From Phoronis australis (taxonomy: Eukaryota > Animalia > Phoronida), in NCBI GenBank assembly GCA_002633005.1, contig NMRA01000342.1, positions 54,033 through 118,032 on the forward strand: DNA of 64,000 nt. Direction: 5' to 3'. A program made the position numbers and the translations under genes. Shown piece by piece: positions 1-64,000 of this stretch; the first letter of the stretch is position 1, and every line of letters begins with the position of its first letter. The notes under the pieces were generated by a model. The model searched no databases and was not told the origin of the DNA. It saw only the letters and a program-made list of their open reading frames with translations.

Positions 1-1332
1 ACGAAACGGAGAAAGCCGGTATACCCTCGTGAGCTACACATCAAGCACTACTATAGCTGGTTTTCGAAGTAGCCGCCTCGTATAGAAATTCACTATCCCG
101 CCAGACGGCGATCAGGTCTTTGGTGGACAAACGTTCAGCGCCGCTTACACCCCAACGAGGTGTTTCGGCATACTGGTGTAAACCGCGTTTTGACACCTTT
201 CCTGATATCAAAATGACGAGCAATTTCCACTGATTTGCGGTGCGGTGGGGTGTACAAATGGTTCCCAGAAAAAGGCAAGATGAAAGACATCGTGACCCAT
301 ACACTCCCAAGAAACATCGGCGGATGCGAGGCGAGTAGCGACGACTTAAAAAGCGGGAGAGTTCTGATGCAAGCCGATGTCAGAAAGGTTAGCTCAACCA
401 AATCCAACAATGGGGGGATACAGTGAGATTTATTTCTGTTTTCAAGTTCAAGAATCACAGTGCAGTAACTGAATTTCTGCCCAACGAGTCTGAGTCTCTG
501 TCAAGCAAGTCGCCTTTCGAGCGTCAATATGAAAAGTCCGTTACTGGCCTCCACCCGACTGGGCTACGACCTGTTTGTCAGTTATTGCTGTTAACCCGTT
601 TTATCTCTGGCTGAAGATGCGAGGAGACACGTCTCGAAATATAGTCCGAATTTTAATCATTCATGTTATGTCGATTAGCAATCTTCTTTATCATTGTGAT
701 GCGGGTGATCGATAAATAGTTTACGCGGGTACGTTTGAGAATCGTCAACCGACAACACTGCCTTGCGTATAACGACTTTCATAAAAATGTACACCACAGT
801 CAGGCATTTCGGTGAACTTCAGCAAACCATCGTCAGTGACTATACAACCATTAAACTGCACATACCAACAATGTCATTGTAAACATTTTTTCGATTGAAA
901 TCGTGGCCAAAAACTCAAATAAAAATTTAGACATTAATTATTGTAATTTACAATATTTGTATTGCACAATCTTTAAGTTTAAATACAAATTTTCATTATC
1001 TTTTATTAATTTTGTTATGTTTTTCTTGCATTGTCTTATTGTGAAAAGTGTCACTTTTGTATTTTAGATGAATGCCATTGTAAACTTTATTTGAAAACAT
1101 TCCACGTTTGAGTTTGCACATTTTCTGTGAAAATGAAGTGTTCTGGATTACACTCTACCTATGCTGATCAGTAGAGGGCGCTGTAAAACATCATTAGCCA
1201 ATCACAAATTGTGAAAAATCCCATTTCTGGTGATCGTGGCAGTTGCCGGTTGTTATGGTGGGACGTTGGGGTGAAAGTGTCGTGCGTAACTACGATCGAG
1301 ACGCCGGTCGTGTTTTACGACCGTAGTCATTA

Positions 1333-1648
1333 CATCCAATGACAAATTGCTGTGAAGGTCACGTGAGCTCTGAAGCAGTTGAATGCTCGTTATTTTACGC
1401 TCGTATTTTCGCTCGTAGTAGTAATCCACTCTTTCTTTATTCACAACATTTGAGTAACAAACCATTTGCACCGCAAAACAATATCAACAACGTATTAGCT
1501 TAATGGATGGTGGTCTCGTGAACTGGTACTTAAATCTAACGACTATTTGCTAAAATCACGAGCGTAAAATTACGAGCGAAAAATACTTGAACGAGCGTAA
1601 AACTTCTTCAGAGTTCACGTGACCTACCAACCAAGTTCTCATTGGTTA
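1333..1648. mobile_element. MITE with long TIRs and TTTTACGCTCGT subrepeats
   Basis: CCAATGA..AGGTCACGTGAGCTCTGAAG and CTTCAGAGTTCACGTGACCT..TCATTGG are inverted partners. Confidence 0.7.
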
Positions 1649-4643
1649 TACATTTACATGTACATGTACGGCACAGCACTGAAATAAGTGGAGGAGGCTA
1701 TATCCCCCCATCCCCATATGGTGCGCCGTCCATGATATAAGTACGATTTCGGTCGGAAAACAAGAGCGAAGTCTCGGTCGTAATTACGGAAGCTGAGTCC
1801 GCATTTGACATTTCTTGTATCGGCAACAATTCCAATAACTTTAGAACATGTAATTGGTAATTTATATTGCCAAGTGTTCAACGTAATAAATTTCAGTTGG
1901 TTGACCACATGTACAGCGGGTACTAGTGTGACTGAGACTATACAATGCTGGTTGTATTAAAGTGTATCACAGAGTGCAGCTGGTGAACGTTTTACTTTGA
2001 CGCTTTAAAAAAAAACACGATTTGCCACCAAGATACTGTCAAAAATATCACTGAAAACACATTTTGCCACGAACAACCTCAATTATATGATTTAATGAAA
2101 AGCCTCAATACTTCTTGAACTGCAAAATGTCTACTTTTCAAGCATTATCGAAGTAGTGCTCTTCACTATACAATTGCAATAATGGAACACTTCAATTTTG
2201 TAAAAATGACCGAGTTCGGGATAAAAATTAAAGTTCAATAATTTTGTTAAATGACGGAAAATACCCGGCATGCTTTGCGTCTTGCATGCCTCAGCGAACT
2301 GGTGGCTTAGGATAACAACCTTTTTACTTCATGAAACTGATATTTTCGCTGGGCTTAACAAATTGTTGACTGCAAACGACTTCCTGCTTCAATATAGAGA
2401 AGAGCCTAAGGAGAACAGGGGAGGTAACTGAATCGCCACCTTTCTGCGACCCTTGGATTGCACTGGATGCAGTATGGGGTGAGTATCTCTGGTAAAGTCG
2501 AGGAAAACTAATACAGAATTAAGGTCAACTTCAATCCTACTTTGTCTTACCATTTGTCTAAAGATTCATACTTGATCATACTTGTTGTTTTCAAATTATT
2601 ACCATCCTTCCCAAACTATTTCACTTGAGATAGCTTGAAAACATAAGTATATCAATTTTTAACGTGAACATCAAATGGTCCACCTTAAAAGAAATCTAAG
2701 ATGCTTCTATTGGGTAGCGAGTGAGTTTTTACAAAAACTTCTTTGTTACTGCTCTTTTTCCGATATTGCTCTTTTTTAATGTGACTACATACGTTTTAGT
2801 GAGTATGTTAGAACGACTGAGACAATATTTATATCGACGATGACACAATGTACGGGAGCTTTGTCACTTTTTAAGCAAGTTCGTTGAAAATTACATAAAG
2901 ATGTATAACATTAAACGCAGAAACTTTTTGCATTTGAACAATACATCTACGAATGCGGTGGAAAACGTCAAAGTAAAAATTTCCAGGTGTAAGTACTTCC
3001 GACAAATGAACTTTTAAACACAGACATGTGCAATCCAGAGTCCACTGACTGTATTCAAAGAAACAAGAACGGATACCTTGCAGTATTTCGCTACAACGCA
3101 ATATATCAAAACATTCTTCGTTCGCAATTCCGTGTAACGGGATGTCCCAAAGTAATAATCGCATTACCTAAACGGCACCTGATATACATTGTATCTTTAA
3201 GCTTTAAACACGAAAGAACTGAACTGGCACTTCCAAATGAGTTAGATGTGCAGTACCACCCGATTGCCTGATTAGAAATTTCAAAAATAGGTGTTTTTGT
3301 AATTAGCAACAGCGACAGCTGATGCAGCTTACTAAAGGAAGGACAACCCTTAATGGAAGTTTGGCTAGAACAGCTATTAATCATTGGCCTCTGTTAACAA
3401 CAATTATTCCGATTAGTTTACGCTACTCTGTTATAGTTTATAGAATTCAACGCCAAACGTAGGCGAACGCTCACGATGCCTGTCCACAAAATGAGCAATT
3501 GCTTTGGAGTGAGGCCGGATCGAGACTCGCTAGCAAGTACTTTTGACGTCATAAAGGCGTAGATGCAAAAATATCAATCCAACGGTGTTTTCTTAGTTTT
3601 CACATTGATGAAAATACGTTGAAACAACCAACTTCTTTATATTCCAACACTTCCTCGAGGGGAACATTAGTAATGCTGAACTGGCGACTAAGCTGGCAAA
3701 AATAAGTCTTGTATTAGTTCTTAACCTCGATCGTTTTCGCAGTCTGTAAAGTGGCGATAATTGCTAACGATTCCTAACTCGGTCAACTTGTGCCTCGATC
3801 GCTTGTCGTGTAGATATGGGGAAGAGTTCCTAAAAAGTGTAATGAACTTGCGTCCAATCAAGAACCTTCAATATGCATGCCGTCAAAAGAGGAAATTCAA
3901 CGTGACAATGATGACTGGACTGACCGTCGACAAGTATGTTTTGACTGATCGTCACCATATAAAAGCGAGAAATGCTTCGATTCTTTATTCGCAACCTTTT
4001 ACTGCGGAAAGTTGATCATTAAAATAGGCATTACTTCAATAAATAAAAATGATACTAACTACTGCAGTATTATCAGTATGCGTACATTGTAGAGTTCACG
4101 CCGCCAGATTTTGAGACCGCACGGAATAGATACAGTTTCATTTCTAACCCAAGTTATATACATGTACAGTCTCGTGCAAGCACCCATATAAGTGAAAAAC
4201 GCCTGACCGGATAACATTTTCGACTATAATTAGTACGGTGGTACAGTAATTAATTGCCTTCGTTTAGCAACTCGGGTGATAGTCTCTTTGTAATCATGTA
4301 GACATATAAATGTCGTGTTGTTGGACAAGCTTCAGCGCAGCAATGAGTAGGCGTGTAGAGTTGATACAGACCATGGGGCTTTTCTTTTAACAGTTAGCGT
4401 AACCACACAAATTTCAGCGCTCACATGTCAATACGCCAGTGAGTGCAGTTATTACTTGTTTCTATGTTATTCCCTGCGTCGGACCCGTGCAAAGTGTTCG
4501 ACAGTGGTTAAGTTGAATTAAAGTGGCGAAGTCAACTCGAGTATGTTCCGTCTTGAAATATGGGCGCATAATTCCTAACTGAACACAAATTGGCAAAAAG
4601 TTGCATGCGTATCAAGTGCGCAAAGGGGGTGTACGTGAAATTG

Positions 4644-4862
4644 TTACACGACTCCCAGTTCAATTCTCTCCTGATCCTCAGAGCTACCCCCCGTGACCAG
4701 TCGTTCGTCATTTTGATCAGCTGCGCTGGCTGGCAGTTGTTGAGTCAATCGCTTCCTGCTACAGTAATTGTACACGTACCAGATGAGAAATCCACTCAGA
4801 AGCGACACCAGAAATATCCCGGCCGCCATGAAAATAATCAGTATTTTATCCTCGTACTCCAT
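4644..4862 (-). CDS. Candidate 72-aa single-pass membrane microprotein (or terminal exon)
   Basis: True ATG in a good Kozak context (actATGG), a roughly 23-aa uncharged helix (ILIIFMAAGIFLVSLLSGFLIWYVY), a juxtamembrane CSRKR, and an acidic tail ending IELGVV. Confidence 0.5.
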   Translation of the reverse strand: MEYEDKILIIFMAAGIFLVSLLSGFLIWYVYNYCSRKRLTQQLPASAADQNDERLVTGGSSEDQERIELGVV

Positions 4863-7800
4863 AGTTTGGGTGAAATTACAAACCTGCCACTGGAGTCGAC
4901 CAATTTATGTTTCGATTGTTGATATACCGACGCATAGGGAACGCTGTTACAAAAACTCACGAGAGCGGTCGCATAAACTCCATCCAAGTGTGTCTGTTCG
5001 TGTCTAAAGTTGTTCGCATATCTCAAAACCGGTATGTCTGCATCTAAAAAAAAAACAATGCAGAAACTGTCACACCCTTTTCTTCACGTAAACTCAGTCA
5101 GCATTATCTTTCCTTGTCATTGTGTTGGAATACTCACAAGACATACATGTACAGACATTGAGTTTGACGAGACTACACTGTAACTTTTGTATACCCTTTG
5201 CCTAATTTAAGACCAAGATGTCTTCCCCAGCTTGCGACCATTTTCCAAATGCAAAACTCAAATTAACTGTTCGTCCCAATTTGTCTTTAATACTTCCTGC
5301 TGCCAGATCTACGTGTAGCACACGTGTTTTTGATTAGTGCCGTGGTTATAATACATACAGAGACCGTGACTGTAAAAGTCGGACAAAATCTGCATTGATA
5401 CAAATACTGACTATAGATTGGGTTGCGAAATTGCTAATTTGAACGAATGGAAACAATAGAAGTTATGCAATGTCGAAATACCGACGTACGTATATCAAAG
5501 CGGAATGTCTTCCAAAAATGTAACCCATGAGTGTTTCGGTTACGTGGGATAGCAGTTAGGCTGCCAACATGGGTTAGCTATTTATCCACAGATTCTTATA
5601 CAGTTGATGCATTTGTTTACAGACAAACGTACGACTTACCAAAGCTTATCTCGTTCTTGTTACAGGAGCCCACAAAGCCAAAAACAGAGTCATGGTGGAA
5701 CAATCTGCCGACTATCTTCGCTGAGTCTGCGATCCAGCAATCCGGGCAGGACGTACGGTAGTTCAATCAGCAATTACCGAATCAAGCCTCAATTGGGTTA
5801 ACTAACATTAAAACTTCAAGTTGATGCACTCTTGCCGCTTGTCAAGCAGCAACGAGTGCAGCATGTGACGGTAAGATGAGATTCGCAGACAAAAAGATGG
5901 TGTTTAATAGACTAATGGGCGACACGGTCTCGTTCATTCCCGGGGGTTGCTTTCGCACACGACACGGTCTCGTTTTTTGCCGGGGGTTGCTTGCGCAGGC
6001 CACTCGGAGTCAAACTCGACATACATTCACTGTCTGCCAACATCTCCATTCTTGGTGAAACACAAAAATGACAGCTGGTGGAGAAACAAAAGTACAGAGC
6101 CTAGGACTTTTTTGAACCGGAACTCATGTCGTCACCATTTCACATTGGGTTTCCATTTTTCTGAGGCGTGCATTCGTGTGACCAGAGTGCCTCTGGCTGA
6201 ACAGAGGCATTACGGGTAAGAGAGAATTGACGTTGTACAGTAATCCGTTCTTTCAGAACCCATTTCTGTTCTAATAGTGTTTTCAGTTTTACTGGAAATG
6301 TTTCAAGTTGCGCAGTCTACTGCCCGTTGCATCAGTAAAGATGTTGAAAGGGATGTTTAATGCACATTGGCATCAATATAAATACTGAATGTTAACGGAA
6401 TTAATTTGTTTATAAATTATCATTTGAAAACGTTTATTTAACGAAATTTACCTGCACGTCTTGAAAAGGTATATATAGATTGTTTAATTAGTATATGAGT
6501 TATCGGGATTAATGACGTCATGTTTCATACTTTTACACATTCCTATTTCTGTGTGATAACTTCGATCAAAGTAAATTACGCAGCACTTCTGCCTAGTCCA
6601 ACATGGCGTCCCGCACTGTAAAATACACGATTCAGTCTACAAAAAGTATGCCTACATCGACTCGTGGAATAATATGATCAACCCGTGGTGGCCGGAATGG
6701 CAGGTCAGGTGGTATTTCGGGACAATAATCCTCTTCATTCTTATTTTCAGACAAACTTGAAAAATGACAATAGAAATAAAAAATATGCATTATGGTGCAA
6801 TTAACAAAAACTTCCTATTCCAGAAATTTTTCGATTGACAATGTTCATTTCACCCATTGTAAACATGAGCCTTCTGCTGTTGAGATTTACGCTAAGGAAG
6901 GCAATTTCAATTCATTAGGTTACACATTTTAGTTTAAGAACTTAAATCAAACCACATTTGCAGAACTTCTTTATGAGCTCAGTTGTTTCTAGCTGGCGGG
7001 CTAATGAAGGAAATATAAAAGCAAGCAAGCTCCCTAGATGACAGCGGGGTGTCCGATGTCGCATGCAGGTTTATATCTTACCACTATTGCCGGCGATCCA
7101 AGACAAATGTCGACACAGTTGAATGGCAATTGGCTTAAACACTGATTTCAAAAAGTGCTATAATATTACACGAAAAGCTGTAAAATACGAAATGTTGTTT
7201 ATTCTATGGAATATTGCGATTGACAAGATTCACATGATGTCCTTGGCGGTGACAACAACATTTGTTTAACGCCATTGTTTTATTTTTCTTTGGCCTTATA
7301 AGTATTTTAGAAAATTACGTACATGTAGCTGCATACTGCTTCCTATCAGTAACACTGACATTGTTTACCTACAATATACAATCATATCCATACATATTTT
7401 GAAACAGAAATTTACGATATGAGATCGAAGACGAAATACTCATCCCAGTTTGTGAAAAATGGTTTCGAAAAAATTCATCTAGGACGCCTTTTGTAACTTG
7501 TCTGTTATCGAACTCTGGGTGCCGTTAAAGTTGGCATAACAGTATTCAGCCTGATGTTCATATAGGGTGAAACCTTCCTCGGACGCGTTTTTGTTATTTT
7601 ACATGTTTTGTTGTACTCAGGTAATCTCAAGAATTTATGACGAACATTCTATAAGAAAATAATAATTAATCACCCAAACGGGGGTAGCAGGGGTCTGAAT
7701 AGAACACCATATACATGTAAGGATTATCGTGACATAGATGATTGTAAGTCTGTAAGCAAGATATTGTTCATTACACTCGCCAACTTATGAAACTGCTGGG

Positions 7801-8303
7801 CTCAGAAAGATACCACAAATCGTATTGTAACGACTAAATCCTCTTGAGTTGCCGTTCAAGATAGATAATAAGACTTACAGTAAGCTAGCGTGCTCACAGA
7901 TTTTCCGGTCATCGTTATCGGAAGCCTTCCCCGATAAAAAAGGTATTGCTGGTGTTGGGATTCATTGGCATCAAAATACATTACGCGGTTCATAAAACGT
8001 GGCATGTGGGGTGTCAATATCAATTAAAAGGCCATTTGTATGCTGATTTAGATGAACAGCGGTTTTAACATGTTTAATGCGTTAAACAATTACTCGGAAT
8101 CAAAGATTCTAAAGGGCGATCCCACTGCATTTAGCACGTAATGGAGACGACAATACAGTCCATAACTTTTATTCAATTTTCAGATTGATGAATATAGTGT
8201 CATGGGACACGGTTAGAAACTCTTGGTTGAAGTCGCATTTCGCCACCTTCAGCGGACTAAAAAATGACGGCAATCGAATTACGCCTTTTTGCTCCCGTAA
8301 AAC

Positions 8304-8441
8304 CCGGCGCTTGTTCAGTAGACGCTAGGACCTAGCTAAAACCTAGTCAAAGTCACGTTTAAATTAAACGGTAATATCTCACGTAATCTCGCGAAGTCTT
8401 ACTTTTTGGCGAGGTCCTAGCGTTACTGAACGGGAGGCTGG
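8304..8441 (+). mobile_element. MITE family 1 (TIR core GTTCAGTA(G)ACGCTAGGAC)
   Basis: Imperfect terminal inverted repeats; homologs at 37233-37390 (inverted) and 50568-50727. Confidence 0.85.
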
Positions 8442-8774
8442 TGTCATTACTGTACATGCAAGTCGTGTGTGTATATGTGGTGTAACAGGGTGAAGAAAAA
8501 AATTTCACATTTCAAATTGCGAAAGTGCAGGAAGCGGGAGTAAGAGTCAAGCGAATCAGCTCATGGAGTTGCCTCAACCCTCCCCCCCCCCGACCGGCAT
8601 ACGCGTAGAGTGGGAAATTGAGCAGTCGAGGAAGGAAACAGTGAAACATGTAGAACAGAGAAAAAGATATTATTTGTCAACTACCGGATTTATCACCCTT
8701 TGGGATCCTATAACCAGAACATTTTAAGATGTCCAAGTTATTAAACATTTTGCGGTTCTCTCGCGGAGGGGGTC

Positions 8775-9740
8775 CCGGCATTATAGGTAATTGACCGGGC
8801 ACCGAAACCGTGTGAGCGCATGCTAATTCAGTGCTTGATGATATAAAGCTGTTGTGAAAAATAACTAGATTTTATATGCTATGGTCACATGTTAGGGGAA
8901 TCTTTATTTAGAAGTACAAATACATTATTCATATCATTGATAATGTACAACCTTTGCCCCTGACGGTCTGTGGAAGAGCAACCCGACTCCGTAGCACCCG
9001 ACAAGTAAGTAGGCCTAGATTTTCAGCCGGTTTCGTGGCTAATTCACATAAATTATTACGTTCACATTATTTCTTTGGCTCACTATTCGTGACTCGAGGT
9101 TTAGTTTCCAACTCAAACTGATTTATGTTCGTGCCAGTCCCGGCGGCCGCGACGGGCCTGATCGGGTTCTGAGCCACTGGCCGGGATAACGAGTCAGTCC
9201 GGCCGAAACGGGCCTGATCGGGTTCCGAGCTATTGGCCGGGATAACAAGCGTTTTGTGTGTTTAGAACTAAAAAAATCACAAGTCTAAACAACACAGATC
9301 TAGGTTCTCCAGTCTGCATTTCACGGAAGAATACTTCGAATTTATCTCCGAATAGACTCCAAACTCCTGCTACGGACCTTGGTACTGAACTGACCTGCCG
9401 AACTTTGTAGGCTACGGTGTGTCCAAATACCAATAAATCCGCAACAGCGAAATAAAACAACACGTTTTTATAGGGACTCGGTGTATTTTTAAGGGTTTTG
9501 CATCGAACTTTGATGATTTATTAGTGTTAAACGATGAATTCAAGCGATAAGCTGACACCAGTAACCCGTGTTGTGAAGTGCTGAACAGACTACGTGTGGA
9601 ACCAATGGCGTCATTGGATAATTTCAGCACCTCTGTCTGCCGTCAGGTGTCAGGTAACGCAAACGAACGTGTCGTTATCTCGTAGAACTACTCGATCTAA
9701 ACTGATACAAAATAGGTTGTTTTTGGGGTGGCATTCTCCT
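8775..9740 (+). mobile_element. Truncated inverted copy of the same Kolobok-like element
   Basis: Reverse-complement homolog of about 12824-13815, ending GGTGGCATTCTCCT|TTAA. Has a tandem duplication near 9150-9247 absent from the other copy. Confidence 0.85.
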
Positions 9741-11324
9741 TTAACTTGAAGAAAGTGACCAGATGATGAAAGTATGTCCTACTTTTTTTAAATGGCACAG
9801 GCATTGATATTAAAGTATTTTGGCACCATATCTGTCATAAGTAGGAACTATTTTGACGAGGCAGGTCGCGACAATTGCCATTTGACCCTACCCCTTTCCC
9901 CCAATAAATCCTTACTGTTAACTTTTCACGAAAGGAAGTAGAACACACTTCCCCTTGGTGATGAAAACTACAGGCCATGTTCCTGCGAAACGAGATGCAC
10001 CAAGGCACGAGATAAAACAACCAAAAAAGAAAGTGACAATGTATCAAAAAACATCAAGCAAGCTATAGCTACTGACTAGAATTGGAACACAGACCTGGTA
10101 TGTAAGGTCAAGGTTGAGTATGGCTTTACACTCGAATAGCATGGGTCATTTGTATTTTCAAGTGCTCTGTATAAACGCATTAGTTGGCCTATAAAGCCAT
10201 CATCAAGCGTGGGCCCAAGAAGTGCACGTGAATACGCGTGACAAATGTAAATATTAACACAATATTGCACAAACGCTTGGTTTGTCCATGATAGATCACG
10301 AATGGGACGGCGGTAAACGAAAGTAACACTGGTGGAGTAGAAATAGAGATTTTTGAGGACGACGGAGTTAAGAAAAATTTTAGTGGCAAATTCCACATGA
10401 ATAGAACAAACGAATACAAACAAATGTCAGGCATGCGCGGTACAACCTCAGCAGCGAGAGAGCGATTTTGGCATTCCGGGGCTAGAGTTCTACGATCAAA
10501 TCCACGATTTTTCACCAATGGAAACTTCCCGATCGTCAGCTTCCTCAGCTGCTACAAACACAAATTAAAAACCCTCCACCTTAGACATCATCAGCTTGAT
10601 GTTTATGCCTTCTATCGTGCACGAGCGGTTCAGTGAACAATGTGGCACGCGCGTTCTGTACTTAGGTTGCCTTTTAACTTTGTCCCCAGGGTTCACTGAG
10701 TCTGACATCACTAATCTAGATTGTCTGTGGAGGAGACGAGCTGCTAGTGTCTTAGACTAATGCAACAGGTAATACCACTTAATGCAATATTAATTCATTT
10801 TGAAAAAATCGCAAGGATGGCGATCATGGTAGAATACACTGTTGTTATGGAGTAGCCCACACAACAGTTTCCTATACTCAAACTCGGTTGCTCAGTGTTG
10901 CTAGTGGTACTGGCAGACATAGATCTTTGTCACCTCACATTTTACTTTCATTTGCAAAGTCTTGTGGATAGGATTGCGTAATTACCACGGTGAGATTGTA
11001 AGGAACTTGACTAACCTTCATAACAAACGTCCGTCTGCTTCCGTGTCTGTTCTTTCGTAATGGAGATAACAATCTCTCTTAACCAACAACAAGATGTCGC
11101 TTTTTAAAATAGGCCTGTCTTAATCATGTCATTTTTCATTGTCGTAAATACTCTCACTGTCTAGAGTCATCTCTTAATTTATTTCATCTGTCTTAGTTAA
11201 ATTTTTACCATTATTTGTCATTTAGTTATTGTCTTAATTCTCGACCTGTTTTAATTGTATCTTTGTTACGTATATTTCATTGTTGTTTTATTACTTCATT
11301 GTATCATATTACTGTTTTTCTTTT

Positions 11325-11416
11325 TGAGGACCCTCTTGGAAAGCAGTGCTATCACTGAAGAGGCCGCCCTCATTTTAAATATCACAAAAATAAATAAATA
11401 AATAAATAAATAATAA
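11325..11416 (+). mobile_element. LINE/SINE 3' end with stem-loop and (AAAT)n tail
   Basis: gaggaccctcttggaaagcagtg..cactgaagaggccgccctc followed by (AAAT)n, after a T-rich UTR-like stretch. Confidence 0.5.
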
Positions 11417-11608
11417 AGAAAGAAACTAATCCGTGTAGCGTTGCAACTCGCGGAGACTTAATAGTAGTCACTCTACAGGGCGGTATGAAGCGAGGGTCAC
11501 GTGTCCCCTCACAATGATTTGAAGGCGCCAAGGTTAAACCGTGACATCCGGCACAGGCGTTCAAAGCTTTATTTCTCCGAGTAGGTTATCCAGCTCTCTG
11601 GCAAAGAA

Positions 11609-11680
11609 CATGGGGAGCGCATCTTAGGGGCTGGGGGGGGGCTATAGCCTCCTATTTTTTTCAATGCTGCGCCACCCATG
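11609..11680. mobile_element. About 70-bp CATGGG...CCCATG micro-MITE (copies at 1663-1734 and 50275-50342)
   Basis: Short terminal inverted repeats, TSD AAGAA/AAGAA, three related copies in the window. Confidence 0.75.
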
Positions 11681-11868
11681 AAGAATAATGCAGTCAACTT
11701 TCGCACTCTTTTTTTCCTTTGCTTCTCGAAATTGTGATCACATGATAAAAATTGAGAGCATGACATAATAGCATTATTTGGTTAACATTATATTCATTTC
11801 TTTGGACTTATAGACATCGAATAGATGTTGGAGTGACGTGCAGTTACCAACGGATAAAAACACAAAAT

Positions 11869-12075
11869 AGTAAAACTAGTAAAACTAAAACGACGAGCGT
11901 CGGTACTAAAATATATTAAAATATCACTACGTTTTGAGCGATGCGCTCTTTGACAAGGATGTGCAACTCAGCAGTCTGTAGCACACCCGTGACAAAGAGC
12001 GCATCGCTCGACACGTGGGAATATTTTAATATATTTTAGTACCGGCACTCGTCGTTTTAGTTTTACTAGTTTTAC
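11869..12075. repeat. About 205-bp hairpin with back-to-back degenerate hammerhead-like cores
   Basis: Near-perfect arms GTAAAACTAGTAAAACTAAAACGACGAG...CTCGTCGTTTTAGTTTTACTAGTTTTAC. Confidence 0.8.
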
Positions 12076-12823
12076 AATTTTGAATTATAGGCAGTTTCAT
12101 ATTTAAGGGCTGAGCCCTTTGGCCCGTTGATGTCATCCATGCGGCTACACTTTTCGTGTTTTTAATTGATAACTTCTTAAGGGGTCGCTCACAGAGAGAG
12201 AGAGAGCTCGATGAGGGCATCGGTTGCCTCTATGTTCCATTTTCATTTTTTTTTTTTGAAATCATACGCTATTTTATGTTTTAGGAAAGTCACTTCTGGG
12301 AGTATCACAGGATGATTTAATTAATCGTCTCTGTCTTGGTAACGGGTCCCCTTCCAGGCAGGATCCTCTCTCGGAAGAGTGGGCCAGGTCAATAGCTCTT
12401 TCCGTGTTCGCCAATGCGACCTCATATCGTGTTTGGTGACCTGGGAAAAATTCCTAGTCGCGATGAGGTCGCCACTGCGAGTACCAGAAGTCAGATAATA
12501 ATGCCCTCTAAATTCGTTCTAAGTTTCGTGTCGACTTCCAAGCTTTAAATTACTAACACTTTTCGTAGATGTGTTGCCCTTTGTTCACAAATGTTCTTTT
12601 TATTTCGTGAATTCAGCGCATTTGCCACCACGTTTAAATGACAAGGAGAAGTAAACAGACAAAAGTCGGAATTGTTCGGCAAAATCGGGAACGATCATCG
12701 AAATTCGTGCCATCAGCCCATGCAGTCGCCTGCGTCGCATGCTGGTCCGAAGCGCAAGAGAATACCTCGCTAGCTCCCTGCGTGCCGCTAAGTGGGGCGA
12801 TAGCCGCGCCAGCACGCAGGTAA

Positions 12824-14569
12824 AAGAATGCCACCCAAAAAATCCTCTTTTGTATCAATTAAGATCGAGTAGGTCTACTCGTTAACGGCACGTTCGGTTG
12901 CGTTACCTGACACCTGACGGCAGACAGAGATCAGTGTTGAAATTATCCAATGATGTAATTGGTTTCACGCGCAGTCTGTTCATCAGTTCACAACAAGGGT
13001 TACTGGTGTCAGCTTATCGCTTAAATTCACCGTTTCACACCAATAAACCATCAAACTTCGATATAAAACTCTTAAAAACACACCGAGTTCTTTTAAAAAC
13101 TTGTTTTATTTCGCTGTTACGGATTTATTGGTATTTGGACACACCGTAGCCGACAAAGTTCGGAAGGCCAATTTACCAAGATCTGTAACAGGAGCTTGGG
13201 ATCTATTCGGAGATAAATTCGAAGTATTCTTCCGTGAAATACAGACAGGAGAACCAAGATCTGTGTTGTTTAGACTTGTGATTTTTTGAGTGCTAAACGT
13301 ACAGAATGCTTATCCCAGCAAGTGGCTCAGAACCCGATCAGGCCCGTCGCGGCCGCCAGGACTGGCACGAACATAAACCAGCTTGAGTTGGAAACTAAAC
13401 CTCCAGACTATAAAAGTGAGATGAAGAAATAATGTTCATGTAATTATTTACGTGAAGTAGTCACGAAACTGAAAATCTACTTATTGCCGGGGGCCGCGAA
13501 GTCGGGTTCCCCTTCCACAGACCGTCAGGGCAAAGGTTGTATAGTAACAATGTTTTGAAAAGCAATGGCGGGTTTAGAGGGGGCCAAGGGGGCCATGCCC
13601 CCCCACCCCCTAGAATTCTCCAAGATTTCATTGGGCAGTTCAGGAGTGCCANCGATGAATAATGTATATTTGTATTCTAAATAAAGATTCCCGTAACATG
13701 TGACCATAGCATATAAAATCGAGTAATTGTTTCAAAACAGCTTTCTGTCAGCAAACACTGAATTAGCATGCGCTCACACGGCCTCGGTACCCGGTCAATT
13801 ACCTTTATTGCCGGCATCAAGAGCCGGTAACGCAGTGGCCATTGCTGGCTTCTCAACATTTGCACTGACTCATGAATACTGCAAAGGCATTACAAATTTT
13901 ATATAATGAGACAGACTTGGTTTCAGTTTTATGTAATCATTGGTTCGGATGAGAATAATTTATTTTGAAACAGAACGCAGAATAATAATGTCTACATGGC
14001 AACTCGCCCGGCGCCAATCACGACTTAGTCACGAGCTCATCCGTTGAAGACTTCACGGGTCGGATCGTTAGGTTTCACAAGCTATCAGCTCGAACCGGAA
14101 TAGACTGATCACGAAATACTAGAGAGGCGCCGTGAACATGCACAGGCAACGGAACGTATGCGTAGTTCTTTGGTAAGCTGGAATTCGTCAGTGAAATCAT
14201 TGTCGACAAAAGCCGGCCACAGACACGAAGATGTTTCACGGCCTCGTACTTGCTACTATATAGCGTACCTTTCATTCTTCACTACGGCGAGCCACTTCCT
14301 TAGCATTTCGGGCTCTCGAGGAAGTCGAAAAAACGATATACCCGCTTTCTTCGCAGCTTCATAGTTCGGACAAGCGGGAACGATGCACTGCAACATAGCG
14401 GCATTCACTCTGCCGACGAGCCACTGAAGTCGCTGCGTCGTTTTTCACCTTCCTCGCAGGTTATAACGCGACACCTCTCGACAAGGTGAGGTCGACCGTA
14501 TCAGCGGCGATGTGGATACAGACCGATTAAGACGGTAAAAAGACTAATTAAATCGGGTGGCATTCTCTT
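12824..14569 (-). mobile_element. Kolobok-like non-autonomous DNA transposon with a THAP remnant
   Basis: Inverted termini AGAATGCCACCC...GGGTGGCATTCT, flanked by GTAA/TTAA. Internal THAP pseudo-ORF. TTAA target, purine-purine termini and THAP fit Kolobok. Confidence 0.75.
14150..14396 (-). pseudogene. THAP zinc-finger pseudo-ORF inside the transposon
   Basis: MLQCIVPACPN...GISFFRLPREPEMLRKWLAVVKNE, then frameshifted KHLRVCGR..VDNDF: C2CH THAP signature. Confidence 0.85.
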
Positions 14570-14573
14570 TTAA

Positions 14574-15080
14574 TTTTCCTCGGTATTTTTTGTTTTTTTT
14601 TACACCGGAGTTTCTGATTGGCTAGTCGAATTCTCAACAGGCAGCGCTTTCCGCAACCAAGCTGGCATGACTGATGGACTGAAGTGTTCTGTTGTACAGA
14701 CAAATAGGTGCTTAAAACTTGTGTTCAGGAAATGTGAAGACCAGAAATTGTGATTGCGCCTTTTCGGAATGCATATTGTCGATGACTTTTGTTTACGATA
14801 GTATCCTGTATTCATACAGTATGAATAACACACCAGATATATAACCGGCCAGATATGTATTTATTGTACATGTATGTGCTTCAAACACGCGGCTATTAAA
14901 CATCACTGACTGCAGAAACGAAATAGTTGCTGCCACTTGCATGACAAGGTTAAAAAATCGTTCACAGTCCGCAAAGTTTTCGGGCTGTTGTAAAGCTAAC
15001 CAATGACTGCCGAGATTCATGATATCGACCAATGCTAACGCACGTGCCACTCCGTGATACCTGCGCATTACGGCATTTTC
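14574..15080 (+). repeat. Dispersed repeat homologous to about 53108-53885
   Basis: Shared TTTCTGATTGGCT.GTCGAATTCTCAACAGG and CCAATGACTGCCGAG blocks. Confidence 0.75.
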
Positions 15081-15086
15081 CCGTTG

Positions 15087-15999
15087 CATAGGCGGATTTA
15101 GGGAGGCCCAAGCCCCCCCCCCTTGGCTGCCGCAAAAAATAAAACAGCAAGTTGAGTTTATTAATTAACCCCGGTAATTAAGATTACACCGATGAAACAA
15201 GATTTAAATGTGTGCAGATTTATTTTAGGGGGTGCTCAGATCCAATTTCAAGTGTCAAATTCGGAACACGGCGCATTCGTAACGGAATTATGGCCAAGTA
15301 TAGGCTCTCCCGCGATAACCCAGGCGACCGACAGAAGCGCTGCGCACTACGACTCCGTTTCCGTCGTCTGCTCCACTGTGCAATGAAGAAAATGTACTTC
15401 ATTTTTTAAAGAAAATGGAACCTGACTGACGATGAAAAAACAGAAGCTGCTGGTAAAATGTGAATTTTAATCGAAGCCTTAGCGAATCACTCAGAAACTC
15501 ACAATTCTCTCTTTGTCAAACCTTTTAAACTTAAGACGATTTCCAAAGCAATCCCGTCATTATTGCCAACACAAAAAACGGATTTGGTCTTTTGGGCATT
15601 TGAAGACTATTTCAAATAGGCCCACAACAAATTTGTTAAGAACCGATTGCACAAAATATAAAACGTGTAATAAGCATTACAAAAAGAAGTAGGTTTCGCG
15701 CGCAAACGCTGTGGACCTTAAACAAGTAGGTCTCTTAGTATATGATTACTAGTTAAATCGTGGTGGTGTACATGTAGTGGTAAAGCACGCGAGTTCTATC
15801 CGCCAGGTCGTGAGTTCTAGTATGTGGTACTTGCAGTTTTTCCTGTTTGACACGTTCTCCGTGTTTTTTTTTTTTTTTGCAAACCCCCTCCCGACCTCCC
15901 CCCATTCGGTGTTATACGCATCTACAATCGTGGTTTGCGTAAATGCTTACAGCCGGACAAAATGTTGCCCCCCCTTGTGATATCCTAGATCCGCCACTG
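15087..15999. mobile_element. CAGTGGCGGAT-terminus element with 5-bp TSD (hAT5-like)
   Basis: Termini CATAGGCGGATTTAGG...CCTAGATCCGCCACTG; TSD CGTTG/CGTTG. Confidence 0.7.
15760..15822 (+). mobile_element. Degenerate tRNA-derived SINE head
   Basis: gTGGTG[TACATG]TAGTGGtaaagcacgc...gtgAGTTCTAGT: A box interrupted by 6 nt, degenerate B box. Confidence 0.5.
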
Positions 16000-18900
16000 C
16001 GTTGCTCCCAACTTGTTCGATTCTATAGCCCAACAAGTTGGGAAGTTTACCCATGTAGCCAAGATCTTACACGACTGCTTAACTCCATTCTGGCATTTAT
16101 GGTTGGAGGGCCAGCTCTCTTTTGTTCGATGATTGTATCTATCCTGACTGTGCTGTGCTGTTAAAAATAAAAGTTATAACATACTTGAACATAAATCAAT
16201 GGTATTTCTGAAATCTTCGTCGAATGGTGATCATGTTTAGTTTTTGAATCGCCAAAATCGCCCAACTGCAACCGTAGTTACGACAATCTATTTTTTCCGA
16301 ATGTACCAATTTACTCTGGGTTGACTGTCGTCAGCAATAAGCCTGGTAGATAATTGGCCTGCATGTTGTCATAACAGACAAAAGTGTGTGCTTGGCAGTT
16401 AACAAAGAAGCTAGATGTTATCACACGCTCAGAACCCCCTACGTCTGGTGAAGTCACTGAACGGGAAAACGCTGTCACACGTGCTGGCAGGGCTAAGCAC
16501 GCAGGGAACTAGCGAGAACAGAATGCGTGCCGTTAGACCCATACGTTTTTTTGTCGACGAAAGTTTACGCCAAACAGAAAACCTCAGAATTCCTCGGCGT
16601 CAAAGATTTTCAGTATTTGGCTACCTCAGGTTTCGTTTGGTGACCTAGAATTTTTGCCAAATCCGTTTTATAGCTAATTGTCGAGTGATGGCTTTTACTT
16701 CTCAATAAATCCGGCACTCATGTCCAAACTCATCGAAAAATGGAACGAAAACATGCAAAGCACACCATGTCACAACCTTCTGTCCGTGCAATCAACAATG
16801 ATTGAATCGAAAAATACAGAAGGATTGGCCGTCATCGAAAGCATGGCAGTTCGAAAAAATTGAAGCCCGTTATTTGTGAATTACACAAAAGGAACGTTTC
16901 TTATGGTTTTATAAAGATGTTCAAACAAAAAAGCACACTAGCCAATTTTTGCCTATCTGAAATAATAACTCTACAAATGTATTTATACGATTCAGACAGT
17001 TCTGCATAGTGTCCCAAACATGTGCTCACAATTCAAATGGCACTAAATGCATAGTTTACCGAAACATTTTTGTTGGATTTGAATTAGATTTTGTCAGATT
17101 TTACTAGACGGTGACTTTACTCAGTTTGACCTATTTACATGTATGATAACCCAGATTGAAACTTCAGCGAGGCCCAAAAATAGCCGTCTGATCACCGTGC
17201 GTAGGAATTTTCATCGGTAAATCTTTTTTGTTTTCAGAGCAGTAAAACTGCTTTTTCAGGAGTGATGCCTTGAATTAATGATTTAGGTAACCCAAATGAT
17301 TGAGCCCAATAAAATTTGGCGTTGTACACGCGAATTTACTCCACCACCAGACTGCACACCAACCGTGAAATATGACTTCTGCCGTTGAATACGGATTCTA
17401 CCGCGGTATACGGATTGGCTCTACTTTCCCGTATATTACAGTTGAATACGTCATATATACAATGGCCATATTTTCATATACATGGGATAAGACATTTTTA
17501 TCTTCTCCCGCCATAGTCGCGTTTACCTTATACATTATGCCATGGTTTTGTCAAAGGCAATCTCTCACTGACTCATTGCAAACTATATGACGTAGCAAAA
17601 TCCAAACTTTTGATTGATTTATTTCTGCGAAACCTACATGTAGAACTCAGCAACATCGTTTTTGTCTGTGAAATGAGATGAAAGGAAGCGAGAAAGCGAT
17701 TGAAAAGTTGAAGAACTGGGTAATGCTAAAGCTAGCTATGAGAGCAATTCAAAATGAAAGATGAAAACGCCTCCCTGAAAGAATATGTTGAAGATGGTAG
17801 CGAAAATTACGGGTCTTCACAAGCCATAGGCTTACATGTAAATAATGCGTTCACTAACAAATGTGCGAATACTGAAGCCTAGTTGGAACCGGTTATATAT
17901 ATTGTCAACGTTCCAAACCTTATGATTGTTGTTTGTCAATAAACAACTTTTGATCGTTTTTTAAATTGTTCGACTTGTTTTTAGCAAAATTGCGGGCACC
18001 GGTCAGAAGAGCTAGGAAATGTTCAGTTACGGCGCTTTTGTTGACGTGTGGGTGCTTTTCAGTATCGTAATAGTTCATTTCAAGAGGCAGTCCATATAAA
18101 AACCAGTAGATTTGCAAAAATCAGTTGATACGCCTAACTCAAAACAACTTCATGTGGACATGGATAAGTATACAAAAGTCTAAATGAAAAATTTTGTGCA
18201 CTCAATGACCCCATGAGACCAAAAAATTAATTAGCACAATTGGGCATATTAGCCGTCTCCAAAAGTGTATGTTTTCAGCAGCAAAAATAAGTAACTTACA
18301 AAATATATCAAAAGGTACATGTATACTTAGGTGGCTGGAATAACTAACGTATACCGTGCATAATGCTGTGTCGTTTATTAAAATCTGACAGCTTTGCGCT
18401 AGACAGGGGAGATAATTCACAGACCATTTTCTGTCGCTAATTTTAGTGGCCGTTTTTGTGACCTTCTTACCGCCATATCGCCATATTGCTTCCTGCAGCC
18501 TTAAGTAACTTTTAGAACATACAGTTAAAGAGTTAATCTTGATGACCGAGCAATAAATAATCTTGCTTCAACTTTACACTTTAGTAAAAATTGTCGTTCT
18601 AAACTGTCTATTTAAGAAATGACGAGCAGAGTTTACCGACCACTTGAACAAAAAAATTGAGCAAGAATACTGCTTTAAATTGTTATAGAAATCAAGTCTA
18701 AGCTCTTTCAAATGAAAAAAAGATGTTTTCTGGTTGTACAGCATCACACGGTCAGTATCAAAACTGAACCTGACGACCTTTGCCCACTGAGTCAGTCAGT
18801 TGAGTTACCGGGTAAGTTAAATTTGAGGAAATATAAAAAGTTGTGCATGTAACGCTCTTCTTTAATTCCATTTCTTTGACATCATCAGGTTAATTTAAAC

Positions 18901-21900
18901 GCTCTGAAGGATTCTTACATGGAAATAAATGCCTTTGAAGTTTGAAAGAGTAGCAATTGATATTTTTAATGACTGGTTTTGAGAGTACCAAGTGCATTTT
19001 AAGGGGGGTGTATATACTGGTCAAATCTACAGGTTCCTATCTAAAATAAGAATAAAGGGGGGTTTTAACTACTTAAAAATGACTCTGAAAGTGACAAAAA
19101 TCGGAAAAAAAGCTTTTATTGTAGTTCGTTTTTTGATATCGTATTTTTTAATTTTCAAAAAATCCAATTTTACCTGAATTTTTTTCAAAATGTAAAGGGA
19201 TTATCATAAACTGTTTCCTCACGAAATATTCTACGTATCCGTGCCAAATATATGTACAAAATCATTATGATCTTGATTTTTTTGGCATTTTTGCGTGTAA
19301 GTTGTGTCGAGCACGCCACTGTCTGTCATTTGATCACTTTCAGTCTAATAACGAAAAATCTAGTCCATGTATGAAAAAACACTGGTACGCAAATTTTATT
19401 TTAGTTCTAAAGGATTTCAAATTTGCAAATTTCGTAAAAATTGACCTACGTGTTGCGGAAAAATCGGCCCGAGAATCTTGTCACAGCCCTGAAATCACGA
19501 GCCGAGAAAAACGGCTTTGAAGTTAAGCGAGCATCGATTGCCACTTGAGGTCAAAATTCGTTCAGAATGCGCGGTCATTTTGTTCCAGTTTTTGTTGATG
19601 TACTGGAAATAAAGCTGATATTTACTTCATGTTTAGAATATGTGACATAAATTGTACCTGTTTGTTTACAGAGTAGTTTTAATCATTTTTGCGAACATGT
19701 GAAGCACAACAGACCACCAAAACAAATATGGCTGTCACGTGGGCGGAGCTTAGCGTTGATCTATTGTCTGCTGCTCTGGTGTGCCGACAACACATCATTA
19801 AAACCATGCGTTCATCGTTTTTTCGACTCTTTCTCCACTCAGTGTGGTAAATCACCCTCTAACTATATTACATTTACCTATTTTTAGTATTCCAATACTT
19901 TATGTAGTGACCGTCTTTTCATCAACCAAAAAATGTGTTACATGTATATCAAATCGCCGCGTTACTGTCCACATAACAATATTGGCGACGGACGAACATA
20001 AAAAACTACTTTCATCGTAATGGTTCAACATTTTCACGTGCCTGTACCGCCAACATTTTGACCGAATGGACTTTGGGATAAGAAAATAGCACTTTCTGCG
20101 CAAATAGCGTCGCTTGGGTGAGATTCTCAAGTTTCTTATTTTGCTTTCCACTAAAATCGTATAATAATATCATGAGCTTTAATTCATATCAGGGATACAT
20201 GTACGTTTGAATCTATGCACTAGAACAATTTTGTTATGTTGAACACTGGGTCATTTCTCTAATTCTTTGGGCTGCGGCCAGCGGCAAAATCAAAAATCCT
20301 CTGAGTTTGGTCATACTAGCCACCATCAAACTTGTATGTTTTCATCAAAGAAAATAAGGAACTTCCACAATAGATTGAAAATTGTACTTTAGCGGCTGGA
20401 ATAACCAATGAATACTGTAAATAATTGTTTGACATTTACTGAAATTGGACTTCTTTGTGCCAGACAGTGAGATAATCCACAGACCACTTTTCCTACCTAA
20501 TGTTAGTGGTCGTTTACATGTATGTGACCCACTCGCTGCTATATTGCACCTTGTAGGTTTATGTAACTTTTTGAACGTACAGTTAAGCAATAAATACTGA
20601 TGACTGACCAAAAATATCTTGCCTGTCGAGTTTAGAGACAAAATGAACGAATTTTTGAACAAGAAATCTACTTTCAATGGTTATATGGATGTATTTGGCG
20701 ATCAGTATCACAACTGAAGCCGATGATCTTTGTCCAGTGAGTTAGTTGACATTAGGTTTGACGATATATAGAAATTTGTACATGTAACCATCTTGTTTTC
20801 TTCTATTATCATTTATTTGACAATTTCAGGTCCACTACATGAAATTGAAAATTGAAGTTTGAATTTGTAATAATAGTTATTTGGTTTTGAGGTTATCATG
20901 TTCTTAAAAACAAAATGAAGAACGAAGGCCATTTCTGCTCGTTTAGAGAATTTTCATCAACAAGGGCGATCATAAAACTTTGTGGCTTTAGTCAGTCGCT
21001 AAAGACACTTCAAAACATCTGAGATGCTGGAAAGTACCGAATAAATCAAGGCCAGTGGCAGAGTATGGGCTCGTGAGCCAGGCTAGATAAATTTGTGAGT
21101 GAGCAGGACCAGTCGTGGTGTCAAATCCTAGTGTTGTTCACCGAAGAGAGTTTTGTCCTTGTTTTCACTCAAACAGAAAGTATCTGTACCCTGAACACCC
21201 AAGATCTTGAAGAAGGAAGTCTGAACGATAGGAGTTATTAACTTCAACATTTCACGGTAGACATTGGCTCAGTTTGGACAGGCTCAGAATTGGTACAACG
21301 CGGAGCCTTTGACTTCAAGGGCCACAAAATCAATTGTGTCACAGTTGGAGTTAAATGACCCATCTTTGCTTTCCTACGGCTCGATATATACGTGTTTATA
21401 TATTTTATCGTAGTTAATCTTACTTTGTAGTTGGGATGCACCTCCTTGCCTCCGTCGACACATCACTACTGTAGGTGGCGCCTGCTCCCCCCATCACCGA
21501 TTGGTAGTTGTGAAATTTGTAAGCTCTCAGTTAACAGATGCCTGATGCAGCCTTTGGAAACGTGTGCCAGTTCCAATTTATGTACATAATTTTTGTAATA
21601 ACGAATAACCATCAGTGCGGTTTTGAGGCAATGGTTATTAGTAATGATGTCTGCTTTTTTTCTAAAATACATACACAAAACGTACCGAGAGTGGCGTACA
21701 TGAAGTAATATCCCACGAGACATTATTCCGCGTATCGACCGAGACCGAAGGTTGTATTTATCCCATGCGCTTCGAATTCCTAAGTTTCTCACATTTTTCG
21801 GCAGATTTTTTGAATACTTCACCTAGACTGTTCACATGGCGGATCGCATCCTATATGTATGTACTTGCGCGTTAGGTTGCAAGTTTTCTCTTGAAAAAGA

Positions 21901-23685
21901 AATAGTTTATTTCTTGAAAAGAGCTAGCAAAGATGAAAACAACGGCAACTGAGCAGTGAACTTGTAACATCTCCTGGAAATAGTTAAAAAACAAGTTTTG
22001 AGTTTAATTTCCTAGGAATCGGCGCCTGAGTTGCAGACGATATAGTAGGCCCTATTCAGCAATTGAAAACTGAGAGAAAGTGTCTTATAATTAACAATTT
22101 TGTTCCAGATTTTACGTTTAGGGCCTGGTTGCATGTCGAGCGTTAGTTACACTGTTGCAACTGTATTTCTTTAAACTATATTTGGAAAGTTTGATGATCG
22201 AACCGGCTGAAGATGTCGAGTTGACATTGACCTACCTGTTGAACTTTCCATGTCAGAGGTCGCTGTTGAAGTAGTGCGGGAAGTGAATACGGAAAACTTT
22301 ATTACATGGCCGTATTTCCCTCGACAGATTCAACGCGCGTGGAATCTAAGCTTTTGCGTTGTTTTAGCCAGCTTATTACATGTTTCAAGATGACCCCTAT
22401 TGGTGGTTAAGGGAACTGAGAACATGTAAATAGGACGAAGTGCAGTTGGCGTAATGCTTCGTAAGCAAAAACTACGGCAAGATTTTTTATTTTAGATTAT
22501 GAAGAGGTAAGGAACGACTAAGAAAATCATTATAAAGCTAGTATAAGATGGCTGCTACAGAGTGCCTAATTTGGCAGAAAATGGTTTCAATGAAAACTTG
22601 CAAAATAGCCATTTTTGCCACACAAAATCGAAACACACAAATTTCAAAATGAATTTTTAAAGCTATGCCATTAATTTATTTAGTCACGGTACTTTAAAAG
22701 TGTAACATTAATTTTTTCAGCTATCTATACGTGCTAGTAAAATGTATTCAAACGTATCCACTTTGGCGCCCACTTTTGTTGCAAAATGGAGGTACGTGTC
22801 ATAAAAAGAGAAATAATGGATGAAAATTCTTAAAATCGATATTTTTCTACATCTCACCAAACCAAACTCATGTGCTAAGCCTCAAAAAATTATTTGATTT
22901 GGGCTATAGACTCTACCTGTTGGTTTTTATATGGAGACACTCTTAACAACTGCTTTCGTAAAGCGGATTGGCCAGTCATATTCAATCAATGGCTTTACTT
23001 GATTTTCCATCAACACCAACGAAGCGCAATCTTAAACGCCCGACTTGCAAGACGCTACCACAAACAAGTGGAATATACAATGAATGCGTTATTCTTTTAA
23101 AGTTATGATTTTTTCGTTACTTTTTCGGCGCACGTGTGACGCTCATGCACCTGCGGCGCAGCATCAATCTTCAAACTCAGAAATTTAAGTAAAGGGTAGG
23201 GGGGACACTGGGACGACAGAATACAGGGACGGGCAAACGACGGGCCTACCCCATTTGCATCATGTGTATTTATTGTGATGGCAGAATTGTTCTTAAAAGG
23301 GCATTTTCGAAAATGGTTTTACCAGTGACTTCATGGTTTTCTGTTTAAAAACAGTAAGTACGTGGAAGGAAACGACTCTTTATGTCGATCAGGCTGCTTT
23401 CAAACGTGAGTGCTCTTTTTAAAAAAAACATATATCCTTGCGATCGTGTAATTACACCAGACTGGTGTAACACAGAATCACCGTGTTTTAGGAAGTCTGA
23501 CACAGTTATATCAGTCCAATGCGTGTGTGAAGGGTCAACAAATAGACACTTGACATCTCTTTGTATTTCTACCATGAATGCAACACAACTAAAACCAAGG
23601 TGATATGTAATATTAGCCTGCAGTTTTCAGCCGTATTTTTTATCTTGATAGAAATGTATCGAATCTTAAATTTTCCCGTCCCAGT

Positions 23686-23840
23686 TTACTCCAGGCGCCC
23701 AGCCTGGTCTTGTGAAAGTTGTTGCCGCTTTAGTAGGAATTCGGCGAGCTCTTCCTTCCTCCACGCCCTCTGCCCACGATTCAGAAAACTGTTGGCATCT
23801 TCTTCACTCAAAGACTGTCCATCTTCACTGACGTCATCAG
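23686..23840 (-). CDS. Gene A coding exon 2: (A)DDVSEDGQSLSEEDANSFLNRGQR|AWRKEELAEFLLKRQQLSQDQAGRLE*
   Basis: Pyrimidine tract plus CAG acceptor (ttctcttcgttgcattcag). Phase 1 joins exon 1 in frame, TAA at 23686-23688. Clearly homologous to the 40744-40910 exon. Confidence 0.85.
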
Positions 23841-24257
23841 CTGAATGCAACGAAGAGAATAGAAATGCATGTGACTGTTAAAAAAAGATTGTGTTTGAGC
23901 TGTGCGAGCAGCAAAAGACCTGTAGGTGGCGTGACAATATGAACTACAGTAAAGTAGTCCAAGACAGCTTGCGTTGATCAAGAATATTTTTATAAGAGTG
24001 ACGGTCTAAACGTTTTATTTTAAACTTCGTGGTCAAGTAGTGCGTCACTGGCTATGCTTCACTAGTCCATCATCAGGATTGAGAATGACCAACTTAAATC
24101 AATTACTCACAATCAAAGTTAGGCCCAAGAAGCAGATTGAAAGTTCAAAAGAACTCGGGAAATGCGACAATGCGCATGCGCATGTAAGTATCATGAAAAG
24201 GTCTGCAACTGTAACAGCAGAAAATCCAACAGCAAAACACACTCGAGTTGTACGTAC

Positions 24258-24315
24258 CTTTTACATACGCGATGAAAGCGACAATCAAGAAAACAGCCAG
24301 GCATATAAGCTTCAT
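24258..24315 (-). CDS. Secreted Gla-like peptide precursor gene A, coding exon 1 (signal peptide MKLICLAVFLIVAFIAYVK)
   Basis: ATG at 24315 in context caacATG. 58 nt = 19 codons + 1 nt, then donor GTACGT. Basic residue followed by a hydrophobic core. Same length and phase as exon 1 of paralogs B and C. Confidence 0.85.
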
Positions 24316-24734
24316 GTTGACGAATTGTTATGGCCACAGTATCGAACCATCTTCTGGATTAATTGTTCTCTCTTAAATACGATGCAAGTAGCCAATTTTC
24401 CCTAGGCTCAATTGTTTCAAATTTGCAACGATCTTTTTGTGCAAATAAGTAATTGTGTGATTATGCGTGAACTCTCCTTTTTGATAAGTAATTTTATTTA
24501 CAAAACAGGGAAACCTGTGTTAATTGCCATTAATAGCATAATTTATCGGGCTTCAAGTTTGCTCTGAGCATGCAAACAGTCTATTGAAATTCGGTTGCAC
24601 GTTATAAAACACTAACATATTGTTTACGTGCTATGTTGAAATTTGCTTTATTGCTAGATGGCCAATGAGCATATTTGGGTGTTCAGTGTCGAACCCAGGC
24701 TAATTTGAGTCTAATAGTGATTTAGAGTTCAGAT

Positions 24735-25505
24735 GGTATCTACCCCACCATCTTGTTGCGCCAACTAACAAACTTGTAAATTACAGAGTAGTATTTGATT
24801 GCTCAGCTAAGTGTGTCTGTCTGATGTACCGTGACAACTAATGACTGTAATGTATTACGCTTTTTGTGGTGGCCTAATGAGGATTTGTCTCAAGATCCGG
24901 TAGACTACCAGATGTTAGCCCAAATATTTGGAGAAACATCGTCTCCATGCACTTCCAGATATTGTGGCAAGCAAACTGTTGAGGATTTCGGAGGCGAACA
25001 TCATGATTTGACATAACAATTTCTAGGTCGACGTTTTGTTGAAATCTGTTGATTCAGAGTCCGGAGCTCTTCAACTAATAGAACAACTGGGTTATATAAA
25101 TGTCGAGAGCTGGGTTTCATTTCACTAGTAGTCACAATGTTCTTGTTAGCATTCCTGATTGTTCGAGGGCTCCGTCCGTTAAGGGTTTAAATCTTGATAA
25201 ATTGCCGATTGGTTATGCTTTTGGTGTTTAGTAGAATGTTGATAGCGACACATTTAGTTTTTGGGTTGTAGAGAACTCCTCCCTACGAGAAGAAGTATCT
25301 CGTCAATAGTAAGCTCTGTGTATGATCGTCTTGGTATAGCTTCCTCATCTATTTTGCCGGTAAACTGATTTCGCAGAAATTGTGCGTTGTGAAACTTGGA
25401 TGGGGTGAATTGATACCTGACGACATGGTGTGCCAGTGGAGAGGTAGGTTAGATTGTTTAACTAAGTTGAGTGTTATTGATATTCCCCACTGTTTTAAAA
25501 GAGGC
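24735..25505 (+). mobile_element. Older degenerate BEL/Pao RT-RNase H fragment
   Basis: RVVFDCSAK, LRFLWWP..DYQM..IFG.TSSP, SSVYDRLG, KLGW.E.IP..W, interrupted by stops and frameshifts. Confidence 0.85.
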
Positions 25506-26975
25506 CTGAACTACATGTTTCAGCATTTTAATATGAATTTTGAAAGTATAAAGGTTGGTTACTGGCATCCACATATTCCTAAAAGTGCACAGTATTTTTC
25601 TTTTTTACTTTGAAAAATAAAAACTTATTAGTTCCGTAAAGCCCCACTGCTAGAGTTGTTTTTCGTGACGTCACTGAGGCTGTCCAGTCGACAGATCAAA
25701 ATGTGCATACTCGCAACCTTTTTGTTTTTCTTTCCTGTTTCTTTGATTCATCCCAGGGCCTAGCCAGCCAGCCAGCTGTATGAACACTATCTTCAAAATA
25801 CAACTAGGTACCAGTAGCACTGTGTGTTGAGCTCCGTTAGACTTCGAAATTTCACATAGCCCGAGTAGATCTCCTCGTCACCTCATAGCGAAACTATCAA
25901 AATGTAGAGCTCTAAACCGGTAGGGGAGCGCGCAAATATCTGGGTGTCAACCAACACTCACCTTGCCAGCTGGAGCCATTTAAGAGAAAAACAATCTTGT
26001 AAGCGTTATTTTATTTCATAATTCTTCTGTAACAAAAAACAGTACGCTGAACACACGCTATTTCCTAAAACTTTGCGACATCTCTCGGGAAATGATGACA
26101 GCTTCGCAGGAGCAAATTTTTTTATGAAATTCGGTTACCTGGTATAAAAATACTAAAGACTTGTAGGGAAATGAAATCAGTTCTATTACTTTGTTGTGAC
26201 ATGTTAACCACTTCGAAGAACAGTTCGATCGCTTGGAGAAGAACAACTCGGGGAACGAAACTGGCCAATAAGGCAACAGGTGACCGTCGGCTCCGAAAGC
26301 CGACCTTATAGAGCGCACTCAAATTTCTTGGCAGCAGAGTGAACGACAGAACGCCAATTTTTTCAACACCAGTCAATAATTTATAGTTTACTCAAGGAAG
26401 AGTGCAATTTTTAATGACACTAATTTTGTGTCAGATTTTATTTGATCAGTTTTTACCCACGTCGGTGCAACGGCCGTTGTATATTTACTACACAGCTTGC
26501 ACCAAGGCAAGGCTACGCAGTCGGGGCCGATCCTGGCCCCTGCCGAGAACGGCATCGTTCCACTAATAGCCAACACTACACGGCAGTAAACTAATACTAT
26601 GAGCTTTTGAGAGCCAAGATCGCAGACGAATTATACACTGACATGAACCACAGTTCTGTAGCCAAAAGGTATCCCGACCCAATAAGCTTGATTTATGTTA
26701 TTGCCTTCACCCACGGTACAGTCTCAGTGACGTCAGACGCACGTTATCCAATAGAAATTAACATTGGAAAAACGCTTTTTTACAAAAATGTGAAAGAGTA
26801 ACAAAGTTGTGATTTCTGATATAGACTTTATTCACCAATTAAATTACATTAAAAATACATGTTATTGTACTACAGGAACATTTTAAGCCTATTTTATTTG
26901 ATGAGAGTTCAATTACATCACAACTATTAGTAAATAATAGTTGGTCTATTTATACCGACCTCTAGTCTGTATACA

Positions 26976-27025
26976 CTGTCACGACGTCTCGGTCGGTCTC
27001 TTCTCCGGCCATCGTCAGGTGTTCC
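26976..27025 (-). ncRNA. Minimal hammerhead-ribozyme-like motif of the PLE pseudo-LTR (degenerate)
   Basis: cac-CTGACGA-tggccgg-loop-ccgacc-GAGAC-GTC-gtg: CUGANGA core, stem II, GAAAC mutated to GAGAC, GUC cleavage triplet. Minimal hammerheads are an established feature of PLE pLTRs. Confidence 0.65.
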
Positions 27026-27068
27026 CGCGTTCTTAGAACAACGAGCACGGATAAGTGGTGTGATCTTT

Positions 27069-27151
27069 TGTGCGAGGCAGGATTTGAACCCACAATTTCT
27101 GAAATTACAGATAATTCGAGTCCAGCACCTCAACCACTACACCACGGAGTC
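27069..27151 (-). ncRNA. tRNA-derived sequence (Pol III A/B boxes) just 3' of the PLE ORF
   Basis: GACTCCGTGGTGTAGTGGTTGAGG...GGGTTCAAATCC. A box TGGTGTAGTGG, B box GGTTCAAATCC. Acceptor stem does not pair, so not a functional tRNA. Confidence 0.7.
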
Positions 27152-27184
27152 ATCCAATTATTTAGAGGGAATTTTATTATACTT

Positions 27185-28850
27185 AAACCTTCCTAAGTAG
27201 ACTGGGCCAGGTGTCACTTGGTTGTCTGCTTGGCTGACTGAGGACATTGCCTTGTACTTACATGTATATGATGGCTTCCTTGATCTTTCTCTTGGTCCAA
27301 CCGGTTTCACTGTCAAGTATTGGGATGTTATTCCACTGGATGATGTATTGTTTCGACCACATGTGTTCTGCTACTCCTGATGAGGTATTACCTTCTCTAC
27401 AACACCTCTTATGCTCAGCAATTCTTGTCTCCAGTGGTGTTAATGTTTCACCGATATACGATTCACCACATTCACATGTTATTTCATAGATGACATTTTT
27501 CTTTTTTCCCATGTCAGTTCTTGGCTTGACTTTTGTCATTCGCCGACCCAGTGTGTCTGAGCTGCGGTATAATGTTCTTATTTTAAATTCTCTACATATG
27601 CGTCCTAGCTTCTCGGTTATTCCGGGTATATACGGTAAGCACATAGTCTGCAGTGGGCGTTCTTCTGCCACTTTGTCTTTCCTCTGCGATGTTAAAGCCG
27701 ACTTGATGAAATCCCTTGGGTAGCCATTTCTTTCGAATGTCTCCGTCAGGTTGGTCATTTCTGCTTGGAGTGTTGTATCACTGCAGATTTCCTTTGATCT
27801 TGATGCAAGGCATTTGATTTTACCCTTCTTGACTCCTTTGGTGTGGTTGGAGTTGACTTACTTATAGTAGACTGACGTTGTTAACTGTCTTTCGACACGA
27901 GTCACTAGTACGTCTATGAATGGGAGACTATTATTTGTCTCTTCTTCCATTGTGAATCTAATTGTAGGCGCTATGTTATTCCGATGGTCAAGCAACTCTG
28001 ATGGATTTTCTGAGTCTTGGCTGAATATTGTGAATGTGTCATCAACGTATCGTTTCCACATCTTCGAGGGTCTGCTAGCTGAGCTGAGAGCTGTTTGTTC
28101 GAACCACTCCATGTACAAGTTAGCTAAGACTGGTGATAGTGGTGAACCCATTGCCATTCCTTGTGTCTGCTCGTAGAACTTGTCTTGGTATTGGAAGTAG
28201 GTGGTATTGACAGAGAATGTCACTAATTCCAGAATGGAGTCTGTTGGGAGGTTTACATCCTCTGATGGCTTGTGGTCATGTTCTAACTTTGACCTGAGTA
28301 ATGGGAGAACCTCTGCTGTTGGTACACATGTGAATAGGCTTTCGACATCAAAGCTCACCATGGTGTCATTTGGTGTAATGCTGACTGATGACAACATTGA
28401 CACGATGTGCTTCGAGTCCTTTACGTACGAGTCAGTTTTTTCAACTAGTGGAGATATGATGTTATTGACGAATCTAGCTAGTTGGTGGCAGGGAGAACCA
28501 ATGTTGCTTATAATTGGTCTCATCGGCATATCAGGTTTGCGTATCTTAGGTTTACCATACATGTGCGGGGCTGTTGGTTTGTTTGGGTTGATTCTCTGGA
28601 GTGTGTCACGTGAACCTTCTACAGTTTTCAGGAGGGATTTGATTTTTCTTTTTACGCTCTTGGTCTTGTCAGATTTTACTTCCTTGTGATGCCCGCTAGA
28701 TAGTAGATCAGTCATCTTCTTGTTGTAGTCATCCTTATTAAGTACTACTGTTGCATTGCCTTTGTCAGCTTGTAGGATGATGATGTTTTCATCCCGGGAT
28801 AGGCTACGTAGGGCCATGTCATCACACCTGTTTAAGTTGTTCCTTGCAAA
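27185..28850 (-). mobile_element. Penelope-like retroelement (RT + GIY-YIG endonuclease), 5'-truncated and inactivated
   Basis: PLE motifs ADKG, YGKPKIRK..PMRPII, SFDVESLFT, GMAMGSPLSPVLANLYME, RYVDD, then NVIYEITCECGESYIGET and VAEH. The two track ORFs are in one frame separated by a TAA at 27858-27860, where the usual PTHTxxYL stretch is missing. Confidence 0.95.
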
Positions 28851-28925
28851 AATGGTACTTGATAAGGATGACTACAACAGGAAGATGACTGATCTACTAC
28901 CTAGCGGGCAATTCAAGGAAGTAAC

Positions 28926-29375
28926 AAGATTATGGTTGACTGCCCCGATGACGTCATAAAGCATTACTGGGAGTTGGAAACTATTGGAATCGACGAGCCC
29001 ACATGTTGCGACACAGAATTGTCATCATTCGACAGTTACCGGAAAACGCTACTACGCGATGACGTCACGGTACTGTACATCGCGACCCTACCATGGAAAC
29101 AAGACCACGAACCCTTGCCTACCAATTACGCAACACTCGCACTATGATCAAACGATTCACATCTGAGAATTTACATCATTATGACAACATAATACGAGAT
29201 CAACTACAACGCAAATTCATTGAAGAAGTCCACAACGACGATCCAACCACAAGTCATTATTTACCACATCACCCGGCACAAAAGGACTCAACCACAGCAC
29301 CTTTCCGGATAGTATGCGACTGCAGATTAAAGACCAACTCAGTTTCAACCAATGCCTGGACACTGGTGAGGATTA
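28926..29375 (+). mobile_element. Inverted duplicate of BEL segment about 31000-31450
   Basis: YWELETIGIDEPTCCDT...LPWK...YLPHHP is the reverse-complement homolog of about 31000-31450. Confidence 0.9.
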
Positions 29376-32190
29376 TACCATCAGTGTCCAAGAATAGATT
29401 TAATTGTTTGACAAGTGGCGCCTTTGATTTTGAATTTGGCTTCAGTTCTTGAAGTTCACTATAGAGTAGTACTCCGACTGTGCATTTAATCCACAGTAAA
29501 CTAGCTTGTTGCAGTTCCTTAACAATAACATAATTTGACGTGTTACGTACACGTCTAGTGAACCGCATAACATATGCTCTTACACGCAATAACTTGTTCA
29601 GCGTGGCACATCTGTTGATGTCCGATATGTTGTTCATTCCAATTTCGTCTGGCGATCCCAATAATGATGTGTTGATAGCTGCTAAAGGGTTGTCGCAGGT
29701 GCAATCCACATTTTCCCAAGACTCGCAAGTCGTTGTCAACACTGCAGTGAGTGGCAAATCGCCAAGCGTTAGCCATGATGGCCCGTGCCACCATAACGTA
29801 GATTTCTTCAGTTGATCAATAGTAATACCTCTAGTTAATAAATCCGCTGGATTGTCTTTGGTGGGGCAGTAATTTATAGAGTCAAACTTGGCAGATTTGA
29901 CTTCACAGACCCGGTTCTGAAAAAATATTGGTAATTGTTTCGTTCCTGTGATCCAATGGATTGCTATTTGACTGTCTAGCCAGAGAACCCGTTTGGTGAT
30001 GTTTAGCGAACTAGCAATAGATGCGGATACATAGTTTGCTAGCCTGGCTCCAACTAAAGCCGACATTAGTTCCAAGCGTGGGATGGTGATTTGTTTCAAT
30101 GTTTTAACACGCGTTTTGGCCATTATGATTGATGATTCTTCCTTTGTCGTGAGAAAACAGGCAGCTCCATATGCATCACTGCTGCTGTCCTAAAACATGT
30201 GCAGTTCGACGTCGTTGGATTCTTCGTTGAAATATCGACGATTACATGTTGTCGTACGAGCTTTTTGTAGGTCGGCGTTTAATGTTCGCCATTCTTCTGT
30301 TAATGATGCTGGCAGTTCGTCATCCCAACGGTAATTTTCTATCCACAGTTTTTGAATGAATATTTTAATCCGAACGTGCACGGACGACAGGACTCCGAGA
30401 GGGTCGAATAGCGATGATGTTGCACTTAAAACATCTTGTTTTGTTGGGGTGGTAGCGTCCAAAGGATGTGATGTGAATTTGTTCTCCTAAAACAATTCAT
30501 CGGTGGTGGTGTCCCATCGCATTCCTAGCAAATTGACTGTGGGGTTACTGTCTTATATGTTATCCTTAATAACCAGACTCCTTATTCGAGGGTCATTGGC
30601 AGCCCAAGAGCGTAAATGGAAGCCAGCTATGCCAAGTACCTCGTTGATTTCTGTGTAGTATTGGTTTGCTTTGCCTCGGGGAATGCTGCGTGCAATATTG
30701 TCAACATAAACATCATTAGTCACGTTGGTGAATGATGGTTTGTTTTCAATGTCCAAGTGATGTTTTAGCACCGAGTTTAGAATGAACGGTGAGAACGATG
30801 ATCCAAACAGTACAGAAGTGAAGCGTAGAACTTTGAAGTCACTGTTCCGATCGTGTGGATTGGACAGTCAGAGAAATTTGATGTAATTTCGGTCCTCCTA
30901 AGCTAACTTAACGTCGAGGAATGCCTTTTCAATGTCGCTTGTTTTGTGTACTCGGAAGAGTAGGAGAATACGAAATGCGATGTCTCCAAGCAGACATTCA
31001 CCTGTGTCCAGGCATTGGTTGAGACTGGGTTGGCCTTTCATTGAAGCGCTGCAGTCGTTTACTATCCCGATAGGTGTTGTGGTTGAGTCCTTTTGTACCG
31101 GGTGATGTGGTAAATAATGACCTGTGGTTGGATCGTCGTTGTGGACTTCTTCAATGAATTTGCGTTGTAGTTGTCCTTGTATAATGTTGTCATAATGCTG
31201 AAAATTCTCATGTGTGAATCGTTTGATCATAGCGCGAGTTCTGTGGTGTGCCATTACGTAATTGGTAGAAAAGGGATCGTGGTCTTGTTTCCATGGTAGG
31301 GTCGCGATGTACAGTACCGTGACGTCATCGCGTAGTAGGGTTTTCCGGTAACTGTCGAATGATGACAATTTTGTGTCACAACATGTGGGCTCGTCGATTC
31401 CACTTGTTTCCAACTCTCAGTAATGCTTTGTGATGGCATCGGGGTTGTCAATGATAACCTTGAAAGAGGCTCATGTATTCAAGTGAGTCGGCAAGTGGGT
31501 GGGGCCGGAAAGCATGTATTCAAATTTGGTTTGGACGGCCGTTGGTCCATTGCCGCGAATGACGTGACCGCAGACAATGGTCCAGTAGAAATCAGCGCCA
31601 ATCAGGATGTCAATGTCGAATGCCGAACTGCTCACATGGTTGGCCAGGGCCCGGTCTCTAATCTTTGTACTGGAAACGAACTCGAAACTATTTTTGGCAA
31701 TTTCCCTGCTCCTTTTGTGCGAACTTAAGATAATCGGTTATCAGACTGTGCTCGAATACATTATAGTTTATGCATAGGAGTTTCTAGTTCAAGTTTGCCC
31801 TTGAACACACTTATATTCGTGCTACAAAATCGAGTAAAAACTCGAAATTTCGAGTTCAAACTCGAACTTATTGCTTTAATATTGGGCTTACAAACTGGGA
31901 AGTAAGGGCAATAAATTATCTACGTAAGTTATTGTGTACTCGAGCTTAGAACAATAGACACTTATCTTGAGTTCGCCCAATAGTAGAGTGGAAAGTGCCA
32001 AACATAATTTCGAGTTCCATTTCGAGTAAAAGGATTGGAGACCGGGCCCTGATCTAGTTGTTGTAGATACGGGTGTGCTGTCACCGTGAGCGGTACGTAA
32101 TTTCTCATAGGAGTGGAGGTTGGAATGATGAGTGTAGGAATCTCAATCGGTCCATCCCTTGAGTGCAGGCTGATTGATGTTACTGGTGTA
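29376..32190 (-). mobile_element. BEL/Pao LTR retrotransposon remnant (protease, RT, RNase H), frameshifted
   Basis: IDILIGADFYW..GPTAVQTK (protease region), LPWK, YLPHHPV, DIEKAFL, VYVDN, FDPLG, WDDELP, TIPRLEL, DSQI, NPADLLTRG, LWWHGPSWL. Confidence 0.95.
31648..32048. mobile_element. PIF/Harbinger-like MITE inserted in the BEL protease region (homolog about 61690-62067)
   Basis: GGCCCGGTCTC...GAGACCGGGCC termini, long imperfect internal palindrome, CAG/CTG 3-bp flanks. Interrupts BEL coding (YLQQLD|LANHV). Confidence 0.8.
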
Positions 32191-33295
32191 GATTGAATTC
32201 ATAGCTAAATGTATGTTTAAAAAACTTTAATTGTATTTTCAGGCGATACACTGATTGAATGTCCACAAGACTATGAAGTCTGGAAACTTTTAAGATAAAG
32301 GAAAATTTTCCAAACTATGCCATGACACTCATAGTGATGATGACAATACGACAGTCTCCATAGAGGTGGGAAAAGAGTCATTGGGATCTGTTTGTGATGC
32401 TCAAAGTGATGATAGCAGGACATTTGATAATGGCGTAGCGAAATTACCAGGATCTGGCCTTACTAGTGATAGTGACAATGAATATTTTAATGATGTTTTT
32501 TGTGTCTTAAGCTATATAGTGCCACCTTCGTTCCCTAGGCTCTTCATCATCACCATAATCACTTCAGAACCTGAGTTTTGTTAATTAGACAATACAGTCA
32601 AATGGCATTGCAGTTTTTGCAGTTTAAACATCTTTAAAAATAACTGCTTTCAGTTATTGAGAATTGTAGTCACTATGTTTTAGAGATTTTGTATGAAGAA
32701 AGCAAACACGACTTAATCTAAAACTATAAAATTTTCGTTAATTACATTTTTAGTGGTAATTGTTACTAAGATGGTCGTATTATAAAATTGTGGTGACTGG
32801 AAGTCTGCTAAGATGCGCAGGATAAAACTGTTTACATGCATATCACAAGCATTGTTTCTATGCATGTATATGTATCCTCTATTTTTGGTGCCCATCACTT
32901 GATTTTAATTATATTTTGTGTATTCATAGTTCACTATGTGTAAGATCAATAAATGATTAAATGTTCATCTGAGAGAGTTTTTGTTAGCGAATTAAGCAAG
33001 AATGCCATTCACAATGGTGTCAACGTATTTGTAGAAGTGTATTTGTATCAAAGGTATTAACTTACACCGTAGAGCCTGACACAGATATTGTCATCTGCTC
33101 ACGTTTCAGAATAATAAACAATTAAAAGCATCCCACATTTCTAAGTTTGAAAGTGGTAAAATCTGTTGTGGACACATACATGTTATTAAAGTGGTCTTTG
33201 GAGGAGTGTATTTTGGCACATAAACCGAATGTGACACATATGTACATGCAGTTGCAGGGCTTGTATATTGGGTGGATTGTAAGAACAGTGGAAAA

Positions 33296-33690
33296 CCGGG
33301 ATATATAATGTAGTGGGGCATATATCTAATGGGACATATAAAGTTGCGGGATATATATTGTATACACCTAACGGGACATATATACTTGCGGGATATATAT
33401 AGTGCTTGAGCATACACCTAGTGAGGTATATATAATTGCGGGATATATATTATATATACCCCCAGAACAAGGTCTCAAAAGTTTACCCCATTTCAAGGTT
33501 TCAGATAATAACCCCATATCTGCATGCAAACATGTATGCGTATGTATATGCCCCGGAACAATATATATCCCGCAACTATACATACCTCACTATGTATATT
33601 CCCCAGTGCAATATATAGCCCGCAAGTATATTTGTCCCGTTAGGTGTATACAATATATAGCCCGCTACTTTATAGCAAAGCTGCCCCCAC
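33296..33690. repeat. Foldback-like palindrome built from GCGGG(A/C)TATATA subrepeats
   Basis: Tandem units of about 40-50 bp on the left arm are mirrored on the right arm. Confidence 0.75.
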
Positions 33691-36600
33691 GCAAAAACTG
33701 ATCGTGGGCATTTAGAAGACTCCATGCCCTTGAAATCAACACAACAAAATTTGTCAGCCCTTCATCCAGGCTTAATAATAGGTGTCTGAATTTCACTATT
33801 TTCAGACCGCACATTTATGTATTTGTGATGTTAAACCAGTCACTAGTTGTGCGTCGTGCGTACGCATCAACATGCCGTGGTATAACACAACAGTTAGCAA
33901 AATTGGTTAGCTAAAATGTTTTTAATTAATCTTAAGCACTCAAGTAGTTCCCACTAAAATATAAAATTATATTAGATTTGTTCATCTAACCAAACTAAAG
34001 CATACACTCTGCGTTAGTTCAATAATGGCTGATCAAAAGTGCAGGCTTGTGAATCTGGCGCTGCCAAATGCATCAAATGTGGTACTTTTACAAACTGCCG
34101 AGAGAAAAACTTTGAAAACTATTAAGAGAGGTACAAGGAACTTAGCGAGACTTTTGAGAACCTTAGGAGTGAGGGGAGGTGACGTGAAGGAGGTTGAACG
34201 TGTCCTCTCAAGTAGTCTGTCTGCCTCGCAGAGGTGCAGCAGGAGCTAGATAATCTACGGTAGTACATGCAGATTCACTTGCATCGATAGAACCCTCGAC
34301 ATGTATTGGTGTTGCCAAAGACAATGAGTAGGCTAAATCCAGTGCACACAAGAGCGGAAATTCGACAGAGGTCTGAAAAATGACCAAGGACGTAAATCGA
34401 GATTCAACGTCCTGCTTCAACTGTGTGAACTCAGGTACGAATTACCAAACTGCAGGGTATGACCCTGAGGAATATTTTTAGGAGCAAGTCATTCATGCAT
34501 AAATACTTTTATTGACGCACCGTGATTGCTTATAACTTGGGTCTTGGTGCTTGATGATATTTTATTTCAAATGTCTTCGAAGTATATCCACTGTATTGTT
34601 ACACAACGGCTGTATGACTACAGAGATCAACAACTGGTCAATAGGAATGCCATACCAACAGTATCCTGATTAATATGTTTGGTTAAGTCCATCAGTTCTG
34701 TTACGCGCGTAGGACTGCAGCAAGTACCTGATATCACAGAACTGTTGTCCAGCGCTGTCATTCGGTTGTGGTCTTCGAATCTTTCTCTGTGGTTCCAATA
34801 ACGATAAGCGCTTAATGGCCAGTATGTTTACACAGAAAATAGGTGGTCATCATAACTTTTCATGATATCCACCAAATGTGTTTAAACATTTTACATGACT
34901 TTAAGGTTATAAAAAACCAGGTTGGTGGTGAACTAGGGTGGGGACATCTTGTACGGTTGCATTGGGTATTTTACACGGTTTTGCTAGAAATGCTTAGCAA
35001 ATACATAGTAAACAGGGGTTGTTACTCAAGCACGCTAGAGCAACCACCTCTATCAAGGCTCTGTTTTTATTTTGGTTGATCCCTATAGCCTATGACTGTA
35101 AACGTGTAAAAAGCATATTTCCAATACAGCTGATGGAATACAACTATGATTTTTCAAGGATATGCAGAAGCTGCCAGACAAAACAGGCTGACTTAATGTG
35201 GGTACTTTGGGATTCTTCTTCTGTGGTCACCCGCGGGAAACCTGGTTGTATAGAGAGATTTGCATCTTCATAGTTCCCGTTGTTATAATAAACATACTGT
35301 AATGTATTTATCGGTAACGGTCTGATATACGCCCATGGTTCTATACCCATGTGACCCACGTTGTTACATGTATATCCAACTGTTACGGGGAGATTTGTGC
35401 AGGATGAATATGTCATTTATTTATCATTAAAATATGATACAGATACAGTAAAACTTGGGTTAGCTATGTACATCATAATAATATTGTATGAGAAGTATTA
35501 GTATTGAAGTAAGTATATAGTGGTTGTTGTGTAGCTAATTAAGGATATTAGTTGTTTACTGAAATTTATCGCCTCCTATCAGTGCATAGGAAAGGAATCA
35601 GCATATTTGTCTCTAACCATGTGTTTATGTTATGCTAGCAAGAGTTGTGTAACTTTAAAAGGAATTGGTCGACTTTGGGGTGAGCGCATCTGGCAACACC
35701 AATAGTCTTGTTACTATTCATAAGAAATTACTTAAAGGTTTGTCTGTCCTTGACCACATTTGGCGAAAGCTTAGGTTCATAGTTGGAATCCAATGATGTT
35801 GTTCCGAGAGTTGTTTTGGAACTATGAGTACATTTCGATGAAGTTTGTGGGTTTTATGTTTTGGTCTAACTCGCTCACCATTATTCTGCTTGAGTATAAG
35901 TATACTGTTAGTTGCTCAAGAAGGCATATTTCCTATGAGAGGCAACCAGATTGGTATAGAGGTATCAGATATTTCTTGGAGAGAGGCAACCAGCTTGCTA
36001 GAGAGGTATCGCAGATATTCCTGAAGAGATACTACTGGTTTGCTGAGAAATATCACAAGTTATAGAAATTCGATGGACTGAATGTCAATCCGATGCATGT
36101 AGCAGAAATTCGATGAACTGGATTTGATAGGATTACATTGTATCTAGAATTCGATGGACTGAATTCGATATGTTGTACGATGGATTGAACTTCATGGTTA
36201 TTCAGAAACATTTCATCAGGTGAAGACGGCTTGGAAGACTGGATCGAATGATCAAAAGAAGAGGAAACTCCTAATAACAAATGTAACACTGGATCCAAGG
36301 CCGACGCCAACAACGGGAAACGTGATCACAGACTGATAAAACTAACCTTCTTTGCAAATTTTTATGATTGTTCACTTATGGAAATTCAAACATTTAGACA
36401 ATATACTCAGTATTACATCCAAATCAAATTGTGTTGTTTCAACAGCCCACCGGCAAGATATTCACAACGTGCTCTTACCATCACACCTTTCATTTCTTCA
36501 GCTCTCATTGATTCGAGTTCATCCTGCAGATCAGACAGTCTTCTGTCCAATAAAGCGGGTCAAATGTTAAGTGCAAAAGTGATTTTTAAGCTACAGATTT

Positions 36601-36939
36601 CATAATCACGGATATGATTTTCATTCATAAATGAAGTTCAGTCACAAAATTTGGGGTCGTGAAGTGCAGTTTTCAATTAACTTTCAGAATTTTTCCATCA
36701 GCTCGTACTTACATGTACATGATGTAGTAGGGAGACCGTTCATATTTATGGCGATTCAGCTAATTGCCAGTCAAATTCTATTGATCATATGAGTGTGACC
36801 CAAAAAGCACCGTAATGACCCGAAACCGGTCAAGGAGTGCATTCCATCAAAATGCTTCTTCCTCTACAGGTTTTTAGATAGACTCTTCGAATTGTGTTAA
36901 CATGTACTGTAGGTTCTGGAGACGTACACCTGAAATTCA

Positions 36940-37223
36940 CGTGGAATATCAATCGGATCAAGGGATCCGAGTTTCCGGGTCCAATGTCATCAAGTGCAAA
37001 AGTGTTTTTTGAACTAGAACTTTCATAATCACGTGGTTTCCATTCAGAAAGGAAGTTCAAGCAGTTTATCGTTAAATCCGCCATCTTATTGGTCCCATCA
37101 CGTGACCTAAAGAATATAAGTCCGGAAAGATTTCTGCCCCTCACCGGGACTCGGACCCAGTACCTTCTGCTAACCTTGCAGACGCTCTAGCCACTGAGCC
37201 AACGGAACCACTGGATAAACAAA
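36940..37223 (-). mobile_element. tRNA-derived SINE
   Basis: Head GGTTCCGTTGGCTCAGTGGCTAGAGCG...GGTCCGAGTCC (A and B boxes) at 37136-37210. Flanked by GAAATTCA direct repeats and absent from the duplicate near 44660. Confidence 0.75.
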
Positions 37224-37232
37224 GAAATTCAA

Positions 37233-37390
37233 CCAGCCTCCCGTTCAGTAACGCTAGGACCTCGCTAAAAAGCAAGACTTCGCGAGATTTCGTGAGATAT
37301 TGTCGTGCACTGTAAATGAGAACGCGTGACTTTGACTAGGTTTTAGCTAGGTCTTAGTTTATGTCCTAGCGTCTACTGAACGCACGCCAG
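37233..37390 (-). mobile_element. MITE family 1 copy
   Basis: Reverse complement of 50568-50727; absent from duplication copy 2. Confidence 0.85.
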
Positions 37391-40081
37391 AATTAGTAGT
37401 GGGCATGTTATCCGTGTTCTCCTTTGTCTACAAATATATATTGGATTATTCCACGCCTCACTGAAAAAGATTTATTAGTACACATAGGAAAATCATTCAC
37501 AGAATTTGGAGTCATTGGGTGCAACTTTGGGCTCATTAAGTGCAATTTTATGTTAAATTTCAGACTATTTCAGTCAGCTCCTACTTGCATGTTGTATTTG
37601 AGAGATCGTTCATATCCATGTTGCCTCAACCAATTGCCAATCAAACAGTATTGATAATATGGGAATGACCCAAAATGCAATATAGGATTGCGGTTAGCGA
37701 ACTTTTTATTCCTCTCTTCACACTCGCCCGCCAATTTTTCGCTCCCCGGACCACCGCATAGGTGGATCCACGATTTTCACTTGGGGGCCATGACAGAGTA
37801 TTAGCCAGGACTTTGCCCATAAGACATTCACACCTCCGAACTGCCAAACGGAAGCTGCGAGAATCTCAGGAGGGATATGACTTCCTAGGCTTCCTCCAAA
37901 TCTGCCACTGCACGGTTCTCGTAAAATGTTCAGACTCCAATAGAAACAATCTTGTTCCGACTCAAGCGGGCAATTAAAAGCAAAATTATTCCTGTGACTA
38001 AAAATGGTACAGTGTACTAGGTGGTAACGATACCCAGAAAGTCAGCCCTACTAGATGGAGTTTGCCTCGCAAAATCGTATCACAATAACATGTCTTACCA
38101 TTTCGGCCTTTCAATGTCTTATTACCGAAAACACTTGGGTTAACGGCTATGTTCACGCATAATCCTACGTTCTACCTTTGAAGTGTTTCATAATAAGCGC
38201 TCTCTGCTCTACTAAGCGTTCAGCCTCAACTTTTGCGCCCACAGTTCAGGCTAACGCCCATTATAGAGCACTACAAACGACCGCGCCTGGTCTGAAATTG
38301 ACACGCAGTCTATATATAGTGAGTCATTCTCGTTTTACAAAACAACAAATTTAGTTTTTTTCTCAATATGTGAAAACCAAACCACGGCTTTGTTTTATAC
38401 CCTCGAAAGAACGTTAACACTAGTAACGCACGTGTAGTTTTATGACTGGCCTATTTTTTCCGTACATGGAAGGTATTGAGGAGCAAACTCGAATTACCCG
38501 ATGGGAATTCGCAGAGTCGGGAATTATTTCGAGGCTATTCATTTCATGGAACAGTAATTGTTTAGTATGTGAATAGCATAAGTCCCACAATTTTGTTGTG
38601 ATATTTGCCCTCAATTGTTTCCACGCCTCCATATACGTACGTCATTCGGTTAGGGCATCGTTTCACGGAATTTTTTCAACAGCATGTTTTTCAAACGTCG
38701 AGTTAAATTGCAAAATTTGGGCTGTGAACAAAAAAATGGAGGTAGTTGGCACTCCGAGTTTGCTTGGATTTTTAATGACTTTGATTACAGCCATATACCC
38801 TGTAGCAGGTCAGACATAGCAAACTCGTGGATACTTTTTCAACGGATATTTTCTCCGTTTTCACATTGCAAACTTTGCTACTCGAAAGCACGTGTCGGTT
38901 AGAGAGCACTGACTCAACTTTCACACCGGCAACTAGACTTGCGCTCTAGAGCCTTTCAATAGCGGTGGTGAAAAATGAGTAACGCGACTTTAATGGCATC
39001 GAGCTCTGCATATCAAAATGAATAGTGACCCAAATTCCAGCCAATAAGATCAGTGTATGCCTTGGATCACGAATTCACCGCAAGGTTAAAAATGCAAATG
39101 TTTTACTGACAAGCGAATAGTTAAACACTGAATCTTCGAGGAAATCTAAGTTCTTTTGAAGGGCTCGATTTCCGTTATTCGCGTATCATTAGTGAAGATA
39201 ACTTTTTTCATGCAATCATAATTTTGAAGTATGAAGGATAATACGTAATGTGTAATTCGAATGTGACATGTGTGACACTAAGTTCTACACTTCCAATGCA
39301 AGGACTTCCAACCTTGTTTGGATTCAAGCTCAGTTTCTGACTATAAGGCGACATGGAGAAATGTGATGTTGTACGCTATTCCCGAACGCAAAAATAACAA
39401 AAAATCATAGCAAAATCAACATTTCTAACCTAACGTACGTGTTATTTGAAAAAAAAAATAATTTTCAAATTTGTTATAAGTTAGTAGCTGTCGCAAACTA
39501 ACTACTGTTCTACGGCTTTGTTGAGAAACTGTGTCGAGCCCTTTTCAACAGATGTTGCTTTTGTGCTCTCACATCGCTATTTGAGCAGTACATGTATGTT
39601 GAGTGCTCATGTTGATTATTCCTTGCAAATTACAAACTGCATATTTCTGAGGCAAAACAAAATTAAACACCAGATGTCCAACAAAAGAAAGGGGACATCG
39701 TTAAATTGTTTGGGGTTTGGCGAAACAGTTTGATTCGCCCATCGTGTAACGAACGTAGTGTAAACTGGTGACACCTATGTCTGGAGCCTGTGTGTTTGAG
39801 ATTTTGGGTGATCTGCTCAAATCCAGCAAATTTGCATTTTGCGGCTGCTGTTCTGCGTTAGTACACGGTAGCGAGGCAGTTGTATGATTTTGATTAATGA
39901 GTGGTCTCTCTGTTCAGTTTACTCAGTACCGCACGCATTTTTCCCCTTGAGTTTATCCATCAGTGTAGCGTTAAAGTGGACCCTGAACCATGCCTCTGCT
40001 TATGACACCGAGAAGCACGTGTTCCCGCTGATGCAACAGTAACGCCATCTGTGCTTTACTGTCGTGCTATCGAACCACCAG

Positions 40082-40230
40082 GGCCCAGTTGCATAAAAGT
40101 TATACGCGGTATAGCAGCAATGATGGCGCATTATCCCGCGTCACGTTGCTATTGTTGAACAATTCACCTGACGTCATGTAACAATCAACTTATCCAGCAG
40201 ATAACTTTTGATGCCTTATGCAACTCAGTC
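40082..40230. mobile_element. PIF/Harbinger-like MITE (homologs 43177-43374 and 62412-62578)
   Basis: GGCCCAGTTGCATAA...TTATGCAACTCAGTC, TSD CAG; empty site near 48040. Confidence 0.8.
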
Positions 40231-40743
40231 CAGATTTACTTTCGCTTTGATGCGCGAGTATTCGTGAAACCTACTATAGTCTATGGTGAAACTATAATGT
40301 AGTAAGCCTGTACTTCTAGTAAGCATAATCATTATTTCGTTTCTTAGTTTGATTAGTTCCTGTTAAAGTGATATACCTATGCTGGATTCAAAGAACTGAC
40401 CAATCACAACACGTCAATTTTAAGTTTTAACTCTGTCATAAAATTCGATGGAAACGTTATGGAATCTATTTAACTCAGTTTTATCAGATATTATTTGTCG
40501 CAGGTGAGAATCAACCATTTGCTTCCACGACTTGATAACCAGCAATGCCCATTAGGTGTGTTACCTAGGCAACATCTTGTGAGTATGGTGTGTGATCACC
40601 AGTTTTATTTCACACTCTCGAGTGTGAAGACACACGCATTGAGTTTTGAAATCAATGCAGCTTGAATACCAAACGAGTGACATAATAAGTTCCTGTCAAG
40701 GTTTATCTCATGGGGAAATACATACTTCAGTTTACAAGTCATA

Positions 40744-40910
40744 TCAGTTTTGAGGTCGGCCAGGGGCTCCTCTGTGACCCTTAAACAACAATTCCCGTAG
40801 TTCCTCCCGTCTCCAAGCCCTCTGCTCACGATCAAGGAAACTGTTTGCTTCTTCTTCGTAGAGCGAGTGCCCGGCACTCAACATCCCCTCAGGATCGCTT
40901 GGTTCATTGG
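40744..40910 (-). CDS. Gene B coding exon 2: (A)NEPSDPEGMLSAGHSLYEEEANSFLDREQR|AWRREELRELLFKGHRGAPGRPQN*
   Basis: Acceptor tctcttactttattcag, phase 1, TGA at 40744-40746. AATAAA on the minus strand at 40604-40609. Homologous to gene A exon 2. Confidence 0.85.
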
Positions 40911-42234
40911 CTGAATAAAGTAAGAGATAAATCAATGACGAGTTTTTTTCAACTTGTAGTTATGTGGGACTCAACAAAATTTCCAAATTGGACTATCTGT
41001 AGGGTCATATCTGAAATAGCTGGTTGGATTTTAATGAAACTTTCATCAGATACTGTGCTTCATCCACTATTCCCCAAAATGCTGCTTCGAATTATTTTGA
41101 AAGTGTTTCACTTTTGCATGAGCTGCTGTCAAAATATAATTCTTAAGATTTTTATGGAAAAATAAATAAAAGCAAACAAAACAAAAATAAAATCCAAACA
41201 ACTTTTACACATATTCTGAGATTTTAGTGTGTATTGACCGAAACAACGTTCAACGTTAAACGTGCCCAAAGTTTTTTAGCAGTCTGATGAGTTTGTGATC
41301 GAACGATCGAAGCAGTGGTGTTTGTGGTGTTTGTACCGCTTTGACTCCTTTGCATTGCTGGGATTGTCAGTTAACTGCTACACAACATACAACCAAATCG
41401 TATGCAGCTGGTTCTTGATTTTGAAAACAATGAACTCGATTTAGTTTGGAATTACAATCGTATCCTTTTCAACATCTGTCTGCAAGAGCTGCAACAGGGA
41501 TATTACGTCATCTTTACCACGCAGTAAATGTAGTTAACATTAGTCTATTCGAAACGCTTCTCTGCTGCTCTATTCTCACTTGACGTCTGAAAAATGTCGG
41601 TCAGTAAGTAAAATATTTTATATTTCTCATTTCATTCTCGGACACTCTCGTTTTAACATGCCAAATATTCGTTTGTCAAATTACAAATGAAATGTTTTGA
41701 GTAGTGCGAGACGGGAAAATTTTGTAGGCAATGAGGAAGCAAATTCCCAGAAATTATCAGTAGTGCTGAATATAACACAGTGCCTTTACGGTCTCAGTCT
41801 TACGCTCTGCCGCGTAGCCAAATACCGCGAGTAAGCGGCAGATTATTGTATATTTATATGACAGACACTAGCCTCGACTTCAACGAATGCCTGGAAGACA
41901 GCAGCGAGAATTGTCAATTTGTAATAATATCACAAATACGGGGTTTGTTGTTTTATTACTCTCGCCAATGCTAATGATTTCAAGAAGTCTATCGCATTCA
42001 ACAATTATCCCATGAATCCGTTTTGAGCAGATCGCTTTCTGTAGACTTACTATCTTTATCGAGTGACGTATTCTTTCCAGCTGTGGAAACAGCTTTGAAA
42101 GTGTAACCTTTATTTTACTGGGAGGTTAGCGCCCAACAGAAATCGCTTTACAAATATTACGTGTGGCTTGAATATCTAAAAACTAAGAACAATAAATCCT
42201 ATGGAACTGCTGAAGTCAATAAAAACTGTGTTAC

Positions 42235-42292
42235 CTTTGACAGCTGCTGCCGAAACTACCAGCGTGAAAAATAACACGAGTGCGGAACACAT
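42235..42292 (-). CDS. Secreted Gla-like peptide precursor gene B, coding exon 1 (signal peptide MCSALVLFFTLVVSAAAVK)
   Basis: gccATG at 42292, 58 nt, donor GTAACA, hydrophobic core. TATA-like CTATATAAT about 55 nt upstream. Confidence 0.8.
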
Positions 42293-42691
42293 GGCTTCGA
42301 AACGTCATCAACAGATATTTCAACACAACGCAAAATGTTGGGCGTATTATATAGACGAATAAAGTGTTCGTCTTACAGTTTTTATGCCCTGCAACGTTGT
42401 TTGTGCAAATTCTAAGTCCCCTGTATTGGGTGCGATATCTTTGTAATATGTTAGCCATAGGCAAATCAGTGTGGGAATGTAAATAAAACGGACTACAATT
42501 GGCACCTGCAAACGTAATTATTTGTAATTTCATTCGCTTTGGAATTGTACGATGATTGAAGATAATTTGCCGCATTTAAGATCTCTAAATGGCTCACAAC
42601 ATTTACACTATTGGTAAACTAATTCGCTGTTTTTTTCAAAAAATGGAAACGCAGATATTTTTTGTCGTTGATCTGCATGATTCTACAATTC

Positions 42692-42849
42692 TCAGCGTCC
42701 CCATTTCATTTCTTCAATAATTTCTTCATAGCTCCATCCGCGCCTCAGACGATTCAGAAATGCGCTAGCTCTCTCTTCAGTCTCCATGCCCGATATCTCA
42801 GTCAAGGTTGGTGCGGAATTCTTGCTAGTGTTTGACATTTCTTTGCAGG
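42692..42849 (-). CDS. Gene C coding exon 2: (A)CKEMSNTSKNSAPTLTEISGMETEERASAFLNRLRR|GWSYEEIIEEMKWGR*
   Basis: Acceptor ttccgactttcag, phase 1, TGA at 42692-42694. Furin-type RLRR site and C-terminal GR amidation signal. Confidence 0.85.
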
Positions 42850-43391
42850 CTGAAAGTCGGAATAAGAATTACACTGTACCTCTAGTCTGGCACTGAAGCT
42901 CTAAGGGGATTTTTTGGTAACTGAATAGGATTGCCAGATAAATTCCTTTTCAGCCAAAGCGAATAACATGAAAGAATGTTTTTCTTCGATTCATTTAAAA
43001 CTCCTAATAAGAAATTTTCACCTCACTCTAGATAAGCTGTGTCAATGTAGTTTATTGGGCTTTTTATGTTAACGTGGTATGATCGTCGTTTACATGGAAA
43101 TTTCAAAATGAATGCATATCATTCTTTGACGTCTTTCTACTCTGTTTTTCTAGCTTGACATTCCTACCTTCTCCAGAGCTAGGTTGCATAAAACTTTTTA
43201 AAGTCATGCAACAATCGTCCTTTTGCAGCGGATGAGTTTAAAAACTCATGCGCTGCATACATGCAAGTGTGATGGTTGCATGACGTCAGGTGCATTGCTC
43301 AACAATAACAACGCGACGAGTGATAATGCGACATCTTTGTTGCTATACCACGTACGAATTTATGCAACTGAGCTCAGGTGACCAATCATAC

Positions 43392-43449
43392 CTTCTGCCC
43401 AAATGGCCAACGAGAAAACCAGCGTCAGAATGAGAATGGTCGTCTTCAT
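43392..43449 (-). CDS. Secreted Gla-like peptide precursor gene C, coding exon 1 (signal peptide MKTTILILTLVFSLAIWAE)
   Basis: gcaATG at 43449, 58 nt, donor GTATGA. An acceptor (gtttttacag) ends 11 nt upstream of the ATG, suggesting a non-coding first exon. Confidence 0.85.
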
Positions 43450-45801
43450 TGCTTCGAGTACTGTAAAAACACTGACGTAGAGTGGCTGTGGCTGTGTCCA
43501 ACTAAGTGTCGAGTCCTCGTTAACCGACGTTTAATGCACACGAGCACAGGAACGCAGGCTCTGTGAACAACATAAAGCCGGCAGCCAGAACTTATTTACT
43601 TTCACAAGCGCTGTTTTCCGTTAACGCGTTAAAAAATCTAAGGTATTTTCAGTTTTGAAGAGAAAGATTGTTGTTTTCCATTTTTCGCTAGGGTGTCTAC
43701 TTTGCGAATTACTTGAGATTTTCTGAAAAGGCTACTCCTTTGTTGACCGATTTTGCTGCACTGTTGTTAGTTTACCTGCTATTGAACAAAACTGTAGACT
43801 ATTTCTTATTGATTTATAAAATTTTCGTTCGTCATCATCATCATCATCATCGTCGTCATCAACACTCACATTGAGGTCTTTCATTACTTGGTGGAACGAT
43901 GTTGCTCTAACACCAAGTCTGTTTCTTTTTTGTTGGTTCGCACTCTATACAGGTCGCAGTTTTCATCCGATTCGCACGAAATTTACACACATGTAGTTCC
44001 GGTTTTGCTGGAAGCCTAATTTTTTTCCGTCAAGATCGGATTCAAAATGGCGGACTTGGCAGCCATTTTGTTTTCGAATTCAGATTCAAATGCTTACATG
44101 TATGGCGGCCGCAAACTTTGACGTATAGGACTGAAAATTAGTACGATTATTGGAACAGACAAGTACTATAGATACACCATCAACCATTTATTTAGAGTCA
44201 AAGCTGGTGGAAATAATTACCATTGCGCATGTGCACCTCGGGGTGATTTGGCCAGTTGATGTGATATTGTAGAAACTGACACAAATGCAAAATGCAATAT
44301 ACACCCTGTAGCATGTTGTGATTTTGTAAGTAAAATTTAAGATATTTAGTCAGTGTTCTGTTTGAAACTTTGTTGTCCAATTTATTTACAGATGCTGGTG
44401 TTTCAGCTTTCATTTTTCAAATTCATATTACACTCAACCTCACTTAACTAAAAAGTGAGGCCTTACCTGAGTGTTGGCTTGTGTACAAGCTTAAGGAAAG
44501 GTGGAGACTTAGACAGACTGGCGAGTTTCAGGTAGTATACATGTATGTGATGACAATTTAAAGGATAGGCCCTGTATTTTGAAAGGTTAAATTTGGGAAT
44601 GTCATACTTGAACCAATTCGTTGGTATTTAGATCAACATGTAAGTTCTAGATGCGTACACCTGAATTAGTAGTGGGCATGTTACCCATGATCTCCTTTAT
44701 GTGTACAAATATACCTTTTTCAGAAAAAGATTTATTAGTACACAAAGGAAGTTCAGTCACAGAATTTGGGGTCATTAGGTGTAACTTTGGGGTCATTAAA
44801 TACAGTTTTATGTTAAATTTCAGACTTTTTGAGTCAGCTCCTACTTACATGCTGTATTAGAGAGATCATTCATAGCCATGTTGGTTCAACCAATTGCCAA
44901 TCAAGCAGCACCGATAATATGAGAATGACCCAAAGTGCATTATAGGATTGCGGTTAACGAACTTTTTATTCAATCTTCTCTTCACACACCCCCGCCAATG
45001 TTTTGCTCCCCGGACCACTGCAGAGGTGGATCCAGGATTTTGAGTTGGGGCGGAGCAAGGCAGAGTTTTAGCCAAGATTTTGACTGTCAGACATTCACAC
45101 CCCCGAACTACCAAACGGAAGCTGAGAGAATCTTAGGGGGCCATGACTCCCTTGGCCTCCTCCAAATCCGCCACTGCACGGTCGTCGTAAAATGTTCAGA
45201 TTCCAAGAGAAACAATCTTGTACAGGCTGAAGCGGGCAATTAAAAACAAAATTATTCCGGGTGGCTAAAAAGGGTACAGTGTACTAGGTGGTAACGATAC
45301 CCAGAAAGTCAGTTTGCCTCGCAAAATCATATCATAATAACATGTTTTACCATTGCAGCCTTTCAATATCTTATTACCTAAAACACTTAGGTTAACGACT
45401 ATGTTCACGCATAATCCTACGTTCTACCTTTGAAGTGTTTCGTAATAAGCGCCCTCTGCTCTACTAAGCGTTCACCCTCAACTTTTGAGAATTTCCTATG
45501 AAGTGCCCACAGTTCAGGCTAACGCCCGCCATAGAACACTACAAACGACCGCGCCTACATAGTGAGTCATTCTCGTTTTACAAAACAACAAATTCAGTTT
45601 TCAAGAAATGTCTTTTCTCAATATGTGAAAACCAAACCACGGCTTTGTTTTATACCTCCGAAAAAAGTTTACAGTAGTAACACGGGTGTAGTTTTGTGAC
45701 TGACCTATTTTTCCGTACATGGAAGGTATTGAGGCGCAAAGTTGAATTACCCGATGGGAACTCGCACGGAGTTGGGAATAATTTCGAGGCTATTCATTCC
45801 A

Positions 45802-46359
45802 GGCTGGGGGTTTGGCAAGGGGTCAACTGCCCCTAGCCTGTAAAAACAGCTTCTTACAGAAACACGAAAGGAGATTCTAAAATTGAGATTGTTCAACTCA
45901 AACGTGAAATCACTACTGTTATATGGATCAGAGACCTGGACAAACACAAAAACAAACTTCAAGAGACTGCAAACTTTTGTCAATTCATGCCTGAGAAAAA
46001 ATTTTGAGGATACAGTGGTCAGAAAGGATAAGAAATGAAGAATTGTGGGAAAGAACAGGACAAACACCAGTGGAAGAGGAGATCGGCCGAAGGAACTGGC
46101 TCTGGATAAGACATACACTAAGAAGACCAACAAGTAGCACTTCCAGACACGAATTAAAGTGGAACCCACAGGGTAAACGAAATAGAGGCAGACCACGAAT
46201 GACCTGGAGAAGGTGCATCACCGATGACGTGCAGAGGTTAGGATTCTCATGGAGACAGCCAGAAGGAATCGCCCAGGACAGAACAAAATGGAAATCTCTG
46301 ATTCGTGGCCTATACCCTGGTAGGGCTGACGGGCATTGATGATGATGATGATGATGATG
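45802..46359 (+). mobile_element. RTE-clade LINE derivative (5' UTR-like piece fused to 3' end) with (GAT)n tail and 10-bp TSD
   Basis: LFNSNVKSLLLYGSETW, LKWNPQGKRNRGRPRMTWRR, AQDRTKW. TSD ATTCATTCCA/ATTCATTTCA. Empty site seen in the paralogous copy near 38535. Confidence 0.92.
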
Positions 46360-48402
46360 ATTCATTTCATGGAAAAGTAATTGTTTAGTATGTAAATAGC
46401 ATAAGTCCCACATTTTTGTTGTTATATTTGCACTCAATTGATTACACGCATCCATATACGTACGTCATTCGATTAGGGCATCGTTTCACGGAATTTTTTC
46501 GACAGCATGTTTTTCAAACATCAAGTTAAATTGCAAAATTTGGGCTGTGAACAAAAAAATGATGGTAGTTTGAACTCCGAGTTTGCTAGGATCTTTAACG
46601 ACTTTGATGACAACCATATAGCATGCCAGACCTAGCAAAATTGCGGATACTTTTTCAACGGGTATTTTCTCCTTTTCCCCTTTGCAAACTTAGCTGCTCG
46701 AATGCACTTGTCAGTTAGAGAGCACTGATTCAATTTTCACACCGGCAACTAGCCTTGGGCTCTAGAGCCTTTCAATGGCTGTGGTGAAAAATGAGTAACG
46801 CCGTACCTGCACGAACGAACTCAAGATTGGGAGACGAAATTTGTGAGTATTTAACGCTGTAGGTAAGAGCATAATCTATACATTTTGTCGATGGTCCAAA
46901 AAATCAAATTTTTTCTACATGGCATTTATGAATGCGAGCTGGATTTTCAAAATGCGACCTGCCGGGATTTTAATGGCGTCGAACCCAGCATGTGACCCAA
47001 TTTCCAGCCAATAAGATAAGTGTCTGCCTTGTGTCACGAATTCAACGCAAGGTGACAAATGCAAATGTCTGACTTACAAGCGAGTAGTAAAACGTCGAAT
47101 CTTAGAGGGAATTTAAGTTCTTTTGAAGGGCTTGATTTCCATTATTCGCGTATTATTACTGAAGATGACTTTCTTCATGCGATTATAATTTCGAAGTATG
47201 AAGGTTAACATTTAATGTTTAATTCGATATTTATATGTGTGACACTAAATTCTACACTTTCAATGTACGGACTTCCAACCTTGTTTGAATTCAAGCTCAG
47301 TTTTTGACTAAAACGCGATGTGGAGAAATATAATGTTGTACGCTATTCCCGAACGCCAAAATCACAAAAACTCATACCTCAATCAACACTTCCAACCAAA
47401 CGTATGTGTTACTTAAAAAAATATAATTTTCAAATGTGTTAAAAGTTAGTAAACATCACAAAATATCTACTGTTGTACGGCTTTGTTGAGAAACTGTGTC
47501 GAGTCTTTTTCAACAGATGTCGCTTTTGTGCTCTCACATCGCTATTTGAGCAGTGCATGTATGTTGAGTGCTCATGATCGTTATTCCTTGCAAATTACAA
47601 AATGCATATTTCTGAGGCAAAACGAAATTAAACACCAGATGTCCAACAAAAGAAAGGGGACATCGTTAAATTGTTTGGGGTTTGGCGAAATAGTTTGATT
47701 CGCCCATCGTGTGACGAACGTAGTGTAAACTGAGGACCCTTATGTCTGGAGCCTATGTTTGAGATTTTGGGTGATCTGCTCAAAGCCAGCAAATTTGCAT
47801 TTTACGGCTGCTGTCCTGCGTTAGTACACGGTATCGAGACAGTTGTATGATATTGATTGATGAGTGATCTCTCTGTTCAGTTTAACTATCGAATGCATTT
47901 TTTTCTCCTTGAGTTTTTCATTCAATGTAGCGTTAACGTGAATCCAGAACCGTGACTCTGCTTCCGGCATCAAGACCACAGGTCCCCGCCCTTATGCAAC
48001 AGTAACGCCATTTGTTGTTTACTGTCGTGGCATCAAACCACCAGATTTACTTTTCGCTTTGATGCCAGAGTATTTTTTAAACTATATTGTAGTAAGTTAG
48101 TACTTCTAGTTAGCATGATCACTTTTTCGTTTTTTCGTTGGATTATTTCCTGTTAAAGTGACATACCTATACCGGATTCGAGACCTGGCCAATCACCTCA
48201 CGTCAATTTTGGAACATTAGGTGTGTTACCAAGGGAAACTCCTGCGACTATGATGTGAGAACACTACTTTTATTAAGCACTCTCGAGTGTGAAGATTTGC
48301 GTTGAGTTTTGAAATCAATGCAAATTGAATAACAAACGAGTAACACCATGAACGCCAGTCAATGTTTACCTCATTGGGAAAATGCATACTTCAGTTTACA
48401 AG

Positions 48403-48571
48403 TCATAGTTTTGGGGTCGGCTAGGGTCTCATCTGCGAAACTTAGGCATTATTTCCCGTAGTTCCTCCACTGTGCAAGCTCTCTGCTCACGATCAAGGAA
48501 ACTGCTTGCTTCTTCTTCGTAGAGCGAGTGCCCAGCACTCAACATCCCCTCAGGGTCGCTCGCTTAATTGT
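48403..48571 (-). pseudogene. Pseudo-exon copy of gene B exon 2
   Basis: Reads N*ASDPEGMLSAGHSLYEEEASSFLDREQRACTVEELREIMPKFRR*DPSRPQN, with in-frame TAA and TGA. The matching signal exon is deleted in this copy. Confidence 0.85.
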
Positions 48572-48675
48572 CTGAATAAAGTAAGAGATAAAACCATTGA
48601 CGAGATTTTTAAACTTGTAGTTATGAGGGACTCAACAAAAGTTCCAAATTGGACTATCTGTAGTATCATATCTAT

Positions 48676-48808
48676 ATTTCTTCAATAATTTCTTCATAGC
48701 TCCATCCGCGCCTCAGACGATTCAGAAATGCGCTCGCTCGCTCTCTTCAGTCTCCATGCCCGATACTCAATTAAGGTTGGTGCGGAATTTTTGCTAGTGC
48801 TTTGCAGG
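48676..48808 (-). pseudogene. Pseudo-exon copy of gene C exon 2
   Basis: High identity to about 42707-42849 but with indels, and truncated before KWGR* at a deletion junction. Confidence 0.8.
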
Positions 48809-49059
48809 CTAAAACTCTAAATAAGTCTGGTACTGAAGCTCTAAGACGATTTTTGGTAACTGAATGGGATTGCCAGATAAATACATTTTCAGTTAAAGCG
48901 AATAAAATGAGCCGCCTCGTCTCCCCTATAGTAGCTTTTGCATGAGTCAATGTCACAGTTTCAGAATCATATGTACAGGTCTGATTTTTCAGTATAAAGG
49001 CCTCCGAAGAATGTTAAACTGAATGTCTTCTTACAAATGTCACTATTGTCATCTTGCAG

Positions 49060-49139
49060 GGATTCAGAGCTGTTGTTCACCCTTTTCATCATTCTCCTGA
49101 TCGTCTTTGTCACCTGCATCCTCACAATCTGGATCAAAG
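49060..49139 (+). CDS. Possible isolated transmembrane-helix exon (DSELLFTLFIILLIVFVTCILTIWIK)
   Basis: cttgcag acceptor, G|GTTTGT donor, strongly hydrophobic frame. Partner exons not established. Confidence 0.35.
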
Positions 49140-50567
49140 GTTTGTGTCTGCTCTTGTAAAGACTCTATGCTCTATTGGAATTTTAAAGTAGATGCAAGGA
49201 TGCCTTATGTCACGAAAATTAACTTTTTCGTTTAGATCACGCGTCATTAGTGTGACATTGATCCAGAATTGTTCCTTGATAAATAGGTGTGAATTTTGGG
49301 GCTTTAAAGTTTCTAGCAGTTTGTTACTACTTGAGACAGTCTCTATATGTTGACTTTTCACAGCGTGCCTTTTCATTCACCTGATATTTTCGCAACCATA
49401 ATGAAGCACCAGTTTTTTGCAAGACCAAAAATTATTCATCATCTGAATAAGGAAAAAGCCGAGATCAATTTTATATTGGTAAGTGGTTAAAATCAAACGT
49501 TGCATGCATAGCACAGAGTTTTATAACCACAGTAATTTGTTTCTTGCTGCTAACTGATAGATGAGGACAGTATGAAGCTTGTTTGAGCTTTGATAAAACA
49601 GTTATGTGGTAGCTTTATAGTCATGCAACAGCTGCTGGGTAGCACTTGCGATATAACCATGTTACCTTGGGTTCAATTTCCAGTCTTAGAGCTCTAGGAT
49701 TCACGTAAACCATAAAGTGTTTTGCAATGACCATCAAAAGTTATGCGATGAAGATTTATATCAAAAGTCAAATGGCACTATGTGAATTAGTTCTTGCATC
49801 ATCTTTCTAACTTGCAAACACTCACACTTGTTGATACTAGCATTCAGTCAGTGGCATGGGTACGGTTATCACTACTTGTAGCTAATGGTTGTTTTCTTTG
49901 CATTGTATCTGTTGGTTTAGTGTTTCAGTGCTCAATTACACTGTAACTTTTCACAATTTTTTACACGTACAGGCTGCACACGTACTTCAGTGAGAAATCT
50001 AAGAATTATACAGTCAAAGATGCGGCGTCCGTAATTACCAAATCCTTGAGAGAAGAACAAGGCGTGCCCAAACTTGACACTTCCAGGGGTCAACCAGTCC
50101 ATTGCCTTGAGATCAATGGTCTTACAATGGCAACAAATGTTCAATGATCTATCAAAAGATACTGGCATTGCTTCAGTGAACATTTGAAACTATTTCAAAA
50201 TTACTTTAGCATAGTTGCTTGACGTGGATATAGACTGTAGTCAATACGACATTATTTTTCACCTTATCCGTTTTCATGGGCGGCCCACCACAGGGGACTG
50301 GGGGGCTTTAGCCCCCACTTTTTCAGTGCTGCACCGCCCATGGTTTACCGTACACTAGTATGTCTTATTACTTTTATATGAGTAAACCAACGATACTTGA
50401 TCACTGTTTACCTACATGCGACTCCAAAAACAGTGATACCGTACCTGCTTTGTACTTCAGCCGATTTCATAAAAGTGCCGGTTTAAGACTTAAACCTGGT
50501 CTTCCTAAACCTGGTCAAACTTTAGACCGAACTTGCATTTCACCAACGTGGTTTTAAAATATAAAAG

Positions 50568-50727
50568 CCTGGCGTGCGTTCAGTAGACGCTAGGACCTAC
50601 GCTAGGACCTAGCTAAGTCCTAGTCAAAGTCACGTGTTTTTATTTAAAATACACGGCAATATCTCACGTAATCTCGCGAAGTCTTGCTTTTTAGCGAGGT
50701 CCTAGCGTTACAGAACGGGAGGCTGGT
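50568..50727 (+). mobile_element. MITE family 1 copy
   Basis: Homologous to 8304-8441. Confidence 0.85.
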
Positions 50728-53319
50728 TTTGTTAGACCAGATAGCAGGTTTAGTAAAACCAGGCTTAAAGTATCTAAGGCACCCTATTGTGTTGATTTGG
50801 CTTTACCCAAAAGAGAAGTGTTGAAGTGTTTCAATGAAACCTTGATCACTCGTGTACACAATGACACACACTAGCAGAATCAGTGCAGATATTTGCGAAA
50901 AAAATCTAAAAGCTTTTCTCATGAGGAAAAATGTAATGTCTGTACCCAACACACGTACACACATTAAAGTACGTGCTCACGATTAGCCGCAACATGACAA
51001 ATGTCCAAATTTATTTCCGTGCCATTTTCCTCGGCCAAAGGGGGGAGGCTATTTAGTAAAGTCGGACAGTTACCTCTTGCAAATGAAGAAGAGCCATTTA
51101 AAAAGATGTGGTTTTCACCTTATTTCGTCGCTTATTTTCTTGTTAGTGTGCCCAAACGAAACAGGTTCACAGAGTTGCCCGCTAGACATTATCATTATTT
51201 TTGACGGTTTCCATTCTTCACAGTCTAGTGAATATAGGCTTCTACAAGACTTCTGCCCCCGTCCCCGTTGAGGGTAGAAATCTTTTCTGACTTACATTCA
51301 TTAGGTCACGTTATGTGACCAAAAAGGTAGATTCAAGATCATCTGAAGTCACATTCTTTTTTAAGTACAATAAAAATTGGAGAAATATATTCATTGGGAT
51401 GATGCTCAACGGCTTTAATAACCTTCATCCCTGAGAGCTTCGTAATCTCTTCGTCAATGACGTTGCCGTCAAATTACAAAAATGATTGTATTTACATGAC
51501 TTACTGGTGTTAACAGGATTAAATCCTTGTGAAAATGTGGCACAACATCCAACCCACATCATCATTAGTTATACTTCTTCAATTTTCAGTGTAATTCTTC
51601 AACCTACCAGCTTCAAAACTGACCTAATCTACTTCTTGAAAGTCGGACGACCAGACATAGATGACAACAATATGCATCCACATGGGCGCATAAAAATGAA
51701 CTTGAATAACATTTATGTACATGTATAACTAGCAAACAGGAATGTGATAAAAATGGGAACCAAATGGCTTCCACTACGAAAATTCAAATATTAATAAACG
51801 ATACGAAACGGACAAGATTCTGTAGTTGTGAGAATGAGATCACATTTGTGTGTAATGTGATTTAAGGAACCGGTGTCTTTCTTTCTGGAGGTAAGAGCAT
51901 GCATCATTCGATTCGATTTTTGGGATGATGCTTGTAATCAGGCTGTTTGTGCCGTACGTTATAACGCACACCATGCCCAGCCGCAGTCATGTTGTTTTTC
52001 AGCGCCACCAGACAGAATTCATAATAACAGTAACGTCCCTCATATTGATCTTGAGTATCAGCAACAAGTGGAGGGCCTCAGAGGTTTTCAGTGCTGAAGA
52101 TCCATCCATGTATAACACAGAACCGCAGACTGGTACATATTTCAATTGAAGATGTCTCGGAATCTTTTCAGGTACAGGTTGTCAATGCGATTTTAGGTTG
52201 TGTTTGGCAATCTGAAAAAAAATCCAAGTAGCCACGAAGTCACCATAGCATCAGATAATAGTTGTCCTGAAATCCGATTTGTTTGGTGAAATCAGTGTAT
52301 TTGCCATCATCAGCAGTCAGCAGACAAGAAACATGTCGTTTGAGCGCTTAGATTATGTGAGAAAGTATAAACGGGGAAATTGGAGATGTATGCGCAACTT
52401 TCAAGGAACGGGGTATGCATACGGCACCTAAGCGTTATGTAAAGACGTATCAATCAATACAAGTCAAGTTCAAGTAAATCCAAGTCCGAAAGCAAACCCT
52501 AACTTATCGTGCAATGACAGAGGACGATAGACAAACGTCAGTGCCCAAAACAGCAAAATAAAACCTGAAGCGCCATCTATAAGTCATTGGGAAACCTAGG
52601 AAAGATTTCTTGTAAAAACGTGATCAAAGTGCGTGAATAACTTTAAGCCAATAAAAGTGTAATACATCCAAAAATATGGGTATACTACGAGACATAAATG
52701 TTTCTTGTTTCATTGTAACTCTTATCAGAAGGCATATAGTCAGAACAACGGACACACGTCATGCCGTCAAAGTTTCTACAGGCAAAATGAAGCACTGGGA
52801 ATGAAAACCTTGAAATCCAAAAAAATACTAGATGGAACAAGCATACTAGTGGAAAATGAAACAAATCTGCTCGTAAAATCCAATTGGACGGCCAGTGGAC
52901 GACATTGTTTTTTCATTTACGTAGCGACACCTAAAGGGCGTGTGCTCCGAAGAAAAGAGATGTGGTAGATCACTCGTGGCTGAGACGAGACATTTAGTCC
53001 TTCGGCACTTCGTCAGAGCACACACCTGCTAAGTGTCGCTACTGTCCATGACACAATAACTCGCTGGGTCTAGTGTCGCTAGCAGTTAGAACACACGGAG
53101 TTATCATTTAATTTTCCTCGGCGTTTCTGATTGGCTGGTCGAATTCTCAACAGGTAGCGCTTTGCAATCTGGTACAACTGATGGAGGAAGTGTAAATGTG
53201 GTCTGTTCTACAGACAAACTGGTGCTTAATTCATGTTCAAGAAATGTGAATCCCAGAAAATTGTGATTGAGCTTTTTCGGAGTGCATTTTTCTCTGTCGC
53301 TGACTTTTGTTTACGTTGG

Positions 53320-53625
53320 CAGGAGCGGATCTAGGATTTTGAGTTAGGGGAGGCCAGGGCACAGGAATAACCAGAATTTCGCCATATGCGCGCGCCCTGC
53401 CTAAATTGTAGGGATGCAGGGGTCTCGAATTTTTGAGTTCGTGGACCTTATTACTAAAAAAATTTAATAAACGGTAAACGGGGTTTGTTCAAGACCCGAG
53501 GCTCCTGGGTGCGCACATATGCTAGTCAGCATTTCGCAACCCGACCTGCTAGATGATATCTGGGAGAATTTTAGGGGGGGCTGGCCCCTTGGCTCCCCCC
53601 CCCCCCNCCCCTAAATCCGCCACTG
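53320..53625. mobile_element. hAT5-like MITE
   Basis: CAGGAGCGGATCTAGG...CTAAATCCGCCACTG; TSD GTTGG/GTTGC; empty site in the homologous repeat near 14795. Confidence 0.8.
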
Positions 53626-54282
53626 GTTGCTGTCCTGTATTCACACAGTATGAATAACACACCGGTTAAGTCGGCCAGATGTGTGTTTAATGTACATGTA
53701 CGCGATTCAAGCACACTGCTATTAAACATTACTGGAGAAATGAAATGGTTGCTGTTACGCCACATGCATAACAGGGCTAAAAATGGTTCATAGTCCGCCA
53801 TTTTCTTGTAAATCTAACCAATGACTGCCGAGGTTACATCAACCAGTGATAAAAAGCGGGTTTCTGAGTGATATCTGCGTGTTATCTACACGCAGGGAAC
53901 CAGTGAGGACACAATAATGGAGGAAGCAAATGAGATTAGTATATTTAACGTTTTTGCTCTAATAATAAATTCATTGGTTACGTTGGTGTTACGGAAATAT
54001 AAACGTAAATAAACCACTTTTCAGTTATTCTGATCTAAATTAATATATATTTACATATTTACAAACATGATAACAAGTTGCGCGAAACTTGGGACGAAGA
54101 CAGGGTCGAACGTCAGCACTGACAGTCCAAAACTTGAAACTTGCGGCATCTTCAGTCTTCATCTCCGAGGCTTCCTCACGCGTTCCGTTGACTCCACCAG
54201 TCCACCAAAATAATACAGTCAAGTTCCATACACTGACAAGACGCTGATGTCCGCACCGTAGCAAACGTTCAACACATAAACA

Positions 54283-54369
54283 AATAATGTTCATTATTTA
54301 GAAAGTATGAAGAAAACACATAAAGTTAATATTCATTATTTAGAAAGTATGAAGAAAACACATAAAGTC
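54283..54369. repeat. Tandem duplication of an about 44-bp unit
   Basis: TTCATTATTTAGAAAGTATGAAGAAAACACATAAAGT occurs twice in tandem. Confidence 0.85.
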
Positions 54370-57301
54370 CAGCCTCAGTGTTTAGAGGAATCATGACACA
54401 CGTCTGCTCACCATCGGCGACCAACTACAACTCCGATGAAACTCAAAACTGCCCCCTAGCGGGAATATCTAACATACCTAACAGTGGGCGAGATAGACTC
54501 AACCTCGAGTCAGCTCACCCAGCTCGGCCAAACTACAAATCGAGGAGATCCACAGCAGTTCGTGAGTCAAAAATAATTTGGTGAAGAATCGGTTTGAATT
54601 CAGGTTCTAAATCAAAGCGAATATGCCATAACAGGTGTTGTGAAAATGTCGTGTACATAGGTGCCACAATGAATTTCAAACACTTCATAACAAGGACGTT
54701 TCTTAATGGAATTTATAGTGGGCATTTGAAAAATATTAATAATAATAATAATGTTAATAATAATAATAACATTAATACCAAAAAGGAAATGATCTAAATA
54801 AGCAGCTTGAGAATAAATTGCTATTGCGTAAATCATGATTTCAAATCTACATTCTTTCTCAAGCATTCCTTTTAACGGTACAGTATCTGTCTGCATTTTG
54901 AATGTCCCGTTTAACTGGCTATCCCTAAAAATTAGATTAAGGCGAGTTTCGATTCTCTGTGACAGTTGTCTGCAAACCTCGGCCGTGGAAAACTCCTCGA
55001 AAATCGCGGTTATGAAGCTGGGGAGCAGCGGAAATGTTTCTTAAATCATGATTTCGCAATGACTTTTGTGTCTGTTACATTTCAACATGTTCCAGAAGTA
55101 CGTCTTGTTTCTCACATCATGGTATCAACTCTAGATGTGCCGTAAAGTTTAAGTCGTAAATTAAGAAACGACGTCAAAAGTTAACCTAACTACTTGTAGT
55201 GGCGTTCGACAGTCTTTGCTGAGTTCGGGCTTGAAAAAACAGGTATTTGCAACTCACAGGGTGTACAAAACCTGAAAATATGGGTAGTATACTGGGCTTA
55301 GGACTTCAGAAACCATAAGCAAAGTCAATTGAAAGTGGTTTCGAGTCGATTTTCTATTTTTACGACTACCGGACGTGCAGCTGAGTACTAAAACGAACAA
55401 TACACCAAATCGGCACCAAATTGCAGAAATGAGGCGAAACGCGGATGTCCGTCTGCCTGACTTCAAAAGATCTGGAGGGTAAATGAACGTCCTGTCCCAT
55501 TTCAACATCCCGCTTGCAAGCAATAAAGGTTTAAGAAAAGCCATTACTCAGAAAGTTGTGGGTCAACGTGAGAAAAACTGGCAATCCTTCGCTCGAAGCC
55601 ACTCAAAACTCAAGCAAATGGCACTCGTAATAGAATTCACATGCGGCAAAAAAACTTGATGTTCAGTCAACCCAACAGGTGCTATACGTAATGATGTTTA
55701 GGCTCAAAACAACTATTGAGTGACACCTGTGTGTAATTTGGAAAACGAGATTAGTCTTCGAGGGTTCCTTAGTTGTGGTGGAAGTGGAAACGGACGAGGG
55801 ATAGTTTGTTGGATGTGACCTTTTTAACGACAGATTTCTTCAATTGGGGAGTATTAATTCTTGTCAAAGACAAAGTGATCAGGTCAGAGTATGGGTATGT
55901 TATAATTCAGCTATGTTTTGAAAAAAACTCGGACAGTACAACATCCCTTATTTCTGAGGAAACCGCTGTTTTGGCGAAAACTGCAAGCAAAACCAGCACA
56001 CGTGAATAACACCGGTTCTTTACCAATACATTTCTGCGTATCGCTCAGCGTCTATCCTAGTCAGCAGGTAGCGAAACCGTTCTCGTCCACGGGTCGTTTG
56101 ACCCAGAACTGATAAACTACGTTTCGTGGAAACCGTGGCTCTGCTCAAAACTAAGACAATTATTTTATCAGAAAGGGAAGCAGAAGAGTTCTCGAAAATC
56201 GGAATGGTAGATTGCAATTTCTTTTGGTTCCTGATATTACAAGAGAATGTCATGCTTTTTCTTCAGAAAATAACACAACTTAGATGTGGCGATGATCTGA
56301 CCGATCTACGTGTAAGTAAGATAATGGCGCTAGTGTTGACTTACCGAAGTAAATGGCATCTATCCATAGGGTCACTTTTCCATTAGGTGGCGCTGTGCCA
56401 AATGGTAACTTGTCACTTTTGAGAGTGTCTCAAGCACGAATGCATCGATTTAATTAGCCTCATGTTGTTGCGGTTGCTGCAACTTGCCGATTATTTCTCA
56501 ATAATTATAGCAGTGTGTTTGTGCGTTTCTCATCATTCACAAATCACAAGGTCTCAACACTATTTCCAACCAATCGGAATGTCACACTTTTTCTTCGCTC
56601 TGTTATTGTGTGATGATTGTCGAAAGTTTCGATTTCATTTTGCGACGGCCACAAAAATTCAGTCTTCAAATTAGACAAGTTAACACTTGTTGTTTTTGTT
56701 GCTATACTGGGGTCGTAATGGAGCCCACGGGTTTTTCTATTTCTACTAATAAATTGAAGTTTCCGTGGCGCGCCCGCGTCATTTTGCATACAGTAAGGAA
56801 GTGTATTACCTCAACGAAGCCCCCCCCCCATCTTGACACATACTGTGCACGTGTGAGATTGATATCCACGTTATGTGTTTTGTATGTAGTTGCGTTGATT
56901 CTAAAATGCCATGCAGCAAAAGGTAGGCTAACTGTGTGGGCCATGACGGTGACGTCAGTGCGAAGACAAAGCCGTATATGTAACAATGGAAATGTGACGT
57001 TAACGGCTCGGCTAAATGCCCACACCATCCTTCATTCAATCCCATTAAGCAGGGGAACAACAAATTTTTCAACACTTCCATTGCCTGCACAATTCCTTTC
57101 ACCGTCTCAGAGCTTGTGAAATTTTATCCAATACTAAGGATAATACATTTCTGGTAATCAATACACTATAACACGGTAACAAACTGAGCATAATTACCCG
57201 ACGGCGTTTCCACGGCAACCGCGTAAAATTCCGAGTATATACACCTGGCTTGGATAATTGTTGAGTAAAACCAGGAAAAATCAGTTGTTGCATTGCGGAC
57301 G

Positions 57302-57473
57302 ATGGCACGTCAGCAGTCTTATTGTGGTGAAGATAGGCTTGATTTAAAAGAGCTAACAGCGGATCACGTGTTATTGTATATAGATCTACACAGGAAGGAT
57401 AGGTTGTATGAGGCGGGACAAGTGTTGGAAGGGTCAATATGCCTTCTTCCTCAGAAACCGATCAAGATTTTGG
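57302..57473 (+). CDS. ARRDC: Alpha-arrestin (arrestin domain-containing protein), exon 1
   Basis: MARQQ...LYIDLHRKDRLYEAGQVLEGSICLLPQKPIKIL fits the start of Arrestin_N (YxxGxxxxGxV). Donor G|GTAAG, phase 1. Symbol is family-level only. Confidence 0.8.
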
Positions 57474-57588
57474 GTAAGAGACAGTAGAGGTGCGACATGG
57501 GGAGATTTCTTTAATTGCCAAAATGCTTGCCTGTAGGTTTCGTTCGTGCTGATGCAAGTGCCATGTAGATGTATAAATCAGTAAAAAG

Positions 57589-57630
<42 letters not shown>

Positions 57631-58511
57631 AAGCGTTGCAATGAATGTGGTCATTACTTAAATTGAATGGCACCCATCTACTCATTCCGAATAATAAGGG
57701 TTAGCACGTTTTTCATAGGTAAAAAACTCCTAATCGTCTGTGTCTTCACTTCCATGGGCCTATTCGGAGTACTTTGTGTACCTTTAAATTCACGACCATA
57801 TTTGCCTCATACCTGCTCTCATGATGTGACCATTGTGGAACCTTACGAAACTACTGTGGCGTGTTCAAAATCATTCAAAGAGCCAAAAAATCAAACTTTT
57901 GTGCAGTACCCGACATGTACACGTGATTATATAAATTGCGCGCCTGTATCTCTTCAAGACGGAAAATATACCTCGTAAATAAGCCGTGAACGGGAGCGAA
58001 ATATAAAACCTTTGTCATAATTAAAGATTACGTTGTGTATGTGTCTCATTGTAGTTAACACAAACATGTTTTAAAGCGGCTATAAACTCGTTTTATGTCT
58101 CAACAAAAAAGCCTTTGATTTAAACCATTTGGCTGTATGGAATTTGTGAAACTGGTGTAATGTTATGGAGTTAACATAGGTGTGACGTCATAGCTTGGAT
58201 GGAACTGACAGTTCGTTATTTTTTTGAGACAAGTCTTTACGTCGTGTCATCATTCGCCGAGCATAATCTCGTGAAATAACGAACTGTTCGTTCTTTTCAA
58301 GACCACAAAATTACTTCTCGTTTGAGCAAGGAACAAGTCGACCCCAACTTTCTATCCGTTAGTTGCGGTATAAATCAAACGCCAGGTTCTTGGATGGAAA
58401 ACGGGTTGAACGACGTTTCTGGATATTTAAGTTTTTAGCTGGAGAAGGTTTAACATTTCATTTACATGTGACCCCCGGCATAGTGCGCGGCAATCACAAG
58501 TATTAGATTAA

Positions 58512-58667
58512 GAGTGGTGGGTTAAAGGGGGGCCAAGGAGGCCATGGCCCCCCTAAATTTCTCCTAGATTCCATTTGGCAGTACTGGGGTACGAATGTCT
58601 GACGGACAAAATCTTGGCTAATACTTTGCCCTGGCCCCCCTAACTCAAAATCCTGGATCCGCCCCTG
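58512..58667. mobile_element. hAT5-like MITE (homologs at 37757-37910, 45021-45176, fragment 13563-13650)
   Basis: GAGTGGTGGG...GGATCCGCCCCTG; TSD ATTAA/ATTAA. Confidence 0.8.
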
Positions 58668-58989
58668 ATTAAGTCTTACTGCTGTATTTATCACTTGTTG
58701 AAGACTACATTATATCATTTGGAAATATATATATAAAGAATGGGCAAGGGCGCCTGTTCATTATGGAGTTTCTACACTCGGAATGGGAGTTTCTCAACTG
58801 AAAGTCATGTGCAAAGACGAATAATAGTAATTGTCATTTGAACAAGAGGCCACCGGCCAACAGTTCACAATAGTATATACAGACACGATACATGCGTACA
58901 CGGCCATTAAAAGTTTAATTTTTCGTTTTTGGTCGTCACTGCCCTTTGTATATACACTGAAATGTTTACTGTTCTCGAGTTAAAAAGGG

Positions 58990-59470
58990 TCTGATACCTG
59001 GTACTGGACAACGTAACATGAAATGCTCTCCTGTTTCAATCTCTTCTGTACTACAAATGTTAAAAGTTCTTTCACTTCGGGGAATACCATGTCTTCTGCC
59101 GCTTTCAGTTTCTAATGTGTTAATTGAACATCTAATGTTCGTTATGTAAAATATCTGCGTCATCTGCCCACGTAAATACTTTTCACAAGCCAACTCAGAC
59201 TTAACTCCCCTGTAAAATTCGCACTTGTTTATGTGTTCTACTACCAACAACCAACTTTGAAAGTTGAACATCTCTGAGCCTTTGTTTGAATTCCGACAAA
59301 TTACATTGTTAATCACCGACTCCCTGCTTCAACCATTTTTTTACCGAAATCGGTTGTATACAATATTTTTTAATATGGAACACCAATTATTTTGACCGTG
59401 CAATTGCCTTTCCTGTAAAATGAGGAAACATTGTTTTGGTATCTATCACTTTGCAATTTCAATATTTTCA
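58990..59470 (-). mobile_element. Degenerate non-LTR retrotransposon C-terminus (zinc-finger region) in arrestin intron 1
   Basis: EKYL...IRCS..LETESGR...PRSERT..IC...ETGEHFMLRCP resembles the LxIETGR..CxxC..EDExHFLLxCP C-terminus of invertebrate LINEs. Confidence 0.7.
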
Positions 59471-59661
59471 AAAAGTATTTTATTGGCCTGTACATATATA
59501 ACACAGATGAGTAGCTACTGTATTATGTGCGGAGAATACACAACAGTTAGCAGAAGAGAAGCACATTTTATGTTGGAGGTTATTTTTTTCAAAGTGACCT
59601 TGGAGGCCTGATTGAATGTCGTGTGATGTTGACTTCACATTCCCTGTGTATGTGTTCACAG

Positions 59662-59778
59662 AAGTGGCAATACAAGTGGAAGGCATGATGGTAGTTAGGC
59701 ATTACGACAGATCCAAGAAAACGTGGATCGAATCACGGGAAAACTACATCAACGGCGGAAATGTGCTTTGGGGGAAAG
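59662..59778 (+). CDS. ARRDC: Alpha-arrestin exon 2 (EVAIQVEGMMVVRHYDRSKKTWIESRENYINGGNVLWGK)
   Basis: CAG acceptor, G|GTAAG donor, phase 1-1, in frame with exons 1 and 3. Confidence 0.8.
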
Positions 59779-62700
59779 GTAAGAGCATCTCAAATGCCCA
59801 TTATATTTCATTCGGAACTGATGAAGTTGTCATAGTATACGGGATGTATCTCTCACTGACACTGCGTATTGATAGTCTCTTATAATGTTTTGTAACTTTC
59901 CACCAATTCAAACACCTTTGTGTCCGGTAGGCTCTAAAATGTTCCGTTTTAACCCCTGATATACGGGAATACACTAGAATGCCCTCACCTGTTCTGTCGT
60001 AAACAAGTTACATCATCATTGGCCTGACGTCATAGGTTATGCCAATCAAAGACTACTTTGTATTAAACAAATAGAAGAGCCTAATAAAATATAGGTAACT
60101 AAAACCAGTTTTATCATTTAAAATGTTCTCCTGGCCGCATGTTGAAGGGATGAAGATCGGATTTTTTGAAAATGGGTTCAACTTGGGGATCTAAGATGTC
60201 GTGAAAGGTTAACAAACCTAGAAATTGATAACCTTAATTGCGGCATTCAGGCGCCATTTTGTCATGCACGTGGGGTTTGGTCACCTTCTCCCCTTTCTCC
60301 CTCCCGGCTATGTTTCGACGCCATTTTGAATGGAGACCATAAGGTTCGTATCGGTGACAGAACCATGTTTTTTACCTTATTTACAACTATATTTAGAAAA
60401 ATCTGTGAAACCGTTTTCCACTTGGCTATGTAAAAGTATTTATTTTTCAAAAGAACAGAGTTTACACAAATCTGTCTTTAATTAAGTCACGTGGCTAGGT
60501 TCCTAGGGTGGAATATAACAAAAATGTTTTGGAGTTCACGCAAAACAAGACAATGGTATCAATAACTAGACCTAATTTCTTTTGAATTCAAATGTTCGAG
60601 ATCATGTCATGAAACGTCAGTCTTGTAAACTATCTCTTTTCTACATAACTTTTGAGATGAAAGTCAAAAAAATTGTGAACATTGTAAAACAGCTTTGACG
60701 GTAGACTTATGCAAATTCGAAACAGCTTGTGGTACATGTAGCGTAGTTTTTGCATAGCTGTTTCCACATCAAGCTATCTTATGGTACGATCAGTCGTTTT
60801 GCGATGTCAGGGAGATAAACAAATTATGACATATACGTAGGTTTTCTAATAACCTTAATGGTTTGCGTGCTGTTTTGAGCAGAGTGATCTAAAATAAGAG
60901 TGTGACAGAGCATGTTTATATGCATTATTTTCAAGCCAATGCATGTTTTTCTTTTTTAATAACAAGCTTTCTTAATTACCGCATGGTTAATGCATAGTTG
61001 CAACATGCGTCACGAGAGGTTCATTAATGGACAAAGAGGTCATTTTTGGTGACCATTTTCCAAGCTGTCACCCGGAAGCGCACTAATAAAGATGGCTGGA
61101 TTTTTATTATTGCGTCCCGGTTGAAGATACCCGTCAATGCAAGCCCTCTCTGTGTGACTCACTATAACATGAATGGAGCTAAGCACGCCTGCTAACGAGC
61201 AGGCTTGCGTGCAAGAGCACGTAAACATGTGCGTGTTTAGCCTGTATTCGACTAGTTTTACTTTCAGGTAGTCATAGGATTCCAATCACTTTGCGCGAGC
61301 TCACTTCAGCATGTGCGTGTGCGTGCGTGGGTTTCTGAATGAGTTCTTGCTAGTGTGCGTGCGTGTTTGGGTGCGTGAGAGTTCTTGTTTTTGTGTAATA
61401 CCTGCCGTGTATTAGAGACACGGCTAATATCGATTGCTTCAAGAGTGTTGAAGTGTAAATGTATGCAACGTCTTCTCAGCTCACTAGTCAATTGTCTTAC
61501 AAGCTCATTAGGGAAAACCATCTTTGACACTTAATGCCTGCCAGGTTCCTTTAGTTGGGATAAACACAACATAAAACTGGCCACCCCATTAATGCATCTG
61601 CAACAAATGCTCCTCTGGCTGCAATTACGGCGAAAGGTTGAATTTACAGGCCGGAACGTATGCCGAGTGCCTGCGGTCTGTTGTCGCTGCTCAAAATCGA
61701 ACTCTGAAGTATTTATGGCGTTTTCTACTATACTTTGCGCGAACTCAAGATTATTGTTTAGTATATTGTGTTCGAGTACACAATGGTTTGTGCATTTTTG
61801 GTGTAAATTCACACTTGATGACCCCGAGATTCGAACTATTAAGTCGAGTATGAACCCGAGATTGCGAATAGCGATTCGAAGTTTCGAGTTTAGGCTTAAA
61901 GTTTTAGCCTAACGTTGGTGTTATCAAGTGCAAAACTAGGTTTGCATATAAACCATTGTGTACTCGCTTTAGAGCAATAGACACTTATATTGACGTCCCA
62001 CAAAAAAGAAAAAGACCAAAAACAATTTCTGGTTCGATTTCGAGTACAAAGATTAGACCCCAGGTCCAATGCGCACAGTCTCAATATCATGTAATTTTAG
62101 GGAATATAGTGGGGAATAGGCCTTTGCACATAACCATTTTCCCAGTTAAAGGAAATCTACTAACTACTTAAACGTGGCCCCTTGCATAAATAAAAAGAGA
62201 CGGTGCTACACATCTTTTCGGCAACAGCCCTGCTGGTACAAAAGCGGCCCGTCTATTTTCAATGCAATTGCATCCAAAATAACCTTACACTTTGTACGGG
62301 GTGTTTAATGACGACGTATACCGGTATGTGATGAGTAGTGTTGTGAATATGATACCACTAAATGAGGTTGTTCAATGTAGTGAAGGTCCACTCACTTTGA
62401 TCTGAGTTCTGGGTCAAGTTGCATAAAATAGGCTGGTCTGAAACCCAAACTGACGCCGGCTAACTGTCGGACGTACATATCATATCCACCGTATATGACC
62501 AAAGATACTATACTATAAAATCTTTGAAATGACCTCATCGGCCGGATAGCCACAGATAGACGTTTAAGCAACCGGGCCCTGTGATGACACTAAACCGTGA
62601 TGACACTAAACCGTGACACTCTGGCAATGCAGAATGAAGTTTTGGGTTAGCAATGGAATACTAGCAAACTACATGGCGAAGTCAATGGAATGTGAAGGAA

Positions 62701-62887
62701 TTTTCCTGATTTTTCCTTTGCTGAGAAAAAACTGCAGAAATATTCCGGTTTGGATATTACAGACTAGAACGGGGTGTGACCGCTGAAAACGACGCATGCT
62801 GCCCGTTTCCTATGTTTTCAATTTATCTGCTGAGGGGACTGAAGACATTTGTCTATTTTTGTCTCTCTTTTCTCTCTTTCTTTGCAG

Positions 62888-63102
62888 CATCTCGTCATGA
62901 ACTGCTTGTGATTGGGCGGCACATGTTCCCCTTCAAGTTCACTCTCCCCACAACAATCCCATGCTCTCTTGAGGACACAACGGCGACGATCACTTACAAG
63001 TGTTCCGCGCATGTGCAGTCGGTCGATGAATCACCACTCACAGCCTCGGTTCTGTTTTACGTTCTCCGGGATCTCGACTTAAATAAAGAACCTTTTGTTA
63101 TG
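62888..63102 (+). CDS. ARRDC: Alpha-arrestin exon 3; gene continues beyond the window
   Basis: Long pyrimidine tract plus TTGCAG. GRHMFPFKFTLPTTIPCSLE...ITY matches the Arrestin_N motif GxHxFPFxFxLPxxxPxSFE...IxY, followed by the DLN linker. Donor ATG|GTAAG. Confidence 0.88.
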
Positions 63103-64000
63103 GTAAGGAACAGTCTAAATGGCTATCTCAATGCCAATTTCTTTCTCGTTCCGTAGACCCAGAAACTCACGCAAATGCAAGATCACGCAAGTCTTCGCGA
63201 ACTATCGACTTGCATTAGAAACAAAGCTCCTGATCACTCCTCAGGAGTACCTTGCGTCTTTGAAACAGGAACCAGTGGATGCTTGCATTTAAGGGAACCA
63301 ACCCTGAACTGCGTTTTTTAAATTTCCATCGCATTTGCGGACTTGTGCCAACATTGATCGACTGTCCTTTCTAACACTAATTATTTTCGTTACGAAGTCA
63401 AGCTTTGTTACACACCGTGAATAAAGTTTACGATAAATCCTCCACATACCACTGAAAATAACGAGACCGTCCCTAATTCAAAGGTTAAATACCCATTTGT
63501 TTCCATGGAAATAATGGCTCAGTTTTCTGGCATATTATTGGAACATTTTATAGGGGAGATCAAAATGAAGGCAAAGTTATAGTTATAATATTTTTGGATA
63601 AGCAAACACACAAACGCGCAGAACACATAGGGAACTTAGTCGGTGGGCCAGATCTCATAGTGTTCATCCTTGAGTACTTTGGGGGGGCAACCTAGTTTTT
63701 TCTATATGGCTAGATAATATACCTATAAATCAAATTCCAAAAAGTTCCCACGTCTACACTTGCACATTTTTTTAAAAAAAGGTGTTTTTGTTGCACAAAA
63801 TATGATGCACATTCCTGCCACTTGATGGCGCTTTTCTATTGAATTGACCAATCAGAGAGCCAGATTGTATTGTTGTGCTTAGTTACTTCAATATGGCTGC
63901 TCCCATGGAGTGTGATGCCTGTATAATTCAAGGTTTATCAAACAGCACAAAATTGTGATGTCAGAGCCTAAAGAAGCTTAGGAAAGCTTCCTGACGAAAT

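Follow-up and report, generated by a model that had tools for sequence, protein, structure and literature searches.

A tandem family of small, predicted secreted prepropeptide genes in Phoronis australis

In substrates on which the vitamin K-dependent carboxylase acts, the propeptide positions Ala -10, -7/-6 and Arg -4/-1 are anchoring or highly conserved according to a GGCX-FIX structure paper, which also describes Phe -16 as highly conserved, an F(-16)A change that impairs carboxylation, and a flexible linker of about 7-8 residues between the bound propeptide and the first carboxylated Glu (PMC12647623). Recognition by this carboxylase is reported to be conserved from human to fly (PMC12112360), and the enzyme itself is said to be conserved across metazoans (PMC3141003). 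[quoted passage not shown] Wamide/MIP peptides, by one account, have conserved N- and C-terminal Trp residues and a terminal Gly that donates the amide, and arise from repetitive precursors in which multiple cleavage sites flank short peptides of 9-12 aa (PMC7270403).

The family described here lies in a 64,000-nucleotide stretch of the Phoronis australis contig NMRA01000342.1 (hereafter the window, in whose coordinates all positions are given) and consists of three intact, neighbouring two-exon paralogues on the minus strand, gene A (24315-23686), gene B (42292-40744) and gene C (43449-42692). Each has a first coding exon of 58 nt (24258..24315 with the ATG at 24315 in A, 42235..42292 in B and 43392..43449 in C), a GT..AG intron in phase 1 (417, 1324 and 542 nt, respectively) with an AAG/GT donor (AAG/GTACGT in A) and a pyrimidine-rich acceptor ending in CAG, and a second exon that carries the coding sequence through to the stop codon (23686..23840, 40744..40910 and 42692..42849). 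The precursors are 70, 74 and 71 aa long. In gene A, exon 1 encodes Met and a hydrophobic signal-like segment and ends within the split codon of Ala-20, and exon 2 encodes an acidic pro-region, RGQR and then AWRKEELAEFLL-KR-QQLSQDQA-GR-LE; exon 2 of gene B encodes a pro-region, REQR and AWRREELRELLFKGHRGAP-GR-PQN, and that of gene C a pro-region, RLRR and GWSYEEIIEEMKW-GR-stop. The original prediction of three paralogues of identical architecture, with a signal exon, a phase-1 intron and a second exon, agrees with the sequence, and the precursors that it quoted were correct; genes B and C are additionally supported by RNA, as described below. Its description of the family as 'Cys-free' applies to the peptides that follow RxxR but not to the precursors, which have one Cys each (residue 5 in A, 2 in B and 21 in C), located within the signal peptide in A and B.

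Alignment of the three exon-2 products gives 11 invariant columns (E E A F L R R W E E E) within the block EExAxxFLxRxxR[AG]WxxEE[LI]xE, found on the minus strand at 23740-23805 in A, 40792-40857 in B and 42713-42778 in C. The RxxR directly precedes the invariant [AG]-W in all three genes, with Arg -4 and -1 invariant and -2 and -3 free to vary. A local HMM built from the three exon-2 products matched five of the 2871 pieces of the six-frame translated window (E 1.7e-32 to 1.9e-12). No other piece scored better than an E of 2.9, so the family likeness exceeds chance.

Genes B and C are transcribed from the minus strand and spliced exactly as modelled. The junction 42235/40910 of gene B was crossed by 37, 40 and 420 RNA reads in runs X2, X3 and X4, and the junction 43392/42849 of gene C by 54, 134 and 174. 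These reads are stranded (first mates all on the plus strand and none on the minus, with CT..AC ends on the plus strand), and one Logan contig of run X1, which belongs to a second study, spans each junction, so that the predicted positions proved exact to the base in three stranded RNA-seq runs and the X1 contigs. RNA depth in X4 reached about 460 for B and about 150 for C. Exon 1 of gene B had a depth of 21-256 (bin 42216-42316), many RNA molecules ended at 42336-42341, the X1 contig ended at 42320, and a TATATAA (42347-42353) is located near this exon; the AATAAA of the gene is at 40604-40609. For gene C, RNA depth extended to about 43528, falling below 1 beyond that, and the 3' UTR to about 42512-42550.

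The predicted cluster extent (23686..43449) was right for the three intact genes and overlooked two degraded copies outside it, both on the minus strand and both lacking exon 1. One (C', 48676-48910) corresponds to the intron end and exon 2 of gene C and has 10-nt and 1-nt deletions and a 2-nt insertion. It directly adjoins the other (B', 48268-48673), which corresponds to the intron end, exon 2 and 3' UTR of gene B; its exon 2 is interrupted in frame by a TAA as third codon, and the Trp is replaced. B' matches B at 90.4% of intron, 85.4% of CDS and 83.1% of UTR positions, the coding part thus being without excess conservation. The surrounding region is rich in transposons.

These dead copies provide a benchmark for decay at the locus, to which the block of A and B stands in contrast. 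Over its 28 codons, pS between A and B is 0.886, which is saturated and makes the two genes old duplicates, yet pN is 0.173 and 20 of the 28 residues are kept. In gene B, the RNA reads reveal eight coding variants, six of them silent, for which we calculate a chance of about 0.004 assuming that one change in four is silent, and both replacements fall outside the block. In gene C, four of seven coding variants are replacements and a nonsense variant of Tyr60 (TAT>TAG, 42728, minus strand) segregates, with 37/59 reads carrying it in X2, 32/77 in X3 and 1/101 in X4. This stop, which would leave a post-RxxR peptide of just three residues, is derived, since C' keeps TAT at the position, and the frequent nonsense allele together with the replacements indicates that gene C is weakly constrained. 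Purifying selection on the motif is strong for A and B but does not extend with the same strength to C. Within the precursors, the pro-segment is better kept than the predicted peptide (A and C are identical at 8/16 and 4/12 positions, respectively), and the signal peptides are not conserved from one paralogue to the next.

Exon 1 is signal-like in all three genes when judged by simple rules (a hydrophobic core plus small residues at -3 and -1), with a mean Kyte-Doolittle value of 2.25-3.03 over residues 3-17 (3.03 in gene A) and V-x-A, V-x-A and A-x-A in A, B and C at the predicted cleavage position. All three precursors contain both the basic processing motif RxxR and a C-terminal Gly-basic motif, the Gly-Arg being at positions 23, 20 and 14 of tails of 26, 24 and 15 residues in A, B and C, which are otherwise dissimilar. 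Our data are best read as an orphan family of secreted prepropeptides, and it is somewhat probable that this tandem family of precursors of about 70 residues is cleaved into short, acidic, Trp-bearing helical peptides with a signalling or effector role. The signal peptide would be removed at the Ala whose codon the intron splits, a prohormone convertase would then cleave after the conserved RxxR, and the Gly-Arg would serve as a cleavage/amidation signal to render GWSYEEIIEEMKW-amide from C, a peptide up to ...GAP-amide from B, and from A a peptide up to ...DQA-amide, or AWRKEELAEFLL if the internal Lys-Arg is also cut. The released peptides, possibly amidated, may have an extracellular, receptor-directed role, either hormone/neuropeptide-like or as effectors. 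The conserved acidic pro-segment EExAxxFLxR could act in docking to, or sorting for, a processing enzyme, the vitamin K-dependent carboxylase being one candidate. Neuropeptide precursors normally conserve the active peptide best, so a pro-segment that is kept better than the peptide is unusual for such a precursor.

This and the weak constraint on gene C count against the reading, as do the AlphaFold2 model and the P2 residues. AlphaFold2, run on the exon-2 product of B with an alignment of n=3, returned one continuous helix over residues 6-47 (pLDDT 94 over residues 21-40) that runs uninterrupted through the RxxR, and the P2 residue is Gln in A (RGQR) and B (REQR), the canonical furin motif being present only in C (RLRR). 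Gln at P2 is weaker than a classical furin site.

Searches for relatives returned no named family, in agreement with the original prediction. There was no relative in Pfam, including no match to the Gla domain (PF00594) at E<=10, none in the PDB, including no vitamin K-dependent chain among the profile matches at E<=10, and no relative in metagenome contigs or in a profile search of 1.84 billion protein representatives, where the only matches were unrelated prokaryote or phage-type proteins. A literature search found no described family that matches these peptides.

A narrower interpretation, a special case of secreted prepropeptides with one added modification, is that the pro-segment is recognised for gamma-carboxylation and that the carboxylase of the host turns Glu +5, +6 and +9 (and, in C, also +10) into Gla before the propeptide is removed. 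The products would be short helical Gla peptides, free of Cys, that bind Ca2+. We regard this as unlikely. It accounts for the Ala -10, Phe -7, Leu -6 and Arg -4 and -1 shared by all three precursors, a likeness that the original prediction had noted for Ala, Leu and the two Arg and that is one of motif only, and for the invariant Glu-Glu at +5/+6. Elsewhere in the six frames of the window, 325 open RxxR sites include only 3 with the pattern A-x-x-hydrophobic-L-x-R-x-x-R and none that combines it with EE at +5..+8, but the likeness is a single evolutionary observation, chosen post hoc among many windows. A phase-1 intron after the signal exon is generic among secreted proteins, and the analogy with toxins and conantokins rests on Glu spacing only. 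The better conservation of the pro-segment than of the peptide is expected of an enzyme docking site, and the AlphaFold2 helix over the block is in line with the helical central propeptide described in the structure paper (PMC12647623). The hydrophobic anchor, however, is absent: position -16 is Ser, Ser and Met in A, B and C, without the Phe, as had already been stated, -17 is Gln, His and Gly, and the nearest hydrophobic residue, a Leu that only A and B have, at -15, is not in register with C. The first Glu, at +5 in all three precursors, follows the cleavage site by only four residues and may fall short of the 7-8-residue linker that the structure paper, in its own counting, calls 'just enough' (PMC12647623), and a recognition site predicted by motif in periostin is reported to be uncarboxylated (PMC4537219). 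The lack of Gla-domain and vitamin K-dependent chain matches also argues against carboxylation.

It is likewise rather improbable that the exon-2 product stays uncut at RxxR and is secreted as a mini-protein of about 50 residues, a single helix or helical hairpin in which R-[AG]-W-x-x-E-E is a structural helix start. The AlphaFold2 helix, with its peak confidence across the RxxR, and the weak P2 residue of A and B are consistent with this, and the motif can be purely structural, since unrelated prokaryote/phage-type proteins contain '[GD]W[ST]xEE[LI/A]xEL', preceded by the basic end of a helix, as a recurring structural repeat (6 stretches in protein P0005 and 4 in protein P0006). The model, however, rests on three sequences, isolated helices are a default output, and an amphipathic helix of 50 residues would probably not be stable on its own. 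Invariant Arg -4/-1 with free -2/-3 suits a protease site more than a packing surface, and the Gly-Arg near the C-terminus of all three precursors also speaks for processing. That these are instead young, lineage-restricted transcribed ORFs of little or no function, possibly heading for loss, is very unlikely, for although the lack of relatives in any search, the nearby dead copies, the nonsense allele of gene C (about half of the reads in two of three runs) and the transposon-rich setting fit such a history, the retention of the block between the old duplicates A and B, the mostly silent polymorphism of B, the architecture and splice phase kept in all three genes and the substantial transcript levels of B and C do not.

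As a family of secreted prepropeptides, these are expressed, previously unannotated small genes for peptides of predicted secretion, a class routinely missed by gene callers. With their clear processing signals they can be taken straight into peptidomics and receptor de-orphanisation, and the peptides are short, easily synthesised and, for B and C, abundant at the RNA level. The carboxylase-recognition-like propeptide adds to their value: it is conceivable, if doubtful, that an invertebrate vitamin K-dependent carboxylase has in them its natural, endogenous substrates, an enzyme with targets undescribed in most non-vertebrate animals, and would then represent Cys-free Gla peptides beyond cone-snail venom with a vertebrate-like propeptide minus the -16 anchor.

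Compared with factor IX type GGCX substrates, the family shares a signal peptide followed by a propeptide with Ala -10, a hydrophobic -7, Leu -6 and Arg -4/-1, as these substrates are described (PMC12647623). It also shares a Glu-Glu pair close to the start of the mature chain, with a propeptide here predicted to be helical, but differs in having no -16/-17 anchor, Gla-domain homology or Cys loop and a mature part of just 13-26 residues. Vertebrate factors have their first Glu one to two residues further along than the +5 seen here. Like the conantokins (Conus B superfamily), the predicted products are short, linear, Cys-free, Glu-rich peptides from a prepropeptide, with helicity predicted here, whereas the signal peptides of our family vary among paralogues and the profile search found no sequence relation. 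Wamide/MIP precursors are repetitive, unlike these genes with one peptide block each; a C-terminal Trp-Gly is present only in C, A and B ending otherwise, and 10 residues separate the two Trp of C. The Trp near the peptide N-terminus in all three and the predicted Trp-amide end of C (Trp-Gly-Arg-stop) are points of likeness. From generic animal prepropeptides, the hormone or neuropeptide precursors on which furin/prohormone convertases and an amidating enzyme act, the family differs in a spacer that is kept better than the peptide and in having no recognisable orthology to described families, and it resembles them in its signal peptide, acidic spacer, basic sites and C-terminal Gly-basic signal, as well as in its small two-exon genes, arranged in a tandem cluster with moderate to high transcript levels.

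The original observation of a cluster of three small genes at 23686..43449, for predicted secreted precursors whose peptides after RxxR are cysteine-free, is confirmed and extended by our analysis: all three paralogues are present, and two further copies lie outside that interval. The intact genes A, B and C are all on the minus strand and have two exons each: gene A encodes 70 aa (exon 1, 24315..24258; exon 2, 23840..23686; intron 417 nt), gene B 74 aa (exon 1, 42292..42235; exon 2, 40910..40744; intron 1324 nt) and gene C 71 aa (exon 1, 43449..43392; exon 2, 42849..42692; intron 542 nt). Exon 1 is exactly 58 nt in every case, the donor reads AAG/GT, the acceptor is a pyrimidine tract followed by CAG, and the introns are in phase 1, splitting the codon of Ala-20. 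Alignment of the exon-2 products (n = 3) gave 11 invariant columns, from which the pattern EExAxxFLxRxxR[AG]WxxEE[LI]xE was recovered, identical to the conserved block first proposed (residues are numbered here from the last Arg of RxxR, at -1). A local HMM built from the three exon-2 products and used to scan the complete six-frame translation of the window (2871 pieces of 15 aa or more) matched five pieces (E 1.7e-32 to 1.9e-12), the next best having an E of 2.9.

The two additional copies are dead and adjoin each other directly, head to tail. The copy of C (C', 48676-48910) carries deletions of 10 nt and 1 nt and a 2-nt insertion, and the copy of B (B', 48268-48673) is interrupted by an in-frame TAA as the third codon of its exon 2 and no longer encodes the Trp; both are without a signal exon. 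B' shares 85.4% identity with B in the coding sequence, 90.4% in the intron and 83.1% in the 3' UTR, the coding part being no better kept than the rest. Together C' and B' look like a duplicated C-B block minus the stretch from the stop codon of C to the end of the intron of B, a loss of ~1.7 kb that includes the signal exon of B.

Genes B and C are real. Three raw RNA-seq runs labelled as the same species (X2-X4, from one study) and a contig run (X1, from another study) were mapped to 40600-43600, and the splice junctions predicted for these two genes were reproduced exactly, that of B (40910/42235) by 37, 40 and 420 reads in X2, X3 and X4 and that of C (42849/43392) by 54, 134 and 174 reads, respectively, with one X1 contig for each. 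The junction ends read CT..AC on the forward strand, equivalent to GT..AG on the minus strand, and the first mate of the junction reads was always on the forward strand and never on the reverse, which fits a stranded library of minus-strand RNA. Depth was 0 to ~2 within introns compared to up to ~460 and ~150 in the exons of B and C, respectively (X4). For B, the X4 depth was about ten-fold that in X2/X3 (39-53), whereas C changed only about two-fold, so these neighbours are regulated differently. In X1 the word depth of the contigs of C was very high (~3000-8000); one contig over gene B goes back 1561 (42320/40760) and another runs beyond 43513 with letters like those of exon 2 of C, both of which can probably be put down to artefacts of the assembly graph, such short transcripts being abundant. 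Gene A is probably genuine, judging by an intact reading frame, splice sites of canonical form and the signature of selection.

A and B go back to an old duplication. Across a stretch of 28 codons they differ with a pS of 0.886 (saturated) and a pN of 0.173, and pN for A versus C and B versus C is 0.44-0.46. They are alignable as DNA over 47 nt only (23759-23805 versus 40811-40857, 85%), from the pro-segment through the Trp codon; pS in this pro-segment is 0.64, below that of the saturated released-peptide part, and local gene conversion or RNA-level constraint could account for the lower value. Variants in the RNA reads were classified in 22 rows, seven of them outside the coding sequences of B and C. 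Six of the eight coding variants of B are silent, and its two replacements fall within the signal peptide and the N-terminal part of the pro-region, both outside the conserved block. The seven coding variants of C comprise four replacements and, in addition, one nonsense change, Tyr60 TAT>TAG at 42728, carried by 37/59 reads in X2, 32/77 in X3 and 1/101 in X4. The shares of the stop in X2 and X3 are similar to those of 43399 (Trp17>Cys) and 42831 (Asn26>Ser). The stop is derived, as the dead copy C' retains TAT, and either C is dispensable, with a common null allele, or the stop-bearing reads derive from a further, unseen paralogue almost identical to it.

Retroelement genes, an arrestin-domain exon and spliceosomal introns in the window mark the host as an animal. 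A minus-strand retroelement (27261-28871) has a 337-aa frame with a reverse transcriptase (27861-28871; Pfam RVT_1, E 3.5e-11), whose 1920 relatives come from insects, a coral, sea urchins, a starfish and reptiles. A second frame, of 199 aa, follows it, and the C-terminal part of this frame reads like a GIY-YIG nuclease, albeit with no Pfam match; a GIY-YIG-like part beside a reverse transcriptase is the arrangement of Penelope-like elements. Pieces of a Pao/BEL retrotransposon protease are found at 29272-30189 and 30193-30486 on the minus strand, and the frames 29063-29449 (plus) and 30901-31416 (minus) encode, in opposite orientations, a stretch of nearly identical peptide sequence, which suggests inverted or nested element copies. 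Apart from the peptide genes, host-type coding sequence is recognisable at one place only in the 64 kb, an exon-like Arrestin_N frame (62725-63153, plus strand; Pfam E 5.5e-11), for which ESM Atlas matches were placed at Eukaryota only and no longer relatives were returned by the word-indexed protein search. Rfam and tRNA scans were empty.

Residues 1-20 of A, B and C are signal-like, with a mean hydropathy of 2.25-3.03 over residues 3-17, and end in V-x-A (A and B) or A-x-A (C) at -3/-1 of the signal cleavage site, so that cleavage is predicted at the exon junction. The pro-region that would follow has 24, 30 and 36 residues in A, B and C (net charge -5, -6 and +1) and ends in RGQR, REQR and RLRR, respectively. 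Downstream of RxxR are tails of 26, 24 and 15 residues, which begin [AG]-W-x-x-E-E and are otherwise dissimilar, A having an additional internal Lys-Arg. Gly-Arg occurs at or near the end in all three (...DQA-GR-LE in A, ...GAP-GR-PQN in B and ...KW-GR-stop in C). A signal peptide, an acidic spacer, a basic site and a Gly-basic signal constitute the usual grammar of animal prepropeptides, which are matured by convertases, a carboxypeptidase and an amidating enzyme. Judged from their predicted sequences, A, B and C are most likely secreted prepropeptides that would give rise to short acidic Trp-containing peptides.

This family is without detectable relatives in the collections searched, in keeping with the original failure to recognise a named family. 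Pfam searches with the three exon-2 products (E<=10) returned sub-threshold chance rows only (EF-hand_like, Ccdc124, MDY2_C and DUF433) and no Gla domain, and a PDB profile search (E<=10) returned no vitamin K-dependent chain, its three chance matches being MafA, a designed protein and an enoyl reductase. A word-indexed search of 5.8 billion proteins, queried with the family alignment, gave three candidates, none scoring; a metagenome contig scan gave 525 pattern matches, of which 0 were confirmed; the best ESM Atlas score for the exon-2 product of B (0.85) fell in unnamed or bacterial clusters and was uninformative; and for six exact peptide strings of the family no occurrence was found in the literature. 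The protein collection covers annotated proteomes of animals (insects, a coral, sea urchins and a starfish), so the missing relatives carry some weight, although peptides of such small size often go unannotated. A profile search of 1,835,955,588 representatives produced two matches at E<=0.001, P0005 and P0006: a helicase-like protein of 770 aa carrying six repeats, and a protein of 203 aa carrying four. Both are of prokaryote or phage type, and their repeated unit, in which G/D-W-S/T-x-E-E comes after the basic end of a helix, is a close look-alike, at the motif level, of the R-[AG]-W-x-x-E-E junction of the family. We rejected them as relatives, as only the helix start [GD]W[ST]xEE..EL is common to both sides, and read this as motif coincidence.

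An attractive, unproven addition to the prepropeptide reading, and one we regard as unlikely, is that the peptides would be Gla-modified, i.e. carry the vitamin K-dependent modification of Glu made by GGCX. All three peptides have the originally proposed Ala at -10, Leu at -6 and Arg at -4 and -1, along with Phe at -7 and Glu-Glu at +5/+6. Outside the family, A-x-x-[FILMV]-L-x-R-x-x-R is found at 3 of 325 open RxxR sites in the six frames of the window, and with EE at +5 to +8 at none. The pro-segment is also kept better than the released peptide, as a docking site would be. On the other side, a phase-1 intron after a signal exon is common among secreted proteins generally, and the vertebrate propeptide sequences given with the original prediction had no occurrence in the literature searched. 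Also weighing against Gla is a periostin study (PMC4537219), in which a motif-predicted carboxylation site was reportedly not carboxylated. Homology to Gla domains, or any other homology, is absent from Pfam and PDB at E<=10, and in evolutionary terms the family amounts to one observation, picked post hoc. According to the GGCX-FIX structural study, carboxylation is impaired by F(-16)A and likewise by A(-10)T (PMC12647623). Positions -16/-17 are Ser/Gln in A, Ser/His in B and Met/Gly in C, and only A and B carry a hydrophobic residue at -15. The same study considers a linker of ~7-8 residues "just enough" for the first Glu to be reached (PMC12647623); the first Glu of the family, at +5, would come early, depending on how the linker is counted. 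As to the enzyme, two further papers state that fly GGCX recognises human propeptides, with no fly Gla protein described (PMC12112360), and that the carboxylase is conserved throughout metazoans (PMC3141003), which would favour modification.

It is doubtful that the exon-2 product instead acts as an uncleaved helical mini-protein. AlphaFold2, run with the three-sequence alignment, modelled a single helix over residues 6-47 of the exon-2 product of B, with a pLDDT of 94 over the RxxR site, and the similar W-x-x-E-E motif serves structurally in P0005 and P0006, a combination compatible with an uncleaved product.

Membership of two named peptide families fails or is unsupported. Wamide/MIP precursors are described as repetitive, with a C-terminal Trp-amide (PMC7270403), whereas A, B and C are single-peptide precursors, with one peptide per gene and a Trp-Gly end in C alone. 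Membership of the conantokins is unsupported, no homology having appeared in the profile search and no shared signal sequence being apparent; conotoxin superfamilies are defined via the signal sequence (PMC4278219), whereas the signal peptides of A, B and C differ even among themselves.
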